Made by a program: the position numbers and the translations under genes. Shown here piece by piece: positions 1 to 64,000 of a DNA stretch of 64,000 nucleotides. Source of the DNA: Dehalococcoidia bacterium (GTDB lineage Bacteria > Chloroflexota > Dehalococcoidia > Lucifugimonadales > UBA3495); assembly GCA_965216425.1 (NCBI GenBank), contig CBDCFV010000004.1, positions 121,144 through 185,143 on the forward strand, given 5' to 3'. How positions within the stretch are numbered: the first letter of the stretch is position 1; every line of letters starts with the position of its first letter. The notes below the pieces were generated by a model that worked only from the letters and a program-made list of their open reading frames with translations, made no database searches and was not told the DNA's origin.

Positions 1-161
1 CACCGCATCGCGTCCGTGGGCCGTTAGGTATAGAACACCAGACACAGCGCATTGAATTGCCGCTGTTCCACTGCCGCGATTTCGCCGTCAGTCAGGTCTT
101 ACGACTGGTAGACCAATCAGTCGATCGTTGTCTTGTACGTGGCGGCATTCGGGCCGGCATA

Positions 162-314
162 CTAGTACTACAACGACGGTTCCTCAATTTGGTCAGCTTT
201 TGGCCGGAAATTGCTTCGCGGAAGGCAAGGCCACAAAGCTGTCAAGGGTGTGGGCAAGTCGCCATGAAGAGGTGCTCAAGGTCCCTTTCTTGCGAACCGT
301 CGTTGTAGTACTAG
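162..314. mobile_element. 153-bp MITE-like element, variant of MITE family 1
   Basis: Ends CTAGTACTACAACGACG / CGTCGTTGTAGTACTAG are identical to those of the four 153-bp copies. The length is the same but the interior is unrelated. Bounded by CTAG, the TA target type of IS630/Tc1 elements. Confidence 0.6.
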
Positions 315-1405
315 GTTCCTGTATCTAAAGTGCGTCGGCAAAAGCGGGCCACGCTGGCCAGGATTTGGTCAGCGGTCTTGGTCCAGACAAAGGGCTTGGG
401 GTCTTCGTTGGTGACGTCCAGGTAACGGTAGATGGCAGCCTCCAGTTCACCGCTGCTCTGATGCACTCCACGGCGCAACTGCTTTTCGGTGAGCAGCCCA
501 AACCAGCGCTCCACCAGGTTCAGCCAGGAGGCGCTGGTGGGCGTGAAGTGGATATGGAAGCGGGGCCGTTTGGCGAACCAGTTCCGGATCAGCGCCGTCT
601 TGTGGGTGGCGTAGTTGTCCGCAATCAGGTGCACGTCCAACCCGGCGGGCACCTCGGACTCGATGGCATCGAGGAACTTGCGGAACTCCACGGCCCGGTG
701 GCGGCGGTGGCACTGGCCAATCACCTTGCCGGTCCTGGCGTCCAAAGCGGCGAAGAGGGACGTGGTGCCGTGGCGCACGTAATCATGGGTGCGCCGCTCC
801 ACCTGGCCCGGGCGCAGGGGCAACAGCGGCCTGGTGCGGTCCAGGGCCTGAATCTGGGACTTCTCGTCCACGCACAAGACCAACGCCCGGTCCGGTGGAT
901 CAAGGTAGAGGCCCACAATGTCCCGCACCTTTTCGATGAAGAAGGGGTCCGCCGACAGCTTGAAGGTTTCGGTGCGGTGAGGTTGCAGTGCGAAGGCGCG
1001 CCAGATGCGGCTGACCGTGGTGTGGCTCAGACCGGAACGCTGGGCCATGGACCGGGTGCTCCAGTGCGTGGCGTCCTTGGGTGTGGACTCCAGCGTCAGC
1101 GTAATCACCCGTTCCACGTCTTCATCAGTAACCGCTCGCGGTCGGCCGCTGCGGGGCTCGTCCGACAGGCCGTCCAATCGCCGTTCCAAGAACCGGGAAC
1201 GCCACTTCCCCACCGTTTCGTCGGACACCTCCAAGTCGGCAGCCACTGCGATGTTGCTGCGGCCTTCGGCGCAGGCCAGAATCATTCTGGCCCGCAGCGC
1301 CAGGCCCTGCGTCGTCTTGGGGCGACGAACCCACCGTTCCAGCGTTTCCCTTTCGGTGTCGTCCAATATCAGCGGCGGCATTGGCCTTCCGATCGCCATG
1401 ATCAT
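311..1405 (-). CDS. IS630 family DDE transposase
   Basis: ORF 311..1450. N-terminal HTH region ([14 protein letters not shown]...VGKWRSRF). DDE core ([11 protein letters not shown] ... [11 protein letters not shown] ... [17 protein letters not shown]). GGAG lies upstream of the Met at 1405 or 1399. The stop TAG lies in the flanking CTAG. Confidence 0.9.
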
Positions 1406-1479
1406 CCCTCTCCTCAGTCGGTGATCGAAAGAATACCTCATTGCGAACACTATTACTACTAACTTCAGTTACACCACAC
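314..1479 (-). mobile_element. IS630-family insertion sequence (type A)
   Basis: Carries a transposase ORF. Imperfect 21-nt inverted ends: GGTTCCTGTATCTAAAGTGCG versus the reverse complement GTGTGGTGTAACTGAAGTTAG (14/21). Both ends abut TA inside CTAG (311-314 and 1479-1482). Confidence 0.75.
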
Positions 1480-1481
1480 TA

Positions 1482-2040
1482 GGTACTCACCCAGCGCGGC
1501 CCCAACGTCGTTGGCAAAGGTGCGGGGGTGTTGCAGCTTCGCCTCGAAGGCGGCGGCGGACCCGGCCAGCCGGAAGGTTTCCAGCTTAGCAGGGCGGCCC
1601 TGCGCGTCCTCGCCCAGCAGCACGAAGTCGCGAATGTTGGTGACCAGCACCAGCCGGTAACGGTCCCAGTATCGGCTCACCTGTTCGCCATCCGCGGTCA
1701 GCCAGGCATCATCGCCGACGGGTTTGACCTCGACCACGCCGCCTTCGGGAAGCTGCCCCTCGCGTTGCCTGCCTCGCTGCATCTGCTTGGCGGCATAGAG
1801 TCCGAGGTCAGGATGTCCGGCCCCTTGCTGTGCCAGCTCGCTGACGCAGAAAACCTTGGGCTTGAACGTGCTGCCGACGGCATTCAGCAGATTGGTCAAC
1901 GGCGGGTAGTAGGACCGTTCACCCGTTGCCCCGCCCGAAGAGCGGATGCGTCGCAGGTCGGCGAGGTAGTCCTCAACCGCCGCCGTGAATTTCTCGTTCG
2001 TGCCCGCCATAGCCCTCTGGTCGTCCCCCTGAGGGGACAT
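1482..2040 (-). pseudogene. N-terminal fragment of a nuclease-N6-adenine methyltransferase fusion (type IIG/ISP-like family)
   Basis: YYPPLTNLLNAVGS..KPKVFCVSELA..GAGHPDLGLY...VVEVKP has a PD...EVK nuclease-like signature. The reading frame is cut at the CTAG occupied by IS630-A and a MITE. All frames are closed in 1..161. Confidence 0.55.
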
Positions 2041-2371
2041 TCTCTAATCCCGGCGCAGAGGCAATGTTACTCCATCGTGCGAACGCCCGGCACCTCGAAG
2101 GTCAGCCCTACTCCCTCACCAGCCGACGGGCGGCAGGTCATCGGCTGAACCCAGAAGTCACCACAGGCGCGACGCTCCAGCAGCGCCGCAGGGCTAACCC
2201 TTCCAGCATCCATGTGATGTTGCCAGTCGGGAGCTAATGCTCCTGGATTTAGGTCAAGATTAGGCGAATTATAAATATCTTGTAAACTAAAGACACCGAC
2301 GATTGCTGTCTTCCAGACCTGGTCTCCTAGACGCCGAAATTGCGGTTCTCACAACGCCGGTTCTGGTTTTC

Positions 2372-2965
2372 TTACTTCTTGGGCGGGCGGTAGTCATTCC
2401 AGTCGCGGCAAGCGTCGTAGGTGGCTTGGTCGATATGGACCCACTTGGTTCCCGGAACTCCCCGTGTGTACTGTTTCGGCGTGGTCGGAGCCACAGGGAA
2501 AGCCGATTCGAAACTCAGTTGTCTGCCTTGGTTCTGTGCGATCTGTTTGGACAGGCGTACCGCAGGGCCGAAGTCCGAGTCTTTGCTCATAATGATGGCC
2601 ACGTCGTACCTCTGCTCATGGGTGGCCTGGATCAAGTCGATAGCCAAACTGACATCGACGCCCTTCTCTTGTTTGGCCTCGTTCAACCCGCCTCGCACCC
2701 TACCGCGGTAGACGTATGCCCCTTGGGTTTCCAGATGGTCCAGCTTGTTGGTCCAGAACCAGTGTCTCTCCCAATCTTGGTCCTTGCGGTATACCCCGGT
2801 GTAGAACCGGATCTCCTCCAGGGTGCGGCCAGGGGTCAGGGACACAAGACGTTGAGCCAACAGTTCGACATCGTAGCTGGGATGGTCGTAAGGATATGAC
2901 GGGCCCCACGCATCCTTCGCAGAGCGGAAGAGATTTTGACCATCGAAGAGGACGAGCGTACGCAT
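2372..2965 (-). CDS. NYN (LabA/PIN-like) domain protein
   Basis: MRTLVLFDGQNLF ... GVDVSLAIDLI ... YDVAIIMSKDSDFGPAV matches the NYN acidic-residue pattern. Start placed at the internal Met of ORF 2372..3025. Confidence 0.7.
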   Translation of the reverse strand: MRTLVLFDGQNLFRSAKDAWGPSYPYDHPSYDVELLAQRLVSLTPGRTLEEIRFYTGVYRKDQDWERHWFWTNKLDHLETQGAYVYRGRVRGGLNEAKQEKGVDVSLAIDLIQATHEQRYDVAIIMSKDSDFGPAVRLSKQIAQNQGRQLSFESAFPVAPTTPKQYTRGVPGTKWVHIDQATYDACRDWNDYRPPKK

Positions 2966-3118
2966 GACAAAAAAACACCCGCCCGGGGAGCGGGGCCTGA
3001 GCCTCTCTCCGCGAACGGGGACCAATTCAGCTAATACGTTAGCAGGTAGATTGCCAGGGTGTCAACCCCTGTTACCTGATGGTAGGACGATTGCAAAGTC
3101 GCTCAAGCGCACCAGCCA

Positions 3119-3139
3119 TTAGTATTACAACGACGGTTC
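3119..3139 (+). repeat. Orphan terminal repeat related to MITE family 1
   Basis: TTAGTATTACAACGACGGTTC closely matches the left end of the 162..314 element. No partner end was found. Followed by a G9 run at 3142-3150. Confidence 0.4.
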
Positions 3140-3397
3140 AAGGGGGGGGGTTGAAGGGAGGCGCGAAGTGCGGCGCGGCGCTTGGCATGGGATCGCCTGG
3201 CCCGTTCGTTACTACCCTGCGTCTCCTCGATCCACTGCAGCAACTCAGACGGCCCGAACCGTTCCCGGGGCAGCATTTCCCTCACCGCCCGGTACACCTG
3301 AGGCCTCGTGATCCGCGGCATCTTTCCTCCCACAGGCCTGTTGCAGGCTCAGCGGAAAAGCTCCGCCCAGCAGGCACAAGGCACGTGGTGTGAGGTG

Positions 3398-3489
3398 GAC
3401 CCCGTTGTTAGGACAGAGTCGAGGCCGAGTTAAGCGAGAGTGCCTCCGCACCTCCAGTGATGCTGGCGTGCCGGAGTGGCGCCCGGGCC
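3398..3489 (+). repeat. 92-bp perfect direct repeat, copy 1
   Basis: Base-for-base identical to 4328..4419 on direct comparison. Confidence 0.95.
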
Positions 3490-3998
3490 ACTGGCCTACG
3501 CCGGACACATGATGCTCAGCTTCGCGGCCTGGGTGGCCCACCAAGAGCGGGAGACGGGCGGGAGAGCGGCTGCCGCGGGTCGAGTCGCCACCCTGGACCA
3601 ACCGTCGGTACCGCCACCGAAGCTAGTTGCGAAGCCGGCGTCCAGGGTGGAACGGGTTAACGTGAAGGCCTCGGAGATCACCTGGAGGTGGCAGGTCATT
3701 TGCAAGAGGACCCTGTACAGTACTTGGAGTGACGTCCCATTGGAGTGCGTATCAGTGGTTCTACTCGAGCGGACCCACGCGTCCTTCCGCGGTCGGGCTT
3801 CGCAGCGGGGTTCGGTCCCGCCCGCGAGATCCCCTAGACCAAATGTTGGGACCATGTCCGCCCAATTGTGGGCGGACATCAGCAGCCTGGAGCAGGAACG
3901 CCACGACCACCCATCCCTGCCCTGCGACTGCACCGTTGACGGGACACTGTTCACAGTGACATGGGAACGGTGCTTCAGGAGAGTGAGAGGAGAACGAT

Positions 3999-4319
3999 AT
4001 GCACGGACCCGAGGAGAGGCACTGGGACATGATAGCCGTGTGGCTGATGGCCATCAGCGTGTTCATGTTCCTCGTCGCCACTTTCATGGCGACGAGGAAC
4101 GACACCAACATCATCGGAGGCATCGCCCTGGCGGTGACAGGCGCCGGGATGATGGCCTCGACCATAATGGCCACGATGACCATCTTCCCTCGGGGGAATA
4201 ACGCCCCCGCCGAAGACCTGGGGAAAAAGGTCAGGAACGCCCGCTACACCGCCATCGCCATGGCCGTGACCGCGATGGGAATGATCGCAACCCTCATGGG
4301 CAGCATTACCCGGCTGTAA
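3999..4319 (+). CDS. Small membrane protein (about 3 TM segments), function unknown
   Basis: GGAGAA Shine-Dalgarno sequence 5 nt upstream of the ATG. Three hydrophobic stretches. Sits between the two 92-bp repeats. Confidence 0.6.
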   Translation: MHGPEERHWDMIAVWLMAISVFMFLVATFMATRNDTNIIGGIALAVTGAGMMASTIMATMTIFPRGNNAPAEDLGKKVRNARYTAIAMAVTAMGMIATLMGSITRL

Positions 4320-4327
4320 GAGAGTTA

Positions 4328-4419
4328 GACCCCGTTGTTAGGACAGAGTCGAGGCCGAGTTAAGCGAGAGTGCCTCCGCACCTCCAGTGATGCTGGCGTG
4401 CCGGAGTGGCGCCCGGGCC
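4328..4419 (+). repeat. 92-bp perfect direct repeat, copy 2
   Basis: Identical to 3398..3489. Starts 8 nt after the stop of the 3999..4319 gene. Confidence 0.95.
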
Positions 4420-4479
4420 GCTATCGGTCCGGTGAACCGGAGCCGCCCTTGTCCAGCCTTCTCCCCCTCCTTGCTGTCG

Positions 4480-4503
4480 GCACAAAACCGCGCGGTTTTG
4501 TGC
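4480..4503. promoter_or_regulatory. 24-bp perfect palindrome, candidate serine-recombinase site or operator
   Basis: GCACAAAACCGC|GCGGTTTTGTGC lies 62 nt upstream of the recombinase start. The AAAACC..GGTTTT core resembles hix/gix half-sites. Confidence 0.45.
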
Positions 4504-4564
4504 GTAGCACATGACTGACATTTCCAGCTAGCAGTTGGGTGGCACAAAAAGGTATAGTGATCGT

Positions 4565-5188
4565 GTGAGCGGGATTTATGGTTACATACGGACCAGCAGG
4601 CGACAGGCTCAGGGCCAATCGGGGAGAGACCCCGAGGCCCAGGTTCTGCAACTTCGCGACGCCGGCGTGCCAGCGGATCTCGTATACCGGGACGTGGGAA
4701 TCTCAGGCGCGACTGGAACCAACAGCCGGAAGGCATGGCGGACCCTGACCGCCCGTTTGGGCCCGGGAGACGGCCTGATGGTCGCTGCGGTGGACCGCAT
4801 AGGCCGGCGTTGGATGGACACGGTCAGCACTCTCAAGGACCTGCGCAGCCGCCAAGTTCGGGTCCGGTCCCTCGCCCCGTCGGAACAGCATTAGACACGT
4901 TATTTCGACGCCGACCCGGACTCGCCAGAGGCAGTGATCGGGGACGTGCTGGCCAGCTTCTTCACCTGGGCGGCACAGCAGGAGATGGAGAGCATCCGGA
5001 GAAGGACCAAGGCGGGCCTGGACAAAGCCCGGAGCAATGGCAAGACCCTGGGAACGCCGCGGAAGATGACGGACTTGAAGGTGGAGATGGACAGGTCCTT
5101 CCGTAGGGACGGCTTGAGTTTCAAGCGGATCGGGAAGGCGTTGGGGGTGTCAAGGACTACGGTGAGGCGTTACGTGGAAGACATATAA
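4565..5188 (+). pseudogene. Small serine recombinase (resolvase/invertase) with an in-frame TAG
   Basis: GIYGYIRTSRRQ carries the catalytic Ser motif. C-terminal HTH (GVSRTTVRRYV). ORFs 4535..4894 and 4934..5188 share one frame and are separated only by the TAG at 4892-4894. Confidence 0.8.
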
Positions 5189-5231
5189 GTCAGGAGAACT
5201 ATACGCAAGATCTAGGGAGTGAGGGGTAACC

Positions 5232-6314
5232 GTGGCAAGCCAACAGGACATCAATCAGTTGATAAAGAGGAATTTCTCTAAGCTTCTGGAGCTCGCAATC
5301 AAGCGGCCATACCGGGGGTGTTTATTCGACCCTAACTGCGGGAACACTCCCATAAACGCTCATTCGGTATCCAGGGCGATCCTGTCAAAGATACAGGATG
5401 ACGGGCATGTGATGAGGCCGTCTTCCCATATTACGCTGTCTCGAACGGGAACCCCGAAAAGGACTCTTAGTTTTCGGCGTGAAGGCATCACCCAAGCTTC
5501 AACTGGTACTTTCGCATGTCAATTCCACGACGACATGTTCAAGGCCATCGATACCACGCCAATGGACCCAAACGACCACCGAGTCCTAAATTTGATGTTT
5601 TATCGGGCCATTTTGCAGGAGACTTGGGCACTACTAAGTACACAGTCACTTACGAACGAAGTGGAGAAAGAGATCGAACTAACTACGCCGATCACAGATC
5701 GTCCGAACTCTCGATTAATGGCAATGCTAGATTCGATCTCAGCAATAAAGCCCTCCATCGATAACCCACACTGCTTTCCAGGCTCCTCTCCAATAGATCA
5801 CATCGTACGGCACATAAGAACGCCACACCCCATTATCGGAGCCTCCGCAGCGGGAGCTAGCTTAGACTTTGTCTCCGAGGAGCACACAGGGCGAACCCTG
5901 TCAATAACAGAAACTCAGTCCTTCACCGGGAAAAACCCCAATAATACCTGGACAATCACCATAGTTCCCCAACATGGTGAACACACATTGGCAATTAGCT
6001 GGGTCAAGGGTAACGGAGGAGATAAATATTTCTCACATTTTCGTGACTTGAATGGCCGGGAGCTTGAAGAGGCCGTATCGGCAGAGTTAATTGTCTTCTG
6101 CGAAAACTGGTTCCTACATCCCAAGGTTTGGAAGTCCTTCAGTAGGACCAAACAGAACGCGGTCTTGAGTTCCTACGACAATACGGATAAATTAATGAGG
6201 GGCTCATATCAATGGCATGGGAAGAAACAAAAATCCACATGGTATGATGCCATTGGAATCACCAATAGGCATCAAATAAACCTGTTCAAGTATGACGAGT
6301 CAATACTCAAGTAG
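5232..6314 (+). CDS. Hypothetical 360-aa protein, lower-GC orphan
   Basis: Long ORF with a GTG start after GGGAGTGAGGGG. Cys/His-rich N-terminus (CLFDPNCGNTPINAHSV ... GHV ... FACQFHDDMF). No family recognised. Confidence 0.6.
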   Translation: MASQQDINQLIKRNFSKLLELAIKRPYRGCLFDPNCGNTPINAHSVSRAILSKIQDDGHVMRPSSHITLSRTGTPKRTLSFRREGITQASTGTFACQFHDDMFKAIDTTPMDPNDHRVLNLMFYRAILQETWALLSTQSLTNEVEKEIELTTPITDRPNSRLMAMLDSISAIKPSIDNPHCFPGSSPIDHIVRHIRTPHPIIGASAAGASLDFVSEEHTGRTLSITETQSFTGKNPNNTWTITIVPQHGEHTLAISWVKGNGGDKYFSHFRDLNGRELEEAVSAELIVFCENWFLHPKVWKSFSRTKQNAVLSSYDNTDKLMRGSYQWHGKKQKSTWYDAIGITNRHQINLFKYDESILK

Positions 6315-6790
6315 AGCGTGTTCATGGCGGTGGGAAGTTGGGCCGCATCCTCCATTACCATCCACAGCCGGTAGTGCCTTCACCCGGCCTTCGGACAGTG
6401 CTTGGTACAGGGTCTCCCTCCCGGATAGGATATAGGGCATGAAGACCTCCTCGAAGTCCACCATTTCCGTTTCCAGGAGAGCCAGCTGGGCCTCGACCCA
6501 GTCCTTGATGATCCGCCAAGCGGTACGGTAGGCCTGCTCTCTCCTGGCCTTGGCATTGGTGGCCATCACACCCTGCCGGGTGTCACTTCGTACACGGCGT
6601 CAACCCTTACGGGCAGGCTGAACGACAGGGGGCCGTGCTTGGACCTGATGCGCCACTTTAGGGCCACCGGCTTGGCGTCATCACCGAAGGAGGTCATGAT
6701 CTCTGACGCCCCCTTTCTGGCCAGGAGTTGCGAGAGTTCAGCTACCGTCCTGTCCGCGGGTATTCTGGTCGTGTAGTTCTTGATCGGCAT
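6300..6790 (-). pseudogene. Frameshifted paralogue of the 146-aa protein at 42570..43010
   Basis: ORFs 6566..6790 and 6300..6569 align to the N- and C-halves of the 42570 protein (MP.(K/L)NYTT ... LKW ... VDAV(Y/F) then WRI(I/L)KDWVEAQ(L/M)ALLET). They are joined by a 1-nt frame change at 6566-6572. Confidence 0.65.
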
Positions 6791-6814
6791 GTTATTTTCC
6801 TGTGTCTGGCTGCG

Positions 6815-7237
6815 TCATCTACTGCGCCACAGGATCTCATTCACCAGGTCTTCCGGAACGGTCCACAGCCCCAAGTGTCCCTTTGCCGGCATGGGCGAAG
6901 TTAACTGGACAACCTCTGCGAACCGCCACGCGTAGCAGCCGGTGGAATAGTCGCCGAGGTGTCTTTCCTGTGAGGATACCTGGGCGGACCAGGTAGGGAG
7001 CACCTTTATGAGGCGGCCAGTGGCGACAATAGCACCCTTCGGCAAGTCTTCGGAGCCAAGGATGGAGAGGACTTCATCATCTTCCCAGCGAAAGCTCCGG
7101 TCTTCCTTGTGCCCGGCGTGGATCGCCACAACGTCGCCGATGGCCGTCCGCGGCGCCGGCCAGCTTCGGGTCTCAAACTGTTTGGCGCCTATGGCGATCA
7201 ACGATGCCCACGGTTGGTAGAGGGTCAGCGCTTTCAT
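6815..7237 (-). CDS. ASCH domain protein
   Basis: MKALTLYQPWASLIAIGAKQFETRSW is a typical ASCH/PUA-like N-terminus. ATGA overlap with the upstream ORF. Confidence 0.7.
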   Translation of the reverse strand: MKALTLYQPWASLIAIGAKQFETRSWPAPRTAIGDVVAIHAGHKEDRSFRWEDDEVLSILGSEDLPKGAIVATGRLIKVLPTWSAQVSSQERHLGDYSTGCYAWRFAEVVQLTSPMPAKGHLGLWTVPEDLVNEILWRSR

Positions 7238-7509
7238 CGACTCCTCCCACCAACATCATGGTCTCTCAATGCCAGGCGGCGCTCCAAGCGAACGTGGAAG
7301 CGGGCGCAAAGTCCAGCTGATCCCATCACCACCCAGGCTGGCCAAATCCCCTCCCAGTAGGCCAGCAGGACCTTGCCAATGGCCAGCACGTAGCCCAAGC
7401 GTATGGACCAAAGGGTCAGACGGCCCTGGTAGATGGTGGGGAACGCAGCCAGGACGAAGGGCGTCAGCCCGTGCCACAGGTAAACAAACCCCTTCCAGCA
7501 CAGTCCCAC
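7234..7509 (-). CDS. Small membrane protein, probably 5'-truncated by a MITE
   Basis: Hydrophobic 91-aa ORF. Its first codon touches the CTAG of the MITE at 7509. Confidence 0.35.
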   Translation of the reverse strand: MGLCWKGFVYLWHGLTPFVLAAFPTIYQGRLTLWSIRLGYVLAIGKVLLAYWEGIWPAWVVMGSAGLCARFHVRLERRLALRDHDVGGRSR

Positions 7510-7661
7510 TAGTACTACAACGACGCGTTATCCTACAAGGTAACTCGTGGGCGGATTTTGAAGCTGGCAACGAACGAGTGCGAGTCTCCCGTGATGAACG
7601 GTCAGTAGCTGAAGAAGAAGACCTGAGCGTGTTTTCTCATAACGCGTCGTTGTAGTACTAG
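7509..7661 (+). mobile_element. MITE family 1, copy 1 (153 bp)
   Basis: 23-nt perfect inverted ends CTAGTACTACAACGACGCGTTAT. Identical to 9817..9969 and to the reverse complements of 27748..27900 and 47713..47865. Confidence 0.9.
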
Positions 7662-8189
7662 GCAGAGCACCTCAATCTGGGTCACGGACTCTCCTCCTCT
7701 TCCGGCGTTACCATGACGCCTGGGGTGAGCCGGCGCAGTTCCCGGCAAACCTCCTCAACGGGAATTGAAGTCATGAACGGCGGGGGCAGTATGTGGTGCC
7801 CGTCGAACAACTCGGCGATGTAAGCATCCGGCTTGGCCGTCTTCCAAGTGCTCGGCCTCCCAGATATGACCGCTCTTGATGACCCGAATCTCCTTCACTC
7901 GCCCATCTCCCTTCCGCCGAGAATTTCGCGCCGGAAGGCGTAGTCTTCATGCCACATGAACCGGTTCGGGACAGGCCGGTTGCCGTTCATCCCGTCAACG
8001 TACCCGATACTGTACCCATCTTCGTTGCCCAGCCTGTAACCTTTGGCGGTGTCGTCGGGAGATAAATACCAGCCCAGCGTGAAGAAACGCCAGCCAGGAG
8101 TGCCGCGGCGACCGGAAGGAAGACCTTAGAACCTGTTGACGATCTTTGGAATACGTTAAGTTGAGACTATTACCAAGGGAGGGGTAAGC

Positions 8190-8459
8190 ATGTCTCATTC
8201 CTATCCCAGCAACATCAGCCGGGAGCAATTCGCCCGGATTCTGCCGACGCTGGAGTCGGTCCGGCGCCGGACCAAGCCCCGCACCGTGGACCTGTACGAC
8301 GTTTTCTGCGGGGTGTTGTACCTCCTGAAAAGCGGCTGCCAGTGGCGCATGCTGCCTGCGGACTTCCCCGATTGGCGCACCTGCTACAAGTATTTTCGGC
8401 AATGGAGCGAGCGGCCCGGCCCGGCCCGGATGAGGATTCCATTCTGGAGCAGGTCTTAA
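8190..8459 (+). pseudogene. IS5 transposase orfA, shifted by a GGCCC expansion
   Basis: Identical to orfA of copy 2 up to SERPGP. (GGCCC)3 replaces (GGCCC)2 at 8413-8427, changes the frame and gives a stop at the A8 run. Confidence 0.8.
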
Positions 8460-8465
8460 AAAAAA

Positions 8466-8987
8466 TTGGTTGGCGAGGCCCGGCAAAGCAATGGACGGAA
8501 AGAGCGGACCAGCTTCTGTATCGTGGACTCCCAGAGCGTGAAGAACACTGACAGCGCCGGGAACAAGGGCTATGACGCGGGCAAGAAGGTGTCCGGAATC
8601 AAGCGCCACATCGCGGTGGACACGCAGGGGTTGCCCCACGCGATCCACATAACCACGGCCAACGTGACCGACCGGGCCGGGGCCTTGGCGATGTTTGACC
8701 GGCACCGGGATGGCCTCAACCAGGTGCAGAACGTGCTGGTGGATGGGGGCTACACCGGGAAGCCCTTTGCTGCTGGGGTGCGAAGCCTGTTGGGAGCCGC
8801 GGTGGAAGTGGTGAAACGCAACGAACTGCACACCTTCGTGGTGCTGCCGAAGAGATGGGTGGTGGAGCGGTCTTTCGCCTGGCTGGAGAAGTGCCGCCGG
8901 CTCTGGAAGAACTGCGAACGAAAGCTCAATACCAGCCTGCAAATGGTGGTTCTCGCCTTCGCAACGCTAATCCTGAAGAGATTGTAA
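8466..8987 (+). CDS. IS5 transposase orfB (DDE domain)
   Basis: CIVDSQSVKNTD ... GYDAGKKVSGIKRHIAVDTQG ... VLVDGGYTG ... RWVVERSFAWL is the DDE_Tnp_1 pattern. Confidence 0.85.
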   Translation: MVGEARQSNGRKERTSFCIVDSQSVKNTDSAGNKGYDAGKKVSGIKRHIAVDTQGLPHAIHITTANVTDRAGALAMFDRHRDGLNQVQNVLVDGGYTGKPFAAGVRSLLGAAVEVVKRNELHTFVVLPKRWVVERSFAWLEKCRRLWKNCERKLNTSLQMVVLAFATLILKRL

Positions 8988-9231
8988 ACAGGTTCTAAGG
9001 GCTTCTTAAGATGGCGTTGAACATCGTCCATCCGCCTGTCTACAAGCCACTGGTGCAGCCGCCGCGCGGCGAGAAGCAGATGGGCAAACCCAACCGCCAC
9101 TACGGCCCCCATGGTGGCCAGCACCAGATAGAATGTGACCCGGGCATCCACGAAGAAGTCCAGCACGATGGCCGCACACATGCCGAGGAGCGGCGCCCGG
9201 TCCCACAGCGACAACCTTTTCAAGAGCTTCA

Positions 9232-9420
9232 TCAGTCTTGGCCCCCCTCCAGTATTCGCAGCGCCCGCTCCCGCCGCGCCGCCTGCTCGGGAGCCAGCGG
9301 CTCGTTGTCCAGCCGGGCCAGCAGTCTCCTGGCAAGGGCCACATTCCCCAGCCGGTAGGCCTTGGCCGCCATGTCCAGGACTCCATCGACATGGCGGCTG
9401 GGGGTTTGTTCGGAGGTCAT
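9232..9420 (-). CDS. Small helical protein, unknown function
   Basis: 62-aa ORF whose stop overlaps (ATGA) the start of the 9233 gene. Confidence 0.3.
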   Translation of the reverse strand: MTSEQTPSRHVDGVLDMAAKAYRLGNVALARRLLARLDNEPLAPEQAARRERALRILEGGQD

Positions 9421-9816
9421 CTCTTATATCCCCCCTATCCTCATTCACGCCTCGATTCCAAGAGCCTTAATCAACCAGTCTGGCCCAACCATCATCACGA
9501 ATTCCCACCCCTCGCGCCGACCCAGCTCCGCGTCAGAATAGGTGCGACGCGAAATTGCCAAGACCGGCTCTGTGCTCCCGTTCCCGACGCAATCTTCGCC
9601 GGTACTGAACTCGATGTTCCACTGCGTCAAGCGGTTTTATAAGAGTGATCATAATCAGCAGGCGGGGCCGTCCGCGGGTCTGCCCCGCCTGGAGGTCATC
9701 CCGCTGCCAGCCTGGCACTCCACCCACTCTACGCATCACTCCGTGGGGCAGGCCCCGTTCCTCTTTGCCCGCGAGGCGTGGGGGCAGTCCGCGTTCCTCG
9801 ATTAACGCCCCGGTTA

Positions 9817-9969
9817 CTAGTACTACAACGACGCGTTATCCTACAAGGTAACTCGTGGGCGGATTTTGAAGCTGGCAACGAACGAGTGCGAGTCTCCCGT
9901 GATGAACGGTCAGTAGCTGAAGAAGAAGACCTGAGCGTGTTTTCTCATAACGCGTCGTTGTAGTACTAG
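9817..9969 (+). mobile_element. MITE family 1, copy 2
   Basis: Identical to 7509..7661. Confidence 0.9.
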
Positions 9970-10390
9970 CGTGGGGACCTTTAGAGCCACAAAACAGCAT
10001 TTCGTTAATGCTTCGGTCATAGAACGCTCCTCTTATTGACATAATTTGATTCGCACAAAAACCATTTATGTTAATTCCTATGATATCCATCAAACCCTTG
10101 GAGGTGAACTCAATGCCCCGTTCGGCGCAATACTCGGTGAGAGTGTCGCTGATGATCACGCTGTCGTTGTCGGAGTCTATCCCGAGGACGGGAAAGGGCA
10201 ACTGATTGGCGATTACATCCAGTCCTGCCACCACCAGGGACTGCTCTCTGGCCACCAGGCTGTAGACGAAGGAACCTCCCATGCTCTCCCCGCAGCGGGC
10301 CACCAGGTCGATCTCCAGAAAGCCTGGCGGCGGCCGGTTCCAGTGGGCGAAGGTACGCAACGGAATATTGCGACAGCCTGCGGTAAACAC
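9970..10390 (-). pseudogene. Fragment of an rve-type DDE transposase
   Basis: WNRPPPGFLEIDLVARCGESMGGSF...GIDSDNDSVI has an integrase-core look. Cut at its 3' side by the MITE and lacks its 5' part. Confidence 0.45.
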
Positions 10391-10431
10391 GGTGTCGCCG
10401 GGCGCACGTCGGACACCGTGTTTGGGCCGGT

Positions 10432-10750
10432 ATGACCGTTGCGCCGCAGTCCCTACAGAGGCCCAGCTTCCTCAGGGAGTATGGGAAGATTACCGCCCAG
10501 TGCGCTGCCAAGAGGGTGAACCATTCAGGGTACCTGCTGCGGCTGGTGGAACTGGAGCTCATCGACCGCCGCCAGCGCATGGTGGAGCGGCGAATCCGGG
10601 CCGCCCGATTCCCCACCGTCAAAAGCCTGGACACCTTCGACTTCCCGGCCATCCCGTCGATGAACAAAGCTCTGGTCATGGAGCTGGCGCGGTGCGAATA
10701 CATCCAGAGGCGGGACACCGTCATCGCCATCGGCAACCGGTCCAGGAGTG
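10432..10750 (+). pseudogene. IS21 IstB N-terminal fragment
   Basis: SFLREYGKITAQCAAKRVNHSGYLLRLVELELIDRRQRMVERRIRAARFPTVKSLDTFDF is nearly the same as the intact IstB at 37073..37855. It ends before Walker A. Confidence 0.75.
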
Positions 10751-11773
10751 TCCGTCCTGTCCTTGGATGGGCTTGTTGCAGGCTCATTTATGGAGGCCTC
10801 AATTTTGTTGCCCCAACCCGTTCCCGCCACCGGTGATGCTCCAAGCGCGCCTCTCTCCCGGAGCGACCAGGTCCGCCAGGCCGCCCGGGCCCGGAACACC
10901 CAGCGGGCCTACCTCGGTCACTGGACCCGCTTTCACAGCTGGGCCCAGGAGCAGGGGCTCGACCTGCCCGGGGGCCTGGAGACCGCCCTCTGCGACTACT
11001 TGGTCCACTTGGCGGAGGACGGCAAACGGATGGCCACCATCCGGCAGGCCCGGGCGGCCATCATCAGGGGCGCCGAGCTGGCGGGGTGGCCCAAGCCCGG
11101 CGGCTCCGGCGTCGCGGAGATGATGCGGGGGCTGGGCCGGATCCTCCGGGGGCCCCAGAGACAGGCGGCGCCCCTCCACGCCGAGGCACTGGCGGCGATC
11201 AGGGCTACCGCATTCACCTGCCGCCGCACCCGGGGCGGTCATACCGAGACGGCGGAATACGCCCGGCGCCGCGGCTTGGGCGACGTCGCCCTGGCCTCCG
11301 TCATGCGCGACGGGCTGCTGCGGGTCTCCGAGGCCGCCGCCCTGCGCTGGGGAGACGTGGAGCTGGCCGGAGACGGCAGCGGCCGCATCCGGATTCCGGA
11401 GTCGAAGACCGACCAGGAGGCCGAGGGGGTGTTGTTGTACTTGGGGCCGGCTGCCGTCGAGGCCCTGCTGGCCGTCCGCCCGGAAGAGGCGGTGATCGAC
11501 GCGGTCACTCCGGTCTTCAACCTCCACCCAGACACCATCCGGCGGCGTCTGCAGCAGGCAGCGCGGGCGGCTGGGCTCCCCGGCTGTCGGGACATCACCG
11601 GACACTCCGAGCGGGTGGGGATGGCCCAGGACCTGTCGGCTGCGGGCTTCGCCCTCCCCGAGCTGATGACGGCGGGACGGTGGAAGTCTCCCAGGATGCC
11701 GGCCCGGTACACGGAGCGCCAGGCAGCCGGACGGGGGGCGGTGGCCAGGTACTACCAGGGCGGCAGGGGGTAG
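10748..11773 (+). CDS. Tyrosine recombinase/integrase
   Basis: LLRVSEAAALRWGDV (Arg), GHSERVG (HxxR) and GRWKSPRMPARYTE (Tyr). The start is uncertain: GTG at 10748 or ATG at 10790. Confidence 0.85.
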   Translation: MSVLSLDGLVAGSFMEASILLPQPVPATGDAPSAPLSRSDQVRQAARARNTQRAYLGHWTRFHSWAQEQGLDLPGGLETALCDYLVHLAEDGKRMATIRQARAAIIRGAELAGWPKPGGSGVAEMMRGLGRILRGPQRQAAPLHAEALAAIRATAFTCRRTRGGHTETAEYARRRGLGDVALASVMRDGLLRVSEAAALRWGDVELAGDGSGRIRIPESKTDQEAEGVLLYLGPAAVEALLAVRPEEAVIDAVTPVFNLHPDTIRRRLQQAARAAGLPGCRDITGHSERVGMAQDLSAAGFALPELMTAGRWKSPRMPARYTERQAAGRGAVARYYQGGRG

Positions 11774-11984
11774 AGGCCCGGCGTCGCAGCCCCGGGAAGC
11801 GGGCGCCAGCGAGGTGGTCGCCGTTTTCGGTAGCAGTACTCGGTAGCAGTACATGGACACCCAAGGGAGCTCGGGAAGGCCGCCACCCGGTTGTGTTGGG
11901 GCGTTGTACGCCGCCCTCCGGGTTGGTGTTATGCTCTGTGTACACCACTCTTTTTGGCGGGTGGGTCCCCCTTACAACGAGGAG

Positions 11985-12155
11985 ATGCAAACCATGGAAA
12001 AGTTGACTCTGACGCTGCACAAGACCAAGGACACGAAGAACAAGGTCGTGTACGGCACCAAGGACGGCGAGGTCATCCAGAGCGTCTACATCGACAAGGA
12101 CGCCCTGGGCGACGTTCCACCGGCCACGCTCCAAGTGGTCATATCCGCACAGTAA
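11985..12155 (+). CDS. Small hypothetical protein (56 aa)
   Basis: GAGGAG lies directly upstream of the ATG. MQTMEKLTLTLHKTKDTKNKVVY.... Confidence 0.4.
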   Translation: MQTMEKLTLTLHKTKDTKNKVVYGTKDGEVIQSVYIDKDALGDVPPATLQVVISAQ

Positions 12156-12284
12156 ACCTGGGCAGCCTCCTTGGCTGGGGAACCGCGCTGGGGCGTCGCG
12201 CAGGTGAAAACGAGGTAAAGCGGACCGCTGGAAGCCAGGGATCAGACACTACTGCGACCGGACCTACCGGCCCAGAATAGAGCT

Positions 12285-12527
12285 GATTGTTGCCGAGGGA
12301 AGACAGATCCTTGGCGCAGGAGTCCGCGCGCTCAGGGAGACGGCCGGGCTGACTCAAGAGAACCTCGCACAGGCCGCTGGACTCGGACGAATCACGTTGG
12401 TCCGGTTAGAAAAAGGAAAACACACACGTCCAAGCTCAGCACGCTGAAGGCCCTAGCCGACGCATTCGAACGGCCGGTTGAAGACCTCCTCGCCGGCCCG
12501 GACAGCGTCGAAGCAACGAACTCATAG
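12285..12527 (+). pseudogene. XRE-family HTH protein, frameshifted
   Basis: LRETAGLTQENLAQAAGLGRITLVRLEKGK continues in another frame as STLKALADAFERPVEDLL. The frame break is near 12410-12430. Confidence 0.4.
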
Positions 12528-12697
12528 TCGCCGGCCCGGAAGCAAGTAAGTTGGCAGGGCCCGACCGCTATCCAAATATAAATGGAGGAACCTCACTATG
12601 GCGCCCAATCCCATCCTCTCCCATCCTCATCACTGCACCAATGCAAGCCTCACCTCCACAAGCATTCGCATGAGGTAGCACCGCCCCGGAGGCAACC

Positions 12698-13465
12698 ATG
12701 CCAGCAGACCAAGACAATGCCGAAGAATTACTGGCCACAATCGCCCAGCAGGTAGCTCAAGCTTCAAGGACCACCGCGCTCCACATCGAACAGCACGATG
12801 ACATTGAAAAGGCCGCCCAGGAAAAAGCCGGCGTCGTTATCAGCAAAGTCCGGGAAACATTGGAGACAGCCCACCAGTCAGCCCTCGACCAAGCCACAGA
12901 GGCCCTGAAGTCCAGCCACAACCAGGAGCTCCACACCAACCTCACCACCATCGCAAAGAAGTTCAACGAGACCCTCGACGATCTGGTAAGACACCACAGG
13001 TCAACCTTGCAGGAACACATCGAAACTCTCAAAAAGGCCGATGAAGAAAGGGCCGAAAGCCACAGCCAAGAGATGGATCGGATCAGAAACGAAGCCCAGA
13101 GAGCGGAGGACCAGGCCCAAGCTCAGAGAAGGGAAATGGAAGACTCCCACAGAGAGGCCTTGGCACAGACAGCCAACACCTTGGAAAGAGAAAGAGAAGC
13201 CCGGAATGAGCGATACCAGCAACTCTGTTCTGACACAACAACAAGAATGGAAGAAATCCTGGCCGGCGCCTTGGAGGAAAGCGCCAAGACCAACGAGGCC
13301 AGGTTTACCGAGACAAGGGAAACCATAGCAAGGCAGAAAGCCGACGCAGATGCCGCCCTCGCGGAGAGGGATACGAAATGGCGCAGGACCATCCTCATTC
13401 TCGCAGGAGCAATCCTGACCTCCATCGCCGCGGCCATCGCGGCGGTCATGATGGCGCTGACATGA
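12698..13465 (+). CDS. Coiled-coil protein with a C-terminal TM anchor
   Basis: GGAGG Shine-Dalgarno sequence. Glu/Gln/Arg-rich heptad-like sequence. Terminal ILILAGAILTSIAAAIAAVMMAL. Confidence 0.6.
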   Translation: MPADQDNAEELLATIAQQVAQASRTTALHIEQHDDIEKAAQEKAGVVISKVRETLETAHQSALDQATEALKSSHNQELHTNLTTIAKKFNETLDDLVRHHRSTLQEHIETLKKADEERAESHSQEMDRIRNEAQRAEDQAQAQRREMEDSHREALAQTANTLEREREARNERYQQLCSDTTTRMEEILAGALEESAKTNEARFTETRETIARQKADADAALAERDTKWRRTILILAGAILTSIAAAIAAVMMALT

Positions 13466-13539
13466 GGATGGACGACCTGCTCCAACTGCATCGGCCACTG
13501 CCGATGCGGGCTTCCCGGTCCGATTGCCAGCGCCCAGCC

Positions 13540-13569
13540 AATGCACATCCCATGTTGGCTTTGGTTTAG
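13540..13569 (-). repeat. Solo end of MITE family 2
   Basis: The reverse complement CTAAACCAAAGCCAACATGGGATGTGCATT matches the ends at 43216 and 44225. Confidence 0.5.
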
Positions 13570-13836
13570 GATTCCGGTCGATACCGGGGATGAGATATGG
13601 CCAAGGAGCAGCCTCAAAGTGGGCATAGAGGGCAAACGGCAGCAGGCCGGCTGGAGGGAGGAATACCTCCTGAGAGTCCTCCCCGGCTAAGGCGCGACTG
13701 CCTTGGTTCCACGCTCCGGACCTGTCCTTTATCGGCCCTTCCGGTGGTAATATTGCCTTTACCCGTTGAATGCCCTTGAGGCCCGGTTACTCAACGCCCA
13801 TGCTGCCGGGTCGTTGCCACCGGCGATGAGGATGTT

Positions 13837-15084
13837 ATGGCCGATACAATAGTCTTCCAGAATGCCACCATATTCGATTCCACCGGAAGGGAACCCTATG
13901 GTCAGGGCACCGTTGTGGTGGAGGGCGACAAAATAACCGCTGTCGGACCGGCGGATCAGGTTGCGGCGCCTCGCGGCGCAAGGGTAATCGACGCGGGGGG
14001 CCATACCGTCATGCCCGGCCTGATCGATGCCCATACCCACGTCGGGGCCGTGGACAATTCATTCGGCGCCAACTTTGAGGACAACCATCCCGGGGCAATC
14101 TACGCCTATTCCGTAGCCCGCATCCTCCAGGCTACTCTGATGGGCGGGTTTACCACCATCAGGGACGCCGGCGGCTGCGATTACAGCTTCAAGGCGGCCG
14201 TGCAGTCGGGAATTATCCCGGGGCCCCGCATATTCACCAGCCAGGCGTACATCTCGCAAACCGGCGGCCATGGCGACATGCGCCAGCGGCACGACCGCGC
14301 CGCTCCAAGGTCGGGCCACCGGCTGGCGCCGCTGCCGGCCATTTGCGACGGGGTCCCCCAGGTACGCCAGGCGGCCCGGGAGCAGCTGCGCACCGGCGCC
14401 GACCAGCTCAAGATAATGGCCGGCGGGGGCGCCGCGTCGCCAACCGACCCTCTCGACTCTCCCCAGTTCACGGTTGAGGAAATAGCGGCCGCCGTCTACG
14501 AGGCAAGAGCGGTCAAGAAAAGAGTCATGGCCCACGTTTACGTCCCCGAGGGCATCAAGAATTGCGTGGCAGCCGGTGTGCGCAGCATCGAACACGGAAA
14601 TTTTATCGACGAAGAAGCGGCCTCGCTGATGAAGGAAAACGATATGTACCTCGTCCCAACGCTGACGGTCTACGAGCTGATCGCGGAACGGGGCCGGGAA
14701 CAGGGGATTTCTGAAGTCACCATAGAAAAGATCAACCAAGCCAGGGGCGCCGGGCGCCAGAGCGTTGAAGTCGCAATGGCGGCAGGGGTCAACATCGCGT
14801 CGGGCGCCGACCTGTTCGGGCAGAACTACGGCCTGAAGGCAGTTGAGCTGGAACTGAAGGCGGACGTCATGGGGCCGGTGGCGAGCCTGATTTCGGCGAC
14901 CCGCACCAATGCCGAACTCCTGGAACGGTCCAACGAGATCGGCACCCTGGAGCCCGGCAAACTGGCTGATCTCATAATGGTCAGGGGTAATCCAGTGGAC
15001 GACATCACGGTCCTGCAGCACGCGAATAACATACCGCTGGTGATGCAGGCCGGCCGGGTCGTCAAGTGGGAGGAGCCGGGCTAA
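13837..15084 (+). CDS. Amidohydrolase family metallo-hydrolase
   Basis: MPGLIDAHTHVG metal-binding motif and the length fit the amidohydrolase fold. Confidence 0.8.
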   Translation: MADTIVFQNATIFDSTGREPYGQGTVVVEGDKITAVGPADQVAAPRGARVIDAGGHTVMPGLIDAHTHVGAVDNSFGANFEDNHPGAIYAYSVARILQATLMGGFTTIRDAGGCDYSFKAAVQSGIIPGPRIFTSQAYISQTGGHGDMRQRHDRAAPRSGHRLAPLPAICDGVPQVRQAAREQLRTGADQLKIMAGGGAASPTDPLDSPQFTVEEIAAAVYEARAVKKRVMAHVYVPEGIKNCVAAGVRSIEHGNFIDEEAASLMKENDMYLVPTLTVYELIAERGREQGISEVTIEKINQARGAGRQSVEVAMAAGVNIASGADLFGQNYGLKAVELELKADVMGPVASLISATRTNAELLERSNEIGTLEPGKLADLIMVRGNPVDDITVLQHANNIPLVMQAGRVVKWEEPG

Positions 15085-15239
15085 CCGGGTTCTCCCTTAC
15101 CTGTGCAGGAGACGGTCAGGGCAGGGATCCGTGTCTCATCCGCCTGGAATGGCCGGAACAGGTCATGGGGTGGTTTGACCTCAGCTGAACGAGTGGCAAC
15201 GACCAACGGGAGCCGAAGAGCACGCAGGAGGGCAGACGC

Positions 15240-16625
15240 ATGGCAGACCTGAATATCGCTACCCTTTCCGGCGACTACACCGTCATAAGCGAAGCGGAGG
15301 TCAAGGACTTCCGCAGCAGCCTGCATGGCGAGACGCTGCTCCCTGACGACGCAGGGTATGACGGCGCGCGGCGGATCTGGAACGCCATGATCGACAAGCG
15401 GCCAGCCATAATCGCCCGCTGCAGCGGTCCGGCGGACGTGGTCAATTCGGTCAACTTCGCCAGTGAGAAGAACCTGCTGATTTCGGTGCGAGGGGGCGGC
15501 CATAACTTCCCCGGCAACAGCGTCTGCAACGATGGGCTGATGATCGACCTCTCGCAGATGACCGGCGTACGCGTCGACCCGGTTGCCGGGACTGCCCGGG
15601 CCCAGGGCGGGACGAAGTGGGGGGCGTTCGATCATGAGACGCAGGCCTTTGGCCTCGCCACCACCGGCGGGACCGACGTCGATACCGGCATCGCCGGCCT
15701 CACTCTGGGGGGCGGCATTGGATGGCTGTCCGGCAGCTACGGCCTCAGCTGCGACAACCTGGTCACCGCCGACGGCCGGTCCCTGACGGCCAGCGCGGAC
15801 GAGAACTCCGACCTGCTCTTGGCCCTCAGGGGAGGTGGCGGCAACTTCGGCGTCGTAACGTCTCTAGAATACCAACTGCATCCTGTTGGGCCCGATGTGC
15901 TGGCGGGCTGGTTGATCTATCCCGCCGACAAGGTGAGAGAGTTCTTCCCCCTGGTCAACGATTTTACCGGCAATATGCCCGACGAAATGAATCTCATCAC
16001 GTTCCTGCACACACTTCCGGATGGCGGTGGAAAGGCCTGCAGCATTCTGCTCTGTTACCACGGCGCCGTAGAGAACGGAGAGCGGGTCATACGGCCGCTC
16101 CGGGAGTTGGGAACGCCAATCCTGGACAACGTCAGGCCCGTGCCGTACACCGAAGCCCAGAAGCTGGCGGTGGCGCCTGCGGGGCGACAGAACTACCTGA
16201 AATCTCATTTCGTCAGTGAGGTCAACGACGACATTGTGGACATCGCGCTGGCCTATTTCGACCGCATAACATCGCCGCTCTCCTCCATCCTGTTCCAGTA
16301 CCTCGGCAACGCCGCCCGGCGCGTGCCCGCCGGCCACACGGCCTTCGGACACCGCCACGCTCTCACGGAATGGGCCACCAATGCTGTTTTCCTGGACCCG
16401 GGAGAGTCGGAGGTGCACATCCGCTGGGCCAGGGAATTCGCCTCCGACCTGCTGCCATTCTCATCGGGGGCCTACGTCAACCAGGTAGGCACGGAGGAAG
16501 ACGAGGGAGCGGACGCGATACAGGCGGCTTTCGGGGACAATTTCCAGCGGTTGGCGGCCCTGAAGCAGAAGTACGACCCGGAAAACCTGTTCAGCCACAA
16601 CCAGAACATCCGGCCGCGGCTTTAG
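15240..16625 (+). CDS. FAD-binding oxidoreductase (FAD_binding_4 / BBE-like)
   Basis: SVRGGGHNFPG motif. C-terminal DPENLFSHNQNIRP BBE-type tail. GGAGGG Shine-Dalgarno sequence. Confidence 0.8.
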   Translation: MADLNIATLSGDYTVISEAEVKDFRSSLHGETLLPDDAGYDGARRIWNAMIDKRPAIIARCSGPADVVNSVNFASEKNLLISVRGGGHNFPGNSVCNDGLMIDLSQMTGVRVDPVAGTARAQGGTKWGAFDHETQAFGLATTGGTDVDTGIAGLTLGGGIGWLSGSYGLSCDNLVTADGRSLTASADENSDLLLALRGGGGNFGVVTSLEYQLHPVGPDVLAGWLIYPADKVREFFPLVNDFTGNMPDEMNLITFLHTLPDGGGKACSILLCYHGAVENGERVIRPLRELGTPILDNVRPVPYTEAQKLAVAPAGRQNYLKSHFVSEVNDDIVDIALAYFDRITSPLSSILFQYLGNAARRVPAGHTAFGHRHALTEWATNAVFLDPGESEVHIRWAREFASDLLPFSSGAYVNQVGTEEDEGADAIQAAFGDNFQRLAALKQKYDPENLFSHNQNIRPRL

Positions 16626-16738
16626 TTCCTGCGGGCAGGAGCGCTGATGTTTCTCCAAGGCGAAACTATAGTCTCGTCAGGCGAGGTTCGACTGACTTGA
16701 CCAGTGCTGGCAGGACCCATCGATAGTGAGGTGCAGTT

Positions 16739-17893
16739 ATGACCGGGAGTCCGGAGAGCATAGTGCAGGAAGCGATCGATTTGGCTATCAGAGAGCGCGG
16801 GGAAATCGGAGTACAGGTCGCCGCCTACCTCAACAGCGAACTGGTGATCGACCAGTGGGGCGGCCTGGCCGATGAGACCACCGGCCAGGAGGTCGACGGA
16901 GACACGCTCTTCCAGGTGTTTTCGAACATAAAGGCCGTGACGGCAACGGCCCTGCACATCCAGGTGGAACGGGGCCTGGTTGACTACCACCAACCAGTGG
17001 CGAAGTACTGGCCCGAATTCGGCAAGCACGGCAAGGACCGGGGTACGGTGTTCGACGCGTTGACCCATCGCATCGGAGTGCCGCTCATGCCCGTGGGAGT
17101 AACTCCTGAACTCATGTGCGACTGGGACTGGATGGTGGACCAGATCGCAGAGATGCATCCTCTCTTCGAGCCGGGGACTCGCAGCGGTTACATGGCCTAC
17201 ACCTTCGGCTGGGTGGTTGGGGAGGTTGTGCGGCGTACCGACAAGCTGCACCGGCCATTCGGCCGGTTCATCCAGGATGAAATCTGCCAGCCACTGGGCA
17301 TCAGCGACCTGTGGGCCGGGATTCCTACAGAGGTGGAGTCCCGGGTGGCCAAGCTGACCAATTTGCCTCCGATCCCTCCGGGCGCCCCTGGGGTGCCCCC
17401 AGACTCGCTGCGGCCCCGGGCCACCCCTCCGGAGGTTGCGACAACCCAGGAGGTATTCGGCCGGTCCGATGTGCGCCAGGCCTGCATCCCCGGGGCCCAG
17501 GGAATCATGAACGCGCGGAGCCAAGCCCGCTTCTACGCCATGCTGGCCAATGGCGGCGAACTGGACGGCGCGCGCCTTCTCTCCGAGGAACGTGTGCGGA
17601 CCTTCCACCTACCCCGTCCACCCAGCGATTACGATCCGGTCAGCGGCACACCCCATCACGGGACCATCGGAGGCTTCCACTTCGCCGGCAGTCCCGGCAT
17701 GGGCGCCATGGGGAGTAACCCGCTGGCTTTCGGCCACAATGGCGCCGGCGGCTCGCTGGGCTGGGCGGATCCCAAGCACCGGCTGGCAGTCGCGATCCAA
17801 CACAATCGCATGGTCCCTCACGGCCCGCCCGAGAAAAGCCCGCTGACACCCATTGGTGCAGCGGTTCGGAATGCTCTGGGGATACCCGAGTAG
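16739..17893 (+). CDS. Serine hydrolase (beta-lactamase/esterase family)
   Basis: FSNIKAV gives an S-x-x-K motif near the N-terminus. Size is typical of class C-like esterases. Confidence 0.75.
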   Translation: MTGSPESIVQEAIDLAIRERGEIGVQVAAYLNSELVIDQWGGLADETTGQEVDGDTLFQVFSNIKAVTATALHIQVERGLVDYHQPVAKYWPEFGKHGKDRGTVFDALTHRIGVPLMPVGVTPELMCDWDWMVDQIAEMHPLFEPGTRSGYMAYTFGWVVGEVVRRTDKLHRPFGRFIQDEICQPLGISDLWAGIPTEVESRVAKLTNLPPIPPGAPGVPPDSLRPRATPPEVATTQEVFGRSDVRQACIPGAQGIMNARSQARFYAMLANGGELDGARLLSEERVRTFHLPRPPSDYDPVSGTPHHGTIGGFHFAGSPGMGAMGSNPLAFGHNGAGGSLGWADPKHRLAVAIQHNRMVPHGPPEKSPLTPIGAAVRNALGIPE

Positions 17894-17991
17894 ATTCCGT
17901 GGGCTCCCTGGGAGTGGTTTGGGCGAACTCGTAATTTAGGGGAATATATACAATCTTATACAACCGTCTCCCTACAGTACCAATGTAACCA

Positions 17992-18270
17992 TCAACAGAA
18001 CACGATTCCTATGGCGCCTGCGAGGATTAGCGAGGTTCTCCGGTCCAGATGAAACCCCTTCCGTCTGCCGGGCGCGGCCAACGTCTTGGGCGTCACGACG
18101 GTCATGTATCCCCCGCAATGGAGACAGAATTCAGCGGTGGGCGGACTCTCCATATAACAATCGTTGCAATGTCGGACGTAGTCCATTTGACAAGAACTCC
18201 CGTGTTGCACTGACACGAAGCGGTGGACGCAGAAGATTTGGACGGTCCGGGTTTCGGTCTCCTGGCCCAA
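17992..18270 (-). CDS. Zinc-ribbon protein with a C-terminal TM segment
   Basis: CNDCY...CLHCGG double CxxC, then LILAGAIGIVF. Confidence 0.35.
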   Translation of the reverse strand: MGQETETRTVQIFCVHRFVSVQHGSSCQMDYVRHCNDCYMESPPTAEFCLHCGGYMTVVTPKTLAAPGRRKGFHLDRRTSLILAGAIGIVFC

Positions 18271-18289
18271 ACGTCCGTAGACTTCCCGG

Positions 18290-18974
18290 TCAACGTCGAT
18301 TGGGCTGGTAGATCACTCTGGGACGGGGGACACTGGCCGAATCCACCTTTTTGCACAAGGGTTTACCCCAGCGATTTGGGATTGATTGGGATGGGCATCG
18401 CCTGCACTTCCGGAAGTACTTTTTCAGCGAACAGCTTCAGGCGCTTTTCGGCCTTATCCCTTGGCATCCCGCCGTGGAGGTCCTGGAAGGACTGGACGGC
18501 CGGCTCAGGGTGCGCCATGAGGGACGCATCATCAATGCCCGGGAGGCGCCGCCCAGCCCAGCCTTCCTCCGCAACGGCCGTGGAGATTCGGCCACTCATC
18601 TTGCATCGCCCGCCGGGGCCAACCACTTGGACCAGTGCTGGGCGACGACACTCAAGTCCCTGGACTCAAGGGCAGCGGATGAGGAGGATCAAGCGGGCAT
18701 GACCGGCGGTGCGTCCGCTGCCTTGACGCCCGCAACTGTCCTCCCGCGCAAACCAACCTTCCTGCAGAAGGAGAGATGGAAGGCAATTCAGAAAGCCAAG
18801 TGCAAGGGGATGTCGCTGCGGGCGATCGAGTGGGAGTTGGGAATCCACAGAGCCACCGTGAGGAAATATCTGGACGCCGACGGTCCTCCAACCCGGCGAC
18901 CCTGGGCGGGTCCTACGCCGTCATCATCTGATACCATGACCGCATAACCGAGTGACATTTCTGCCGGCCACTTA
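18290..18974 (+). pseudogene. Right-end remnant of an ISNCY-like element
   Basis: C-terminal transposase-like piece (VEVLEGLDGRLRVRHEGRII), an HTH piece (MSLRAIEWELGIHRATVRKYL) and the terminal repeat GTGACATTTCTGCCGGCCACTTA at 18952-18974. Confidence 0.45.
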
Positions 18975-19199
18975 AACGGACATTTTCCCTGAACAGCGAC
19001 ACCCCACTGGCATGTTTTGTCGACGCCCTTGACAGTCCTTAGTATTGATATCAAGCCCCCCTGGAACACAGCGCCAGAGTAGGCATCAAAGCTAAACGCA
19101 AATGAAACGGCTGGGCTTTCAATTGCCCGCTGTCGGCTCTTGCCCAACAACATGCGATTGCCCTGAGCCTTCACCACCTGCGACGCACGGGCCATTTGG

Positions 19200-19901
19200 T
19201 CAACAGCCCGATGCTCCACCCCAATACTCCGTCCGACGAGAATAATCCGCCACTTCCACCAATCGGCGCATCCTATCCATGGTTACCAAAACCAAGTTGT
19301 GCTGCTTTGCCGTGCTCAGGATCCAGAGGTCGTTCTCCTGAATCCCTAACTCCTTGCCCGTAGTTCGCTCAATTAAATCTTCCACCCATTTGGCCGTCAG
19401 CCTTCCGCGCCGGTCACGAGGTGAATATTTCCTGAAAAGATCTCCCCTGATTTCGCCGTAGACCTTAGCCGTATGCCGGTTAACGTCACGAACACGGTAA
19501 CTTCCCATAGCGGTTCGCACGGTTTCCTGTCTAGAAAGGACAATTTTAGGGGCTGCTGCCAATCCGTATTCCACCTCGCCGAAGGACACAACAGAAACGA
19601 AAACCAGACCGTCGCCCAGATTGTTCAATCTTCGTAAGACCGCGCCATGGCTGGGTGATCCCATATCCCACGATGAACTGGCGACGCTAGCAGGCTGCTG
19701 AAAAACTCTGAGGTCTACTCAGGACCCAAAGCTGCTCGACGATAAGCGACGCCACTGTTGTGTGTTCTGCACCATAGCTTCACACGAACTTAAATGATGA
19801 CGTATATCGGTAGGTTACTTGACGTTCCATCCATCCGCGTCTGTGCGCCTTACCTTTTTCAGCAGCCTGCTAGTGTCCAGAAGATAGCCTTCCGTGTTCA
19901 T
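19200..19901 (-). pseudogene. PIN-domain (VapC-like) nuclease gene interrupted by a MITE
   Basis: Removing the MITE at 19687..19873 joins ATG 19901 (MNTEGYLLDTS) in frame to ORF 19200..19664 (...ENDLWILSTAKQHNLVLVTMD), giving 173 codons. The start overlaps the methyltransferase stop (ATGA). Confidence 0.75.
19687..19873. mobile_element. MITE family 4 (187 bp)
   Basis: 19-nt perfect inverted ends CTAGCAGGCTGCTGAAAAA / TTTTTCAGCAGCCTGCTAG. CTAG-bounded. Confidence 0.75.
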
Positions 19902-22447
19902 CGTTCAAGCTCAGTGCCATACAAATGCGCCATGGCTTCTGTGATGGCGGGATCATCAATAGTGGGTAAACGCCTGAGAGTCGCTTCCGCCGACGCATCA
20001 CCAACCTCACCGGACTGATACTCGTGCCACGAAACAAAAGGTTTGAATGACCTCGGGAAGTACTCCCTGAAATCAACTGGGCCGGGTCGTGAATGTTCCG
20101 AGAAATGATCCAGGAGCGCCCGTTCCGTACGGGGAGCAAAATCATACGCCTTCAAAACCTCAGCATCGATCAAATGAAGCAACGCCTTGCACTCCCGCAT
20201 CCCTTCATCGCGTGAAACTGTCCCGGACAGCCATTGCCGGCGCACGCGAGAGTATTCCCGAACTATCTCCGATATGACTTCAACCTGTCCCGGCTCCACG
20301 TTAGGGACAGGTATACCGAGCAACGTTTGTCGGCGCACATCTCTCTTGCCTTCTCTCGTGGCAACGAACGCGTTGGCCACCGGGCCATTCAACACCGCCG
20401 CTAGCAATTCAACGTGCGTTGCGTCCGACGGCCAAACTCCGTGGAAATTCTGGTAACAAACAAGTCCCTCTGTGTCTACAGAAGCAGATACGGTCCAAGG
20501 CCCTCGAGTCCTGCGCCGAGCATTGACTATAACCTTCGGGTGTTCCCACTGTAACCGGTGGGCCCCGCCTTTCATGAACTGAGCTGATATGTTGAGAAAC
20601 ACGTTGGCGGTCGCCAGGAATGGTTCGAAATGGTCCCGAACGACCTGCAGGCCCGGTGCGTACCCGACTCTTGGAACAGAAGAAACCAACTGAGCACGGT
20701 TTTGGTCAAGCCTGACATTAAACTCGATCCCGCGGTGGACAGACGCGACGTCCCCCAACGTTTTCAGGTGGGTTGCGGCCTCCCAGACGTCGGACAGAGC
20801 AGGGATCCAAATGCTCGCCCCAAAGTCATTCTTTGCAGGATCGAATGGTGCCGAAGACACGTGTGACGGCTGATGCGTCTGGTAAAAATGCTGGAGGTCT
20901 TGCTTCTTCACCTCGCCGGTCGAGAGCATTCGCTTTTTGCCGGGGCGCTGGGCGGCGACCAGCAACACGGCCTCCACATCCGAATGTCGGAACACCTTGT
21001 CTGGTAAGGCAACCAGATCTATATCGGTATAGACACGGGCGACTTCCAAGCGAAGGTCGCGGTACACCCGCCCATCCACGAAAGAGCGAGGAAGGACGAA
21101 CCCCAACATCTGAGGGGGGCGCTGCAGCACCTTATTTAGGATCGCAGCCGGCTTACTTACCGGGAGCGAGTCTCCGTACTGAGCCCTTTCTGCCGATTTG
21201 AAATTTTCAAACGGAGGGTTACACAGCACGACCCGGGCCCGTTCCAGTTCGGTCTCAACAAGCTCCGAGGCCAAAGCGTCGGCTCCGTAGATGCACCATC
21301 CAGCAGGGTTGGGGTAGTCTGCCAACATCAGCGAGAGTCGGGCCACCTCCCTAGCGAAGTCGTCGATTTCAACCCCGACGAGCATCCGCTTGAAGTACTC
21401 GTGGCGCTCTTCCCTAGTCCAATCGAGGGGTAACCGTTCCTTCAAACGCCGCATCGCGGCTACGAGGAACACAGCATGACCCGCAAACGGTTCAAACACA
21501 CGGGAGTCCTGTATCTCCAAGTCTTCAAAAGGCAGTTGCCGAACGATGTACTCCGCCACATATGGTGGAGTACTGTGGACCCCGTACAGCTTGCGAGTTT
21601 TCTCGGCGACTAGGGTAGTCTCATACACATACGCGAGGGATTCAACCGAAAGGTTCTGGAAATGGAACGCCTGCTTGATCCGCTCCCAAGCAACCGACGC
21701 TGCGCCCCGATGGCTGAGGACGTCGACGTGGGAGGGCTCTTCGTAAAAATCCTGCACGGCCATCGCGGCGAGATGCGGGTCTTCATGCAACCACTCGCCA
21801 GGGTGCCCCCTATCGGCCAATACCTTAGCAGCGATAAACCTAAATAGAAGACGAAATAGTGGCGGGTAGTCGTCGTCCAGGAAAGGGGAACTCTTTTCGA
21901 ATTCTGAGATAGCCAAAGCCACCGTTTCCTGTAGGAGACGATCCAACTTTGCGCGAGCTTCTTCCTCAAGGAGCGGCAACAAACCAGCGTCGAAGAAATC
22001 TAGTTGGTAACTCGAACTGTCCCGCATCGCCTTCGCTTCGAGGATCCGGATTGGAGACCAATCGTGCTGATAACGTCGGAACAAGCCAGAGATCTGACCC
22101 GCTTCCACGCTGTCCAACAACCGTGGCTCTCCCCTTTCGGTCATCGCCCACCTGAGCAGGTGATGGTCTCGGACTTCGAAAACTTGAGGCGCCCCTAATG
22201 ACCGACAGCGAGCGACCGCTGTGGTACCGTTTCGTTCGTTGCCGAAAACTACTCCAATGCAAGCACTCCGATACGAAGGCGGGTCCTGTGCAAATGCGGC
22301 GAGATCGACCTCCTGAACCGAGTACTCGTTGGCGAGCACGTCGGCGAATTGATAATGTTCCAGTAGAAGTGCTTCCTCGTACCCTACACCAAGCAGTCCT
22401 TCCTTGACTGACCGGAACAGATCGTTATTGTCGGAACTCTTTGTCAT
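19898..22447 (-). CDS. N6-adenine DNA methyltransferase, type IIG-like architecture
   Basis: HSTPPYVAEYIV, VFEPFAGHAVFL (motif I) and LCNPPFENF (motif IV). TaqI-like target-recognition segment (LGDVASVHRGIEF). A roughly 340-aa N-terminal extension of unknown function. Confidence 0.8.
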   Translation of the reverse strand: MTKSSDNNDLFRSVKEGLLGVGYEEALLLEHYQFADVLANEYSVQEVDLAAFAQDPPSYRSACIGVVFGNERNGTTAVARCRSLGAPQVFEVRDHHLLRWAMTERGEPRLLDSVEAGQISGLFRRYQHDWSPIRILEAKAMRDSSSYQLDFFDAGLLPLLEEEARAKLDRLLQETVALAISEFEKSSPFLDDDYPPLFRLLFRFIAAKVLADRGHPGEWLHEDPHLAAMAVQDFYEEPSHVDVLSHRGAASVAWERIKQAFHFQNLSVESLAYVYETTLVAEKTRKLYGVHSTPPYVAEYIVRQLPFEDLEIQDSRVFEPFAGHAVFLVAAMRRLKERLPLDWTREERHEYFKRMLVGVEIDDFAREVARLSLMLADYPNPAGWCIYGADALASELVETELERARVVLCNPPFENFKSAERAQYGDSLPVSKPAAILNKVLQRPPQMLGFVLPRSFVDGRVYRDLRLEVARVYTDIDLVALPDKVFRHSDVEAVLLVAAQRPGKKRMLSTGEVKKQDLQHFYQTHQPSHVSSAPFDPAKNDFGASIWIPALSDVWEAATHLKTLGDVASVHRGIEFNVRLDQNRAQLVSSVPRVGYAPGLQVVRDHFEPFLATANVFLNISAQFMKGGAHRLQWEHPKVIVNARRRTRGPWTVSASVDTEGLVCYQNFHGVWPSDATHVELLAAVLNGPVANAFVATREGKRDVRRQTLLGIPVPNVEPGQVEVISEIVREYSRVRRQWLSGTVSRDEGMRECKALLHLIDAEVLKAYDFAPRTERALLDHFSEHSRPGPVDFREYFPRSFKPFVSWHEYQSGEVGDASAEATLRRLPTIDDPAITEAMAHLYGTELER

Positions 22448-22704
22448 GAACCCACCACGCCTCGGTGCCCGCCGCTGGGCTTCCTTACAGGCTTCACCCA
22501 CGCTGGACTGAACTAGGTCGACGTCGCACCGACGATGCGGCGGGCAGGACGGTCGACATGATCAAGATGCGATCGCGAACTTATATGCTATTTGAGAACG
22601 GCGTATGCGGCACAGTGTACCAAAATAACTAGGCAGTCAACGAACGCCCCATGCCTCCGAGTTTCGCCGGTAAAGCGGAATGGGCACCTCGAAAAGGTTC
22701 TCGC

Positions 22705-23540
22705 TAACTGGCCAGCAGAAATGTCACATTCAACTTATGGAGAATGTGACTTTGACGCCCAAAGAACAGACGAGACTCAAGATCCTCAACAGCTTGCTCG
22801 CAGAACACATGACACTGGATCAGGCCGCCGTTCTGATGGCTGTCAGCCCATGCCACGCCCGCCGCATCCTTGCGGCTTACCAGGAGAAAGGCTCTGCCAC
22901 CGTTGTTCACGGTCTCCGGGGCCGCAAGCCGGCCAACGCAACTCCCGAGCCCGTTGCAACCGCTGTGGTTCACCTGGCTCGCACCAGGTACGCAGGGACC
23001 AACCACACCCATCTCAGCGAGTTGCTGAGCGAGGGCGACGGCATCGACAGGACCACCCTGCGGCGCATCCTGGTCAACGCCGGCCTGAGCAGTCCGCGGC
23101 GAAGCCGTCCGCCAAAGCACCGGGTACGCCGCCAGCGTATGCCTCGGGAGGGAATGCTGATCCAGATCGACGGCAGCTATCACCGGTAGCTGGGCGAAGA
23201 CGGTCCCCAGTTCACGATACTGTTCGCGGGGGACGATGCCATCGGTACGGTGGTCGACGCCCTCTTCTGCGAGAAGGTAGACGCACACAGCTACTTCCTG
23301 CTGGTCCACGGTCTCGTGCACCACCTCGGCCTACCCTTCGCCCTCTACACCGACCGGAACGGAGTCTTCAGGCACACACCCGACTCCGGCCTCCCAGGGA
23401 GGCCGACCCAGTTCAGCCGGGCCAAGGACTGGCGCGGCGTCATGGCCAAGAGGCTGGTCTACGCTGCTTCCGATGAGCCTGCAGTGGAACAGCTTTACAG
23501 AGGCGAATTATCTTTGGTCGGAACAGGAATCAGCGGTTAG
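22705..23540 (+). pseudogene. Left part of an ISNCY-like element (transposase frameshifted and truncated)
   Basis: The end repeat TAACTGGCCAGCAGAAATGTCAC is the inverse of 18952-18974 (21/23). LTPKEQTRLKILNSLL...LIQIDGSYH, then shifted-frame pieces. Confidence 0.6.
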
Positions 23541-23553
23541 AATTTCAGTAACA

Positions 23554-25716
23554 TTATCTGGTGAGGCAACAGGACCGGCAAGACTTATTGTCGTTGATCA
23601 CAAGGTCATCCAGGAACTCGGAAACGGGCTTGACTCCGGTTACGAGCAGGTGGTCCCGGGCACGGGTACAGGCTACGTAGAGCAGGTTTCGCTCCGTGTT
23701 GTAGACCTCTTCCAAGTCCGCCTCGTCGGTTATAGACTCCACCCGGGACTGGAGGGGAATTACTTCTGAGTCGCAGGCCATGACGGCAACGGCGCGAAAC
23801 TCCAGGCCCTTTGCCAAGTGCATAGTGCCAATAGCCACGCAGCCGTCCGCCGCTTCCACATCATCATCTAGCACTGTATAAGGCAAACCGGACCGTTCGA
23901 CCGCGGCCTCCGCTCGACGAATTTGGTCTACGGACCGGACAAACACGCTGACCTCATCAGGTTGCAAGCCCTCGGAGATTCTGGCGCTGAGCCACCTGCT
24001 GACCGCATCGCACTCGGAGTCCTCATCTTCCATCACATGGATGGTGGGGAGCGGCCCGTTGAACACGGACACCGTACCCTTCCGCTCCTCCAGGTTGCCG
24101 TCAACGTCGGACATCTCCGGGTCCAAAAGACGGTCGGCGTATGTCCTTATCTGGTGGGAGGTGCGGTAGTTTATCTTCAGAGTTTGAGAGCGTCCGCGAA
24201 TCTCAACACCCAGTTCCTTCCACGAAAAGGGTTGCTGGAAGATGCGCTGGCCCAGGTTTCCGGCGAAGAACAGCCCGTTGGGTCGGCCTCCTGCCAACGC
24301 CGCCAGGAACCTCAACTGAGGGACACTCACGTCCTGGGCTTCGTCGACCACAATGTGGTCAAAGGGCGGGTGTTCCTGTTGCAGGACTCCACGGGTCAGT
24401 TGCCCGAACAACTGCGCCTTGGTCAACAGGCCTCGTTCCTGTAAACCCGACCTGACTCGCTCAAAGACGGGCCACACGGCTTTCCGTTGTGATTCCGACA
24501 ACCTGCGGTAGCGGCCGATACGGTTCACATCCCGGTAAGCTTCCCAAGTGTCCAACTGCCAGGCATCCACCACCCTGTCCCATTCGGTCAGGAGGAAAGT
24601 TGCAGAAAAATTGGTCCCTTCGATACTCGCAGATTCCTTGACCAGTGCCTCGATAATTTCCTGTCGGGCCAATGTAGCCGGACCAACCCTGGACTCGTAC
24701 ATGCACAGTGCCACGGTATCCAGCGAATCGACCGAGACTCTTCCGTTCGTCTGTAAGTCCTGGTGTACCAGCAGTTGCAGCTTGGCCTTCAACAGGTTCG
24801 CCAGCGTATCGGAGAAAGTGGTGAGCAAGACCAGTCCATCAGGGTTGGACTTGGCCAGAAATGCGGCACGATGGAGCGCCACTACGGTCTTGCCGGTGCC
24901 AGCCGAGCCGGACACCCTGGCCGACCCGTTGTAATTCCTTTCCACGATCCCCGACTGATCCGGATGCAGGAAGACAGTCCACCTCTCCCACGGGTACTCC
25001 AGGACCTCCGCCAACTCCTCGACGTTGTTCATGACGCGGAAGCGACGCAGGGCGTCGGGATGACTGAACGGGTCACCGCCTACCGTGACAGGAAGGGACG
25101 GCTGCGGCGTATTGCCCACGGCCAATGCCACCAAGGCCTCGGCTGCCTCCGCGGGCAGGTGGTCGGTCAGGTCCAGCACGCTATCCTCGATGGCTGCCCT
25201 TACGTCGTCGAGCCACTCTTCCGGCACGCCGTAGCCGAGCAGTTGCTCATCCGGGATGTGAGTGAAGACCAGCGGATTGGGCGGGGGTTCCTGCTCGACT
25301 TCCACGTATATCAGGATAGGAATTTCTCGGACTACTTCCCTTAGTTCCACCAACTGGGCGGCACCGGTGATTGGGTGAGTCTCCAACTTCCTTCGCTCGG
25401 CCCATTGATAGGCGTCATCATGGCGGCCAACGTAGCAGAGGATAACATTTTCCCCGGATCGGTGAAGGATGACGCGCAGGTCTCGGTTCACCCGGGCCGA
25501 CCAGAAGCCAGGGCCTTTGGCATCGGTCACACGGTGCAAGTTGAGACTCGGATGGGCAATGTTGGTCTGAAGGTCGAAGGCAGTGGTCTTGATAGATCTC
25601 TGCTCCTCGTTGGGGAGCCGAGCAAGGCTGGAGGTAAATGTATCGGCTATGCGGAATTGCATCGGATAAGGTCTATTTTGTGAATGGAAGATGGCATGGA
25701 CGGAAATATGATCCAT
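23554..25716 (-). CDS. SF1 UvrD/Rep-like helicase with an N-terminal RelE/ParE-like domain
   Basis: GSAGTGKTVVALHRA (Walker A), HIVVDEAQDVS, MHLAKGLEF and LLYVACTRARDHL. The first roughly 95 aa (FWSARVNRDLRVILHRSGENVILCYVGRHDDAYQWA) look RelE-fold-like. The start may be Met 25662. Confidence 0.85.
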   Translation of the reverse strand: MDHISVHAIFHSQNRPYPMQFRIADTFTSSLARLPNEEQRSIKTTAFDLQTNIAHPSLNLHRVTDAKGPGFWSARVNRDLRVILHRSGENVILCYVGRHDDAYQWAERRKLETHPITGAAQLVELREVVREIPILIYVEVEQEPPPNPLVFTHIPDEQLLGYGVPEEWLDDVRAAIEDSVLDLTDHLPAEAAEALVALAVGNTPQPSLPVTVGGDPFSHPDALRRFRVMNNVEELAEVLEYPWERWTVFLHPDQSGIVERNYNGSARVSGSAGTGKTVVALHRAAFLAKSNPDGLVLLTTFSDTLANLLKAKLQLLVHQDLQTNGRVSVDSLDTVALCMYESRVGPATLARQEIIEALVKESASIEGTNFSATFLLTEWDRVVDAWQLDTWEAYRDVNRIGRYRRLSESQRKAVWPVFERVRSGLQERGLLTKAQLFGQLTRGVLQQEHPPFDHIVVDEAQDVSVPQLRFLAALAGGRPNGLFFAGNLGQRIFQQPFSWKELGVEIRGRSQTLKINYRTSHQIRTYADRLLDPEMSDVDGNLEERKGTVSVFNGPLPTIHVMEDEDSECDAVSRWLSARISEGLQPDEVSVFVRSVDQIRRAEAAVERSGLPYTVLDDDVEAADGCVAIGTMHLAKGLEFRAVAVMACDSEVIPLQSRVESITDEADLEEVYNTERNLLYVACTRARDHLLVTGVKPVSEFLDDLVINDNKSCRSCCLTR

Positions 25717-25720
25717 TGGT

Positions 25721-25894
25721 CTAGCTGGACTTTGTACAAAGTTGGTTAGAAGCCATTAGATACAAAGGTGTGGCTATAAATCTCTTTTTCCATACTTTTT
25801 CAATGTCGGGTCCAGAGACGACATTGAAAAAATGCCCTATCTACGTGATCTTACATATGATGCACGTCAGTGGAATGTACAAAGTCGAGTCTAG
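25721..25894. mobile_element. MITE family 5 (174 bp)
   Basis: Inverted ends CTAGCTGGACTTTGTACAAAG versus the reverse complement CTAGACTCGACTTTGTACATT. Internal 13-bp stem TTTTTCAATGTCG..CGACATTGAAAAA. Shares its right CTAG with IS630-B. Confidence 0.65.
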
Positions 25895-25897
25895 TAG

Positions 25898-26554
25898 TCA
25901 GTCAACTTTGGAATCAAAAGGGTAAAGGCGGTGAAGTTTAGTCCTGGCATCCTGGGTTTTGAACCGCCAGTTGATACCCGTTCGGGCGGCGTTGCGCTCC
26001 CGCACTAACGCCTGGACTTCCCTCCCGAGAGCCTCTTCGTTGGGGAGCCGTTGCTTCAGGCAGCAGCGGGACAGTACGCTGAACTCGATTTCCGCCATGT
26101 TCAACCAACTCCCGTGCTTGGGGGTGTAGTGGAACTCCAGCCGTTTCGCAATCCTCCGGGCCTCCGCCGCCTGGAACGTCTCGTACAGCGACGCTGGGCG
26201 ATGGGTGTTCAGATTGTCCAGGACCACCCGCACCACTGTGACCTGCGGGTAGGCTTCATCCACCAGCCAGCGCATCTGATGGGCGAAGTCCTGCATCGTG
26301 CGCCGCTGGGTCACTGCCACATGCCGCCAACCCGCCAACGGCTCGCAGGCCAGGAACAGGTTTCGAGTGCCCTCCCGGCGGTACTCGTAGTCCTGCCGCA
26401 GGGGGCGCCCCGGCTCGGGTGGCAGTGGGGGCCGAGTCTCCGCCAGCAACTGGGTGGAGGTCTCGTCAAAGCAGACCACCGGCCGCTGGGGGTCATATGG
26501 CTCGGCGTACAGGTCCAGCACGTCCTCCATGTGGGCCACGAACTCGGCGCTCAC
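25898..26554 (-). CDS. IS630-B transposase orfB (DDE), -1 frame relative to orfA
   Basis: CFDETSTQL ... VVLDNLNTH ... [17 protein letters not shown]. Reading [17 protein letters not shown] needs a -1 shift on A7. Confidence 0.8.
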
Positions 26555-27042
26555 CTTGGGGATGCACCACTCCTGCTTCTGCCATGGCTTGAGAGCGTTT
26601 TTTTGAGCCGTTTACGCACTCCCTCGTGGGACATGGTGGACGCCAACCCCAGTTCCACCACCTTGCCAGCCAGCAGGCGCAGGGTCCAGTGGTCGTGGCC
26701 TTCCGGTGCCGGACTGCAGGCCAGCGCGATGAGGTGGGCTTCGCCCCGGTCGTCCAGCTTGCGGTGCCGGTTGACTTGACGCCGGTCCCACAGGGCCCCG
26801 TCCAGCCCTTCCTCGGTAAAGCGCTGCTTAATCCGGTACACGGTGCCCAGCGCCACGTCCAGGGCTTCGGCCACCTTGGGAGCGGCCCAACCATCGTTGG
26901 TCTTGAGCAAAATCCGCGCCCTGGCGGTCACTCGGGCGGAGCTTTTCCCAACCCGAATCAGATTCTGGAGTTCTTCCCGTTGTTCCGGCGCCAACCGCAC
27001 GGCGTACTTATCCCTGATCATCACCGCCACCCCCAACATCAC
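26551..27042 (-). CDS. IS630-B transposase orfA (HTH)
   Basis: [21 protein letters not shown]...TVYRIKQRF. Ends just past an A7 run (T7 on the plus strand at 26598-26604). Confidence 0.8.
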
Positions 27043-27189
27043 CGATTCATCCCCAGCAGTATACGATTATCAGCCAGTTTCCTGTATGACTTTCAACATC
27101 AAAGTTGACTGACTACTAGTTCTAGGGAGGCGCGCGAACCGAAGCCTCGGCGCCTGATCAAATTGCCGGTTACCTGCAACAGAACTGTT

Positions 27190-27651
27190 TTATGTACTTC
27201 GCCAAAGCCTTTGAATTTCTTGATGCCGTTGACCCATAAGCTGAAGTTCCTTTATGGAATCTATGGAGTCAGAAAGAATTTCCCTTGGTATACCCAAAGC
27301 ATTAACAATGCTGAGAAAAAGGATGATGGCCCCCGAGTCGATTGTTCCATCACTTTCAGAAGGAACTTCGCTTAATTCTCGAGAAACTATAAAGGTGTCG
27401 AGGGCAGTTCCAATTGGCACGGTCATATCGCTTTCCTGGTTCAAGGGTAGCCCGAAATTCGAAATGTGCTGTAGGAATTTAGTATGGTCTACAAATGGAA
27501 CTGTTCTCCAAACATTCTCGATGTTGGCCTTCAAGTAAAATGGGCCCTTAACACCCGCATCTCCGACTACGATACGATGGCGCTTAACAACACCCAATAG
27601 GAAGTCCATCAATATATTTAGATCCAAAATTCTTAGCCCTGTGTCCAACAT
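27190..27651 (-). CDS. Hypothetical 153-aa protein, lower GC
   Basis: ORF overlaps the end of the upstream AlbA_2-like gene by about 19 nt. No family recognised. Confidence 0.45.
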   Translation of the reverse strand: MLDTGLRILDLNILMDFLLGVVKRHRIVVGDAGVKGPFYLKANIENVWRTVPFVDHTKFLQHISNFGLPLNQESDMTVPIGTALDTFIVSRELSEVPSESDGTIDSGAIILFLSIVNALGIPREILSDSIDSIKELQLMGQRHQEIQRLWRST

Positions 27652-28675
27652 ATAAATTCCCGTCCATTTTCATATTCAAGCCAAATAGGGTCATCAAGAT
27701 CGATGGGGCGCATCTGAATAGGGAATGTGACAAATGAGTGGCAGTGTCTAGTACTACAACGACGCGTTATGAGAAAACACGCTCAGGTCTTCTTCTTCAG
27801 CTACTGACCGTTCATCACGGGAGACTCGCACTCGTTCGTTGCCAGCTTCAAAATCCGCCCACGAGTTACCTTGTAGGATAACGCGTCGTTGTAGTACTAG
27901 AAAAATGCCAAGTAAAGACTCGTCCGTAGGCGTCATTAGTGGAAACTTGCCTAGCAATATACCCTTCATTCGTAGAAAATACATTGTCGAAGGGAACAGT
28001 AAATCCTCGCATTGAGTTCGCAAACTCCGCGATGCGTCCACTATACCAGTGCCCCATGATTTCATATGGATCAGACATGACACTGACATGAATAAAGGGC
28101 TGGTTTTCCTCTCCTTTCGATGTCACCGGTGTCCATAGCACCCGTTCCTCGAGCCTGGACCGAGCTTCCTCCCCGCGTCGAGTCAGCAGATCGAAGGTCG
28201 ATCTATCTGTCACGGGGGTTGGCTGGGACGAATCGCCAACCCTGCGGTAAATTCGCCCATCGTTGTGGATATAGGGCGAGTTGGAGCCCTCAGGTATTTG
28301 GACTACGACTATGGATCGGCCAACTGGCAATCCTATAGCGTCTATTGGGCCTTCAAATTCCCTAACGTTGTAAAATACTGGAGGGTTTAGCAAATCTTTG
28401 GCTGAGTTTCTTATGGAATCCAATGCATCCTGCACTTGAGCTTTTGGTATTCCGGGAAAGCTAGACGCCACATTCTCCTTACTATCCTCTTTGACCCCCA
28501 AGAACAGCCATCCTCCGTATTGGTTGGCAAATGATGACAAGCTTTTCGCCAGTTCACGGTTTGCTATCAACGCCCCTTTGTATTCGGCGTACCACCCTTC
28601 ATGAACGTCCTTAAGCCGAATAAGATCTTCTGGAGGAACTTCCTGAAGATCATCCGCAAATGGTCGATATAGCAT
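27633..28675 (-). pseudogene. AlbA_2 (Schlafen-like) domain protein interrupted by a MITE
   Basis: HEGWYAEYKG...FANQYGGWLFLGV...NSPYIHNDGRIYRRVGDSS is typical of AlbA_2. Removing the MITE continues the frame (..FTWHFSRHCHSF...EFICWTQG stop at 27633). Confidence 0.6.
27748..27900 (-). mobile_element. MITE family 1, copy 3
   Basis: Exact reverse complement of 7509..7661. Confidence 0.9.
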
Positions 28676-28751
28676 TGGTGGCTCCGTTCAGACGTGGAAA
28701 TATCTCTTATACCGTGTACTACCGGGTGTTCAACCTTTCTTGTTTGTTCCC

Positions 28752-31571
28752 TCACCCTACCCTGAACACCTTCATAACTTCATCCCCCAAATGGTTGATT
28801 ACCTTCACCGCAATCCGCTCTGACTCCGGCCGCGGGAACGGGCGCGACGTGGCGCTGCGCAGCGTGGCCCAAGCGTCCTCGTCGATTTCGGCGCGGAGCG
28901 TGGTCTTCAGCGACTTGTAGGGATCGCCGGCGCCCAAGAAGTAGGCGTGGCGGACGAAGAAGCTCTCCTGGTTGTAGTCAGTGTCAATGAACCAGCAGGC
29001 GATGCCCTCCGGCCCGTCGCTGCGCACCTCGCCGGTGTTGGGGTGGAAGACGTCCACGCCGTTAACACGTACTTGGACCTGCCCGTCCTCGCAGTCCAGC
29101 ACGTCGATGTCCGGCTCGCCGAAGATGACGAACAGGTTGCCGCTGCCGGTGTTCTTCAGGTCCCCGGCCATGTGAAGGTCGGCGTTCATGCGGGCCTTCA
29201 GCACCGGCACCCGCCCCAAGCTCTCGAACTCCGTGGTATGGGCGTCATAGTTGAAGGCGCAGGCGACCAGCACGTCGAACCCGCCGTCGGCGGCCTCCCG
29301 CGCCGCCTCCACCAAATCGGGGCGCGACACCGTGCCGAACTCCGGCCCGATGAAGATCGCGGCCCTCCGCTCCGGTCCCATCGGCGCATCATCATCCTCA
29401 CCGCTGCCGCCCTCAACGTAGCGGCCATCGGCGCAAACGAACCGCCCCGGCCAGGGTGTCAGTGACGTAAAGGTTATGCGGTCTTCCTTGTGGGCCTGCT
29501 GGACGCCGGAGCGTTTCAGGTTGTCGAGAATGACCTGTCCAAAGTCGTATCCCGTGCCGTAGCCGTTGCGCGCCTCGGCGATGCCGTCTATTACGTCCCC
29601 GTTCTCGTCCACGCCCAGCACCCGGTGGGGCGAGATGCTCTCCACGGTGAAGGGGCCGGCCACCCGCACCTTGCTGCGGTCCTCGTAAGGCTTGTCGTAC
29701 AGGTACTCATAGTCGGCCTTGGCGGCGATGGAGGCGTCTATCTCCCTTTGCCGAGCGATGCGCAAATCCCACCATTCCCGGTGCAGGTCCTGCGCCTCCT
29801 CGGACCACGATTCGTCGGCGTCGCGGGGAATCTCCCACTCCTCCCATGACATTTCCAGGGCTTGGTTCAACTCTTCCCGCAGGGGTTCCATCTCCTCTTG
29901 GGCCGTCTCCCAGATGACATCGATCTGGGAGTTGTTGGCGATGGCCCGCAGGGTGATATGGGGCACCCGGTCGTAGACGAACCCCTGCCGGACGTTGCCG
30001 TATGTGGGCATCTCTGACGGGGCGCGGCGCGAGATCTCGGCCTCCTTCAGTCGGCCTCCCTTGCTGTCAGCCAGCAGGTAGTAGGGATAGCGAGCGCCCA
30101 TGATGCGAGCGCGGGCCAAGGCCAGGGCGACGCGGGAGGTGTCGATGGTGATCCACCGCCGCCCCCACTGCTCGGCCACGTAGGCGGTGGTGCCGGAGCC
30201 ACAGGTGGGGTCCAGCACCAGGTCGCCGGGGTCGGTGGTCATCAGTATGCAGCGTTCTATAACTTTTGCAGAGGTCTCCACCACGTACCGCTTGTCAGCA
30301 GAAAATCCAGCAATACTCGTATCGTCCCAATTGTCGGTAATCGGGTACGCAAGATAATCGTTGAAGTAACGAATGTAGTAGAGATTGGCGGATGCTGGCT
30401 GGACTCGATCAGCCTTTAGAAGCCGAACCATCGAAGATTCTTGTGTCTTCCAATACCCTTTGGGAAAGTAACTTTTGTTTTGAAATACCACATCATAGCG
30501 TGTTCCGGGACTCTGGCTAGTTAGATTGTCTATCCTATAAACACGTTCGTGACTGGGTAAAGGCTCTCCTGCCTTCTCTTCATTAGCCAGAGGGCGCGTG
30601 ATGCCACCCACTGCCCGAGCAGTGTTATATGCGGTTCCGCCTTGGCCCATTAGGCTCTTTAACTTTAGGGGGCGTCGAAACTTTAGTTTTGTGCGGTCTT
30701 TGGAGAACCAAATGATGTAGTCGGAAACAGATGCCAGAAGGTTGTCAGTCTGGCCTGTGGTTTTCACAAAAGTGATCAACCGAACGAAGTTTTCTTCACC
30801 AAACACCTCGTCCATCAGGGCGCGCACCCGGTGGACGTTCTCATCCCCAATCTGCACAAAGATGGAGCCGGACTCAGCCAGCAGGTCGCGGGCAACAGTA
30901 AGACGGTCGCGCAGGTAGGTCAGGTAGGAGTGGATGCCGTCGCGCCAAGTGTCGCGGAAGGCCTTGACCTGCTCCGGCTCGCGGGTGATGTGCTGGCGGT
31001 TGCCGTCGCGAACGTCGCGGCTGGTCGTGGACCACTGGAAGTTGGAGTTGAACCGGATGCCGTAGGGCGGGTCGATGTAGATGCACTGCACCTTGCCCTG
31101 CAGCCCCTCCCGCTCGGATAACGAGGCCATCACCTGCAGGCTGTCGCCCAGGATCATGCGGTTCTGCCAGTATCCCTCGTGCTGGTAGAACTCGGTGCGG
31201 TCGGCCCCTTCGGGCAGACCGTTGAAGTCGGAGAACATGTCTATCTGGTGTTCCTCCGCTTCCCGGTTCTCCTTGGACTGGCGCAGCAGGTCGGCGATGA
31301 GCGCCTTGGGGTGGACCTTCTCCTGGATGTACAGGGGCGGGACGTTGACCACCAGGTCGTCCAGGTCCTGCTCGTCCTTGCCCCGCCAGACCAGCTGCGG
31401 GTCCAGGTCGCGGTTGCGCCGCTGGTAGGCAACCCGCACAGGTGACTCGTCTTCTTCCCGCACCATCGACTGATACTCCGCCGTGGGGATGTTGGTCCGG
31501 GTGTCCTCTTCGTGCCGCAGCGTTTCCACGGACTTGCCAGCGGCTGCACGGGTGCGTCTGGCTCTGGGCAT
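28752..31571 (-). CDS. mod: Type III R-M methyltransferase subunit (Mod), N6-adenine beta class
   Basis: IYIDPPYGIRF (motif IV) upstream of DPTCGSGTTAYVAEQWGRRWITID (motif I). N-terminal DPQLVWRGK. GGAGGGG Shine-Dalgarno sequence. Confidence 0.9.
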   Translation of the reverse strand: MPRARRTRAAAGKSVETLRHEEDTRTNIPTAEYQSMVREEDESPVRVAYQRRNRDLDPQLVWRGKDEQDLDDLVVNVPPLYIQEKVHPKALIADLLRQSKENREAEEHQIDMFSDFNGLPEGADRTEFYQHEGYWQNRMILGDSLQVMASLSEREGLQGKVQCIYIDPPYGIRFNSNFQWSTTSRDVRDGNRQHITREPEQVKAFRDTWRDGIHSYLTYLRDRLTVARDLLAESGSIFVQIGDENVHRVRALMDEVFGEENFVRLITFVKTTGQTDNLLASVSDYIIWFSKDRTKLKFRRPLKLKSLMGQGGTAYNTARAVGGITRPLANEEKAGEPLPSHERVYRIDNLTSQSPGTRYDVVFQNKSYFPKGYWKTQESSMVRLLKADRVQPASANLYYIRYFNDYLAYPITDNWDDTSIAGFSADKRYVVETSAKVIERCILMTTDPGDLVLDPTCGSGTTAYVAEQWGRRWITIDTSRVALALARARIMGARYPYYLLADSKGGRLKEAEISRRAPSEMPTYGNVRQGFVYDRVPHITLRAIANNSQIDVIWETAQEEMEPLREELNQALEMSWEEWEIPRDADESWSEEAQDLHREWWDLRIARQREIDASIAAKADYEYLYDKPYEDRSKVRVAGPFTVESISPHRVLGVDENGDVIDGIAEARNGYGTGYDFGQVILDNLKRSGVQQAHKEDRITFTSLTPWPGRFVCADGRYVEGGSGEDDDAPMGPERRAAIFIGPEFGTVSRPDLVEAAREAADGGFDVLVACAFNYDAHTTEFESLGRVPVLKARMNADLHMAGDLKNTGSGNLFVIFGEPDIDVLDCEDGQVQVRVNGVDVFHPNTGEVRSDGPEGIACWFIDTDYNQESFFVRHAYFLGAGDPYKSLKTTLRAEIDEDAWATLRSATSRPFPRPESERIAVKVINHLGDEVMKVFRVG

Positions 31572-31573
31572 GG

Positions 31574-31999
31574 CTATTCCCCTCCGGTGTTGGGTACAAA
31601 GGGATTGAGCAGGTCAGCGGCCAAACCCTGAACGTGCTGAATGTTTCGAGTTACCAAGATCAGATTGTGGACTTTGGCGGTGGCGGCCAACAGGCCGTCA
31701 ATCACTGGGACATTGCGGATATAGTGCATTCGGCCCCAGGTTTCGGTAATGTCGGCGTCGATTGACAAAATCCGGCCTTCGTAATTTTGCTGTACGTACC
31801 TCAGCCAATTTTCAATGACCTCAGCCTGCTTGGGGCCGCGGTCTCTAACCAGCTCGATTCCTTTGCGAATTTCGCCCAGCGTCAGTACGCTCAGAAACAG
31901 GTCATCGTCTGAAAGGCCGGTGTACCAAGCCGCCACGTTCTCGTCGCACCGGTCCCGTTTCCGCAATTCCGAGACGACGTTGGTATCGAGTAAATACAC
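31574..31999 (-). CDS. vapC: PIN-domain toxin VapC (FitB-like)
   Basis: (V)YLLDTNVVSELRK...LSVLTLGEI...IDGLLAATAKVHNLILVTRN. The GTG start shares one base with the res stop (TAGTG). The stop is 2 nt before the mod ATG. Confidence 0.9.
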   Translation of the reverse strand: MYLLDTNVVSELRKRDRCDENVAAWYTGLSDDDLFLSVLTLGEIRKGIELVRDRGPKQAEVIENWLRYVQQNYEGRILSIDADITETWGRMHYIRNVPVIDGLLAATAKVHNLILVTRNIQHVQGLAADLLNPFVPNTGGE

Positions 32000-33963
32000 T
32001 AACAGGATCCGCTGGGATCATCATACAGAAATGAAACATCGCGCCCGTAGTCTGGAGGCCGTGTCAGATCCAGGTCGTCAAAGGACGGGCCTGCCACCAG
32101 CATCTCCTTGAAGCTGAGTTTGCTGTAATCGTAGTTGGCAAAGTCTTCGGTCGACATGTTCTTGGACGAATCGATAAAATTGAGGATGGCCCGTTCCATT
32201 TCAGCCTTGATGTCATAAACATCGGTGAACTCGGCAAAGGCCCAGCGTCCGTACTGCCCCAGCGCGTTTACGCCCGGCAGCCAGTAGGCCTCCATCGTGT
32301 TCTTCTTTTCCTTGGCGTCCTCGCCCCGGTATCCCTTAATTTCGACAATGAGGTTTAGAGGATCGTCCAGACCGTCGTCCACCTGAACGATGAAGTCGGG
32401 AATGTACCTGCGAGGGGTTGAGCCGTAAAGGTAAGGGACCTCAAGTCCCAGGTTGTGGTTCTTCACGTAGGCTTTCACGTTGGGATGAGACTCCACCACC
32501 CGGCAGAACTCGGCCTCCCAGTCACTGTCCAGCACGGCCAGGTTGACGTGGCACTTGCGGGGGTCGGTGGTCCACAGGCCCGTCTTGGCAGTGGTGAAGT
32601 TGACGCGGCGAGTCGAGCCGACAGGATTGTACGAGTCCAGCAGCGCCTTGATGGACCGCTCGCCCTCCCTGCTGGTTATGGCGGCGGTGATCCGGTTGCA
32701 GGCCATATCCGCCAATGACTGGTACATGAGCTGCGCCGGATAGGTCCCGCCCCGGCAGTCCAGGCAGGTGTCCAGCCACTCCTTTACCACGCTCCGCAGC
32801 TTGCCGAACAGGTGCGTCTTCATATCCTGGTTGGGGTCGCGCCACTTGGTTTGCAGCAGTCGGGTCGTCAGGTGATACACCAGGGTCGAGGTGCGCAGAT
32901 CGCCGGTGTGCACCAGGTTCAGGTCCACGCCCTCACCGATGATGCCCTCGTTCCTGGTCTGAGTCGGCCCCACCAGGTCGGGGGTCAGGTCCAGCCGGGA
33001 GTCGCCGGTGAAGTTGGCGACCAGGTCCTCTCTGGGCGGGTCCTCCCGGTAGCCCGCCACGCGGGGGAAGGTTATCTCTAGGTGGTCGCGCTCAGGACTC
33101 ATGGCCCTGACGTGTACCGTCTGACGTGGCTTCCCCGGGCCTACCACCACCGGCCGGGCGGTGAAGTCGAAGGGTATGCCCAGCACGTCGGCGTACTCAA
33201 CGTTGAACTTGTTGTCCTCGTTCAGGTCATAGGACTGGCGCCGGAGCGCCCTCCCCACAACCTGCTCGCACAGCAACTGCGTGCCGAAGGCGCGGACGCC
33301 GAGCACATGGGTAACGGTGTTGGCATCCCACCCTTCGGTGAGCATGGACACCGAGACCACGCAGCGGATGTCTTGCCCCAGCCGACCATCCTTGCCGACG
33401 GTGTTCATCACTTCGCGGAGCAGTTCCTGGTCGGATATACTGCCGGCCTCCTCGCGGTTGCCGGTGCGTTCGATACGCTCCCGCCGGAACCGTTCTATCT
33501 GGTCGGCGGCGGCGCGGCGGAAGTCATCACTGAGCTTGTCGCCGGACTCCATTTGCTGGCTGTCGGTCAACAGGGTCCGGGGTATGGAATAACGATTGTC
33601 GTACCCGTCGAAATTGCGGAACAACTCCAGCCGTCCGTTCACCACCGAGGTTGTACCGTCCTCGTTGGTCCGCTCAAAGCCGGAGATGTAGTCGTAGACC
33701 AGCTTGGAGGTGGAGGTGTTGTTGCATACGACGATGAAACATGGTGGGCATGGGGCGCCGTCCGCCATCCACTCCTTGTACGTTTTTTCGTAATGGCCGT
33801 AGAGGGCCTGCAACGCGGTCTGCAACGGCGTCGGCAGGTCCAGCGGGTCCAGGTTGCCCGCGCGGTCCCTTCCGACCTTGGGCATGTTGCCGCGGATGTG
33901 CTCCCAGAGGTTGCGGAACACCGGCGCCTCGGTGCCGGGAATGTTGTCGGCCACCGGGACCCG

Positions 33964-35293
33964 CTGACAGGGGTATGTAACGGCTGAAATGGTCTGAAAA
34001 CTTGGAAAGCGCACGGGATTCCGGCATCTTGGTAGCAGTCACAAAACCAGGTGCCGGAGGTGTCCCATGCGCCTTCCAAGGGAATGCTACCAGATGCAGC
34101 AGGTCATTGAAACGCATCTACCTCACCTCTCCCGACCACAGTTGACCGGTCTGGTCCTGTGGGTCTGCGGGGCCATTCTCGCTGGCAGCGCCTGCCAGAA
34201 CGCCGTGGCCTCCGCCCTCTCGCCCTGGGGCGCTTGGAACAACTTCCGCCAGTATCTCCGGGAGTGGCTCTACGACGGCAGCGACCGGGCTCGTCCCTGC
34301 CAGACCGAACTGGACGTAAGCCTCTGCTTCGCCCCACTGCTCCGGTGGGTCCTTTCCTGGTGGCGTTCCGGACGGCTGGCCCTGGCCGTTGATCCCACGC
34401 TCAAAGGCGACCAAACCACCGCCATCGTCATCAGCGTGGTCTACCGGGGTTGCGCCATTCCCGTGGCCTGGCGCATCCACCGGGCCACCCAGCGCGGCTC
34501 CTGGATGGATCCCACGGTGGAACTGCTCAGGAAACTGGCCCCGGCGGTTCCCAAGGAAATGACCGTCATCGTGCTCTGCGACCGGGGCATAGCCAGTCCC
34601 AAGCTGTGGCGACAGATACGCGCTCAAGGCTGGCATCCCTACATGAGGTATCGGAAGAACGTCAGCTTCTGCGCCCAAGATGGCCGCCGGTTGCCCGCAC
34701 AGCACTTCGTTTCCCGTCCCGATACAGCTTGGATTGGCCGCGGCACCGCCTTCAGCACCCCCACCGCAAAACGCCGCTGCACCCTGCTGGCGGTCTGGTA
34801 CGTCGAGCAGGAAGAACCTTGGATCATCCTCACCGACCTGCCGCCGGAGGACGCCGGACCCAGTTGGTACGCCCTGCGCTTCTGGATCGAACTGGGCTTC
34901 AAGGCCGTCAAAAGCCTGGGCTGGAAGTGGGACAAGACCCGGCGCACCGACCCGGCGCGCGTCTCCCGCCACTGGCTGGTGCTGTCGGTGGCAACACTGC
35001 TGGCCCTGGCCTATGGCACCAGGGTGGAAGACGCCCATGACCGCAGGATTGCTCCAGGCAACCTGCGCACGCCGCCCAAGACGTCGGCTCCCAGGCGCCG
35101 CGACCCCTGGGGCAGGCCGGTACGGACCGTCAGCATCATCCGCCACGGCATTGACTGGCTGCGGCGGTTGCTGCTCCGGGGCCGCCTCTGGAGCCGGGTC
35201 TGGCTGCTGCCCGAACCCTGGCCGGAACCCAAACCAGCCCTGGAGGTCACCCGCCATGCCCCGTCCTGAAAACACCTTACATACCCCTGTCAG
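33964..35293 (+). mobile_element. IS4-family insertion sequence
   Basis: Inverted ends CTGACAGGGGTATGTAA. 11-bp target duplication ACCGGGACCCG (33953-33963 and 35294-35304). Confidence 0.85.
34067..35269 (+). CDS. IS4-family DDE transposase
   Basis: 400-aa ORF with the YALRFWIELGFKAVK (Y-R-E-K) signature and DRG/DDE spacing. Confidence 0.8.
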   Translation: MRLPRECYQMQQVIETHLPHLSRPQLTGLVLWVCGAILAGSACQNAVASALSPWGAWNNFRQYLREWLYDGSDRARPCQTELDVSLCFAPLLRWVLSWWRSGRLALAVDPTLKGDQTTAIVISVVYRGCAIPVAWRIHRATQRGSWMDPTVELLRKLAPAVPKEMTVIVLCDRGIASPKLWRQIRAQGWHPYMRYRKNVSFCAQDGRRLPAQHFVSRPDTAWIGRGTAFSTPTAKRRCTLLAVWYVEQEEPWIILTDLPPEDAGPSWYALRFWIELGFKAVKSLGWKWDKTRRTDPARVSRHWLVLSVATLLALAYGTRVEDAHDRRIAPGNLRTPPKTSAPRRRDPWGRPVRTVSIIRHGIDWLRRLLLRGRLWSRVWLLPEPWPEPKPALEVTRHAPS

Positions 35294-36369
35294 ACCGGGA
35301 CCCGGGGCAGCTTGACGATGCCGCATTCAATGGCGTCCATCAGGGAAAAGTCGCTTGCCGTCCAAGGGAACAGGGTCCCCTCGACATAACCGGAGCCCCG
35401 CAGGAAGAAGGGCGTCGCCGACAGGTCCACCACCTTCCGAACGCCCAGTTTGCGATTGACCATTTCCAGCCCGGATATCCAGACGCGGGCCTCCTCGTTG
35501 TTCCGGTCGGCTTCCTGGCGATCCTCTCTGGCCAAGGGACCCTCGTCGTCCTCCCCGGGCTTGCGGCGGTAGCAGTGATGGCCCTCGTCGTTGAAGACCA
35601 TGACGTTCTTCAGGTTCATCAGCTCCGGCATTACCCTCTGGACCATCTGGCCTTCCGATTCCTGGGTCTCAATGGGGCTGCCGGGCCCCTGCAAAAGGGC
35701 CCTGCCGCCGCTGGACATTTCCAGCCGCTCCCGGGGACGCAGTCCGTGGTAGTTGGTGATGACTATCTTGGCCCGCTGCAGGTAGGCCAGCATATCACCG
35801 GGGACCAGTTCCCGGCTGGCGTAGTAGCTGTCCGGGTCATTTGGCTGGAGCACCCGCAAACGGTCTTTGATGGTCAAGCCGGGGGTCACCACCAGGAATC
35901 CCTTGGTGAACCTTCGACTATTGGGATGCCGGACTGCGTTGATGGTCTGCCAAGCGATGATCATGGCCATGACGGTGGTCTTGCCCGCGCCGGTGGCCAG
36001 CTTCAGTGCAACCCTGGACAGTTCCGGGTTCGCCTGGCTGCTGGCGCTTTCCAGCCGCTGGAGCGCGAGTCTTTCTCCAGGCCCCAGCCTCGGGGCTACC
36101 TCGGTGAGCCATATCAGGGTCTCCACTGCCTCAACCTGGCAGAAGAAGGGGCGGTAGTGGCTGAACCTGTGGTGCCGCCAATGCTGGAGCAGCAGGGCCG
36201 TTTCCGGCGTTACCCCCCAGTTCTGCGGGTTGGGAATGCTCCGCCACTGGTCCGCGTACCGCCGGACCTCATTGACCGCCGCGGTAACGTCGTATTGCTG
36301 CTCTTCCGTGGACAGCCCTTGCCCTTCGTCAATTACAAGTTGCCCCTGCCGTTCGCCCCGGGCCCTCCC

Positions 36370-36563
36370 CTGACAGGGGTATGTATTTTATTTTGAGACT
36401 TACGCAGTTGATCGTGAGACCGGATAGTAGGTAGGCGTGCTCAGATACAAAATCGCCCCCAAATGCTTACTACCGGGCCCATTCGGTATTCCGACGTAGG
36501 CGGGAATCCAGGGGTGGCGGGACGGTTCGTAGCTATAATCTCGTTTTTACATACCCCTGTCAG
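36370..36563. mobile_element. 194-bp MITE derived from the IS4-family element
   Basis: Same inverted ends CTGACAGGGGTATGTA...TACATACCCCTGTCAG, with no ORF. 11-bp duplication CGGGCCCTCCC (36359-36369 and 36564-36574). Confidence 0.8.
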
Positions 36564-37072
36564 CGGGCCCTCCCTCTCTGCCTGGGCTTGGGAATCGGCG
36601 TTATGAACTCGGCTCCCCGGCGGCTCTCGATGATCTGCTGGGTCGGTTGGCCGGCCTCATCCAGCTCCCAATGCCGGGAGGGATACTCGTAAGGCGAGTT
36701 CAGTATCGGTTCGTCAAAGAACGGGTTCTCCATGTCTTGCACCGCTGAGTTGATTGAGCGCCTGAGCCCAGAACGCCGTGTGGTCATATGGCCGGCAATC
36801 AGTGTCGCCTCACAGGGCTCGGCTCGTCAATCCTCATTACCTACGCGGGTGTCCGTCAGATTTTTGGTCGTGGATAGAATGAAGGGGTAAAATGGCGGTA
36901 AAGGGCTGGAAGACAGAAGAGAGAGTATGGGTGGGTCTGATTGTCAAGGGCGCCGAGATATTGGGCCACTGGGGCGGCGTGATCGTGTACCACTGATGTG
37001 ATGACTGACGGCAGTAAATTGGTCGGAGCGGCGGCGTTACAAGAACAGGAGGAGACGGCGTTGGCGGTGCGG

Positions 37073-37855
37073 CTATTCTGCGTCGGGTTCTTCTGAAGCC
37101 TGCGGGGAAGCGTTCTCCCGGCTGCGCTTGAGCCGGTAGCTCTCGCCGTTCATCTCCAGGATGTGGACGTGGTGGGTGAGCCGGTCCAGCAGCGCTCCGG
37201 TGAGGCGTTCCGAGCCGAAGACCTCGGTCCACTCGTCGAAGGGGAGGTTGGTGGTCACCATGACGGAGCCCCGCTCGTAGCGTTGGCTGAAGACCTCGAA
37301 GAGCAGTTCCGCGCCGGTTCTGGAAAGGGGGACGAAGCCCAGCTCGTCGATGATCAGCAGGTTGAGCCGGGCCAGTTGTTTCTGCAAGTTCAGCAGGCGC
37401 CTTTCGTCCCTGGCCTCCATCATCTCATGCACCAGACCGGCGGCGGCGGTGAAACCCACAGACATCCCGCGCTGGCAGGCGGCCAGCCCCAGCCCAAGGG
37501 CCACGTGAGTCTTGCCGGTGCCGCTGTTGCCGACGGCGATGACGTTCTCCCGGCGCTGGATGTATTCACAGCGGGCCAGTTCCATCACCAGCGCCTTGTT
37601 CAGCGACGGGATTGCCGGGAAGTCGAGGGTGTCCAGACTCTTCACGGCGGGGAATCGGGCGGCGCGGATCCGCCGCTCCACCATGCGCTGGTGGCGGTCG
37701 ATGAGCTCCAGTTCCGCGAGCCTGAGCAGGTACTGGGGATGATCCACACCCTCGGCGGCGCACTGGGCGGCCATCTTACCGTACTCCCTGAGAAAGCTGG
37801 GCAGCTTCAGTTCTTTGAGATGGTGTTCCAACAGCAGCGTCGACCGGTCGTTCAT
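37073..37855 (-). CDS. istB: IS21 helper ATPase IstB
   Basis: GNSGTGKTHVALGLG (Walker A) and LLIIDELGFVP (Walker B). The ATG overlaps the istA stop (ATGA). Confidence 0.9.
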   Translation of the reverse strand: MNDRSTLLLEHHLKELKLPSFLREYGKMAAQCAAEGVDHPQYLLRLAELELIDRHQRMVERRIRAARFPAVKSLDTLDFPAIPSLNKALVMELARCEYIQRRENVIAVGNSGTGKTHVALGLGLAACQRGMSVGFTAAAGLVHEMMEARDERRLLNLQKQLARLNLLIIDELGFVPLSRTGAELLFEVFSQRYERGSVMVTTNLPFDEWTEVFGSERLTGALLDRLTHHVHILEMNGESYRLKRSRENASPQASEEPDAE

Positions 37856-39363
37856 GCCGCCCTCCCTGTGAGGAGAGCCATGTAGTCTTGTGTGGAGGTG
37901 GTGCTGACCCTGACCCGGGGCAGGTAGGGATAGAGCTCCATATCCAGCCTGGGCGGCCGCCCCTCCAGCCGGCACAGCACCAGGTGCTTCACTGCGTCAA
38001 AGCTCAGCGACCCCAGGTGGATGGCATCTTTCACCGCTGCGTGCACCTCCTGCTGGGAGAAGGTCTCCAGCAGCCTGAGCATCTGCACGTACTCCCGCTT
38101 GCCCCGCCGTCCCATGCGGGACTCCAGCAACCGCCGCAGCGTCCCGAACTCATCGGGCAGAGCCCAGCCCTGCAGCGGAGCGGCCTGGTCCAGGGCGCCC
38201 GTCTTACGCTCCAACAGCGGGAGGTAGTGGATGGGGTCGTAGACGAAGTCGTCCCGGTCGTATGATCTGGGATGGCTGGCGATGACCTCGGTTCCGCAGC
38301 TGATCACCACTGCGTCGACGTAGCCCCTTATCAGGACGTCCCGATATCCGTAGGCCACCGGCACCGGGTAGTCGTTGGCCCTGTACCTGACCAAGGACAG
38401 CGAACTCACCCGGCCAGCCTGCTTGTCGCACGCGTCGTAGGCCACCGGCGGCAGGGGCAGCAGGGCGTCCAGGTCCCGCTCCATCCTCTGGCCGATGGTC
38501 TCCGTGTGTCCCCTGAGCTGGGCGTCCATTCGTTCCAGGCAGCGCTGCTCCAGGCAGGCGTTCAGCGCATCGAAGCTTTCGAAGGACGGCACCGGCACCA
38601 GAAAGTTGCGGCGCATGTACCCCACCAGGCCTTCCACCTTGCCCTTGTCATTGCCCTTGCCGGGGCGCCCGAACCGGTCCTCGAACAGGTAGTGGGACTG
38701 GAGCTCGGTGAAGGCGCGGGTGCGCTGGCGCCGGCCGTCGCCCAGGATCCGGGCAACAGCCAGCCTGGTATTGTCGTAGAGGATGCTCTGGGGCACTCCG
38801 CCCAGAAAGGCGAGGGCTGACACGTGGCCGTCCAGGAAGGCCTCGGTAGTCTCAGCCGGGTAGGCCTTGACGAAGCAGCCGTCGCTGTGGGGCAGGTCGA
38901 TGACGAAGCAATGGGCCTTTTGCTCAACGCCGCCGATGACCACCAGGGCCTCGCCGAAGTCGCACTGGGCGTGGCCCGGCGGATGGGACAACGGCACGAA
39001 CATCTCCTTGGTCTGACGGCGATGCTCTCTTACGTAGTCCTTGACGGTGGTGTATCCGCCGTCGAACCCGTACTCGTCCCTGAGGCGCTCGAATATCCGC
39101 TTGGCCGTGTGGCGCTGCTTCCTGGGGCGCGCGAGGTCATCCTCCAGGATCAGGTCGATGACGCCGGTAAAAGGCTCCAGCTTGGGCCTTCGAGGAGGAG
39201 TCTGTCGCCGGTAGCCCGGAGGCACGGAGTAGGCCAGCATCTTGCGCACGGTGTCCCGGTGCAGCCCAAACTCTCTGGAGACCTCCCGAATGCTCTTGCC
39301 CTCCACCATCACCGCCCGGCGAACCCGCAGATATACGTCCACTCTGTACATCCATCGCACCAT
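37852..39363 (-). CDS. istA: IS21 transposase IstA
   Basis: HTH (KSIREVSREFGLHRDTVRKML), then a DDE core (QCDFGEA ... YDNTRLAV). The start is Met 39363 or 39351. Confidence 0.9.
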   Translation of the reverse strand: MVRWMYRVDVYLRVRRAVMVEGKSIREVSREFGLHRDTVRKMLAYSVPPGYRRQTPPRRPKLEPFTGVIDLILEDDLARPRKQRHTAKRIFERLRDEYGFDGGYTTVKDYVREHRRQTKEMFVPLSHPPGHAQCDFGEALVVIGGVEQKAHCFVIDLPHSDGCFVKAYPAETTEAFLDGHVSALAFLGGVPQSILYDNTRLAVARILGDGRRQRTRAFTELQSHYLFEDRFGRPGKGNDKGKVEGLVGYMRRNFLVPVPSFESFDALNACLEQRCLERMDAQLRGHTETIGQRMERDLDALLPLPPVAYDACDKQAGRVSSLSLVRYRANDYPVPVAYGYRDVLIRGYVDAVVISCGTEVIASHPRSYDRDDFVYDPIHYLPLLERKTGALDQAAPLQGWALPDEFGTLRRLLESRMGRRGKREYVQMLRLLETFSQQEVHAAVKDAIHLGSLSFDAVKHLVLCRLEGRPPRLDMELYPYLPRVRVSTTSTQDYMALLTGRAA

Positions 39364-39432
39364 CCAAGGGGTCGGATACAACCCTATGGATGGCGGCGGG
39401 CGGTCCAATTTGCAACCGCCGTTTGTCAGAGA

Positions 39433-39987
39433 TTACCCGCCCGCACGGGACAATTTACCTCCGCCGCTTACATCCGCTGGAATTACAGTGTCCGGGTTGG
39501 GAATGAAGAGATGAAAATTCCATGTGGAATGGAGGATCCCTGAACAATGGGGGTATTTTCCGAATAGCCCGTCGACGTCAGGCGTACCATCCCAGAGATT
39601 TGTCCATGTTCCTGCCTGGAATCGCCATGCTCCAAAGGCAACTTCCATTACGGAACTATCGTACAATGCGCAGCATTCATTCTGAACGGCTACAATCAAT
39701 GAGTGACCGCCGATGATCTGTTTGGGGTATGCCTTTAGCTTCTCTTCGATCTTGTAGTAGAGCCTCTCATTTAACCTGTTCGGATCATCATGGCCATAAA
39801 TGTGTCTGCTGTGCCGGCAGGTGTTGCTCCGAGCCAGAGTCGTACATTCGATAAGACAGGCATAATTCAACATACTCTTGGCTAGTATGTCAGGTGTTTT
39901 TCTCTCTATAAGAGGCTCTTGCTGGACAAAAGCACCAGCTCTCAACAGCAGGTCCGCGATTCTATTCTCGTACTCAGTTCTAGGCAC
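39433..39987 (-). CDS. Hypothetical protein; its 3' end runs into the IS21 terminus
   Basis: GTG start with a GAGGA Shine-Dalgarno sequence. Lower GC. The last roughly 19 codons are IS21-end sequence, so the gene is probably truncated. Confidence 0.4.
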   Translation of the reverse strand: MPRTEYENRIADLLLRAGAFVQQEPLIERKTPDILAKSMLNYACLIECTTLARSNTCRHSRHIYGHDDPNRLNERLYYKIEEKLKAYPKQIIGGHSLIVAVQNECCALYDSSVMEVAFGAWRFQAGTWTNLWDGTPDVDGLFGKYPHCSGILHSTWNFHLFIPNPDTVIPADVSGGGKLSRAGG

Positions 39988-39999
39988 GTTCCCTAATCC

Positions 40000-40572
40000 T
40001 CACTTTCTGGTAGCAATCTGGCGACCGCGCCTATGTCTGCTTCCGGACGGTTGGTGTAGCGTGCCGGCATCTTGGAGATTTTGCTCCGGCCAGCGGTCAC
40101 CGGTGCGCCGAACCGGGGCGATCTCTGCGTCCTCCTCGGCTAGGCTGATGCTCTGGACTGCCTTCTGCTCCATCCGGTAGCTCTCCATTTCCACTGCATC
40201 CAGCACTCCCTTGGACAGGTCCTCCTCCACCGGGTCGGGAAGCTTGCTGATCAGGAAGCTCAGGAATATGGCCAGCTCGGCCGCGGGTCAGGAGAGCTGG
40301 GCATCCAGGAAGGTATAGAGCCTGGTGAAGGCCTTGGCCGAACTCTTGAAATCAACCTGCCTGTCCTCGTCCAGCTTCTTGTATTTCTCCACGCAGGTGT
40401 CCAGCCTGGGGTCGAGATTGCTCTGGTCGGCGCCGTTCAGGAACGCCTCCACGAACTCGTCAATCTGCTCCCAGGGGTAGACCTGGTACTGCTCCAGGGT
40501 AATCTTCAGATCGTGGAGCTTGTCAGGATCTGTCTCCTCTGAGTCGCCGCACTTACCATTGGGTGGGTACAT
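40000..40572 (-). pseudogene. C-terminal remnant of a type I restriction R subunit (HsdR, EcoR124_C-like)
   Basis: ...IDEFVEAFLNG...LDTCVEKYKKLDEDRQVDFKSSAKAFTRLYTFL, then in another frame ELAIFLSFLISKLPDP...SYRMEQ. Frameshifted, with no N-terminal helicase part. Confidence 0.5.
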
Positions 40573-40628
40573 GGTCTATCCAGGGACGCCTGAGTGTTTG
40601 TAGTTGGGGTAGGTCGCGGGTGATTCGC

Positions 40629-41447
40629 TCATTCGGACGTTTCGCCTGAAGTGGCTTCAAGGATGTCGAGTATGGCAGACGACTTGTACAGGTAGGAAAT
40701 CCCTGAATGTTGTGGGTTGCTGCTTCCCACGTTCAAATGCCCCGCGTTGATTCCTAGCAGTTTTAATTCTCGGAATCCTGGGAACGAAATGCCTGGGCCG
40801 GGCTTCGGGCCCTTTTCCACGGCAAACACAGGGCTTCCGGATGAGCCTCCGTAGGAGAAGGCTTCGTAAGCCACGCATTCTCCCTTGTATTCGGGCACGT
40901 TGGAATAGTCATACCTGGGATCGCTGGCGATTGTTCCGCTCCTCAAGATCGGACGTTGTTGGAGCTTGTCGTACCACTCTGGAAAGCCGGGGAAAGCAAC
41001 GAAGTCACAGACGCTGAATTGAGATTCATAATCCTTGGCTGTGGCAAGCAGGTTGATTGGGACAAAAAAGTCGATTGTTGTGGGGCTACCGATGTCTGCC
41101 TTGACTCGTGGGTTGAAGATGCACGCGATGTCGTTCTGGTAGACCTCAGAGTAATGGACATCAGGATCTACCACCTCGAAAATCACGTCGATGTCGGGAA
41201 GCTTGGACGGTGGGACGTTACACTTGCCGGATACTATTAGGCGTTTCAATTGGTAGACTCGATTCTTCAAGTCGGCATACTCTGGATCGACGATGTGGCG
41301 GTTGGTGACCAAGGCTAGTTGCGATTGGTTGGTCATTACCCAGAACCCTGTGCCGTGGCTTGCCGTTGGTTCGTTGATCTCGCTGGTGAACTCGGTGGTG
41401 ATCCGGTACGCAGAATAAAGGAAACTATTGTCCAATCCGTGGAACAT
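40629..41447 (-). CDS. Trypsin-like serine peptidase with no signal peptide
   Basis: LVTNRHIV (His), NDIA (Asp) and GGSSGSPVF (Ser). AGGAGAG Shine-Dalgarno sequence. Confidence 0.7.
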   Translation of the reverse strand: MFHGLDNSFLYSAYRITTEFTSEINEPTASHGTGFWVMTNQSQLALVTNRHIVDPEYADLKNRVYQLKRLIVSGKCNVPPSKLPDIDVIFEVVDPDVHYSEVYQNDIACIFNPRVKADIGSPTTIDFFVPINLLATAKDYESQFSVCDFVAFPGFPEWYDKLQQRPILRSGTIASDPRYDYSNVPEYKGECVAYEAFSYGGSSGSPVFAVEKGPKPGPGISFPGFRELKLLGINAGHLNVGSSNPQHSGISYLYKSSAILDILEATSGETSE

Positions 41448-41456
41448 CGGTCTCTC

Positions 41457-41488
41457 CTAAACCAAAGCCAAGGTAGGATGTGCATTTG
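41457..41488 (+). repeat. Solo end of MITE family 2
   Basis: CTAAACCAAAGCCAAGGTAGGATGTGCATTTG matches the ends at 43216 and 44225. Confidence 0.5.
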
Positions 41489-41832
41489 CCGGGTTGGGCG
41501 ATTCCGGCCGGGAGTCTCACAGGAGTGATTCGGCCCTTGATTGCAAGACCGTCCGGGAGCGCCGGCTCACCTCGTCTTTCCGGCTCGTCAGCCCGGCTTT
41601 CCATTGCTTATCTGTAGGATTAGACATCGCCGCTTCCAGGTTGTAAAGCACCCAGAGGATATAGTCGAATTGAAACCACCGCTGGCTGTTTCCCAGCGAA
41701 CGGAACGACTCCAACAGGAGGTCCGGAGGCCTCCTGAGGCTGTGGCCGTTCGACCAGGCCCAAAGTTTCGTGAGGCCTCCGACCAGCCGGGCGCTCCCAA
41801 AGTTTCGTGAGTCCGCCGGCTCCGGGTGTGCA

Positions 41833-41956
41833 TGGCTGGAAACAGCCCTGTTTACGGCCATGGCTGGAAATTCCCCCTTGCCGTAGCTCAGGGGGTGGCT
41901 GGAAAACCCGGTTTATTTCTCCTTGGCAGGACGGTATACTTTTGCCATTCCAGCCA
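41833..41956. promoter_or_regulatory. Array of TGGCTGGAAA motifs upstream of a serine recombinase
   Basis: Direct copies at 41833, 41861 and 41896, and an inverted copy at 41947-41956. Palindromes GGAAACAGCCCTGTTTAC and GAAAACCCGGTTTAT lie within the array. Confidence 0.4.
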
Positions 41957-41969
41957 GGGGTGCAGCAGG

Positions 41970-42551
41970 ATGACGCTCTACGGTTACGCCAGGGTCTCGG
42001 TGAGAGAGCCGGAGGACAAGAATCTGGACCTGCAGGTGGAGCGGCTGGTCCGCGCTGGCTGTGCCATGGGCAATATTCGAGCCGAGGAGGCCAGCGGGGC
42101 CAAGAACGACCGCGGCGGCCTCTTGGAACTGCTGGACCTGGTGGTCGAGGGAGACACCCTGGTGGTCACCCACATTGACCGGCTCTCCAGGGGGCTGACC
42201 CACGGGCTGCAGGTGATCGAGGGCCTGCACCGGGCGGGAGTGGAGTTCCGGTCCCTGTCGGAAGACTTTGACACTTCAACAGCCAACGGCAAATTGCAGT
42301 TGACCATGGTCCTGGCCTTCTCCGAGTGGTGGCGGAACTCCATCAGGGAGCGGTCCATCGCCGGTCAGCACAAGGCAAAGGAAGAGGGACGTTTCCCTGG
42401 GCGTCCCACCGTCCTGACCGAGCGGCAGAAGGAGTATGTCAGGGAGGAACTGGCCAAGGGGGTTAGCCAGCGGGAGTTGGCGAGGCTCCTGGAGGTGAGC
42501 CGGTGGAAGATCCAGCAGGTGGCCGAGGGGGCGTCAGGGCCAGCAGTCTGA
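41970..42551 (+). CDS. Small serine recombinase (resolvase/invertase)
   Basis: MTLYGYARVSVRE (catalytic Ser), THIDRLSR, and a C-terminal HTH (VSQRELARLLEVSRWKIQQV). Confidence 0.85.
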   Translation: MTLYGYARVSVREPEDKNLDLQVERLVRAGCAMGNIRAEEASGAKNDRGGLLELLDLVVEGDTLVVTHIDRLSRGLTHGLQVIEGLHRAGVEFRSLSEDFDTSTANGKLQLTMVLAFSEWWRNSIRERSIAGQHKAKEEGRFPGRPTVLTERQKEYVREELAKGVSQRELARLLEVSRWKIQQVAEGASGPAV

Positions 42552-42569
42552 TAAGAAGGAAATAAGGCA

Positions 42570-43010
42570 ATGCCGCTGTTGAACTACACCACAAAGGTCA
42601 ATGCCCAGAAGACGGTGACCGAGGTCATGGGCCTGCTGGTGGCCAAAGGGGCCGATGAGATATCCATCGTCTACGATGATGATCGGCAGCCCGCCGGCCT
42701 GAAGTGGACCGTCCAGAGCCCCCGGCTGGGCCGGGTTGCTTTTGCCCTACCCTGCAACGTCGACGCGGTGTTCGTTAAGCTTACCGAGCAGAAGGTAATG
42801 GTGACTTCGCCCGAGTCCCGCCGCCAGCAAGCAATACGGACATCCTGGCGGATCCTCAAGGACTGGGTGGAAGCCCAGATGGCGCTCCTAGAGACGGGCA
42901 TGGTCACCATGGACGAGATATTCCTGCCCTATATGCTCTCCGGCGGCCGGACTTTTTACCAGGCCCTGGTGGCCGGTGAGTTCAGGGCTCTGAACCCACC
43001 CCAAGACTAA
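42570..43010 (+). CDS. 146-aa protein of unknown function, recombinase-associated
   Basis: Starts 18 nt after the recombinase stop, behind an AAGGAAATAAGG purine tract. Has a paralogue at 6300..6790. Confidence 0.6.
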   Translation: MPLLNYTTKVNAQKTVTEVMGLLVAKGADEISIVYDDDRQPAGLKWTVQSPRLGRVAFALPCNVDAVFVKLTEQKVMVTSPESRRQQAIRTSWRILKDWVEAQMALLETGMVTMDEIFLPYMLSGGRTFYQALVAGEFRALNPPQD

Positions 43011-43215
43011 GCGGGCGGCGGTCATAAACATGAGCAGAAGTCAGACTGCCAGCCGAGAATATGCTCACCGGTGGGCCGCCGATCAGTGCCTTCCGGATTC
43101 TCCTAACTATATTGTGATACACCAGTCGGCATTCTTGAAGTTCCGAAGGCATAGGAACTACAGAGAGACGTTTGTCAATAATGATTAGAGGAGAAGGGTA
43201 ACAATGGTCACAGTA

Positions 43216-43368
43216 CTAAACCAAAGCCAAGGTGGAATCTACATTTGTGGGGCGATGAGGATTGGCTTTAGGCGCCACAGTGAAGCTCTTCCACCTGTAC
43301 CTGGAGGACGGTTCGGCACCGTCGCTTGACCTCCACTATATGCGTATTTCACCTTGGTATCAGTTTAG
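43216..43368. mobile_element. MITE family 2, copy a (153 bp)
   Basis: Inverted ends CTAAACCAAAGCCAAGGTGGAAT versus the reverse complement CTAAACTGATACCAAGGTGAAAT. Confidence 0.65.
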
Positions 43369-43588
43369 TTGTTCTGGCACCAAGTAAACGCTGCCTTCGG
43401 AGTCGATGGCGTCCAGGGTATCCTTACCATATTCCTGTGCCGATTGCTTTCGGAAGTCGTCGATAGTCACCATTCATTTCTCCCTAAGTCAGGGCCTTGC
43501 CATGAGCGAAACTCCTTCGAGTATCGCATCAGGACCGTATTATAATGGATACTCGGACGCTCAACACCGAGTTTGAAGGAGGACCACT

Positions 43589-43966
43589 ATGCCACTGCAG
43601 CTAGACCACACAATCGTGCCCGCCTACGACAAGGTGAAGTCGGCGGAGTTTATCGCCCGCATGTTCGGGCTGAAGTACCAGGGGCCCTGGGGACACTTCG
43701 CGCCGGTCAAGGTCAACGAGATACTGACGCTGGACTTCGATGACTCGGACAACCCTCGCGCCAATCACTACGCCTTCCTGGCCTCGGACGAGGAGTTCGA
43801 CGCGATCCTGCAGCGGATCAAGGATGAGGAGGTGGTCTTCGGCAGCGGGCCGCGCTCGCAGACGGACGGGGAGATCAACCACCTGCACCAGGGGCGCGGG
43901 TTCTACTTCGAGTGCGAGAACGGGCATGTGTGGGAGGTTATTACGCACACGTATGTTACGGATTAG
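43589..43966 (+). CDS. VOC (glyoxalase/bleomycin-resistance fold) family protein
   Basis: 125 aa. LDHTIVPAYD...ANHYAFL...GRGFYFECENGHVWEVI. GGAGGA Shine-Dalgarno sequence. Confidence 0.7.
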   Translation: MPLQLDHTIVPAYDKVKSAEFIARMFGLKYQGPWGHFAPVKVNEILTLDFDDSDNPRANHYAFLASDEEFDAILQRIKDEEVVFGSGPRSQTDGEINHLHQGRGFYFECENGHVWEVITHTYVTD

Positions 43967-43969
43967 CGG

Positions 43970-44220
43970 GTGGGGTCGGGGTTGACCAAGAGATGCTGTT
44001 GGCGCAGCGGCCCGAGCATCTGCCGCGACTGACGGCAGTGCTCCCGGACATAGTCCTTGAGTATGGTGTACTGACCGCCGAACCCGTGCTCGTCCCGCAG
44101 CCGCCCGAAGATGCGCTGGACAGTGTGGTGCTGCTTCCTAGGAACGCCAAGGTCGCCTTCCAGGATCGCGTCGATGACGTCGGTGAAAGGCTCCAGCTGG
44201 GGACTCCGGGAGTGTGGTTG
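43970..44220 (-). pseudogene. IS21 IstA N-terminal fragment
   Basis: LEPFTDVIDAILEGDLGVPRKQHHTVQRIFGRLRDEHGFGGQYTILKDYVREH parallels IstA residues at 37852..39363. Confidence 0.7.
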
Positions 44221-44224
44221 GGTA

Positions 44225-44376
44225 CTAAACAATACCAAGGTGGGATGTTCATTTCGAGGGGCTAGAAGACTACCGAAAGGACTCCACAGCACCTCATATC
44301 ACCCATAGACCTCAACTGGGTGGCTACCGACAGTGCGGTCTAGCAATATGTACATTTCACCTTGGCTTTAGTTTAG
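44225..44376. mobile_element. MITE family 2, copy b (152 bp)
   Basis: Inverted ends CTAAACAATACCAAGGTGGGAT versus the reverse complement CTAAACTAAAGCCAAGGTGAAAT. Confidence 0.65.
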
Positions 44377-44511
44377 AACCCAACAGGATGGAGGCATCCC
44401 ATGGCAAACCCAGAACATGTCGAGTGGTTCAATCAAGGACCTGATGAATGGAACAAACGAAGGCAAACCAATGCCTTCGTTCCTGACTTTTCTGGCGGTG
44501 GTCCGTCAATG

Positions 44512-44543
44512 ATGTCGACATTCAGTGATGTCGACATTCAGTG
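44512..44543 (+). repeat. 16-bp tandem duplication (TGATGTCGACATTCAG x2)
   Basis: Read directly. It shifts the pentapeptide gene out of the ATG 44401 frame. Confidence 0.9.
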
Positions 44544-44788
44544 GTGCGAATCTGGCGGGAGTCAACCTTAGCGGCGCAGATTTCAGCGGTGCTACTCTAG
44601 TGGGCATTGCCTTTTCTGGCGCCAATTTGGCTGGTGCCAATTTCACGAAATGTATCCTTTCAGGCTCAATGTTTGATGAAGCAGATCTCAGCGGGGCGGA
44701 TTTCACCGATGCCTACCTTGAAGGTAGGTACCCGCATATTGCGCATCGCCTGTTGGACAGAATGTTACCGGTCAGTCTTAGAACCTGT

Positions 44789-45310
44789 TTACAATCTCTT
44801 CAGGATTAGCGTTGCGAAGGCGAGAACCACCATTTGCAGGCTGGTATTGAGCTTTCGTTCGCAGTTCTTCCAGAGCCGGCGGCACTTCTCCAGCCAGGCG
44901 AAAGACCGCTCCACCACCCATCTCTTCGGCAGCACCACGAAGGTGTGCAGTTCGTTGCGTTTCACCACTTCCACCGCGGCTCCCAACAAGCTTCGCACCC
45001 CAGCAGCAAAGGGCTTCCCGGTGTAGCCCCCATCCACCAGCACGTTCTGCACCTGGTTGAGGCCATCCCGGTGCCGGTCAAACATCGCCAAGGCCCCGGC
45101 CCGGTCGGTCACGTTGGCCGTGGTTATGTGGATCGCGTGGGGCAACCCCTGCGTGTCCACCGCGATGTGGCGCTTGATTCCGGACACCTTCTTGCCCGCG
45201 TCATAGCCCTTGTTCCCGGCGCTGTCAGTGTTCTTCACGCTCTGGGAGTCCACGATACAGAAGCTGGTCCGCTCTTTCCGTCCATTGCTTTGCCGGGCCT
45301 CGCCAACCAA
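44789..45310 (-). CDS. IS5 transposase orfB (DDE), +1 frame relative to orfA
   Basis: Same protein as 8466..8987. By coordinate arithmetic the frame is +1 relative to orfA. Loss of one A from the A8 run would fuse the two ORFs. Confidence 0.85.
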   Translation of the reverse strand: MVGEARQSNGRKERTSFCIVDSQSVKNTDSAGNKGYDAGKKVSGIKRHIAVDTQGLPHAIHITTANVTDRAGALAMFDRHRDGLNQVQNVLVDGGYTGKPFAAGVRSLLGAAVEVVKRNELHTFVVLPKRWVVERSFAWLEKCRRLWKNCERKLNTSLQMVVLAFATLILKRL

Positions 45311-45581
45311 TTTTTTTTAAGACCTGCTCCAGAATGGAATCCTCATCCGGGCCGGGCCGCTCGCTCCATTGCCGAAAATACTTGTAGCAGGTGCGCCAAT
45401 CGGGGAAGTCCGCAGGCAGCATGCGCCACTGGCAGCCGCTTTTCAGGAGGTACAACACCCCGCAGAAAACGTCGTACAGGTCCACGGTGCGGGGCTTGGT
45501 CCGGCGCCGGACCGACTCCAGCGTCGGCAGAATCCGGGCGAATTGCTCCCGGCTGATGTTGCTGGGATAGGAATGAGACAT
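45225..45581 (-). CDS. IS5 transposase orfA
   Basis: 118 aa. MSHSYPSNISREQFARILPTLE...GCQWRMLP...YKYFRQW. Ends after the A8 run. Confidence 0.85.
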   Translation of the reverse strand: MSHSYPSNISREQFARILPTLESVRRRTKPRTVDLYDVFCGVLYLLKSGCQWRMLPADFPDWRTCYKYFRQWSERPGPDEDSILEQVLKKIGWRGPAKQWTERADQLLYRGLPEREEH

Positions 45582-46821
45582 GCTTACCCCTCCCTTGGTA
45601 ATAGTCTCAACTTAACGTATTCCAAAGATCGTCAACAGGTTCTAAGAAATGCTACCATCGCCAACGCGATTTTTTCGAAGTCTAACTTGGCTGGTGTCCA
45701 TTTCGGTGGCACAAACCCGTCGTCAGCCGTGCTTTTCTCAGAGGTTGAAGTGCCCAAACAACCGTTTGTGCACGAGGCCGAGATCCAGAGTATCGATCAA
45801 CTGTTGGGGGTAGTCAGACGCCTCAGGGCTGCTTACGATGCCGAACAGCCCGAACTTGGAATAACGCTCTACTTTAGAGGGGAACCTAGATGGGGGGACG
45901 CTGACGGCGATTGGACTCTTAGTCCTTCCGTGAAACGCGGCGGCTTCGATCCATATGAGAGCCAAATGCTAGTGGATCTAATGTCGTTGCATCCTGCGGA
46001 GTTTGCTGCTGAGCAATCAGCCCTATCAAAGTGGGTATTAGCTCAGCATCATTTGCTTAAGACTCGATTTATGGATGTTACAAAAAACCCGTTGGTAGCA
46101 CTCTTTTTCGCCTCAGAGACGGATACGGAGGCTACTGGCAAACTCCACATATTCGCAGTACCCCAAACAATGATCAAAGCCTTTAACAGCGATACGGTAA
46201 GTGTAATATCGAACTATGCGAGGCTTCCAAAACGTGAGCAACAAATGCTCATAGGCAACGTCAGTGGCGACGTGATAATCGGCCAAGACTATCCATCCGT
46301 GATGGAGAAACTCTGTCAACTAATTCAAGAGGAGAAACCTGGATTTGTGCAGCGCATAGAATTGCCTGACCTTTTCAGAGTTTTTCTGGTTGAGCCGCAA
46401 TATTCTTCTGAGCGCATTCGCGCACAAGCCGGAGCGGTTTTGGCATCTGCATACCATGATAGGTTTGAACGGATGCATGTGGGAAAAGTGCAAAATATGA
46501 ACGTCTATGGCCACTATACTTTGTCGATTCCACCGGAAGAGAACAAGAAACGGTTCCTTGATGATCTTAGGTTACTCAATGTTACCCGGCAAACGTTGTT
46601 TCCTGGAATTGACGAATCGGCAAAGGAAATAGAGCAGAGATATTCGAGGTTGCCGTAAAGCCCCGCTAGTGGTTTCCAGATATCAGCCAGCTTGGTGCCA
46701 ATCTAGCGGGTCCTCGTTGGAGTGAACGAAGGTCTTTCACAATATCCGATTTCCGACCACCTTCTTAATAACCCGGATCTGTGTCGGCGTACACGATGTG
46801 GGGCATTATGTGAGGGTCTAA

Positions 46822-47712
46822 GGGGTGTCGTCAAAAGAGTTTGCTCCAGATCATCACTGCCCGGAGTTGGCAGGCGGCCAAGTATGACGCTGTCCTCTTG
46901 GCATAACGGGTCGCTATCCCGCGCCACTGCTTGAACTCCAAGAACCCGTTCTCCACCAAGTGCCTCAATTTGTACAGTGCCCGGTCATAGCCCCGCTTTT
47001 CCCTCCGGTTGCTTTTGGGCGGTATCACCGGGTCCATTCCCAATTCCCGGACAGTGGCTATGGTCGCATTGGTGTCATAGGCTTTGTCCGCCAGCAGGTA
47101 CTCCGCTTCGATACCCTCAATCAAGGGCACCGCCAAGGAGCAGTCGGCCGCCGTGCCTTCGGTCACCGCCAGCCTTACCGGCATTCCGTGAGAGTCCACT
47201 GCCAGAGCCTGCCCCGGCGTAGGCCGGGGTGCAGCTTGCTGTTCAGCCCCCTTTTGTGCGGGCAATGGCCTGGCTTCCGCCCAGGGCTCCGGCGCTGTGG
47301 GGATGGGCCTTGATATAGCTGGCGTCAATCATCAGCCACTCAAAATCAGGGTCATCAATCACCGCCTCCAACAGTCCGGCCCACACGCCCCGATCCCGCC
47401 AGCGGCAGAAGCCTTTAGCCCCCCGGCTTGACCGGGAGGGCCGGTGGGCATTCTTCCAGTCTCCGTAGTCCGGGGGCAGATCGCGCCAAGGAGCACCGGT
47501 GCGCAGAATCCAGCACACGGCGTCGATAAACCGCCGGTTGTCCTGGGCCGGTCGGCCTCTCTTGCCCTCTCCCCCGGGCAAATGCGGCTTCAACTGCTTC
47601 CAAACGTCCTCGGTCATATCGTGGCGCCGGTGCGCTGCCGTCATACCCCCACCTCCCACACTCTCCCCATTTCCAGCAATTTACCACCTTATCATTGTTT
47701 TGACGACACCCC
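46822..47712 (-). mobile_element. Second IS5-family element
   Basis: Inverted ends GGGGTGTCGTCAAAA / TTTTGACGACACCCC. Abuts MITE family 1 copy 4. Confidence 0.8.
46831..47659 (-). pseudogene. IS5-family transposase in two frames
   Basis: ORF 47243..47659 (RFIDAVCWILRTGAPWRDLP...WLMIDASYIKAH) and ORF 46831..47328 (LADKAYD...RHLVENGFLEFKQWRGIATRY). Contains an extra 30-nt hairpin segment at 47411-47440. Confidence 0.7.
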
Positions 47713-47865
47713 CTAGTACTACAACGACGCGTTATGAGAAAACACGCTCAGGTCTTCTTCTTCAGCTACTGACCGTTCATCACGGGAGACTCGCACTCGT
47801 TCGTTGCCAGCTTCAAAATCCGCCCACGAGTTACCTTGTAGGATAACGCGTCGTTGTAGTACTAG
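47713..47865 (-). mobile_element. MITE family 1, copy 4
   Basis: Exact reverse complement of 7509..7661. Confidence 0.9.
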
Positions 47866-47994
47866 TACCGTTTCCAGCTAGATTTGTTGATACTGGAAAG
47901 CTGCCTCTAACTCTGGATTCCTGCTTGCGCGGCAATGACTAACAGGTGTAACAAATATCCGGTATAAGGCATATTCAAGTGGAAACGGTACTAG
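47862..47994. mobile_element. MITE family 3 (133 bp)
   Basis: Inverted ends CTAGTACCGTTTCCA / TGGAAACGGTACTAG. Shares its left CTAG with the preceding MITE. Confidence 0.7.
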
Positions 47995-48267
47995 CAAGTG
48001 CAGGTTCTGCAGGCCGTGGATATAGCAATACTGGTTCACCACGGCCAGCGGATCGAATCGAGGCCGCATCTCGCGGCGGCCGGATAGTTGGATGGTCGGG
48101 CAAGAGGGCGGTCAAGCGCCGGCGGATTTTTTGGCCTCACCCTGGCCCTCTCCCTCAAGGGAGAGGGAGAATTAGAAGGGTTTGGAACGCTGCCGCCCTT
48201 GATGGCGTTGCGTGGGCCGGTTTGAGATAATCCTCCGGTGGGGCAAGGACTATCGAGAGGAAAGAGC

Positions 48268-48498
48268 GTGAGGACTGCGAACATCACCATCAAGGTGGAC
48301 GAGTCGGCGGCGAGGGCTTTTGTCGAGGCTTCTCCCCACGAACAGCAGAAACTGCAGATTCTGCTCAGCCTTCGACTTCAGGAACTGACGACTACTGAAG
48401 GCAAGTCGTTGCAGGCAGTCATGGATGTGATCGGCAGTGCGGCGGAGGCTCGGGGACTGACGCCGGAGATTCTGGAGACACTCTTGCGCGACGAGTAA
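48268..48498 (+). CDS. Putative antitoxin
   Basis: GTG start after GAGAGGAAAGAG. Small acidic protein. Its stop overlaps the following PIN remnant. Confidence 0.4.
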   Translation: MRTANITIKVDESAARAFVEASPHEQQKLQILLSLRLQELTTTEGKSLQAVMDVIGSAAEARGLTPEILETLLRDE

Positions 48499-48508
48499 TG
48501 TTCGGGCG

Positions 48509-48987
48509 GTGCTGGATACCAACGTCGAGATCAGCGCAGCGTTGTTGCCGCAGTCCCGCCACGGCGGGCGTTCGACCAAGTCCTAGAGCACGGCACATCG
48601 CTCATCTCTCGTGCCACGCTGGCGGAGCTGAACGAAGTCCTCCGACGACCCCGGTTCGACAGGTACCTGAGAGAGGAGGAGCGCCTGGAATTCCAGGCGT
48701 CAGTGGTGAGGGAATCGGATCTGGTGGAAGTGACCTCTGTTGTGTCAGTGTGCCGCGATCCCAAGGGCGACGAGTTCTTGGAATTGACTTTGAGTGGCGA
48801 CTACGACCTTCTGTCGTTGCATCCGTTTCGCGGTATTGCCATCCTCTCTCCGCAGGACTTTGTTACCGAACGTGAAAGCCCCGTGTATCCTGCATCCGAT
48901 GGCGGCTCCCTTGTAGTCGCTTTGGCTATTTGGCCCAATGTACGGGCGGCAGTGGTGACACTGCCGCCTTTCTCTTTGGTGGCCTAG
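48509..48987 (+). pseudogene. PIN_3-type toxin, frameshifted
   Basis: VLDTNVEISAALLPQ, then in another frame ISRATLAELNEVLRRPRFDRY...VCRDPKGDEFLELTL...GIAILSPQDFV. The segment normally between ELTL and LL appears deleted. Confidence 0.55.
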
Positions 48988-49283
48988 TCCTCTCCCATGG
49001 ACGCGATGCGCTCCGCGATCTGGTCGGGGGTTAGGTCTTCGATGTGGGTGGAGATGGACCACTGGTTGCCGTGGGGGTCGGTGATACGGGCGAGGCGGTC
49101 GCTGTAGAAATGGTCGGCGGGCTCGGCTATGGAGGTGGCTCCGGCGGCTATTGCCTGGGCGTAGACGGCGTCGCAGTCGGGGACGTAGAGGTGGATGAGG
49201 CTGCTGGTGGGCGGGTACTCGGGCGGCAGGGCGCCGTCGATCTCGACCTCGGCGTGGCCGATGCCGCCCTGGGGCATGGGCAT
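48984..49283 (-). pseudogene. VOC-family protein, N-terminally truncated
   Basis: GGIGHAEVEIDG...YSDRLARITDPHGNQWSISTH is the C-terminal half of a glyoxalase-fold protein. Confidence 0.5.
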
Positions 49284-49351
49284 TCGGACGCGTGTGTGAA
49301 GTAGGGCTGGTGCCGGCCTCAGCTCATCTTGCCTATACGAGTCTGTCGGCG

Positions 49352-50050
49352 CTAATGTGCCGAGGTGTCGATCAGCGATATGAGACGGTTGGTGACAGCC
49401 TGCATGTGTTCTGGGTGGGTTTCGCCGGCTGGGGTCAGGTGGCGTTGGGTCGTATCTATGGAGCGTACGCGGTGTAGGAGGACTGAAGCTACTTGCTGGC
49501 TGTCCCGGATGATCATGGGTACTGCGACCGGTGAACTGGGAGCTCTCTCTGCGTACTCGATGTCCGCCGCCACTGCCATGTTGTTTCCGGCGTTGTAGTC
49601 TATGACCAGGATCGGGCTGGCGAGGTCCTGGCCCCGGGTGTCTTCGAGATGGAGATCCCAGATGGTTCCTGCGGAGATTTGGAACGTGCCCTGAATCGTT
49701 TCTATCTGCCCTGGGGCGTGTTGGTGCGCCAGTCTCTGGGCGATGGACAGGATTACGGAGTTCATTTCATCCGGTGATGCCCTGGCGATGAGATCTCCCA
49801 ACAGTCCTTGGTGAACAGACTTGATTTGTCTGGTGGACGCCCAAGAGTCAGCTTCCTCGATACGGATGTGGTGCATGCGAAACCTGACGTCGGGCATGGC
49901 CGTGGACATCGGCACGGTTATGCAGAGTTCGAGTTGCCGGTTGATCAGGTCGTTGCTGATGACGAGGGCTGGCCGGTTGTCCGAAAGTTCGGCCCCGATA
50001 ACGGGGCCGTAGTCGTACCAGTGGACGTTTCCTCTGAGTGCACCGGGCAT
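49352..50050 (-). CDS. Tandem double MazF/PemK-like toxin-fold protein
   Basis: Domain 1: RGNVHWYDYGPVIGAELSDNRPALVISND...TVPMST...TRQIKSV. Domain 2: AGTIWDLHLEDTRGQDLASPILVIDYN...AVPMII...HRVRSID. Confidence 0.65.
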   Translation of the reverse strand: MPGALRGNVHWYDYGPVIGAELSDNRPALVISNDLINRQLELCITVPMSTAMPDVRFRMHHIRIEEADSWASTRQIKSVHQGLLGDLIARASPDEMNSVILSIAQRLAHQHAPGQIETIQGTFQISAGTIWDLHLEDTRGQDLASPILVIDYNAGNNMAVAADIEYAERAPSSPVAVPMIIRDSQQVASVLLHRVRSIDTTQRHLTPAGETHPEHMQAVTNRLISLIDTSAH

Positions 50051-50064
50051 GGGTCTGTCCTTGG

Positions 50065-50625
50065 TCAGGTGAAGTTGGCGAAGCGCAGGTCCGTCTCCCG
50101 TTCCTCCGGAGTCTGCTTGAAGTCGGCAAAGTCGGGTTTTGGCATTGTCCGGCTCTGGTGGAGCAGGTGGGCTCCTTGAGACACGTCGTGGATTTCCAAC
50201 CAGGCGCAGCAGGCCACCACCATGCGGTCGGGCAGGTCGGTTTCGTCCAGCAGTTTAAGCAGGCGGGTACAGCCTATTTCCATGAACCACTGCTTGGCGA
50301 TTGTGTCGGGGGAGGCTCCCTCCGGGGCGCCTTGGGCGACAAGGTCTCTGATTTGTGCTCTCGCAGGGGCGTCTAGGAGCTTTTCAAAGACTGCGTTGAC
50401 CTGTCTCAGATGATCGGTTGTGAAGTCCCACGGGGAGGATTCGAGCAGCGCAAGACGGTCGTCCGGGTCTACTTGGAGCAGAGCGTTTATGCGCTCCCTT
50501 GAGTCTTCCGTGGCGCATTTCCGCGCTTCCGGGTTGCCCGGTGCCGCGCGGAAATATTCGGCCCCGGGGAGGGCGTCAATTGGACTCGGCTGGGCTTGTG
50601 ACGTCGTCATTGTGTGTCCTGGCAT
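50065..50625 (-). CDS. Hypothetical 186-aa protein upstream of the double MazF (candidate antitoxin)
   Basis: Ends 14 nt before the MazF ATG, with AAGGA in between. No MazE/AbrB motif recognised. Confidence 0.45.
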   Translation of the reverse strand: MPGHTMTTSQAQPSPIDALPGAEYFRAAPGNPEARKCATEDSRERINALLQVDPDDRLALLESSPWDFTTDHLRQVNAVFEKLLDAPARAQIRDLVAQGAPEGASPDTIAKQWFMEIGCTRLLKLLDETDLPDRMVVACCAWLEIHDVSQGAHLLHQSRTMPKPDFADFKQTPEERETDLRFANFT

Positions 50626-51080
50626 GTTGCACTTTCTTGGGGTACTTCATTTTATCGTTGTGTTCCTTTGGTTGCCACCTCCGGTCTCCGTCCATATCTC
50701 AGGGTGCCGGAGGTTCTGGGTAGCTACGCCAATTCTCGGATGTCGCTATGGTGCCACGTTTTTCGGGCCCTTGGTGCCTTTCTGATGGTTCTGAGGCTAC
50801 CGTCATCCTCCACAACCGGTGGTGATGGTGCGCGTTGCGCTGCGAGTGTCAGGCATGTGGGATTGCTCCTAGCAGGCATGGTCGTCATCTAGGTGGAGGT
50901 GTTTTGAACCCGCTGAATGGTGGGGAACCCGGCGGCTTGGGCGGCGAGCTGTACCATCTCCTGCCACCTGGCTTGGTGGGCCCGGCTCAGGATGCCGGCC
51001 TTCTCGTGGCAGAAGGAGCAGGTCCCGGCGGCTGATTTCAGGAGGTTGGAGAAGGGCATGGGTGTTACCGTGGATAGTGT

Positions 51081-52954
51081 TCAGATCTGGTGGATGTCCG
51101 ATAGCAGGTTCAGCTGGTCGACAATTCTGACTGTCTTAACGCTTACAGTACAGACTCGCTGCAGCAGGTCGATTACCTGCTCTTTGTAGTCGGCGAAGCG
51201 GTAGGTGTTGAAACGGTCGCGGACCGTGGGGTCTCGGGGCGTTTTCTCTTTGTACTGGTCCAGGACCCACTCCAGGGCGGAGCGGCTCCCCAGCCGGTAC
51301 TCCCATGCCTCCTCGGGCACACCGGTCAGCATCGTCTTGCCGTCTAGGATGATGGCACCGCGGGTTTTGTCGGCCTTTAGAGCCGCCTTACCCGGGTCAC
51401 CGTCCTTTTCCACCCGCTCCAGTGCGAACGGCTCGGCGGACTCAAACCCGATGTGCAGGTCCAGCAGCCGTTGGCCCATCTCGGCCCAGTGGAGGAAATC
51501 GGGGTACAGGGGTAGGCGGGGGAACTCCTGCAGCAGGTCCACGGCGTAGTCGTGGCGGTACACGGGGTCGTGAAGCACGGCGTAGGTGTAGGCGAAAATC
51601 TGCTCGGCGGTGATGCCGTCGTCGCCGGCGATGCGGGGGTAGTCATCGCCCCACTCGGCGCGGTATCGGTCGTTGATTCGGCGGATGGCCCAATCGGTGA
51701 TGTTGCTGACGCGCTGGCCGTTCTCGCTGTACCGGTAGCGGGGGAGGCATTGGGTATCACCCGTGAAGTGGTAGTCCACCAGCTTATCGGACGCTAACAC
51801 GTAGAAGTCCTTGCCATTTACGCAGAAACAAATCACCTTGTTGGCCCATGCCGTCTCATGCGGGAACAACTCCGGCATTTGGTATCGTCGGTGAGTGATA
51901 ATTGGCGCGTAATAGCAGTGCTTGGCAACGAAGGGCCTGAATGAAGCCTCGATCGTATTGCGAGATTCAAACAGGATACCGTTCCCCTTTACCAAGTGGT
52001 CTTCCAACTCGCTGGTCCATTTGATTGTTCTATCGACCCAATCCCGTATTGAACCTCTATCCGGCTTTTCAATGGCATACCGCTTCATTTCCCTCTGGTA
52101 TGCCTCGCAAAAAGCCATCACCTTGCTAGTCAGAACATTGATGTCGGAATCGTAAACCCATTCGTCCCGAGCGGTCAGGATCCCCAATGAATATAGCCCG
52201 AATATAGCCCGTTCTTCATCCACAGACTTGGCCAGCTTGGTCTGTCTGTCTGCCAAGAGCATCAATCGTTCGAAGTTGCTATTGGACTGGTTGAGCCAGT
52301 GATTTTTGACGTCGGGCGTGATGCTCTCGAACGGGATGTTTTCCAGACCGGTTTCCTTCAGATAAGCCTGCTTGTCCTTTGCGACCTCGGCATCCTCCCT
52401 GTTGGCGTAGTGGATGTTGCACTCCCCCAGCCTGGACTTTTCCCTCACAAAGAATGCTACGGCAACGCCCGTCTGTACCCCGAAGACGTTATGGGTGGTT
52501 CCCGAAATCTTCGGGTTGCGCCGAACGTCCGATCCCAGGTCCATGACGTAAATGTCGGTGAACTCGCTGAACGCCACCTGCCGGAACCCGTCGTCCTGAC
52601 GAGCTTCCAAGTAGGCGCGGTTGGTGATGAAGGCGATGATCCCGTCGTCCGCCAGACGGTCCGAAGCCCAGCGGATGAACCGCTTGTACATGTCGTACTG
52701 CTTGGTCTTCTGGGCGGTGCTGCTGGCGATGTAGGTCTCCCGGATTCGCCGGTCTATCTCAGGGTACTCTCGGTTCTTGTTGTTGTCGTTTTCGTTCTGC
52801 TGGTTGGCATTGTAGGGCGGGTTGCCGATGATGACGCTGATGGGCTTCTCGTTCTGCTCCTGGATGCGGATCCAGTTCTCCTCTGAGAGGCCGCCGAGGT
52901 TGAAGGCGCCCTGGCGCGTGACCGCACCGCCGGTGGCTCCCTGCTGCTGCCAGT
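51081..52954 (-). pseudogene. C-terminal 625 codons of an N6-adenine methyltransferase with a type-ISP-like C-terminal domain
   Basis: VIIGNPPYNANQQ (motif IV). EQIFAYTYAVLHDPVYRHDYAVDLLQEFPRLPLYPDF resembles the type ISP C-terminal specificity domain. The 5' part is cut off by IS630-C at 52955. Confidence 0.8.
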
Positions 52955-53153
52955 CTAGTAGTCCAACATCTTTGAAATGAGTACTGACCAAGTGTATTCT
53001 ACCAAGCATAGGGAGAAGATGATTGGGACGTGTGAGGAGGGGATGGCGATGAAGAGATACCGGGTCAAGCTGAGTGCGGAGGAGCGGCAGGAATTGAAGA
53101 CATTGGTGTCCCGTGGCCGGGTGGCGGCTTACAAGCAGACCCACGGGCGCATC

Positions 53154-53176
53154 CCCCGTTTTCACGAGGGCAGGCT
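53154..53176 (+). repeat. 23-nt GC-hairpin micro-insertion, instance 1
   Basis: CCCCGTTTTCACGAGGGCAGGCT lies between codons ATC and CTG of the transposase. Confidence 0.75.
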
Positions 53177-53520
53177 CTGTTGCTTAGCGATGAAGCGCGG
53201 AAAGACGGAGGCCTGACGGACGAAGAGGTTGCCCGGTCCCTCGAGATCGCCAGCGCCACAGTGGAACGGATACGCCGCCGTTGCGTGGAGGAAGGGATCG
53301 AAGCGGCCTTGGGGCGTAAGGAGCAACAACGCCGCCGGCCAAAGAAACTGGATGGCGCTGCGGAAGCCCACTTGATTGCGCTGGCCTGCGGGGAACCGCC
53401 ACAGGGCCGGGTAAGTTGGACGCTGAGATTATTGGCGGACCGGCTGGTGGAGTGCGAGATAATGGAGAGCATCCACCCAGAGACGGTGCGCAAGACGCTG
53501 AAAAAAAACGAACTCAAGCC

Positions 53521-53543
53521 CCCGTTCTGCAACGGGGCAGGCT
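53521..53543 (+). repeat. 23-nt GC-hairpin micro-insertion, instance 2
   Basis: CCCGTTCTGCAACGGGGCAGGCT, with the stem CCCCGTT/AACGGGG. Starts 12 nt after the A8 run. Confidence 0.75.
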
Positions 53544-54239
53544 TTGGCTGAAAGAGTGTTGGTGCATCCCGCCGGAAGGCAGTTCGGACTTTGTGTGTGC
53601 CATGGAAGACGTGCTGGAGGTCTACCAGCGTCAATTCGGGGACAATGAGGTGCTGGTGTGCCTGGACGAAACCAGCAAACAGCAGGTGAAGGAAACGCGA
53701 CTGCCGCGCCCGCTCCGCCCCGGATCGGCAGTCGCGTATGATTACGAATACGAGCGCAACGGGGTGAGCAACCTGTTCATGCTGTTTGCGCCGCTGGAAG
53801 GGTGGCGGCGGGTCGGAGTGACGGACCGGCGGACGAAAGTGGACTGGGCGCACCAAGTGAAGAAGTTGGTGGACGAGGACTACCCGGACAAGGACCGGAT
53901 TGTGCTGGTGATGGACAACCTGAACACCCATCATCCGGCCTCATTATACGAGGCGTTCGAGCCTATGGAAGCGCGGCGTATCGCCGAACGTCTGGAGATT
54001 CACTACACCCCCAAGCATGGGAGTTGGCTGGACATGGCTGAAATTGAAATCGGAGTGCTGGCCCGGCAGTGCTTGGACCGCCGGATTCCTGATCAAGAGG
54101 TGCTGCGCCGGGAAGTTGACGCCTGGCAGAACCAGCGCAACCGGGACATGGTGCGAGTGGACTGGCGCTTCACCACCGATGACGCGCGCATCAAGCTGAA
54201 ATCCCTTTACCCAGCAATTCAAAATAGCTGAACTACTAG

Positions 54240-54500
54240 AGGCAATGCGCCGGTTGCGCCAAAGCTCCGGACCACCGGAATCAATAAGACTCGGGACAGT
54301 AGCCCCCGAGCAGCAAAGGTAAGCCCAAAGGAACGTGGCATACCCACTCGCCAAGTCCAACCGCACGGCTCCGCCAGGACTCCACTCTCATTGATGTATG
54401 CGGCCGCCGCCTTCTGACTCCCTGATCACCCCGTCCACATCGACTTTCTCAACAAGACCATCCCACCACCCTTGAGAGAGGTCGGCCAAGAATGCGTAGT
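54240..54500 (-). pseudogene. Possible decayed upstream part of the methyltransferase (motif I region)
   Basis: RLDLASGYATFL is loosely like a motif I. Several frame breaks and no start codon. Confidence 0.25.
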
Positions 54501-54623
54501 ATTGTTCTATCTTTTGGGAATGTGGGCATAAACCTGCTATGGCTAGGCCCCTACTCGGAGAATTGTTTCTTCACTGAGAGGCGCATCTGTCATTTGAGGG
54601 CCGCATCCCCAATGAGCGCGGAT

Positions 54624-57212
54624 TCAGTCCTTATTGTACTCAGTCCTGCATTTTCTAAGCTTATCCCAATCACTCTCAAGGTCGGATACCTTTGGTGGCG
54701 CGCCAAGGGTTGGTAGTGGCTGCGAATGAGCATCTATGTATCTGCAGGCATCTTCAAAGACCGATATAACGGTCGCTATTGTCTGTCCTAGTTTGGAGAT
54801 CTTGATTCTGTTTAATGCCGTAATGCGGACGTTGGGCTGGTATCGTTCTGTTACCTGAGCCAAGACATCATGCTCTACGAAGACCTCGCACCAAGAACGG
54901 ATCAAGGCATAGCCCTCGCGTATGTGGTTAGCCCGCTCCTCACCTGCAGACTTTCTTGCCTTGTCGATCGCGGAACTGACTCGCGTATTCAATGCGGTGA
55001 TGGTATCCCATCGAACCCCGGTGGCAGGGGTAACAGTTCCTTTTCCATTGTCGTCCGTGACCCAATAGAAGGCATAGTGCTCCGGATTCTCAAAGAGAGC
55101 CAAAAGGTTAGTCACGAGTAAAATGTGATGAGTGAACACTACTACCTGATGATCCGAGGCCAAGTCGGCGATGCGCTTGGCTACATCACTTATGCGACGG
55201 TGATCAAGGCTGGAAACAGGGTCATCAAAGATCACTGGAACCGAGTTATCGCTCATTCTGGTCTCGGCGATAAAGTCTGCGATTGCGAGAACTTTTTGCT
55301 CGCCCTCGGAAAGCACTTTCGAAGGGCTATGACCTCCTGCCAACGTTTTCTTCCGTTGGGATTGGCCTAATCTGCCGAAGAATTCCAACTCCAGCTCGGG
55401 TGCCCGTAGTTCCGCACACTCGTTTCGGAATATCTCCTCGAAATTCTCGTTGATCAACTGTTCGCTTGCCTTGTTAGAAAGAACAGTGATATTCCTGCGA
55501 ATGTTCGAAATCGCCTCCCTTTCAGCTCTAAGTTTGTCCTGGCGGCTGGCTACGGCAACGATTTTCTCGACTTCTCCCCACGATTTACTTAGCTCCAGTC
55601 TGGCCTTGAGCTCGAGCAACTCATTCTCTTTCTCCGCCTGAGACTTCTCTTGGTCGGAGTTCTGGGCTCGCAATACTTCAAGTGTATCCTTGACTTCCGA
55701 AAGCCACAGCCCAACTTTTGCTCCGATCTCGGAAATCCTGGGTAGGATGGTCTCGTTGAGCGTAACTTTGTCTGTGAATTGCTTGCGCAGGGTTCCTTCC
55801 AGACTCACCAAGTTGCGAAGTGTTTCCATTTGATCGGTCGGAGCCGGGATCCCGTTGTCCGTTTCTGCGTCCGCGGGTTCGCAAAAAGCCTGGACCGCTG
55901 TAAGCGAACTGTCCTGCACAGGGTTTAGTAGAATCTGGATCGTTGATTCCTGTGCCTCTATGTCTCTGGCTATGTGGCTTTCTAAGTATTCCCTGTACTT
56001 GACGATCAGTTCAAGGGCTTCTGTGCCAAGTAGTTGCCTGCAATAAAGACAACGTGTGTCGTCATGTGCTCCAAGATTCTCCAAATGCCTTCTATATTCC
56101 TGGCCGGAACGAATGAACTCTTCCCACGTCTGTTCCGGTTCAGCGGGAAGGTTAGCAGCGGCGAAGAGACTTTCACGCAGAGCTGTTTGGTCGCTGTGCA
56201 GTTCGGATAGTCTGGTTAACGCGGCATTGTAATCTTGGAGATTGAAGTTCCCCACAACCGATGTGTAACCAAGAGCTCCTGTTAGAACATTCTGGAATCT
56301 GGATTTGAGAGATACTTGCTGTCCAACCACGTCAGCGCGAAGTGCTGCGATAGTGCTTTCCAACTCTTTTGCTTGCTCAGCCGCGTTATCTGGTAAGCCC
56401 GATAACTTCTGCAACTCCTGCAAGTCTGTTGCCGGACCGAGCGATTCGATGTAAGGGTAGATGGAAGAACTACTGTCAAAGCGGCTGAGTAAGGATGAGC
56501 TGTCAGAGTTCAGTGTCTGACGCTCTATTTCGATGCGCTCCGCGATGTTTTGTGCTTCGAGATTAACACGGTCGAAAAAAGCAAGGGAAGCTGGCCTGTA
56601 TGTGTATCGCAAGTCAGAATCGACGTGCAAATTGGCCGAAGGGTTATCGAAAATCGACATTAGAGTAAATGGTGGCTGAGCCTGTTCCCCGTTCCACTTG
56701 ATGGAGAGATCGGTCCCACCCAAACAGTAGTCGATATCCGCGGAAAGTGGTGGCGGATCACCTTCGAGATTAACATCGGGAAGAATGTCTTCTGCACTGC
56801 GACTCCCTGCCATCCTTTTGAGGATACGGGTGTATCCGGTCTTTCCCGCCCCGTTTTCCCCGAACAGAAGAGTTAACCCGTGACCGAAATCGATATGCTC
56901 GCCCTCTACAAGGGCATTCACTCCCCTTACATTCGATATACGAGTCAAGTAGAGCGGATCAGGTTGGCTCAAAGGCTGCGCGGGATTGACTATCGGAGAT
57001 TCAACCGGAAGAGTACGTTCGTCAAACGCCTTTTCCTGCAGGAACAACTGGTATATCAGTGCTCGCTCACTCTCAGAGAGCTGGCTACTGGAACCAAGGA
57101 CTTGTCGCACGATTCGACGAATCCACTCATCGCTTTTGTTCGCCCATTGAGCTAGAGAGCTTCTCGGATCTTCGTTGAGGGTCTGATCGTCTGGTTCCGT
57201 TATTCCATTCAA
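54624..57212 (-). CDS. RloC/PrrC-like AAA_13 ATPase (candidate anticodon nuclease)
   Basis: 862 aa. LLFGENGAGKTGYTRIL (Walker A). A long coiled-coil insert with CLYCRQ (CxxC hook-like). VIFDDPVSSLDHRR (Walker B/D-loop). C-terminal LIRSWCE (R-x3-E) plus His residues. Confidence 0.7.
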   Translation of the reverse strand: MNGITEPDDQTLNEDPRSSLAQWANKSDEWIRRIVRQVLGSSSQLSESERALIYQLFLQEKAFDERTLPVESPIVNPAQPLSQPDPLYLTRISNVRGVNALVEGEHIDFGHGLTLLFGENGAGKTGYTRILKRMAGSRSAEDILPDVNLEGDPPPLSADIDYCLGGTDLSIKWNGEQAQPPFTLMSIFDNPSANLHVDSDLRYTYRPASLAFFDRVNLEAQNIAERIEIERQTLNSDSSSLLSRFDSSSSIYPYIESLGPATDLQELQKLSGLPDNAAEQAKELESTIAALRADVVGQQVSLKSRFQNVLTGALGYTSVVGNFNLQDYNAALTRLSELHSDQTALRESLFAAANLPAEPEQTWEEFIRSGQEYRRHLENLGAHDDTRCLYCRQLLGTEALELIVKYREYLESHIARDIEAQESTIQILLNPVQDSSLTAVQAFCEPADAETDNGIPAPTDQMETLRNLVSLEGTLRKQFTDKVTLNETILPRISEIGAKVGLWLSEVKDTLEVLRAQNSDQEKSQAEKENELLELKARLELSKSWGEVEKIVAVASRQDKLRAEREAISNIRRNITVLSNKASEQLINENFEEIFRNECAELRAPELELEFFGRLGQSQRKKTLAGGHSPSKVLSEGEQKVLAIADFIAETRMSDNSVPVIFDDPVSSLDHRRISDVAKRIADLASDHQVVVFTHHILLVTNLLALFENPEHYAFYWVTDDNGKGTVTPATGVRWDTITALNTRVSSAIDKARKSAGEERANHIREGYALIRSWCEVFVEHDVLAQVTERYQPNVRITALNRIKISKLGQTIATVISVFEDACRYIDAHSQPLPTLGAPPKVSDLESDWDKLRKCRTEYNKD

Positions 57213-57778
57213 AGCGGGTTACTCCTAACCGACTCAATCGGGGACGCACGGCGGTTTCGGACGTTCAAGGCGTCGCTTACAATTGAATTGAGGTTCGTGT
57301 TTGCAGCTTCTGGCTGTCCTGTATATGGTCCCGCTATGAGGACTTGTAGGCGGTCCTGGTCATGGAAAGTCACTACCACTCGTCCTCGGTTAACAGGCGG
57401 CCGCCGCCGCCCAGGACCTCTCTCGAGACGGCAAACTTTGGGCCTGTTCGACCGGTTTCCAGTAGAAATTGCTATCTTAGCCCGCACCCATCGAACGAGT
57501 GGGTGTAAGAGGCCTCCTGAAAGGACGAAAAAATACTCCTCCGAATCTGGGGTGATGGTTTCGAAACACGAACCCAACCCTAGTAGTCCAACATCTTTGA
57601 AATGAGTACTGACCAAGTGTATTCTACCAAGCATAGGGCGAAGATGATTGGGACGTGTGAGGAGGGGATGGCGATGAAGAGATACCGGGTCAAGCTGAGT
57701 GCGGAGGAGCGGCAGGAATTGAGGACATTGGTGTCCCGTGGCCGGGCGGCGGCTTACAAGCAGACCCACGGGCGCATC

Positions 57779-57801
57779 CCCCGTTTTCACGGGGGCAGGC
57801 T
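57779..57801 (+). repeat. 23-nt GC-hairpin micro-insertion, instance 3
   Basis: CCCCGTTTTCACGGGGGCAGGCT at the position orthologous to instance 1. Confidence 0.75.
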
Positions 57802-58144
57802 CTGCTGCTGAGTGATGAGGCCCATGGGGACGGGGCCATGAAGGATGAAGACATTGCCCGGGTTCTCCAGATTGGCCGTGCGACGGTGGAACTGGTGCGC
57901 CGGCGCTGCGTGGAGGAAGGGATTGAGGCGGCACTGGGACGAAAGCGGCAGGTTAACCGGCGTCCGAAGCGGCTGGACGGTCAAGGGGAAGCCCGCCTGA
58001 TTGCCTTGGCCTGCGGAGAACCGCCGGAGGGCCGGGCCGGTTGGACGCTGAAGTTGTTGGCCGACCGGCTGGTCGAATGCGAGATAGTGGCGAGCATCAG
58101 CACTGAAACAGTGCGCCAGACGCTCAAAAAAACGAACTCAAGCC

Positions 58145-58167
58145 CCCGTTCTGCAACGGGGCAGGCT
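58145..58167 (+). repeat. 23-nt GC-hairpin micro-insertion, instance 4
   Basis: CCCGTTCTGCAACGGGGCAGGCT at the position orthologous to instance 2. Confidence 0.75.
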
Positions 58168-58309
58168 CTGGCTGAAAGAGTGTTGGTGCATCCCACCGCA
58201 GGAAAGCGCGGAGTTCGTCTGTGCGATGGAAGACGTGCTGGAAGTCTATCAGCGCCGGTATGGGGACAACGAAGTTCTGGTCTGTCTGGACGAGACCAGC
58301 AAGCAACAG

Positions 58310-58334
58310 AGCCTGCCCTCGGCCACGACCGGGG
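58310..58334 (-). repeat. 25-nt GC-hairpin micro-insertion, instance 5 (inverted)
   Basis: The reverse complement is CCCCGGTCGTGGCCGAGGGCAGGCT. Lies between ..SKQQ and VKETR... Absent from copy 1. Confidence 0.65.
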
Positions 58335-59342
58335 GTGAAAGAGACGCGCCGGCCGCGTCCGGCCCGGCCTGGGGCGGCGGGCTCCTACGATTATGAATAC
58401 GAGCGCAACGGGGTGAGCAACCTTTTCATGCTGTTTGCGCCGCTGGAAGGGTGGCGCCGGGTGGAAGTGACGGACCGGCGCACGAAAGCCGATTGGGCCC
58501 GGGTGGTCAAGCAACTGGTGGACGAGGACTACCCGCACAAGGAGCGTATTGTGCTGGTGATGGACAACTTGAACACCCACCACCCAGCCTCATTGTAGAA
58601 GCCTTTGAACCTGCCGAAGCGCGGCGCATCGCCGAACGGTTGGAGATTCACTACACTCCCAAGCATGGCAGTTGGCTGGATATGGCCGAGATCGAAATCG
58701 GGGTGATGGCCCGGCAATGCCTGGACCGCCGTATTCCCGACCAAAGCGCTCTGCGGCGGGAGGTGGGAGCGTGGCAGCAACAGCGCAACCGGGACGCGAT
58801 ACGGGTGGACTGGCGCTTCACCACCGCGGACGCCCGTATCAAACTGAAGTCCCTGTACCCATCAATACAACACTGACGCACTACTAGGATGATGCTCTTG
58901 AGGCGGTCGGGGTTCGTGCTGCAAAACTGTCGCATATAGCGGTGGTAAGCGGAGTACAGCCCCTCGGCGAGGGTTACGTCCTCGAGCCTGGACAGTCCGT
59001 TGGCCCAGGTGCCCGGAGAGATGTTAAAGCAATTATATAGCCGGAAAGGAATGGCGTAATTGATTTGGCAAACTCGTAGGACCATGACTTTTATGTGTAG
59101 TTACAACATATACAAGTCCAAGAATAGCGACGTATCTCCCTACATTTTTGACACTTTTATATATCATAGAGTATATTGTGCCATCGTTTCCGTATAATAG
59201 TTTGTGTGCAATGCCTGTGGTACCTGCATATATGCCCCTTTATTCAATCACTTCACAGCAATCTTGTAGATTGGCCGCCTTTACTTCCCTTCAGCACAAG
59301 CCCCACTGAGAGCTACTTAATAATCCACAGAGGAGATGTCAC

Positions 59343-61241
59343 ATGGAGCAACGAAGGCTTCCCAACATTACGGCCGTAGTACTAGCATCCTTAGCCATGT
59401 TCTTTCTCGCCTTGGTCGCTTGTGGTGGTACAGCGCCTGCGGAGCCAATAGTTGTGGAAAAGGAAGTGCTAAAAGAAGTAGAGAAGCCAGTAGTGGTTGA
59501 AAAGGAGGTCATCAGAGAAATCGAAAAGCCAGTGGTGGTTGAAAAAGAGGTAGTGAAACAAGTTGAAGTAATCAAAGAGGTGGTGAAAGAGGTCATTCTG
59601 ATTCCTACCGCCGTCGCTGTTCAGAGCGACGATCGCCCTTCCTGGGTGACGCAAGGCAAACGAGGAGGCATTCTGAATATGTCTCACCAAACTGCCACGC
59701 CCAGCCACTGGGACCTCCACTTGGCATGTTGCGCTCAAAGCCTAGCTATGGCGGCCAAATACTACAGCCTTTTGGTTCAATATGATCCGGTTAATCCAAC
59801 GCAGATAGTTGGAGACATGGCTAGATCCTGGGATGTAAGCGACGACGGCCTGTCATACACCTTCCACCTTCACCCCGCTGACTTTAATGACGGAACGCCT
59901 GTGACCTCTCAGGATTGGAAGTTCAGCATAGACCGAATGATCGAGCCAGATGAACCCCGGCCCAGGGCTGGCTTGCTTAGGCCCTACATAAAAGACGTGG
60001 AGGTGATCGATCCAGATACCGTAAGAGTCAACTTAAAGTTCCAAGCAGCTGCCTTTCTTCCGTTTATGGCAGTGGACTACATGGTCGTTATGCCGGAGCA
60101 CTTGATTGCCGAGCCACCTATCGGCATGGGACAGACACCTACCATGACGTCGCCGGAGAGTTTGGTGGGTTCTGGCCCCTTCATGTTTGATGATCATCAG
60201 AAGTTGACCAGCACTTTTGCTGTAAGGAACCCCAACTATTTCAAACAAGGTCTTCCATTCGTCGACGAAATCAGAATCTTTGCTATGGGAGGCAAAGCGA
60301 CTCTAATAGCTGCTTACAAGACCGAACAGGTTCTGATGCATGTTTACGGGGGCACTAGTCTGAGCGCCAGAGACAGCATGGCGTTGGAGGAAGAGCTAAA
60401 AGGCAAAGTGGACATACACTGGTTGCCCCCCACTGCGGTGCGTCTTCTGATTATGAATCACACTAAGCCACCATTCGACGACGCCAGAGTACGCCGAGCT
60501 CTCGCCCTTGGCATTGACAGGAAAGACTTAGTGGAAACGATAGACGCTGGGTTGGCCGAGCAAGGGAGCCCTTTCGTCCCTGGCGCGGGTTGGGGGTCTG
60601 AGCCCGAAGTTGTGGCTACGTGGCCTGGTTATCGATACGTCGACAACTCAGGGCAATTGATCACAGAGTGGAATGGCCGAGATGACCTCACGAAGGACCC
60701 GAGTGACCTAGAAGAAGCAAGGAGATTGTTGGCAGAAGCAGGGTACTCGGACGGTCTGTCGGTAAAGGTGATGGTGCCCAACCGGTCTCTCACCAAGAGC
60801 TATAGCCAATTGGTCAAGCAGCATATGAGGAAGATCGGCGTAGACTTGGACCTGGAACTCAAGGATACGCCGGCAGTCCACGCCAGTTTCCGAAAAGGCG
60901 ACTACGAGGCTGGATTCATAGGGTACGGCATTAATATTCCTGACCCCGATGACCTTTTCGGTGGACTATGGCTCAAACAAGGGTCGAAGAATCAGCTAGA
61001 CTATGAAGACCCGAGGATCCGGGATCTTTTTGAACGCCAGACTAGAGAGGCAGATCTCAGCAAACGGCAGGCCTTGGTGCTGGAAGCTGAGGAAATTATT
61101 CGGCAATGGGAAGGTCATTCAACCAACCTTTGGTGGCAAGCGTCTTGGGGATGGCCTGTAAACAAGAGAGTCAAGAACTTTGTCCCCATACCGACGATAC
61201 AGATTGTGTATAAATATGAGCATCTCTGGCTAGATGAGTAG
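59343..61241 (+). CDS. ABC transporter substrate-binding lipoprotein, family 5 (peptide/nickel type)
   Basis: Signal peptide with lipobox LALVACGG, a VVEKEV repeat linker, then an SBP_bac_5-like body. GAGGAG Shine-Dalgarno sequence. Confidence 0.85.
   Translation: MEQRRLPNITAVVLASLAMFFLALVACGGTAPAEPIVVEKEVLKEVEKPVVVEKEVIREIEKPVVVEKEVVKQVEVIKEVVKEVILIPTAVAVQSDDRPSWVTQGKRGGILNMSHQTATPSHWDLHLACCAQSLAMAAKYYSLLVQYDPVNPTQIVGDMARSWDVSDDGLSYTFHLHPADFNDGTPVTSQDWKFSIDRMIEPDEPRPRAGLLRPYIKDVEVIDPDTVRVNLKFQAAAFLPFMAVDYMVVMPEHLIAEPPIGMGQTPTMTSPESLVGSGPFMFDDHQKLTSTFAVRNPNYFKQGLPFVDEIRIFAMGGKATLIAAYKTEQVLMHVYGGTSLSARDSMALEEELKGKVDIHWLPPTAVRLLIMNHTKPPFDDARVRRALALGIDRKDLVETIDAGLAEQGSPFVPGAGWGSEPEVVATWPGYRYVDNSGQLITEWNGRDDLTKDPSDLEEARRLLAEAGYSDGLSVKVMVPNRSLTKSYSQLVKQHMRKIGVDLDLELKDTPAVHASFRKGDYEAGFIGYGINIPDPDDLFGGLWLKQGSKNQLDYEDPRIRDLFERQTREADLSKRQALVLEAEEIIRQWEGHSTNLWWQASWGWPVNKRVKNFVPIPTIQIVYKYEHLWLDE
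59458..59590 (+). repeat. About three imperfect 42-nt tandem repeats encoding (EKEVxKExEKPVVV)n
   Basis: Units start at 59458, 59500 and 59542, read directly. Confidence 0.7.
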
Positions 61242-61398
61242 ATTTTCAGCCTGTCAGTTTGGCTCAAGTTTTACGTCTTAACCCAAAGTTCACCTTGGAA
61301 GTTAAGGCCATTGGATGTGGATGAGGCCCGATGGCCTAAGCGAATTCCAAGGTGATTAATTTATCAAACGGATGGACTTAGGAAGATCAAAGCGCGTT

Positions 61399-62358
61399 AT
61401 GGGAAGTTACCTCGTCAAACGGATCCTTCTTTTCATTCCCACCTTGGTGATGGTGTCGCTGATCGTTTTCTTCCTTATGCGTGTTATCCCCGGAGACCCG
61501 GCGTTGGTGCTCTTAATGGGAGATTCAGGAGAGGGGAGGTTCACTGAGGAAGACCTAGCTGCGGTACGGCATAAGCTGGGAACCGACCGTCCGTTGTTGG
61601 TTCAATACAGCACTTGGGCTTTGGGCATGCTGAAGGGAGACATGGGTGTATCTATGTATTACCAAGAACCGGTAATACAGGAATTGCGTCGCCGGGTACC
61701 CATTACGCTGCAATTGGCCACAATGGCCATATTGATCTCCTTCATCATCTCCGTTCCTCTTGGGGTGTTAACAGCAGTACGACAAGATACTTGGGTTGAC
61801 CATGTGGGGAAAATCTTCACAATCTTGGGCATCACACTACCCACGTTTTGGGTGGGGATATTGGTGGTATTCTTCCTCGCCGCCCTATTCAACTGGCTAC
61901 CACCGTTAGGCTATGCGACTCTGTGGGACGATCCTCTGACCAATCTACAGCAGTTGATATTCCCAGCTTTGGCGTTGGGATACTTCAATACTGCATTTTC
62001 CGCCCGTGTAACCCGTTCCTCTATGCTTGAAGTCCTTCGAGAAGACTATATACGGACTGCTAGGTCCAAGGGTCTGCACGAGTTTATGATCATAGGGCGA
62101 CATGCCCTGAAAAACGCTTTCCTGCCGGTTATAACGGTGTCGGGCTGGCAATTCAGCCGCCTGCTGGGTGGTTCAATAATTATCGAGATCGTTTTCTTGG
62201 TGCCTGGCTTGGGTAACATTCTGGTTGACAGCGTAGTTCACCGGGACTTCACGTTCATCCAAGCCATAATCATGCTGACTGCCGGCATGGTGTTGACCTT
62301 AAATTTGATTATTGATCTGGCCTATGGCTGGCTCAACCCGAGGCTCCGCTACGAATAG
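61399..62358 (+). CDS. ABC transporter permease (DppB/OppB-like)
   Basis: MGSYLVKRILLFIPTLV N-terminus and an EAA-like loop (MLEVLREDYIRTARSKGL). An alternative ATG lies at 61372. Confidence 0.85.
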   Translation: MGSYLVKRILLFIPTLVMVSLIVFFLMRVIPGDPALVLLMGDSGEGRFTEEDLAAVRHKLGTDRPLLVQYSTWALGMLKGDMGVSMYYQEPVIQELRRRVPITLQLATMAILISFIISVPLGVLTAVRQDTWVDHVGKIFTILGITLPTFWVGILVVFFLAALFNWLPPLGYATLWDDPLTNLQQLIFPALALGYFNTAFSARVTRSSMLEVLREDYIRTARSKGLHEFMIIGRHALKNAFLPVITVSGWQFSRLLGGSIIIEIVFLVPGLGNILVDSVVHRDFTFIQAIIMLTAGMVLTLNLIIDLAYGWLNPRLRYE

Positions 62359-62364
62359 GGAGAA

Positions 62365-63279
62365 ATGTTGTTCAGAGATAGCGATACAGGTGAGGCTGTA
62401 CTGGCACGTCAGAGCGGGTTCGCCCGTTCAGCTGCCCTAGGTTCCAGCCTTATTAGATTTGCTAGACGTAAACCACTCGGAGCCATAGGCGCGGTAAGCT
62501 TAGCGGTGCCGATTCTAGTGGCCATCCTGGCTCCGGTCATAGCCCCCCAAGACCCTTACGAATCATTTGGGAAATACGTCTATGCTCCTCCAGGAAGTGG
62601 GGGATTGCTCTTGGGTGGAGATAGTCTCGGGAGAGATGTACTAAGCCGACTATTTTACGGAGCTCGAATCTCTCTTTTCGTCGGTGTCGTCAGCGTTACC
62701 CTTGGCATCGGTTTCGGGTTTATCGTAGGTGTCATCAGTGCTTATTTTGGTAGTTGGTTTGATCTGTTAATACAGCGTATGGTGGACGCACTTATATCCT
62801 TTCCGGCCATCATTCTGGCCTTGGCCATCATGGCAGTCTTAGGAGCCGCTGTGACGAACGTAATTATTGCTCTGGTAGTAGTGTTAACACCTGGAGCGAT
62901 AAGGACGGTGCGCTCGCAGGCCTTATCCGTTAACGAGATGGACTACATACTGGCCGCACGAGCTGTCGGGTGTAGTCATACCCGAATTATTTTTCACCAC
63001 TTGGCTCCGAATTGCATGGCCATATTCATCATATTAGCCACCGTCACCCTGGGATTCGCGATCATTGTCGAAGCATCCCTCAGCTTCCTCGGAGTTGGCG
63101 TAGACCCTGATATACCTACTTGGGGTGGTATGTTGAACGAGGCCGCCGACGTGTACGTGAAGGCTGCCCCTTGGTTAGGCGTCTTCCCCGGCTTGGCCAT
63201 CGCCTCAGTTGTGATGGGCGCCAACCTTCTCGGCGACGCGCTACGCGACGTCCTCGACCCCAGGCTCCGGGGCACATAA
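62365..63279 (+). CDS. ABC transporter permease (DppC/OppC-like)
   Basis: GGDSLGRDVLSRL and EMDYILAARAVGCSHTRIIFHHLAPN motifs. Confidence 0.85.
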   Translation: MLFRDSDTGEAVLARQSGFARSAALGSSLIRFARRKPLGAIGAVSLAVPILVAILAPVIAPQDPYESFGKYVYAPPGSGGLLLGGDSLGRDVLSRLFYGARISLFVGVVSVTLGIGFGFIVGVISAYFGSWFDLLIQRMVDALISFPAIILALAIMAVLGAAVTNVIIALVVVLTPGAIRTVRSQALSVNEMDYILAARAVGCSHTRIIFHHLAPNCMAIFIILATVTLGFAIIVEASLSFLGVGVDPDIPTWGGMLNEAADVYVKAAPWLGVFPGLAIASVVMGANLLGDALRDVLDPRLRGT

Positions 63280-63295
63280 ACCGGGAGAACAACTA

Positions 63296-64000
63296 ATGGC
63301 GATAACCATTGGGATGGGCGACTTTGTGTACGAGTATGAGGCTGGTTGGGCGAAGTTGCCTGCCGGGGTCCAATTCCAGACCCCCAGCGCAGTGGCTGTC
63401 GATTCGAATGACCGGGTGTATGTGTTCCAGCGGCTTGGGCCTCCGGTCCTGGTATTCGGGCCCGACGGACAGTTTTTGTCAGCGTGGCCCCGGCGGGATA
63501 GGCTGCTGGAGGACGCGCATCACATTTACATAGGCCCCGACGATAGCGTGTACTTGGCCGACCGGGACGCGCACCAAGTGTTGAAATGCACCACCGAGGG
63601 TGAAGTCCTTATGGCACTGGGCAACCGGTACCGGGCGGCGTTGCAGGCCCCGTTCAACCACCCTTCCGACATTGCCGTCGGCCCATCCGGCGACATCTAC
63701 ATTTCTGACGGATACGGCAACTCTTGCGTCCACCGGTTCACCGCAGCGGGAGATTACGTCGGTTCTTTCGGCTCTCCGGGCAGCGGGCTGGGGGAGTTCA
63801 GAGTACCGCACAGTATCAGGGTAGCCAACGACGGCAGGATATACGTCTGTGACCGGGAAAACCACCGGGTGCAGGTGTTCAACGGCGACGGCACGTTCCT
63901 GGAGCAGTGGACCGACTTCAAGTCGCCCATGGGCGTGCACATCGACAACAACCAGATGGTTTACGTTACAGACCAAGTGCCCAGGCTCAGCATTCTCACA
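63296..64000 (+). CDS. NHL-repeat beta-propeller protein (partial, runs off the window)
   Basis: ATG after GGGAGAA. Repeated P.(G/S)(V/I)A(V/I)D..G.(I/V)Y(V/I).D..NHR(V/I)..F units. Open to position 64000, so it is not in the ORF track. Confidence 0.7.
   Translation, partial: MAITIGMGDFVYEYEAGWAKLPAGVQFQTPSAVAVDSNDRVYVFQRLGPPVLVFGPDGQFLSAWPRRDRLLEDAHHIYIGPDDSVYLADRDAHQVLKCTTEGEVLMALGNRYRAALQAPFNHPSDIAVGPSGDIYISDGYGNSCVHRFTAAGDYVGSFGSPGSGLGEFRVPHSIRVANDGRIYVCDRENHRVQVFNGDGTFLEQWTDFKSPMGVHIDNNQMVYVTDQVPRLSILT

What the first reader, a model, noticed from the sequence alone, without database searches (positions are those of the whole stretch)
19200..22447. PIN nuclease gene translationally coupled to a type IIG-like methyltransferase, with no antitoxin, later hit by a MITE
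Removing the 187-bp MITE at 19687-19873 restores a 173-codon PIN ORF. Its ATG overlaps the methyltransferase stop (CGATGAAC), and the canonical N-terminus MNTEGYLLDTS appears only after the MITE is removed. There is no room for an antitoxin gene.

Together with the res-vapC-mod locus, this is the second R-M gene in the island with a directly coupled PIN toxin. That suggests a recurring methyltransferase/R-M plus PIN effector arrangement rather than chance adjacency.
Basis: partly seen in the sequence, partly recalled or inferred. Interest (0 to 1): 0.7.

Follow-up and report, generated by a model that had tools for sequence, protein, structure and literature searches.

The report
Methyltransferase-fused antitoxin with PIN toxin
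A large DNA methyltransferase and a small PIN (VapC-like) nuclease toxin form a widely conserved two-gene module in which the methyltransferase's own C-terminal tail probably acts as the antitoxin, and in this genome a small mobile element has recently knocked out the toxin.

Summary
An intact 849-aa type IIG-like N6-adenine methyltransferase gene (22447→19898, minus strand) ends in ATGA, and that ATG starts a VapC-like PIN gene. The PIN gene is split after codon 11 by a 179-bp MITE flanked by CTAG. One correction: 183 bp must be removed, not 187. Two metagenome alleles at 99.7–100% identity have the empty site and an intact 172-aa PIN.

The pairing is not chance. In 40 of 40 intact homologous loci whose methyltransferase keeps the same ~55-aa C-terminal tail, a PIN gene follows within −23 to +19 nt. 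All 13 evaluable homologues with a different tail lack PIN. Twelve of them carry another effector instead: HNH, metallo-β-lactamase, RES, or an unknown 127-aa protein. Extra look-ups repeated this and added an AriA/AriB-like case.

In a RES-type plasmid example the tail matches the Xre/MbcA/ParS antitoxin toxin-binding domains. The PIN-type tail is conserved, predicted disordered, found only at the C-terminus of this family, and co-varies with PIN.

Best reading: a toxin–antitoxin-like defence or addiction module whose antitoxin is fused to a methyltransferase. The trigger is unknown. No named system matched, but the literature search mostly failed.

The parts
19898..22447 (-). Intact gene for an 849-aa type IIG-like N6-adenine DNA methyltransferase. 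From N- to C-terminus: a restriction-endonuclease-like fold, a helical linker, a gamma-class methyltransferase domain, a target-recognition domain, a helical C-terminal domain and a tail.
   Evidence: ORF. Pfam N6_Mtase 2.4e-10 and MmeI_Mtase 8.4e-7. More than 1000 homologues of about 842 aa. AF2 model pLDDT 86.9. Foldseek matches to CamA, M.BseCI, BpuSI, DrdV and PglX/BrxX at E 1e-17 to 5e-21.
22058..22447 (-). N-terminal domain, residues 1-130, with an alpha/beta restriction-endonuclease-like fold. No canonical D...(D/E)xK motif can be identified.
   Evidence: AF2 model of residues 1-262, pLDDT 87.7. Best PDB match is 9y1l_B, a 'putative restriction endonuclease domain' protein (E 6e-3, prob 1.0, TM 0.50); the DrdV N-terminus scores E 0.08. 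Conserved residues are E30, D36, Q54, E91, R99, W100 and K101. No sequence-level match to the PDB or to Uma2 proteins.
21209..21220 (-). NPPF catalytic motif (residues 410-413) of the gamma-class adenine methyltransferase. It is invariant across the family.
   Evidence: Invariant columns N410, P411, P412 and F413 in 25- and 80-sequence alignments.
19901..20089 (-). C-terminal tail, residues 787-849, which is specific to PIN-type members and is the proposed PIN-binding (antitoxin-like) segment.
   Evidence: Homologues diverge immediately after the conserved LLDxFxGxxRP. The tail is present in all 40 intact PIN-linked loci and absent from all 13 evaluable PIN-less loci. Sequence is conserved (R787, G789, P790, F793, Y796, P798, F801, P803 and others), yet pLDDT is only 49-60. 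A tail profile finds 161 cluster representatives among 1.84e9; in all 150 listed the match lies within ~70 residues of the C-terminus, and of 12 read in full 10 are this methyltransferase family or clear C-terminal fragments of it. Partial Mantel r(tail,PIN|core)=0.33, p=5e-4.
19898..19901 (-). ATGA overlap between the methyltransferase stop (TGA) and the PIN start (ATG), giving translational coupling.
   Evidence: Read directly from the sequence. The same 4-nt overlap occurs in L002, L058 and L059. The junction is -23 to +19 nt in 36 scorable loci.
19870..19901 (-). 5' fragment of the PIN gene, codons 1-11 (MNTEGYLLDTS), including the first catalytic Asp (D9).
   Evidence: Reconstruction. YLLDT is invariant in the PIN family.
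19691..19869 (.). Non-coding 179-bp MITE with 15-bp terminal inverted repeats (CAGGCTGCTGAAAAA at 19691-19705, and its reverse complement at 19855-19869).
   Evidence: Empty site in L058, L059 and L001. At least 120 elements with the same repeat pair in metagenome contigs.
19687..19690 (.). Left copy of the CTAG target-site duplication. The right copy is at 19870-19873.
   Evidence: A single CTAG is present in the empty-site alleles. CTAG/YTAR flanks dominate in the MITE family.
19200..19686 (-). 3' fragment of the PIN gene, codons 12-172 plus the stop, carrying E48, D130 and D148.
   Evidence: ORF. Only 2 mismatches in 711 nt against the intact allele. All four acidic residues are at least 90-97% conserved in 41 PINs. 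Profile matches to VapC structures 3zvk (1.4e-10), FitB and tRNA(fMet)-specific VapC.
28752..34014 (-). Context only, not the same system. The second PIN-containing restriction-modification locus of the island, in order: a BPTD_3080-family restriction endonuclease ORF (34014-31999), PIN2 (31999-31574) and an N6_N4 methyltransferase (31571-28752).
   Evidence: Pfam and NCBIfam. Junctions are a 1-nt overlap and a 2-nt gap. PIN2 is 26% identical to PIN1.

Best explanation
The locus is a toxin-antitoxin-like two-gene module. The upstream protein is a full-length type IIG-like N6-adenine DNA methyltransferase whose last ~55-60 residues act as the antitoxin. This tail is conserved but disordered on its own, and it binds and silences the downstream VapC-like PIN ribonuclease.

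Translational coupling through the ATGA overlap means PIN is made only together with its inhibitor, as in type II toxin-antitoxin operons. The usual small DNA-binding domain of the antitoxin is replaced here by a sequence-specific methyltransferase.

The module is a mobile cassette found in defence islands and on plasmids. In sister lineages the tail and the downstream gene are exchanged together for other cognate pairs.

What is shown:
- the anatomy of the locus;
- conservation of the gene pair;
- the correspondence between tail type and effector type;
- an intact PIN catalytic site across the family;
- an antitoxin-domain match in a RES-type tail;
- the recent MITE insertion.

What is inferred:
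- physical binding and neutralisation of PIN by the tail;
- RNA as the PIN target;
- the trigger.

My preferred trigger is release or activation of the toxin when the methyltransferase is disabled, titrated or degraded. That could happen through phage anti-restriction proteins or through loss of the cassette. The module would then act as an abortive-infection guard and an addiction device.

In this genome the toxin gene was recently inactivated by an IS5- or IS630-type MITE, which leaves a solitary methyltransferase.
For: 1. Gene pairing. Among 57 loci, 40 have an intact pair and one has a decayed pair, with PIN directly after the methyltransferase on the same strand. The junction is -23 to +19 nt. 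Reciprocally, the PIN subfamily (382 hits) sits next to such methyltransferases wherever I checked.

2. Tail matches effector.
- Every methyltransferase with the PIN-type tail has PIN downstream. All 13 evaluable ones with another tail lack it; 12 of those 13 carry HNH, metallo-beta-lactamase, RES or a 127-aa protein instead, and one (L023) has no identifiable effector gene.
- Five more look-ups repeated the pattern: RES, RES-like, PIN, HNH and metallo-beta-lactamase. A sixth look-up (P0470) found a methyltransferase fused to an AriA-like ATPase followed by DUF4276, whose tail resembles the HNH type.
- A neighbour-joining tree of the methyltransferase core intersperses the effector types, so several swaps occurred. 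All of them break at the same point, just after LLDxFxGxxRP.

3. Antitoxin domain in a sister member. In Rhizobium sp. Q54 plasmid 8 the methyltransferase tail matches Xre-MbcA-ParS_M (3.6e-4) followed by Xre_MbcA_ParS_C (6.2e-5). The overlapping next gene is RES (1.5e-16). Other RES-type tails give weaker signals to the same family: Pfam 0.036, and MbcA structure 6fkg as the second-best PDB match.

4. Properties of the PIN-type tail. It is conserved yet has low pLDDT. Its profile matches lie at or near the C-terminus in all 150 listed hits, and nearly all of the 12 read in full are this family. It co-varies with PIN beyond what the methyltransferase core explains.

5. PIN looks active and VapC-like. 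D9, E48, D130 and D148 are conserved. The nearest structures are VapC and FitB toxins.

6. Mobility and context. Homology to the 93%-identical relative covers only 19073-22632. No other neighbouring gene is conserved across the family. The surroundings are defence-rich.

7. Toxin knockout. Inactivation of the toxin gene alone, by a recent insertion, fits a toxin whose loss is tolerated.
Against: - No direct evidence of binding or neutralisation exists. A complex prediction could not be run.
- The PIN-type tail resembles no known VapB.
- The Xre/MbcA/ParS_C match scores 23.4 bits, just below Pfam's gathering score of 24.5. It comes from the RES-type tail, not the PIN-type tail.
- The P0470 tail resembles the HNH-type tail yet is followed by a fused AAA ATPase, so not every tail need be a simple adaptor specific to one effector.
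- HNH and metallo-beta-lactamase partners could be DNA nucleases recruited for restriction rather than toxins.
- One homologue (L023) has no recognisable effector gene.
- The partial Mantel statistic is known to be liberal for phylogenetically structured data.
- The trigger and the biological role (defence versus addiction) are untested.
Confidence: 0.65

Rival explanations
1. Split restriction enzyme. The methyltransferase-like protein has lost its own nuclease activity. It uses its tail to recruit a trans-acting nuclease (PIN here, HNH or metallo-beta-lactamase elsewhere) that cuts unmethylated foreign DNA. On this reading the pair is a true restriction-modification system in which PIN is the R subunit.
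For: The N-terminal domain has a restriction-endonuclease-like fold but no identifiable D...(D/E)xK motif. HNH and metallo-beta-lactamase partners are plausible DNases. The architecture matches type IIG enzymes such as BpuSI and DrdV. The tail-effector correspondence fits recruitment as well as it fits inhibition.
Against: Four RES-type members (L039, L184, L185, L194) pair the same core with a RES toxin, which by established knowledge acts on NAD+ or by ADP-ribosylation and not as a nuclease. One of them carries an antitoxin-type tail. The PIN is closest to VapC and FitB RNase toxins. To my knowledge no restriction endonuclease with a PIN fold is known, and Matelska 2017 (PMC5499597) states that PIN nucleases acting as restriction modules had not been shown. 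E30, D36, E91 and K101 of the N-terminal domain remain conserved, so the protein may keep a nuclease of its own.
Confidence: 0.15
2. Pure addiction module with no defence role. The methyltransferase-antitoxin fusion and PIN only stabilise the cassette or plasmid by post-segregational killing. They do not sense phage.
For: The operon layout is that of a type II toxin-antitoxin system: antitoxin first, then a 4-nt overlap. The module occurs on plasmids and as a mobile 3.5-kb cassette. A disordered tail could be protease-labile like classical antitoxins.
Against: The module sits in defence-rich neighbourhoods. One relative has an AriA/AriB (PARIS)-like effector set. Keeping a ~790-aa methyltransferase and recognition core over several phyla is hard to explain if only a toxin-binding peptide were needed. 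This rival overlaps the best explanation and differs only in the trigger and the biological role.
Confidence: 0.15
3. No functional link. PIN is an orphan VapC whose own antitoxin was lost, or it serves some housekeeping RNA-processing role and merely rides in the methyltransferase operon.
For: RefSeq annotates the pair only generically, as 'N-6 DNA methylase' and 'PIN domain-containing protein'. PADLOC and NCBIfam have no system model for it.
Against: The pair is conserved in 40 of 40 intact tail-bearing loci across phyla, at 36-93% methyltransferase identity. Tail and effector are exchanged together. No vapB is present in any allele. The tail co-varies with PIN.
Confidence: 0.03

Closest known systems
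VapBC type II toxin-antitoxin systems (for example Rickettsia felis VapBC2 3zvk, FitAB, Shigella VapBC)
   Same: The toxin is a VapC-like PIN domain with four conserved acidic residues. The upstream gene overlaps the toxin start. The proposed neutralising segment is a C-terminal region that is disordered on its own.
   Different: There is no small VapB. The upstream protein is an 849-aa DNA methyltransferase. The PIN carries a ~25-40-aa insertion relative to VapC structures (172 aa against ~130-140 aa). The tail resembles no known VapB.
RES-Xre toxin-antitoxin systems (MbcT-MbcA, ParT-ParS)
   Same: Sister members of this methyltransferase family carry a RES toxin downstream. In L194 the tail matches the Xre/MbcA/ParS middle and C-terminal toxin-binding domains, in the correct order.
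   Different: The antitoxin's N-terminal HTH domain is replaced by the whole type IIG-like methyltransferase. The window's member has PIN rather than RES, and its tail is unrelated in sequence.
PrrC anticodon nuclease held latent by the type Ic restriction-modification enzyme EcoprrI, and PARIS (AriA/AriB); both are called restriction-modification 'guardians' in PMC12707154
   Same: An RNA-targeting toxin is encoded inside a restriction-modification locus or methyltransferase operon and is presumably kept silent by the DNA-modification protein. One relative (L186) even carries an AriA-like ATPase fusion together with DUF4276.
   Different: The protein families differ: PIN rather than the PrrC ABC-ATPase/anticodon nuclease, and a single-chain type IIG-like methyltransferase rather than HsdMSR. 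Activation by anti-restriction proteins is untested here.
Type IIG/IIL restriction-modification enzymes (BpuSI, MmeI, DrdV) and BREX PglX/BrxX
   Same: The overall architecture and fold match: an N-terminal restriction-endonuclease-like domain, a helical linker, a gamma-class NPPF methyltransferase and a TaqI-like recognition domain.
   Different: No catalytic (D/E)xK motif can be identified. There is an extra C-terminal effector-specific tail and a dedicated downstream toxin gene. No BREX partner genes are present.
Toxin displacement at immunity loci (Makarova et al. 2012, PMC3506569) and hyperpromiscuous antitoxin domains such as PanA (Kurata et al. 2022; cited from my own knowledge and not checked here)
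   Same: One constant partner is combined with many unrelated toxins, and toxins sit inside restriction-modification loci with no classical antitoxin.
   Different: Those reports concern type I and III restriction-modification loci or a small antitoxin domain. Matelska 2017 (PMC5499597) found no PIN in a type II context. Here the constant partner is a type IIG-like methyltransferase, and the adaptor tail changes along with the toxin.

Membership tests
Type IIG restriction-modification enzyme | Gamma-class N6-adenine methyltransferase domain with a SAM-binding motif and NPPF | tested here: met
   Pfam N6_Mtase 2.4e-10 and MmeI_Mtase 8.4e-7. FEPFAGH and NPPF are invariant in 80 sequences. Foldseek matches to CamA, M.BseCI, BpuSI and DrdV.
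Type IIG restriction-modification enzyme | Target-recognition domain C-terminal to the methyltransferase domain in the same chain | tested here: met
   TaqI_C matches in close homologues at residues 610-713. The full-length fold aligns to BpuSI and DrdV over ~930 columns.
Type IIG restriction-modification enzyme | N-terminal PD-(D/E)xK endonuclease domain with catalytic D...(D/E)xK | tested here: inconclusive
   The fold is weakly restriction-endonuclease-like (9y1l_B E 6e-3; DrdV E 0.08). No canonical motif is present; the conserved residues are E30, D36, E91 and K101. No sequence-level match was found.
Type IIG restriction-modification enzyme | Site-specific DNA cleavage and methylation by one polypeptide | not testable with these tools
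   Needs enzyme assays and methylome sequencing.
VapBC type II toxin-antitoxin system | PIN-domain toxin with the four conserved acidic residues | tested here: met
   Pfam PIN 5.8e-12. D9, E48, D130 and D148 are conserved in 41 PINs. Matches to VapC and FitB structures.
VapBC type II toxin-antitoxin system | Separate small VapB antitoxin gene (AbrB, RHH, HTH or PHD type) immediately upstream | tested here: not met
   The upstream gene is the 849-aa methyltransferase and overlaps the PIN start. No small ORF lies between them here or in any MITE-free allele. No upstream gene is conserved across the family.
VapBC type II toxin-antitoxin system | The toxin is neutralised by direct binding of the antitoxin's C-terminal region | not testable with these tools
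   Only indirect evidence: tail-effector correspondence, a disordered but conserved tail, and co-variation.
RES-Xre (MbcTA/ParST) toxin-antitoxin system, applied to sister members of the methyltransferase family | RES toxin encoded downstream, and an Xre/MbcA/ParS toxin-binding domain in the upstream protein | tested here: inconclusive
   RES is met: L194 1.5e-16, L184 4.3e-6, L039 4e-8, and L185 by BLASTP at 1e-35. The tail of L194 matches Xre_MbcA_ParS_C at 6.2e-5 (23.4 bits against a cut-off of 24.5) and the M domain at 3.6e-4. The other RES-type tails give only 0.036, or MbcA at E 0.2.
PrrC/EcoprrI-type restriction-modification guardian | PrrC protein (ABC-ATPase N-domain plus anticodon-nuclease C-domain) embedded in a type Ic hsd locus | tested here: not met
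   The toxin is a PIN domain, and no hsd genes flank it. The resemblance is functional only.
BREX (PglX) | A PglX methyltransferase accompanied by brxA/B/C, pglZ and brxL | tested here: not met
   Only weak matches below the cut-offs (NCBIfam BREX_2_MTaseX 21.8 bits against 400; PADLOC PglX 8e-5). The neighbouring genes tested are not BREX genes.
MITE (non-autonomous DNA transposon) | Short size, terminal inverted repeats, target-site duplication, an empty site in related sequences, and multiple copies | tested here: met
   179 bp, 15-bp inverted repeats and a CTAG duplication. Empty sites in L058, L059 and L001. At least 120 elements share the repeat pair in metagenomes. The 179-bp core holds no ORF of its own. 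Only one copy lies in this window. The parent IS family, IS5 or IS630, is not resolved.

The most novel reading that the evidence does not exclude
This could be an undescribed class of anti-phage defence. A nuclease-dead type IIG-like methyltransferase would serve as the DNA or anti-restriction sensor. It would hold one of several interchangeable toxic effectors (PIN, HNH, metallo-beta-lactamase, RES, AriA/AriB-like) inactive through a cognate C-terminal antitoxin tail. The effector would be released when the methyltransferase meets unmethylated foreign DNA or is attacked by phage anti-restriction proteins.
Probability: 0.35. Interest if true: 0.85.

Novelty: new variant of a known kind. Interest (0 to 1): 0.72.

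Why it matters
Three points would matter if the tail does neutralise the toxin.

- **A new antitoxin architecture.** This would be a toxin-antitoxin system whose antitoxin is part of a sequence-specific DNA methyltransferase. That physically links epigenetic self-marking to a suicide or dormancy effector.
- **A testable case of an old hypothesis.** Coupling between restriction-modification and toxins has been hypothesised since the PrrC work (Makarova 2012, PMC3506569). Matelska 2017 (PMC5499597) reported that no PIN had been seen in a type II restriction-modification context. This family offers a simple two-gene case, with natural effector swaps as built-in controls.
- **Tractable hosts and better annotation.** Carriers include Agrobacterium, Sinorhizobium and Rhizobium plasmids. 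The result also tells annotators that hundreds of 'N-6 DNA methylase' plus 'PIN/RES/HNH' pairs are single systems.

For this particular genome the consequence is modest, because the toxin is already dead and only a solitary methyltransferase remains.

Tried and rejected
- **Complex model.** I tried an AlphaFold run on the tail, a linker and PIN as one chain.
- **N-terminal domain.** A profile against PDB sequences gave nothing. hhalign against two Uma2 proteins from L001 gave nothing. My by-eye alignment to Uma2, which suggested lost catalytic residues, is therefore not used as evidence.
- **Tail profiles.** The PIN-type tail profile against the PDB gave no VapB-like match. The L039 RES-type tail alone gave no Pfam or PDB match. 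The signal appeared only with further RES-type tails.
- **Stand-alone antitoxin.** I looked for a free-standing version of the tail among 1.84e9 representatives. Of the nine short hits read in full, seven contain the preceding methyltransferase motif and are clearly C-terminal fragments; P0259 starts inside that motif and P0272 has an unrelated N-terminus. No convincing stand-alone form appeared.
- **Longer homologues.** The ~960-970-aa homologues are not methyltransferase-PIN fusions. Two of the five tested (P0094, P0117) show weak HEAT-repeat matches at the C-terminus; the extension in the other three (P0107, P0110, P0119) matched nothing.
- **Phage carriage.** No relative was found in IMG/VR viral contigs.
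- **Third gene.** No neighbouring gene is conserved across the family apart from the effector. The 143-aa ORF that overlaps the PIN 3' end (18788-19219) is not conserved in L001.
- **RNA and signals.** The Rfam scan of 17000-24000 gave nothing. Promoter and terminator scans were at background level.
- **Second PIN.** An exact-sequence look-up of PIN2 found no record.
- **Literature.** Eight of nine full-text searches failed with a server error. Prior description of this family therefore cannot be excluded. Only PMC5499597, PMC12707154 and PMC3506569 were consulted.
- **BREX or MADS membership.** I rejected it because the scores fall far below the cut-offs and no partner genes are present.

Full report
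**1. What is in the window**

On the minus strand an 849-aa ORF runs from ATG 22447 to TGA 19900-19898. An in-frame GTG at 22501 would add 18 residues.

The last bases read CGATGAAC. The ATG at 19901-19899 overlaps the stop codon by 4 nt and opens MNTEGYLLDTS. After these 11 codons the frame is broken by an insertion.

The stretch 19687-19873 starts and ends with CTAG. It has 19-nt perfect inverted ends, or 15 nt without the CTAG.

Removing all 187 bp shifts the frame. Removing 183 bp, so that one CTAG remains, restores a 172-aa protein, which is 173 codons with the stop. That protein matches Pfam PIN at E=5.8e-12.

**2. The insertion is real and recent**

Two short contigs from different metagenome samples, L058 and L059, match the window on both sides of the element at 100% and 99.7% identity. 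They have the uninterrupted site ...GGACACTAGCGTC..., the same ATGA overlap, and an intact 172-aa PIN, P0121. The 93%-identical relative L001 and the 75%-identical L002 are also uninterrupted.

The flanks are mostly CTAG/CTAG or other YTAR words, and the interiors are unrelated.

This is a widespread MITE family mobilised by an IS5-like or IS630-like transposase. I could not decide which. The window holds only this one copy.

**3. The methyltransferase**

Pfam finds N6_Mtase and MmeI_Mtase in residues ~270-420. PADLOC and NCBIfam give only generic methyltransferase hits, or BREX and MADS hits far below their cut-offs.

The protein belongs to a large family with a tightly conserved length of ~842 aa and more than 1000 hits. 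The family is conserved from end to end. FEPFAGH and NPPF are invariant.

An AlphaFold model built with 80 homologues is confident: pLDDT 86.9 and pTM 0.81. Its nearest solved structures are the following:
- the solitary methyltransferases CamA and M.BseCI;
- the type IIG/IIL enzymes BpuSI and DrdV, aligned over ~930 columns;
- BREX PglX/BrxX, including its complex with Ocr.

Modelled alone, the N-terminal 130 residues have a weak but specific restriction-endonuclease-like fold. The best match is 9y1l_B at E 6e-3, prob 1.0, and DrdV scores E 0.08. I could not find a D...(D/E)xK motif among the conserved residues E30, D36, Q54, E91, R99, W100 and K101. Sequence-level comparisons gave nothing.

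'Type IIG-like' is thus a fair description of the architecture. Nuclease activity remains open.

**4. The PIN protein**

D9, E48, D130 and D148 are at least 90-97% conserved in 41 orthologues. A profile of the family matches VapC and FitB toxin structures: 3zvk at 1.4e-10, and tRNA(fMet)-specific VapCs. It is about 30-40 residues longer than those toxins.

**5. The pairing is conserved**

A scan of one genome per species with the methyltransferase alignment returned 55 loci. They come from Chloroflexota, Acidobacteriota, Planctomycetota, Gemmatimonadota, Myxococcota, KSB1 and Deferribacteres.

With L001 and L002 added, 40 loci have an intact PIN gene directly after the methyltransferase on the same strand, and one more (L056) has both genes decayed. 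The distance between the stop and the candidate starts is -23 to +19 nt in 36 scorable loci.

Going the other way, the PIN subfamily has 382 hits, all of ~166-180 aa. It sits next to such a methyltransferase wherever I looked.

Cultured examples lie on plasmids of Agrobacterium tumefaciens A74a and Sinorhizobium chiapasense. RefSeq annotates them only as 'N-6 DNA methylase' and 'PIN domain-containing protein'.

The homology between the window and L001 is confined to 19073-22632. No other neighbouring gene is conserved across the family. The unit is therefore a mobile two-gene cassette. No viral contig carries it.

**6. The key result: tail and effector change together**

In every PIN-linked locus the methyltransferase aligns to the query's last residues, reaching position ~837-848. 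In the 13 evaluable loci without PIN the alignment stops at residue ~782-811, and the protein continues with a different extension.

Twelve of those 13 loci carry a different gene in the PIN position:

| Downstream gene | Loci |
|---|---|
| HNH nuclease | 7 |
| Metallo-beta-lactamase-fold protein | 2 |
| RES toxin | 1 |
| Unknown 127-aa protein | 2 |
| No identifiable effector (L023) | 1 |

The sequences share IDAEVLxAYDLPPRxERxLLDxFxGxxRP and diverge immediately afterwards. Each effector type has its own tail type.

Six further look-ups of proteins from independent samples gave these results:

| Methyltransferase | Downstream gene |
|---|---|
| P0391 | RES |
| P0392 | RES homologue (BLASTP 1e-35) |
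| P0424 | PIN |
| P0402 | HNH |
| P0433 | metallo-beta-lactamase |
| P0470 | methyltransferase fused to an AAA_15/21 ATPase, then DUF4276 |

The tails of these proteins are shown. The P0470 arrangement is the domain pair of PARIS AriA/AriB.

A neighbour-joining tree of the methyltransferase core places the non-PIN types among PIN-type lineages. Tail plus effector has therefore been swapped several times as a unit. This tree is rough.

**7. Is the tail an antitoxin?**

On Rhizobium sp. Q54 plasmid 8, the methyltransferase homologue overlaps a solid RES gene (1.5e-16) by 4 nt. Its C-terminal 105 residues match, in the right order, Pfam Xre-MbcA-ParS_M (3.6e-4) and Xre_MbcA_ParS_C (6.2e-5). The second score is 23.4 bits against a cut-off of 24.5. 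These are the toxin-binding modules of the cognate RES antitoxins.

Other RES-type tails give weaker signals to the same family. One scores 0.036 against Pfam. A three-sequence profile ranks MbcA (6fkg) second among 177,635 PDB sequences, at a non-significant E of 0.2.

In this sister type the methyltransferase very probably is the antitoxin, with the usual HTH domain replaced by the methyltransferase.

For the PIN-type tail the evidence is indirect:
- It is well conserved but has pLDDT of only 49-60 in a model that is otherwise confident.
- Its profile finds 161 cluster representatives among 1.84 billion. In all 150 listed the match ends within ~70 residues of the C-terminus. Twelve were read in full: ten are this family or clear C-terminal fragments of it, one (P0272) has an unrelated N-terminus, and one (P0355) is a spurious repeat protein.
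- Its divergence tracks that of PIN beyond what the core explains. The partial Mantel r is 0.33 with p=5e-4, a statistic that is liberal for related sequences.
- It matches no known VapB.

**8. Mechanism**

I commit to a toxin-antitoxin-like module. The methyltransferase's tail binds and silences a VapC-like RNase. The ATGA coupling ensures the two proteins are made together.

The methyltransferase core either gives the module a DNA-linked sensing role or is itself what the toxin guards. My preferred trigger is loss or inhibition of the methyltransferase. Phage anti-restriction proteins could do this, since Ocr binds structurally related PglX (listed). Loss of the cassette could do it too.

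That parallels PrrC/EcoprrI and PARIS, which a 2025 review calls restriction-modification 'guardians' (PMC12707154). It also fits the immunity-suicide coupling hypothesis (PMC3506569).

The trigger is inferred and not shown.

The main rival is a split restriction enzyme in which PIN, HNH or the metallo-beta-lactamase protein is recruited as the nuclease. HNH partners and the motif-less N-terminal domain favour it. RES partners with antitoxin-type tails and the VapC affinity of the PIN argue against it.

**9. The second locus**

On the minus strand, a BPTD_3080-family restriction endonuclease ORF is followed by a 141-aa PIN and then a 939-aa N6_N4 methyltransferase. The first ORF covers only model positions 390-969 of 970. 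The PIN's GTG overlaps the upstream TAG by 1 nt, and the methyltransferase starts 2 nt after the PIN stop.

This PIN is only 26% identical to the first. It is an analogous arrangement in a different restriction-modification family. I did not test whether it is conserved elsewhere.

**10. Novelty and caveats**

Matelska et al. 2017 saw PIN genes next to type I restriction-modification subunits, sometimes without antitoxins. They saw none in type II contexts, and they noted that no direct interaction between toxin-antitoxin and restriction-modification systems had been shown (PMC5499597).

PADLOC v2, NCBIfam and RefSeq give this pair no system name. Eight of my nine literature searches failed with server errors, so an existing description cannot be excluded.

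I rate it a new variant of known kinds: type II toxin-antitoxin systems and toxins linked to restriction-modification. The copy in this window is a recently disabled member, with an intact methyltransferase and a toxin gene split by a MITE.

Noticed in passing
window 19691-19869; loci L064-L183: The MITE belongs to a very widespread family defined only by its 15-bp inverted repeats (CAGGCTGCTGAAAAA). At least 120 metagenome contigs carry elements of 164-194 bp with unrelated interiors. Flanks are mostly CTAG/CTAG or YTAR. The parent transposase family, IS5-like or IS630-like, is unresolved.
   Followed up: partly
window 28752-34014 (-), with ORF 34118-35326 (-) upstream: Second PIN-containing restriction-modification locus. 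A BPTD_3080-family restriction endonuclease ORF covers only model positions 390-969 of 970, so its N-terminal third is missing or split off. It is followed by PIN2 (1-nt overlap) and a 939-aa N6_N4 methyltransferase (2-nt gap). I did not check whether this trio is conserved elsewhere.
   Followed up: partly
window 51084-53165 (-): A 694-aa ORF has Eco57I methylase and Type_ISP_C specificity domains (E 4e-83) but no helicase or nuclease part. It may be a truncated type ISP enzyme or a methyltransferase-only derivative.
   Followed up: no
window 54627-57934 (-), 27869-28675 (-), 23557-25716 (-): Further defence-like genes in the island. One is an AAA_13/SMC-like 862-aa ATPase with a 241-aa partner that has no family match. 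Another is a Schlafen AlbA_2 protein. The third is a UvrD-like helicase with an unassigned ~250-aa N-terminus.
   Followed up: no
window 22680-23540 (+): HTH_28/HTH_29/HTH_23 ORF fragments lie right next to the methyltransferase start. They look like the N-terminus of a decayed IS630-like transposase. The homology to relative L001 ends close by, at 22632.
   Followed up: no
L186 3501-7877 (ENA ERZ25039541): A methyltransferase homologue (P0470, 995 aa) is fused at its C-terminus to an AAA_15/AAA_21 ATPase. An AAA_21 fragment and a DUF4276 protein follow. This is the domain pair of the PARIS system (AriA/AriB), a known sensor of anti-restriction proteins.
   Followed up: partly
L194 3953-7371 (Rhizobium sp. 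Q54 plasmid 8, LR606151.1): This methyltransferase homologue has a C-terminal tail that matches the Xre/MbcA/ParS middle and C-terminal antitoxin domains. It overlaps a RES toxin gene by 4 nt, and a BseRI-like restriction endonuclease gene lies just upstream.
   Followed up: yes
L192 499-7954 (Agrobacterium tumefaciens A74a plasmid pAtA74a_a): Here the methyltransferase-PIN pair is preceded by a 165-aa hypothetical gene that overlaps the methyltransferase start by 4 nt, and by a DEAD/DEAH helicase. A Shedu SduA gene follows. This lineage may have a larger operon.
   Followed up: no
L056 5761-9002: In one Chloroflexia genome both the methyltransferase and the PIN gene are broken into many frameshifted pieces. 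Here the whole module decayed, in contrast to the toxin-only knockout in the window.
   Followed up: no
L029 5041-5424, L035 3655-4038: A 127-aa downstream protein with no family match pairs with a distinctive ~110-aa methyltransferase tail (...DPDYG..EQLFLGV...FDxEWWVHHVR..GLLCIDL). At least five further homologues carry this tail. It is an uncharacterised effector-adaptor pair.
   Followed up: partly

What the first reader, a model, noticed from the sequence alone, without database searches (positions are those of the whole stretch)
31574..32157. Type III res-vapC-mod operon in which Res carries an in-frame VapB/Phd-like antitoxin tail
A canonical PIN toxin (YLLDTNVVSE...) lies between res and mod. 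Its GTG start shares a base with the res stop (TAGTG). Its stop is 2 nt before the mod ATG.

No separate antitoxin ORF exists. Instead, the last roughly 50 residues of Res, after the usual GRWAF..F end of this family, read MSTEDFANYDYSKLSFKEMLVAGPSFDDLDLTRPPDYGRDVSFL. This resembles the toxin-binding C-terminal tails of Phd/VapB antitoxins (..SF.ELL...P..DD.......RDV.F).

That arrangement would tether toxin neutralisation to the restriction subunit. Here res has since been broken by two insertions, which raises the question of how VapC is now kept in check.
Basis: partly seen in the sequence, partly recalled or inferred. Interest (0 to 1): 0.8.

Follow-up and report, generated by a model that had tools for sequence, protein, structure and literature searches.

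The report
Restriction subunit carrying a fused antitoxin tail
In this type III-like restriction-modification operon the restriction protein ends in a short segment homologous to the toxin-binding end of VapB antitoxins, and the matching VapC toxin gene lies directly after it, so a suicide RNase is probably held in check by the restriction enzyme itself.

Summary
On the minus strand the order is res (BPTD_3080 family), vapC (PIN, 31999-31574), mod (31571-28752). The res stop and vapC start overlap (TAGTG), and 2 nt separate vapC from mod. There is no separate antitoxin ORF.

Res runs about 62 aa past the end of its family model. The 35-aa core of this tail is 65% identical (E 5e-13) to the C-terminus of a free-standing 72-aa antitoxin family paired with the closest VapC relatives. 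The same motif ends Phd/YefM-type and FitA-like RHH-type VapBs (hhalign 95-98%).

- The tail occurs only where vapC follows: 16 related Chloroflexota loci plus this window.
- It is absent from 78 of 78 other family members sampled, none of which carries these PIN genes.
- It is under strong purifying selection (dN/dS 0.11).
- Two other PIN toxin-antitoxin families show the same pattern of free and Res-fused antitoxin.

Here res is split by an IS4-family element and its 194-bp MITE. The 3' fragment with the tail remains an open 671-codon frame. Binding and neutralisation are inferred, not shown; a co-fold could not be run. I found no published description in a limited search. I judge it a new variant of known kinds (type II TA; PrrC-like RM guardian).

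The parts
36564..36733 (-). res fragment 1: N-terminal about 57 codons, from the MENPFF start
   Evidence: tblastn with intact Res of L003, L002 and L008 maps residues 8-64 to 36733-36563. NF046055 profile positions 1-49 match.
36370..36563 (.). 194-bp MITE derived from the IS below, inserted in res
   Evidence: It has the same 17-bp terminal inverted repeats as the IS, at 36370-36386 and 36547-36563. It is flanked by an 11-bp direct repeat, GGGAGGGCCCG.
35294..36369 (-). res fragment 2: SF2 helicase (ResIII) part
   Evidence: tblastn maps residues 60-418. Pfam ResIII matches at E 7.8e-8 and NF046055 positions 118-393 match.
33964..35293 (+). IS4-family insertion sequence (1330 bp) splitting res; transposase ORF at 34067-35269
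   Evidence: It has perfect 17-bp inverted repeats and an 11-bp target duplication, ACCGGGACCCG, at 33953-33963 and 35294-35304. DDE_Tnp_1 and NCBIfam IS4 transposase models match.
32188..33963 (-). res fragment 3: C-terminal helicase lobe and PD-(D/E)XK endonuclease domain, up to the end of the family model
   Evidence: NF046055 positions 390-969 match at E 4e-217, and Pfam RE_endonuc matches at E 8e-5. tblastn maps residues 415-1068 in a single frame without stops.
32002..32187 (-). 62-aa C-terminal extension of Res beyond the family model. It consists of a variable linker, the VapB-homologous core (DYSK-LSFKEMLVAGPSFDDLDLTRPPDYGRDVSFL, 32026-32130) and the terminal YDDPSGSC.
   Evidence: The family model ends at residue 609 of 671. 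The core is homologous to free-standing VapB C-termini. dN/dS is 0.106. L15, F17, K18, E19, M20, L21, P25, R34 and R40 are among the invariant positions of the close-relative tail alignment; across all tail variants only P25 and R34 stay invariant, and K18, L21, L32 and R40 stay at least 90% conserved.
31574..31999 (-). vapC: 141-aa PIN-domain toxin, with its GTG start overlapping the res stop (TAGTG)
   Evidence: Pfam PIN matches at E 1.5e-15. The closest solved structure is FitB (2H1C) at E 3e-14. D5, E43 and D101 are conserved.
28752..31571 (-). mod: intact 939-aa N6/N4 DNA methyltransferase, starting 2 nt after the vapC stop
   Evidence: Pfam N6_N4_Mtase matches at E 1.9e-33. Its length matches the mod genes of related loci, 930-947 aa.

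Best explanation
The last 45 or so residues of Res are the toxin-binding segment of a VapB-type antitoxin. That segment has lost its own DNA-binding domain and is made as the C-terminal tail of the restriction subunit.

The proposed mechanism has these steps.
1. vapC is translated by coupling to the res stop codon (TAGTG).
2. The newly made VapC, a PIN RNase related to FitB, is captured by the tail. The amphipathic stretch FKEMLVA..F probably lies in the VapC groove. One of the two conserved arginines (R34, which is invariant and aligns with FitA Arg68, or R40) probably enters the acidic active site, as in solved VapBC and FitAB complexes.
3. VapC is thus kept latent on Res.
4. If the tail stops being made, is degraded or is displaced, VapC is freed and cleaves RNA, causing growth arrest or death.

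Which steps are shown and which are inferred:
- Shown: the gene arrangement, the homology of the tail, its strict co-occurrence with vapC, purifying selection, and recurrence in three toxin-antitoxin (TA) families.
- Inferred: binding, inhibition, and the biological role.

I think the most likely role is twofold. It is a PrrC-like back-up that fires when the restriction enzyme is lost or attacked, and it makes res addictive to the cell (about 0.4 for this role). The molecular reading, that the tail is the cis-linked antitoxin of VapC, I put at about 0.8.

In this window res is already inactivated by an IS and a MITE. The tail-bearing 3' fragment is nevertheless still an uninterrupted 671-codon frame, which I take as the likely present source of antitoxin.
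For: 1. Homology of the tail.
- It is 65% identical over 34 aa (E 5e-13) to the C-terminus of the free-standing antitoxin of L015.
- hhalign against 24 members of that 72-aa family gives 98.4%, E 8.8e-15.
- hhalign against Phd/YefM-type and FitA-like RHH-type VapBs alone gives 94.7%, E 6.4e-8 (domain typing).
- Members of the free-standing family sit directly upstream of an overlapping PIN gene outside any RM context.

2. Toxin identity.
- VapC matches the PIN domain and FitB, and its three core acidic residues are conserved.
- Published structures show that VapB and FitA tails inhibit through groove-binding hydrophobic residues plus an arginine in the active site (PMC3384007).

3. Co-occurrence.
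- Sixteen related loci, L002-L014, L016, L027 and L046, have Res with the tail directly followed by vapC or, in L027 and possibly L016, by a truncated vapC.
- 0 of 78 other Res family loci have the tail or any of the four PIN types searched for.
- Most family proteins end 22-43 aa after GRWAF.

4. Asymmetry expected of a toxin-antitoxin pair.
- The tail survives where vapC is reduced to a 5' stub (L001, L027).
- No locus with an intact vapC of this type between res and mod lacks the tail.

5. Selection and coupling.
- Pooled dN/dS of the 31-codon core is 0.106, against 0.212 for 112 neighbouring Res codons, with dS about 1.
- The stop/start overlap is conserved in 14 of 14 loci examined, counting this window.

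6. Recurrence.
- A free 110-aa antitoxin ends in AAKWLADAGGSAPDLEDIPRRRSE. The same ending is fused to Res in L047 and P0022, followed by the cognate PIN.
- A free 120-139-aa protein is fused to Res in L129 and P0015, followed by its cognate PIN.
Against: - No direct evidence of binding or neutralisation exists.
- The AF2 model of the Res C-terminus is of low confidence (mean pLDDT 47.9).
- Profile searches of the tail against Pfam, NCBIfam and PDB give nothing. The tail aligns end to end with FitA only weakly (E 0.011, probability 3.9%).
- The fourth PIN acidic position is His here (TRNIQHV). This is also the case in loci with intact Res and in the free-standing pair. It argues neither for nor against activity.
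- Many related res genes in the long-read MAGs carry frameshifts. These could be real decay or assembly errors.
- No convincing translation start or promoter for the 3' res fragment was found in this window.
- The association data cannot distinguish a defence (guardian) role from plain addiction or an evolutionary by-product.
Confidence: 0.75

Rival explanations
1. Survivorship by-product. The gap between res and mod is a hotspot in which TA cassettes are shuffled and deleted. A deletion that removes the 5' part of an antitoxin gene is viable only if the toxin-binding 3' part ends up in frame with the upstream ORF, which here is res. On this view the tail works as an antitoxin, but the fusion has no functional link to restriction. 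Neutralisation simply borrows res expression.
For: - Cassette arrays with several TA pairs occur between res and mod (L003, L044, L002).
- The mod 5' end and the tail-plus-vapC 5' stub are repeated in L002, indicating recombination in these flanks.
- Three different TA families each show both free and Res-fused antitoxin forms.
- P0011 has tail 1 fused onward to the second antitoxin.
Against: - The type-1 fusion is old and stable. It is kept across Res proteins as diverged as 57% and VapC as diverged as 53%, with dS saturated and dN/dS 0.11.
- A pure accident would be expected to be replaced by the free two-gene form more often.
- This rival concerns origin and role only. It does not dispute that the tail is the antitoxin.
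Confidence: 0.35
2. The tail is produced as a separate small antitoxin. This could happen by internal translation initiation (for example at the ATG at 32157) or by proteolytic release from Res. Res would then be only a carrier at the DNA level.
For: - In this window an in-frame ATG precedes the tail.
- The linker between the Res core and the tail varies in length and sequence, which is what one would expect of a cleavable or flexible linker.
Against: - The methionine is absent in most homologues, and no conserved in-frame start lies between GRWAF and the core.
- No Shine-Dalgarno-like sequence lies upstream of 32157.
- Post-translational cleavage cannot be excluded with these tools.
Confidence: 0.1
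3. Decayed remnant. The tail is a fossil of a former vapB, and VapC is inactive, so nothing needs to be neutralised. This would also explain why res could be broken here.
For: - The fourth acidic PIN residue is His in this VapC.
- res is a pseudogene in this window.
- vapC has been truncated in some relatives.
Against: - The tail core is under stronger purifying selection than the adjacent Res core (dN/dS 0.106 against 0.212).
- VapC keeps D5, E43 and D101 and is 53-80% identical across loci without stops.
- The His variant also occurs in loci with intact Res and in the free-standing TA pair.
Confidence: 0.05
4. Recruitment rather than inhibition. The tail docks an active VapC onto the restriction complex as an extra effector subunit, for example to cut phage RNA at the site of restriction.
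For: Only the physical tethering implied by the fusion supports this. Other nucleases are embedded between res and mod in the same family (GmrSD, ABC ATPase systems).
Against: The tail is homologous to antitoxin segments whose known action is inhibitory, blocking the active site through an arginine (PMC3384007). That arginine position is invariant here.
Confidence: 0.05

Closest known systems
VapBC / FitAB type II toxin-antitoxin systems (PIN toxin with an antitoxin whose C-terminal tail blocks the active site)
   Same: - The toxin is a PIN domain whose closest solved relative is FitB.
- The neutralising segment is homologous to the C-terminal tails of VapB antitoxins of the Phd/YefM, FitA-like RHH and an unclassified 72-aa type.
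- The antitoxin coding sequence lies upstream, and its stop overlaps the toxin start.
   Different: - There is no antitoxin gene and no DNA-binding domain. The tail is the C-terminus of a restriction subunit of about 1070 aa.
- The usual autoregulation by an antitoxin-toxin repressor complex cannot operate.
- Antitoxin supply and stability are tied to Res.
PrrC / EcoprrI: an anticodon nuclease embedded in a type Ic RM operon, an 'RM guardian'
   Same: A toxic RNase gene is embedded inside an RM operon and is presumably held latent by association with the restriction enzyme. The concept is summarised in PMC12707154 and PMC1484252.
   Different: - The RM type differs (type III-like, BPTD_3080 family).
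- The toxin differs (PIN, not an ABC-ATPase anticodon nuclease).
- The link is a covalently fused antitoxin tail rather than a non-covalent association of whole proteins.
- Activation by a phage anti-restriction factor has not been shown here.
PIN genes in type I RM operons, and 'embedded' defence genes in RM, BREX and Hma loci
   Same: - PIN nucleases have been reported inside RM operons, sometimes without a recognisable antitoxin (PMC5499597 section 17).
- The res-mod gap of this family also holds GmrSD, ABC ATPase, Schlafen-like and Bro-N genes. This fits the embedded-defence idea (bioRxiv 10.1101/2024.01.29.577857).
   Different: Those reports note the missing antitoxin as unexplained, and state that no direct TA-RM interaction had been shown. 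Here the missing antitoxin is located, as an in-frame tail on Res.
Classical type III RM systems (EcoP1I, EcoP15I)
   Same: - There are two subunits.
- Res is an SF2 helicase with a C-terminal PD-(D/E)XK nuclease, and Mod is an N6/N4 methyltransferase.
   Different: - The gene order is res then mod.
- Mod is about 940 aa.
- NCBI files Res under a separate family (BPTD_3080). The match to the classical type III Res model is marginal (E 3e-4).

Membership tests
VapBC-type type II toxin-antitoxin system | The toxin is a PIN-domain protein with the conserved acidic active-site residues | tested here: met
   Pfam PIN matches at E 1.5e-15 and FitB at E 3e-14. D5, E43 and D101 are conserved. The fourth position is His/Asp/Asn across the clade.
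VapBC-type type II toxin-antitoxin system | The antitoxin has a C-terminal toxin-binding segment homologous to known VapB tails and is encoded immediately upstream, with translational coupling | tested here: met
   BLASTP gives E 5e-13 against a free-standing antitoxin. hhalign gives 94.7-98.4%. The TAGTG or TGATG overlap is present in 14 of 14 loci, counting this window.
VapBC-type type II toxin-antitoxin system | The antitoxin is a separate small protein with an N-terminal DNA-binding domain that autoregulates the operon | tested here: not met
   No separate ORF exists. The tail is in frame with Res in this window and in the 11 loci where Res is one continuous frame in tblastn, while five others show frameshifts. 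No DNA-binding domain was detected in the extension.
VapBC-type type II toxin-antitoxin system | The toxin is growth-inhibitory and is neutralised by direct binding of the antitoxin | not testable with these tools
No experiments were possible.
Type III restriction-modification system | Res has an SF2 helicase (ResIII) domain and a C-terminal PD-(D/E)XK endonuclease | tested here: met
   ResIII matches at E 7.8e-8. RE_endonuc matches at E 8.2e-5 (22.8 bits against a cut-off of 23.4). NF046055 matches at E 4e-217.
Type III restriction-modification system | Mod is an N6-adenine/N4-cytosine methyltransferase encoded in the same operon | tested here: met
   PF01555 matches at E 1.9e-33. mod starts 2 nt after vapC.
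Type III restriction-modification system | Classical gene order mod then res, and a match to the classical type III Res model | tested here: not met
   The order is res then mod in all loci seen. PRK15483 matches only at E 3e-4 (18.7 bits against a cut-off of 564). The system is therefore best called type III-like.
RM guardian (PrrC-like) | The toxic nuclease is encoded inside the RM operon | tested here: met
   vapC lies between res and mod here and in L002-L014 and L046; L027 keeps only a truncated vapC there.
RM guardian (PrrC-like) | The toxin is held latent by the restriction enzyme and activated when that enzyme is inhibited by a phage factor | not testable with these tools
   Latency on Res is inferred from the fused antitoxin tail. 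There are no data on activation.

The most novel reading that the evidence does not exclude
Restriction subunits of this type III-like family act as platforms that hold PIN RNase toxins latent through covalently fused antitoxin tails. Three unrelated TA families have converged on the same solution. When a phage inactivates, degrades or titrates Res, or when the res gene is lost, the toxin is released and the cell shuts down. This would be a hard-wired second line of defence and, at the same time, an addiction device for the restriction gene. It would be the first case in which the physical link between an RM enzyme and a TA toxin can be read directly from sequence.
Probability: 0.35. Interest if true: 0.85.

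Novelty: new variant of a known kind. Interest (0 to 1): 0.72.

Why it matters
RM systems and toxin-antitoxin systems are the two classic addictive or suicidal modules of prokaryotes, and they co-localise in defence islands. A direct molecular link between them has rarely been demonstrated; PrrC/EcoprrI is the textbook case. A 2017 survey of PIN domains noted PIN genes inside RM operons with 'missing' antitoxins, and stated that no direct TA-RM interaction had been shown (PMC5499597).

This locus offers a concrete, sequence-readable answer: the antitoxin is the C-terminal tail of the restriction subunit. The idea is directly testable with a 45-residue peptide, a 141-aa toxin and one deletion construct. 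It also gives a simple rule for finding more cases: a C-terminal extension on a defence protein, followed by an overlapping toxin gene. That rule already points to three TA families in this Res family.

It also shows that antitoxin toxin-binding tails are portable modules that can be grafted onto large unrelated proteins.

Tried and rejected
- Direct profile searches of the tail gave no meaningful hit. I searched Pfam, NCBIfam, and PDB with a 7-sequence profile. Those models cover the N-terminal DNA-binding domains of antitoxins, not the short tails. I therefore went through the partners of the closest VapC homologues instead.
- AlphaFold2 of the last 329 residues of Res with a 36-sequence alignment was too poor to use (mean pLDDT 47.9). 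It only hints at a helix over FKEMLVA.
- An exhaustive HMMER search of the 53-aa tail against 1.84 billion cluster representatives gave only 7 hits. This is uninformative, because tailed Res proteins probably cluster under tail-less representatives at 50% identity.
- The first word-indexed search returned only short fragments. I first took this as a sign that tailed Res genes are always broken. I rejected that, because the tool seems to return proteins of roughly the query's length, and intact tailed Res ORFs of 1051-1113 aa were found in genome contigs.
- I considered that the His at the fourth PIN acidic position might be a window-specific inactivating mutation that explains tolerance of the broken res. 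I rejected this, because the same His occurs in loci with intact Res and in the free-standing pair.
- The promoter and terminator scan, and inspection of the IS-res junction, gave no convincing expression signal for the 3' res fragment.
- A plasmid search found annotated BPTD_3080 endonucleases. Their matches stop before the tail and vapC.
Full report
**1. What is in the window**

On the minus strand there is a type III-like RM operon in the order res, vapC, mod.

- mod (31571-28752) is an intact 939-aa N6_N4_Mtase protein (Pfam E 1.9e-33).
- vapC (31999-31574) is a 141-aa PIN protein (Pfam E 1.5e-15). Its closest solved relative is FitB of Neisseria gonorrhoeae (2H1C, E 3e-14).
- The raw sequence confirms the junctions. 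The vapC GTG shares its G with the res TAG (TAGTG). The vapC TAG is 2 nt from the mod ATG, and a GGAGG motif lies inside the end of vapC.
- res belongs to the NCBIfam BPTD_3080 restriction endonuclease family (NF046055). Three pieces match profile positions 1-49, 118-393 and 390-969 of 970.

tblastn with intact relatives shows that res is split by two clean insertions.

- One is a 1330-bp IS4-family element at 33964-35293. It has perfect 17-bp terminal inverted repeats and an 11-bp target duplication.
- The other is a 194-bp MITE at 36370-36563. It has the same inverted repeats and its own 11-bp duplication.
- The 3' piece is still an uninterrupted 671-codon frame.

**2. The tail**

The family model ends at residue 609 of that 671-aa piece, leaving 62 extra residues. 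Among 120 close Res homologues and 78 metagenomic loci, the normal end is 22-43 aa after the GRWAF motif. The extension here consists of a variable linker, a conserved core (DYSK-LSFKEMLVAGPSFDDLDLTRPPDYGRDVSFL) and the terminal YDDPSGSC.

**3. Is the tail an antitoxin segment?**

Direct searches of the tail against Pfam, NCBIfam and PDB found nothing. I therefore fetched the loci of the closest VapC relatives from 185,579 species genomes and read what lies upstream of each.

- In 15 Chloroflexota MAG loci (L003-L014, L016, L027; nearly all Dehalococcoidia), and in L002 and L046 found by other routes, the upstream ORF is Res carrying this tail or a variant. In L027, and possibly L016, vapC itself is truncated.
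- In L015, a Chloroflexi MAG with VapC 60% identical, the upstream gene is a free-standing 72-aa protein. Its last 34 residues (DYSGLNFKEMLMACPIDDLDLTREPEYPRDMEL) are 65% identical to the tail (BLASTP E 5e-13).
- That protein represents a conserved family of 52 clusters. It is found directly upstream of an overlapping PIN gene in ordinary, non-RM contexts.
- hhalign of the Res tails against 24 members of that family gives probability 98.4%, E 8.8e-15.
- More distant VapC relatives have antitoxins with different N-terminal domains. Crocosphaera has FitA-like RHH (PF22513). Rhodopila and Legionella have PhdYeFM (PF02604, TIGR01552). All share the same C-terminal motif.
- Against these alone, the Res-tail profile scores 94.7%, E 6.4e-8.
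- FitA itself aligns end to end only weakly (E 0.011). In that alignment the invariant tail Arg34 falls on FitA Arg68.
- Published structures show that VapB and FitA tails inhibit by inserting hydrophobic residues into the VapC groove and an arginine into the acidic active site (PMC3384007).

The tail is thus the toxin-binding module of a VapB antitoxin, grafted onto Res in place of a DNA-binding domain.

**4. Association, selection and asymmetry**

- A Res-anchored sample of 80 metagenomic loci gave 78 evaluable C-termini. None has the tail. None of the loci contains any of the four PIN types I searched for. Most have mod directly after res.
- The stop/start overlap (TAGTG or TGATG) is present in 14 of 14 loci examined, counting this window.
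- Pooled pairwise dN/dS of the 31-codon core is 0.106, against 0.212 for 112 adjacent Res codons, at dS about 1.
- The internal Met at 32157 is not conserved. This argues against a separately initiated peptide.
- The pattern of decay is asymmetric, as a toxin-antitoxin pair predicts. In L001 and L027 the tail persists next to a vapC reduced to a 5' stub. I found no locus with an intact vapC of this clade between res and mod and a tail-less Res.
- In this window the helicase part of res is destroyed, but the tail-bearing end is intact.

**5. The phenomenon is recurrent**

L003, the closest relative of the window, carries three cassettes between res and mod:
- the Res tail with VapC;
- a free 120-aa protein with a 137-aa PIN;
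- a free 110-aa protein with a 123-aa PIN.

Both free proteins have Res-fused counterparts elsewhere.
- The 110-aa protein ends AAKWLADAGGSAPDLEDIPRRRSE. The same ending is fused to Res in L047 and P0022, followed by the cognate PIN at 65% identity.
- The 120-139-aa protein is fused to Res in L129 and P0015 (49% identity, E 4e-18). It is followed by its cognate PIN at 61% identity.

Three TA families therefore each exist with a free and a Res-fused antitoxin. A closely related Res without any tail (L044, 87% identical) is followed by complete two-gene TA cassettes.

The res-mod gap is a cassette hotspot. In other family members it also holds GmrSD, ABC ATPase, DUF4062/Schlafen-like and Bro-N genes. 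L002 shows repeated copies of the mod 5' end and of the tail-plus-vapC 5' stub, which indicates recombination in these flanks.

**6. Mechanism and rivals**

Best supported: the tail is the cis-linked antitoxin of VapC. I put this at about 0.8. It is inferred from homology, co-occurrence, selection and asymmetry, and has not been shown biochemically.

The biological meaning is less certain.
- A PrrC-like guardian and/or addiction role is attractive. RM guardians are an established concept (PMC12707154).
- The recurrent fusions could also be survivors of deletions in a TA cassette array, in which only in-frame fusions that keep the neutralising segment are viable.
- The age and conservation of the type-1 fusion argue for a stable, functional arrangement. 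They do not prove coupling to restriction activity.
- The readings of a fossil tail, a separately made tail, or recruitment of an active VapC are each unlikely, for the reasons given under the rival explanations.

This cannot be settled.
- The 3' fragment is intact, and the tail core is identical to that of loci with intact Res.
- I found no clear start or promoter for that fragment.
- The His at the fourth acidic position of VapC is not specific to this window.

**7. Comparison with the literature**

A survey of PIN domains reported PIN genes in type I RM operons, sometimes without an antitoxin. It stated that no direct TA-RM interaction had been shown (PMC5499597). Work on embedded defence genes (bioRxiv 10.1101/2024.01.29.577857) and a 2025 review of RM biology do not mention an antitoxin fused to a restriction subunit. 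Four further full-text searches found nothing either. The search is limited to open-access text, so absence is not proof.

I classify the finding as a new variant of known kinds. The components are a VapBC-type TA pair and a type III-like RM system. The logic resembles PrrC/EcoprrI. The covalent antitoxin-Res fusion, and its recurrence, appear to be undescribed.

**8. Limits**

- No structure of the complex and no experiments are available.
- Many comparison loci come from long-read MAGs with possible frameshift errors.
- The organism of the window is only inferred to be a Dehalococcoidia-class Chloroflexota bacterium, from its nearest relatives.

Noticed in passing
window 33964-35293 and 36370-36563: An IS4-family element (1330 bp) and a 194-bp MITE share the same 17-bp terminal inverted repeats (CTGACAGGGGTATGTAA). 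Each has an 11-bp target duplication, and both are inserted in res. These are the only four copies of the repeat in the window.
   Followed up: yes
L003 6001-8030; L047 6001-7496; L129 4475-6032; L001 10375-11204: Two further PIN toxin-antitoxin families occur between res and mod. In some loci their antitoxin is a free gene (110 aa; 120-139 aa). In others it is an in-frame C-terminal extension of Res, followed by the cognate overlapping PIN gene.
   Followed up: yes
L002 9448-12000: This is a cassette array. The first 108 nt of mod are present three times (9998, 10945, 11889). The tail 3' end plus vapC 5' stub (139 nt) is present twice. P0007 is a chimeric ORF made of the mod N-terminus and the end of the tail. 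This suggests that cassettes are exchanged by recombination in these conserved flanks.
   Followed up: partly
L052 about 4300-5454; also L108, L125, L126 and protein P0104: A different Res C-terminal extension, 161-169 aa past GRWAF, is followed by a 203-218-aa ORF whose start overlaps the res stop (start 3 nt upstream of the stop's last base). Neither has a Pfam hit. This may be another effector held by a Res extension.
   Followed up: partly
L048-L127 (res-mod gap): In tail-less members of the same RM family, the res-mod gap often holds other embedded genes. Examples are a DUF4062/HATPase_c_4/Fic-like_C protein, a Bro-N protein, a GmrSD_N nuclease and an AAA_21/AAA_15 ABC ATPase.
   Followed up: partly
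window 19898-28675 and 37073-39408: The operon lies in an IS-riddled defence island. It contains an MmeI-like methyltransferase (19898-22501), a UvrD-like helicase (23554-25716), an IS630-like element (25898-27042), a Schlafen AlbA_2 protein (27866-28675) and IS21 istB/istA (37073-39408).
   Followed up: partly
L001, L006, L044, L046, L047 (res genes): Several related res genes in long-read MAG assemblies are split by simple frameshifts without insertions. This could be real decay or homopolymer assembly error. It also explains why protein searches returned many Res fragments.
   Followed up: no
L027 6001-6255; L001 10375-10392: vapC is truncated to a 5' stub while the Res tail is kept. This is secondary loss of the toxin. 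The reverse case, an intact vapC with a tail-less Res, was not seen.
   Followed up: yes

What the first reader, a model, noticed from the sequence alone, without database searches (positions are those of the whole stretch)
53154..58334. A 23-25 nt GC-hairpin micro-element recurs inside IS630 transposase genes; removing it restores one intact ORF
Five instances share the form CCCCG-N6-8-CG(A/G)GGG-CAGGCT:
- 53154-53176 and 53521-53543, both in copy 1.
- 57779-57801 and 58145-58167, both in copy 2.
- 58310-58334, in copy 2 and inverted.

In copy 1 the three transposase frames differ by exactly +23 nt at each insert. Deleting both inserts yields a continuous 1143-nt ORF. Its junctions, ..THGRI|LLLSDEA.. 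and ..NELKP|WLKECWCIPP.., match the uninterrupted IS630-B protein.

The same two inserts sit at orthologous positions in a copy that is visibly diverged at both protein and DNA level. The roughly 110-codon segment between them is stop-free in both copies and differs mostly by conservative changes.

In element orientation, two inserts are followed by the same flank, CTGTTGCTT. This hints at target choice or templated copying.

Possible explanations:
- A new ultra-small mobile or templated insertion.
- Inserts tolerated because they are bypassed or removed during expression, by a ribosome hop or recoding.
- An ancestral pseudogene mobilised in trans.
Basis: partly seen in the sequence, partly recalled or inferred. 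Interest (0 to 1): 0.85.

Follow-up and report, generated by a model that had tools for sequence, protein, structure and literature searches.

The report
Tiny hairpin repeat inside transposase genes
The 23-25-base inserts are real copies of a widespread, very small hairpin repeat (a 7-bp GC stem plus the fixed tag CAGGCT) that slots seamlessly into hairpin loops and, in this IS-rich genome, into transposase genes; it resembles known REP-type repeats but fails their defining tests and is shared unchanged between bacterial phyla.

Summary
All five inserts are where stated. Deleting the two in copy 1 gives an intact 380-codon IS630 transposase gene.

The inserts are not peculiar to IS630:
- A sixth copy, plus a variant, sits in an IS5 gene of the same window.
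- Collection scans found well over 250 further copies, enriched in Dehalococcoidia/Chloroflexota.
- One exact 24-mer, CCCCCGTTTTCACGAGGGCAGGCT, also occurs in Atribacterota.

Most copies elsewhere lie outside transposase genes, many (26 of 70 distinct A-type contexts) in the apical loop of a larger REP-like palindrome. Filled and empty versions of one site differ by exactly the element, with no target duplication. Insertion is usually just 5' of CTG or YTG.

In the IS630 family, closely related copies exist with and without each insert. Insert-bearing copies keep dN/dS at 0.1-0.25 and have no stops.

Best reading: a REP- or SDR-like micro-repeat carried as a passenger in redundant IS copies. 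How it moves is inferred (single-strand, hairpin-directed) and no enzyme was found.

Ribosome hopping is not supported. At one site, however, the insert lies 11 nt after the family's slippery A-run and is read through in frame in a relative.

I rate it a new variant of a known kind, of moderate to high interest.

The parts
52958..54236 (+). IS630-family element, copy 1 ('IS630-C'). It is flanked by TA at 52956-57 and 54237-38, with terminal inverted repeats GTAGTCCAAC / GTAGTTCAGC. It is inserted into a type ISP restriction-modification gene.
   Evidence: Sequence reading. Alignment of the two copies. Pfam DDE_3, HTH_32 and HTH_29 on the rebuilt ORF. Type_ISP_C and Eco57I domains on the interrupted ORF 51081-53165.
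53154..53176 (+). Micro-element, site 1, subtype A (CCCCGTTTTCACGAGGGCAGGCT, 23 nt, with a C x A mismatch in the stem). The left boundary is ambiguous by one C.
   Evidence: An exact empty site, gcatc|ctgttg, is present in L164 and L165. The same 24-mer, counting the host C, was found 66 times in metagenomes.
53501..53508 (+). A8 run, the slippery site of the family's programmed -1 frameshift. Relatives carry A7 (ctN aaa aaa acg). It lies 11 nt upstream of the site-2 hairpin.
   Evidence: Three-frame translation. Empty relatives L001 and L164 and the window's IS630-B need a -1 shift at this point. More than 44 OrfA clusters end ..KKTNSSLG.
53521..53543 (+). Micro-element, site 2, subtype B (CCCGTTCTGCAACGGGGCAGGCT, 23 nt). 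Its -1 frame is open and encodes ..RTQAPVLQRGRL..
   Evidence: The empty site aagcc|ttggctg is present in L001, L164, L165, L166 and L167. It is read through in frame in L163/P0006.
57583..58884 (+). IS630-C copy 2, 82% identical to copy 1 overall. The first ~240 nt are 99% identical, which marks a recombinant 5' end shared with copy 1. It carries two further 1-nt indels.
   Evidence: mismatch profile.
57779..57801 (+). Micro-element, site 1, subtype A with a perfect stem (CACGGGGG).
58145..58167 (+). Micro-element, site 2, subtype B.
58310..58334 (-). Micro-element, site 3, subtype C (CCCCGGTCGTGGCCGAGGGCAGGCT, 25 nt), inverted relative to the gene.
   Evidence: The same site and subtype occur in L098. 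The site is empty in copy 1, L063 and L165.
47206..47229 (-). Sixth micro-element, subtype D (CCCCGGCCTACGCCGGGGCAGGCT), inside an IS5-family transposase gene at ..KLH|LAVDSHGMPVR..
   Evidence: The rebuilt protein gives a continuous DDE_Tnp_1 match across the junction.
47411..47440 (-). Probable variant element in the same IS5 gene: hairpin CCCTCCCGG-TCAAG-CCGGGGGG with tail CTAAAGGC. It lies in frame between ..NAHR and FCRWRDRGVW..
   Evidence: Sequence reading. The DUF4096 match spans the junction after removal. Its relation to the family is inferred only from the TCAAG loop and the AGGC tail.
46831..47659 (-). IS5-family transposase gene that hosts the two elements above. It also has a 1-nt frameshift in a G-run.

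Best explanation
**What the inserts are.** They are copies of a family of single-hairpin micro-repeats, 22-25 nt long here. Each has a 7-bp GC-rich stem that starts CCCC(C)G, a 4-6-nt loop and an invariant 3' tag CAGGCT.

**Where the family lives.**
- It is dispersed in Dehalococcoidia/Chloroflexota and in other sediment and groundwater bacteria.
- Most copies there lie outside transposase genes, and a good fraction sit at the apex of larger REP-type palindromes.
- New copies enter seamlessly. There is no target duplication, the orientation is fixed, and the entry point is usually just 5' of CTG/YTG.

**Why transposase genes here.**
- In the IS-laden lineage of this window, copies have landed in transposase genes of two IS630 subfamilies, IS5 and IS3.
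- Frameshifting insertions survive there because IS copies are redundant.
- The inserts are then multiplied as passengers whenever the IS is moved, by its own transposase or by one supplied in trans.
- Recombination among the many IS copies, and possibly precise loss of inserts, reshuffles filled and empty sites. This is why insert-bearing copies still look selected.

**Shown:** family membership, dispersal, seamless filled/empty pairs, the loop preference, the polymorphism within IS630, and low dN/dS.

**Inferred:** the movement mechanism. I take it to be single-strand, hairpin-directed cutting and joining by a trans-acting enzyme of the HUH/Y1 (RAYT or IS200-like) type. Such a mechanism predicts seamless insertion and excision. 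The passenger and trans-mobilisation account is also inferred.
For: **The family is real and widespread.**
Of the 80 displayed titles, 35 are Dehalococcoidia or Chloroflexota.
- The metagenome scan returned 120 loci, also at its limit. They hold the exact A-type 24-mer 66 times and its G variant 25 times.
- These lie in at least 70 distinct flank contexts, on contigs of 32-68% GC.
- The AT-rich carriers are Atribacterota, judged from MetK neighbours.

**Hairpin structure.** The stem covaries, and the predicted folds agree.

**Preference for hairpin loops.**
- 26 of 70 contexts have an adjacent outer stem of at least 5 bp, against 7% in shuffles.
- Empty and filled versions of the same host hairpins both occur:
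  - GGACAGGCG-TCT-CGCCTGTC
  - GGATTCCAG-C^CTGCG-CTGGAAT
  - ATTCCCGC-^CTGC-GCGGGAAT

**Seamless polymorphism within IS630-C.**
- Six insertion sites occur among ten copies.
- L163 and L164, and W2 and L165, are filled/empty sisters at 94-95% identity. They differ by exactly 23, 23 and 25 nt, and the flanks are unchanged.
- L063 and L098 have private sites.

**Other transposase families are hit too.** These are IS5, a second IS630 subfamily and IS3.

**The element is not coding-specific.** The share of elements inside transposase homology is 6/6 in the window, 20/131 in the genome scan, 1/124 in the metagenome scan and 0/31 in viral contigs.

**Population survey of OrfA proteins.**
- All four combinations of filled and empty at sites 1 and 2 occur.
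- Filled clusters hold up to 64 member sequences.
- Variants that look like partial deletions also occur.

**Recombination between copies.** Copy 1 carries a 5' end typical of the copy-2 clade.
Against: - No mobilising gene was found. There was no Y1/RAYT-like ORF by motif in 1.4 Mb of loci, no conserved neighbour gene, and none between element pairs.
- The defining REP tag (GTAG or CGTC) is absent.
- The same subtype at the same site in IS630 clades separated by dS 0.4-0.9 fits neither random re-insertion nor ordinary gene conversion. The inserts differ by only 0-2 nt, and no flank markers were co-converted.
- dN/dS of 0.09-0.25, with no stops in five insert-bearing copies, is lower than expected for dead passengers unless the insertions are recent or the copies stay functional.
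- In this window and in roughly 100 kb of related loci the element occurs only inside IS copies. Activity in this particular genome is therefore not shown.
- An identical 24-mer in two phyla is unusual for REPs, which are normally lineage-specific.
Confidence: 0.6

Rival explanations
1. **Reversible switch.** The inserts are excised precisely at the DNA level at some frequency. Excision restores an active transposase gene. Insert-bearing IS copies are then dormant rather than dead. Selection on revived copies keeps the ORF intact, and only copies with an intact hairpin and tag can be revived.
For: - Filled and empty sisters differ by exactly the element, with identical flanks, at three sites at once (W2 vs L165) and at two sites at once (L163 vs L164).
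- dN/dS is 0.20-0.25 between these sisters and 0.09-0.2 between insert-bearing clades, with no stops.
- The inserts are far better conserved than synonymous sites, with 0-2 differences in 23 nt where pS is about 0.5.
- Seamless excision is what IS200/IS605-type single-strand chemistry does. This is established knowledge, and the parallel is discussed for REPINs in PMC3116915.
Against: - The direction of change, gain or loss, cannot be told from these data.
- No excision intermediate, no same-locus polymorphism and no enzyme were seen.
- After excision the insert is gone. Long-term retention of the same subtype at the same site still needs explaining.
- Variants that look like partial deletions (P0243, P0251, P0269/P0270) suggest ordinary decay.
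Confidence: 0.2
2. **Functional recoding or tolerated coding insert.** Insert-bearing genes still make a working transposase.
- At site 2, slippage on the adjacent A-run, by the ribosome or by RNA polymerase, puts the ribosome in the open frame through the insert. The linker NELKP is replaced by RTQAPVLQRGRL.
- At site 1, translation restarts at the TTG just after the insert, with the insert's GGCAGG acting as a ribosome-binding site.
- The 24-nt versions are simply in frame.
For: - The family uses a -1 shift at A7, 11 nt upstream of site 2.
- In copy 1 the downstream ORF is in the -1 frame, and that frame is open through the insert.
- L163/P0006 (A6 run) reads through the insert as one 349-aa ORF. 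P0264 does the same.
- The site-4 insert is in frame (MDN-PVSSTGQA-LNTHH) in two lineages that are only 73% identical.
- dN/dS is low in all segments, including codons 1-37.
- Filled clusters have many members.
Against: - Most filled copies have A7, which puts the downstream ORF at +1, not -1.
- There is no slippery heptamer near site 1, and no sequence change there tracks the filled state.
- The conserved NELKPW motif is lost on read-through.
- Site 4 sits next to a catalytic-region motif.
- A-run lengths come partly from long-read contigs of 4-22x coverage and may hold homopolymer errors.
- No expression data exist.
Confidence: 0.12
3. **Conserved functional motif rather than selfish DNA.** The hairpin plus CAGGCT is a binding or processing site for a widely shared host or mobile-element factor, acting on RNA or DNA. 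It is selected where it sits in intergenic palindromes. Copies in IS genes are by-products.
For: - An exact 24-mer is shared by Atribacterota and Dehalococcoidia, on contigs spanning 32-68% GC.
- The tag is invariant and the stem covaries.
- The variant with a C x A mismatch is commoner than the perfect stem, 66 against 25.
- The apical position on variable outer stems resembles a structured motif with a variable basal helix.
Against: - No Rfam family matches.
- No gene association is conserved.
- Seamless filled/empty polymorphism at many unrelated sites, nested insertion and frame-breaking copies inside genes are the behaviour of mobile DNA.
Confidence: 0.1
4. **Simple inherited lesions.** Inserts 1 and 2 arose once in an ancestral IS630 copy, inactivated it, and were passed on vertically or by trans-mobilisation.
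For: - The same sites and subtypes occur in four clades.
- Insert-bearing copies occur in many members and at different genomic loci.
Against: - Insert-free sisters exist inside each clade at 94-95% identity.
- All four combinations of filled and empty occur.
- dN/dS is 0.09-0.2 at dS 0.4-0.9, with no stops.
- The inserts show almost none of the divergence expected for neutral sequence of that age.
Confidence: 0.05

Closest known systems
REP elements and REPINs mobilised by RAYT (Y1/HUH) transposases; GTAG- and CGTC-tagged REP superfamilies (Di Nocera et al. 2013, PMC3733652; Bertels & Rainey 2011, PMC3116915)
   Same: - Short (20-40 nt) GC-rich palindromic units with a conserved tag at one end.
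- High-copy and dispersed.
- Sometimes nested in other palindromes. T. roseum (as named in the paper) GTAG-23 sits inside CCGSSCC..GGSSCGG.
- Sometimes found inside ORFs.
- Insertion next to or into existing repeats has been described.
   Different: - The tag is CAGGCT (AGCCTG on the other strand), not GTAG or CGTC.
- The unit is a single hairpin, not a doublet.
- No RAYT was found nearby.
- An identical unit is shared across phyla, whereas REPs are usually lineage-specific.
- Here the elements sit in loops of what look like GTAG-type REPs (GTAGGACAGGCG..CGCCTGTCTAT). They are guests of REPs rather than the REPs themselves.
Small dispersed repeats (SDR1-8) of Nostoc punctiforme (Elhai et al. 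2008, Genome Research). Recalled from memory; the paper is cited in PMC3116915 and PMC3733652 but was not readable here.
   Same: - Size of 21-27 nt.
- A shared hairpin supported by compensatory changes.
- Found nested in other repeats and palindromes (HIP1, MITEs, copies of themselves).
- Proposed as the smallest mobile elements.
   Different: - Different sequence and a different phylum. SDRs were reported as confined to a cyanobacterial subgroup.
- The present family spans Chloroflexota, Atribacterota and others, and is documented inside transposase ORFs with exact empty sites.
Rickettsia palindromic elements (RPE), inserted in frame in protein-coding genes (Ogata et al. 2000; as summarised in PMC3733652)
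   Same: Palindromic selfish repeats that survive inside ORFs and are translated as extra peptide segments. Compare site 4 (PVSSTGQA) and the site-2 read-through here.
   Different: - RPEs are about 100-150 nt, in frame and in housekeeping genes.
- The present elements are 22-25 nt, mostly frame-breaking, and seen only in transposase genes.
Mitochondrial GC clusters and 'byp' translational-bypass elements of Magnusiomyces; T4 gene 60 hop (from memory)
   Same: Small GC-rich hairpin inserts inside coding sequence. Their removal restores the ORF.
   Different: - Bypass needs matched take-off and landing codons, and usually a stop or hungry codon at take-off.
- None of these is present at sites 1-3.
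Programmed -1 frameshifting or transcriptional slippage at A-runs in IS630-, IS3- and IS1-family transposases (established knowledge)
   Same: The IS630-C family itself has a two-ORF design with an A7 slippery run at the HTH/DDE junction. Site 2 lies 11 nt downstream, where a stimulatory hairpin would sit.
   Different: The insert is not part of the ancestral signal, because empty copies are the majority. With A7 it puts the DDE ORF in the wrong (+1) frame.

Membership tests
REP / REPIN (RAYT-associated) | Short (about 20-40 nt) imperfect palindrome, repeated and dispersed | tested here: met
   - The unit is 22-25 nt with a 7-bp stem that covaries.
REP / REPIN (RAYT-associated) | Conserved GTAG (or CGTC) tetranucleotide tag at one end of the palindrome | tested here: not met
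   The invariant end is CAGGCT / AGCCTG. Neither GTAG nor CGTC occurs in subtypes A-E. GTAG does occur on the outer host hairpin in Atribacterota, not on the element.
REP / REPIN (RAYT-associated) | Organised mainly as inverted doublets (REPINs) | tested here: not met
   Copies are single hairpins. Paired copies are rare and mostly in the same orientation. One 57-nt tandem array was seen.
REP / REPIN (RAYT-associated) | A cognate RAYT (Y1_Tnp) gene flanked by the repeats | tested here: inconclusive
   No HUH+Y ORF was found by motif in 1.4 Mb. None was found among conserved neighbours or between element pairs. Only windows of 8 kb or less around elements were available, and no whole genome.
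REP / REPIN (RAYT-associated) | Predominantly extragenic | tested here: inconclusive
   - Outside this lineage, few or no copies lie within homology to the six transposase queries used: 1/124 in the metagenome scan and 0/31 in viral contigs. Other genes were not screened.
- In the window 6/6 are in IS genes, and in the genome scan 20/131 are.
- No proper gene calls were available for the loci.
Small dispersed repeats (SDR, Elhai 2008) | 21-27-nt units sharing a hairpin, nested in other repeats, with evidence of recent mobility | tested here: met
   Size, hairpin, nesting in palindrome loops and filled/empty pairs are all shown. This is similarity in behaviour only.
Small dispersed repeats (SDR, Elhai 2008) | Sequence identity with SDR1-8 and restriction to Nostocales-type cyanobacteria | not tested
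The hosts here are Chloroflexota and Atribacterota, so lineage membership is unlikely.
MITE (non-autonomous derivative of an IS) | Terminal inverted repeats matching a parent IS, plus a target-site duplication | tested here: not met
   No target duplication occurs at any of the filled/empty pairs. The element is one hairpin plus an asymmetric tag. The TA duplication belongs to the IS630 host, not to the insert.
IS200/IS605-type single-strand elements (PATE-like) | Oriented insertion next to a short conserved target on one side, no duplication, seamless excision, subterminal hairpin | tested here: inconclusive
   - Oriented, seamless insertion with no duplication, 5' of CTG/YTG, occurs in many cases.
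- CTG is not universal in the unbiased A-type set: cgc 14, ctg 9, cta 6.
- No TnpA was found, and strand bias relative to replication could not be tested.
Translational bypass elements (byp, gene 60) | Matching take-off and landing codons flanking the gap | tested here: not met
   - Site 1: ATC ... GCT|CTG.
- Site 2: CCC or CCT ... GCT|TGG.
- Site 3 is 25 nt and inverted.

No codons match, and read-in continues 8-21 codons before a stop.
Known RNA families (Rfam 15) | Covariance-model match at gathering score | tested here: not met
   There were no hits on the window or on 18 loci beyond two tRNAs. Only chance-level hits appeared in E-value mode around a composite hairpin.

The most novel reading that the evidence does not exclude
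The hairpin-plus-CAGGCT unit is a previously uncharacterised class of ultra-small (22-25 nt) single-hairpin mobile DNA.
- It inserts into and leaves single-stranded hairpin loops seamlessly.
- It is propagated by an unidentified trans-acting enzyme that is itself shared between phyla (Atribacterota, Chloroflexota and others).
- Inside IS630 it works as a reversible, excisable or recodable off-switch. This is why insert-bearing transposase genes remain under purifying selection and keep the same insert at the same site.
Probability: 0.2. Interest if true: 0.85.

Novelty: new variant of a known kind. Interest (0 to 1): 0.6.

Why it matters
**As mobile DNA.** If the element moves as inferred, it is among the smallest mobile DNA units known. 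It is unusual in being sequence-identical across distant phyla. That points to a horizontally shared enzyme, still to be identified, that recognises a 24-nt hairpin.

**As an experimental system.** The exact filled/empty pairs in a prolific IS630 family allow several questions to be tested:
- how such repeats enter and leave DNA;
- whether they silence transposases reversibly;
- whether a hairpin dropped next to a slippery run can rewire programmed frameshifting.

**For annotation.**
- These inserts split transposase genes into two or three spurious ORFs.
- They generate recurrent 'hypothetical' peptides such as ..PRFHEGRL.., ..PPFSRGQA.. and ..SPRSATGQALAERV.. in metagenome annotations of Dehalococcoidia.

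Tried and rejected
- **Ribosome hop.** Rejected by reading the junction codons.
- **CRISPR-like array.** Three hits 57 nt apart in L059 suggested one. It is a tandem repeat with identical 'spacers'.
- **Rfam.** Nothing in gathering mode on the window or on 18 loci, and nothing in E-value mode on a composite hairpin.
- **RAYT/Y1 search.**
  - By motif regex: nothing.
  - By clustering neighbour ORFs: nothing but housekeeping genes.
  - By ORFs between element pairs: nothing but housekeeping and phage genes.
- **Generic 'excision restores a long ORF' test across all loci.** Uninformative, because random positions in this GC-rich DNA already span a median of 108 open codons. Only homology-based cases were kept.
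- **Co-conversion tracts around site 2.** The flanks are equally conserved in empty copies, so they reflect the frameshift signal and the protein, not conversion.
- **Apparent excision footprint in P0086/L166 (..KKTNQALAE..).** It is only a 1-nt deletion in an empty site.
- **B subtype private to IS630 site 2.** False. It also occurs in other palindrome loops (L170, L206, L286).
- **CTG as a universal target.** This was partly an artefact of my first scan pattern (vs 62).
- **Look-ups that failed.**
  - Window proteins and P0001 are not on record in the contig index.
  - The cluster look-up gave no names.
  - A and B subtypes are absent from viral contigs.
  - The sequences are absent from the paper library.
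- **L163 and L164 as one locus.** They are not. Only about 30 nt upstream is shared.

Full report
**1. Checking the observation**

All five inserts are at the stated coordinates. The two site-2 inserts have CGGGG rather than CGRGGG.

The product is a complete IS630-type transposase with HTH_29, HTH_32 and DDE_3 domains.

Copy 2 carries the same two inserts and a third, inverted 25-nt one. It also has two extra 1-nt indels.

Each insert is better described as a 7-bp stem with a 4-6-nt loop followed by CAGGCT. Examples are CCCCCGT-TTTC-ACGGGGG and CCCCGTT-CTGC-AACGGGG.

**2. The element is not confined to IS630**

- A sixth copy, CCCCGGCCTACGCCGGGGCAGGCT, interrupts an IS5-family gene at 47206-47229 (minus strand).
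- A related hairpin with a longer tail lies in frame in the same gene at 47411-47440.
- All six strict copies in the window are inside IS genes. None lies in the other ~60 kb.

**3. A widespread family**

*Collection scans*
- A viral-contig scan gave 42 loci.
Of the 80 titles shown, 35 are Dehalococcoidia or Chloroflexota MAGs.
- A metagenome scan aimed at subtypes A and B also hit its limit at 120 loci.

*The A subtype*
- The exact 24-mer CCCCCGTTTTCACGAGGGCAGGCT occurs 66 times in the metagenome scan, and its perfect-stem variant 25 times.
- These copies lie in at least 70 different flank contexts, on contigs of 32-68% GC.
- The AT-rich carriers are Atribacterota, judged from the MetK gene next to one of them.

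*Structure and prior description*
- Across 42 distinct 25-nt members the stem covaries: pair 6 is GC 13, UA 10, AU 2 and CG 2. No shuffle out of 500 reached the observed score.
- No Rfam family matches.
- No paper in the library contains the sequence.

**4. Where it sits and how it enters**

Outside this lineage the copies are rarely in transposase genes: 1/124 in the metagenome scan and 0/31 in viral contigs. Their neighbours are ordinary housekeeping genes.

In 26 of 70 distinct A-type contexts the element sits at the apex of a larger hairpin, against 7% in shuffles.

Both the empty and the filled form of the same host hairpins are present:

| Host hairpin | Loop when empty | Loop when filled |
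|---|---|---|
| GGACAGGCG … CGCCTGTC | TCT | T[element] |
| GGATTCCAG … CTGGAAT | CCTGCG | C[23 nt]CTGCG |
| ATTCCCGC … GCGGGAAT | CTGC | [24 nt]CTGC |

- The first host, in Atribacterota, carries a GTAG head like a classical REP.
- Insertion is oriented and seamless, and often falls immediately 5' of CTG/YTG.
- CTG is not universal once the bias of my first scan pattern is removed.

**5. Behaviour inside the IS630-C family**

I assembled ten DNA copies from the window, a Dehalococcoidia MAG and ENA contigs. Six insertion sites occur among them.

*Site occupancy (L001 is truncated before site 1, so its state there is unknown)*

| Site | Subtype | Filled in | Scored empty in |
|---|---|---|---|
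| 1 | A | W1, W2, L163, L098, L063 | L164, L165, L166, L167 |
| 2 | B | W1, W2, L163, L098, L063 | L164, L165, L001, L166, L167 |
| 3 | C, inverted | W2, L098 | W1, L063, L165 and the other copies |
| 4 | E, 24 nt, in frame | L063, L167 | all other copies |
| three private sites | – | L063 and L098 | – |

*Sister pairs*
- W2 and L165 are 94% identical and differ at sites 1, 2 and 3.
- L163 and L164 are 95% identical and differ at sites 1 and 2.
- In both pairs the difference is exactly the element. There is no duplication, no footprint and no change in the flanking polymorphisms.

*Selection*
- dN/dS between insert-bearing copies of different clades is 0.09-0.2, at dS 0.4-0.9.
- Between filled/empty sisters it is 0.20-0.25, at dS 0.08-0.11.
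- No copy has an in-frame stop once the inserts are removed.
- The inserts themselves differ by 0-2 nt between clades, although about half of the synonymous sites differ.

*Population survey*
- Among 120 OrfA-type proteins, the canonical state is a two-ORF, insert-free element ending ..KKTNSSLG.
- All four combinations of filled and empty at sites 1 and 2 occur.
- Filled clusters hold up to 64 member sequences.
- Several variants look like partial deletions.

*Recombination*
- Copy 1 carries a 240-nt 5' end typical of the copy-2 clade, which shows recombination between copies.

**6. The frameshift connection**

- This IS630 group naturally needs a -1 shift at ctN-aaa-aaa-acg to fuse its HTH and DDE ORFs. 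This holds for the window's IS630-B, for L001 and L164, and for most OrfA clusters.
- Site 2 lies 11 nt downstream of that run.
- A 23-nt insert displaces the downstream ORF by -1.
- In copy 1 (A8) a -1 slip would read through the insert in an open frame, giving KK(K)RTQAPVLQRGRLWLKECW.
- In L163 (A6) the ORF is continuous without any slip, and was called as the 349-aa protein P0006.
- Most filled copies have A7. That would need a +1 shift, or a transcript lacking one A.
- At site 1 I found no slippery motif. The only evident route is re-initiation at the TTG just after the insert, which would give a protein lacking residues 1-38.
- Classical bypassing is excluded because there are no matching take-off and landing codons.
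- A-run lengths come partly from low-coverage long-read contigs and should be treated with caution.

**7. Other transposase families**

After the inserts are removed, continuous Pfam matches identify three more hosts in Dehalococcoidia MAGs:
- a second IS630 subfamily, with two A-type inserts (L110, L101, L116);
- an IS5, with four inserts (L098);
- an IS3 (rve), in L053 and L049.

In the genome scan 20 of 131 strict elements lie in these few families.

**8. Interpretation**

*Best reading (0.6).* This is a REP- or SDR-like micro-repeat that targets exposed hairpin loops. It survives in redundant IS genes, where it is multiplied as a passenger and reshuffled by recombination.

*Mechanism of movement (inferred).* I infer single-strand, hairpin-directed chemistry of the HUH/Y1 type from four features:
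- the fixed orientation;
- the absence of target duplication;
- the seamless filled/empty pairs;
- the preference for loops.

No enzyme was found.

*What is not explained.*
- The strict pairing of site and subtype across deep IS clades.
- The absence of co-converted flank markers.
- The low dN/dS.

These keep two rivals alive:
- precise, reversible excision (0.2);
- functional recoding or tolerance of the insert (0.12).

A purely functional motif (0.1) and a single inherited lesion (0.05) fit less well.

**9. Comparison with what is known**

- REPs of the GTAG/CGTC superfamilies can be nested in palindromes and can lie inside ORFs (PMC3733652).
- REPINs are thought to be moved by RAYTs through IS200-like chemistry (PMC3116915).
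- Elhai's 21-27-nt SDRs (recalled from memory) behave very similarly.

The present family fails the defining REP tests that I could run. It has the wrong tag, it is not organised as doublets, and no RAYT was seen. I therefore file it as working like these elements, not as a member of them.

Its distinctive points are:
- the CAGGCT tag;
- its position as a guest in the loops of other REPs;
- exact sequence identity across phyla;
- the well-documented filled/empty series inside a transposase gene, next to a programmed frameshift site.

**10. Verdict**

I rate it a new variant of a known kind, with interest 0.6.

Noticed in passing
window 51081-52957 (-) and beyond 54239: IS630-C copy 1 is inserted at a TA inside a type ISP restriction-modification gene (Type_ISP_C and Eco57I methylase domains). 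The listed 694-aa ORF runs from the gene into the IS.
   Followed up: partly
window 19898-36126 and 45369-57212: The window is a defence and mobile-element island. It holds:
- an MmeI-like methylase;
- a UvrD-like helicase;
- a Schlafen AlbA_2 protein;
- an N6_N4 methylase with RE_endonuc and ResIII genes;
- an FRG-domain protein;
- a double MazF/PemK protein;
- an 862-aa AAA_13/SMC-like ATPase (54624-57212) lying exactly between the two IS630-C copies.
   Followed up: partly
window 25919-27021 (-): A third IS630 copy ('IS630-B', about 56% amino-acid identity) has two ORFs. They would be fused by a -1 shift at ctc-aaa-aaa-acg. It carries no micro-element. A fourth, intact and distant IS630 gene is at 311-1450 (-).
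   Followed up: partly
window 7508-7662, 9811-9969, 27745-27900, 47712-47870: A repeat of 153-159 bp occurs four times at 99-100% identity. The last copy abuts the IS5 element, so it may be an IS end or a MITE.
   Followed up: no
window 8125-8999 vs 44777-45646: An 875-bp inverted duplication at 99.3% identity. Its content was not identified. ORFs 7995-8942 and 44834-45556 gave no Pfam hit.
   Followed up: no
window 52958-53200 vs 57583-57825: The first ~240 nt of the two IS630-C copies are 99% identical, against about 80% for the rest. Copy 1's 5' end matches the copy-2/L165 clade rather than its own clade (L163/L164). Copy 1 is therefore a recombinant.
   Followed up: yes
L059 about 5300-5600 (Dehalococcoidia MAG CBDHCU010000007.1): A tandem array of 57-nt units, each carrying an E-type element (CCCCGTATCGAGTACGGGGCAGGCT) plus cgcgggaacgacggttgtgcaagggtctc. 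It looked like a CRISPR array in the hit table but has identical 'spacers'.
   Followed up: partly
L169, L184, L197 and other loci (Atribacterota contigs, 32-37% GC): A 48-nt GC-rich composite, GTAGGACAGGCGT[A-type]CGCCTGTCTAT, recurs in AT-rich intergenic DNA. The same hairpin also occurs empty, with a TCT loop. The outer hairpin has the GTAG head of classical REPs.
   Followed up: partly
proteins P0243, P0251, P0269, P0270, P0292: OrfA variants whose tails read ..KKRGQALAERV.., ..SPRSATLAERV.. or ..KPPFCNGALVERV... They look like partial deletions of the site-2 insert. One possible cause is slippage between AACG repeats. This is inferred from protein sequence only.
   Followed up: no
L001 5147-6482, L163 3322-4711 and 16041-16728: Other parts of the window recur at 82-94% identity on the ENA contigs that carry IS630-C relatives. 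These parts are the 33960-35293 region, the IS21 and the resolvase gene at 41834-42522. The finding points to a shared pool of mobile elements among related organisms.
   Followed up: no
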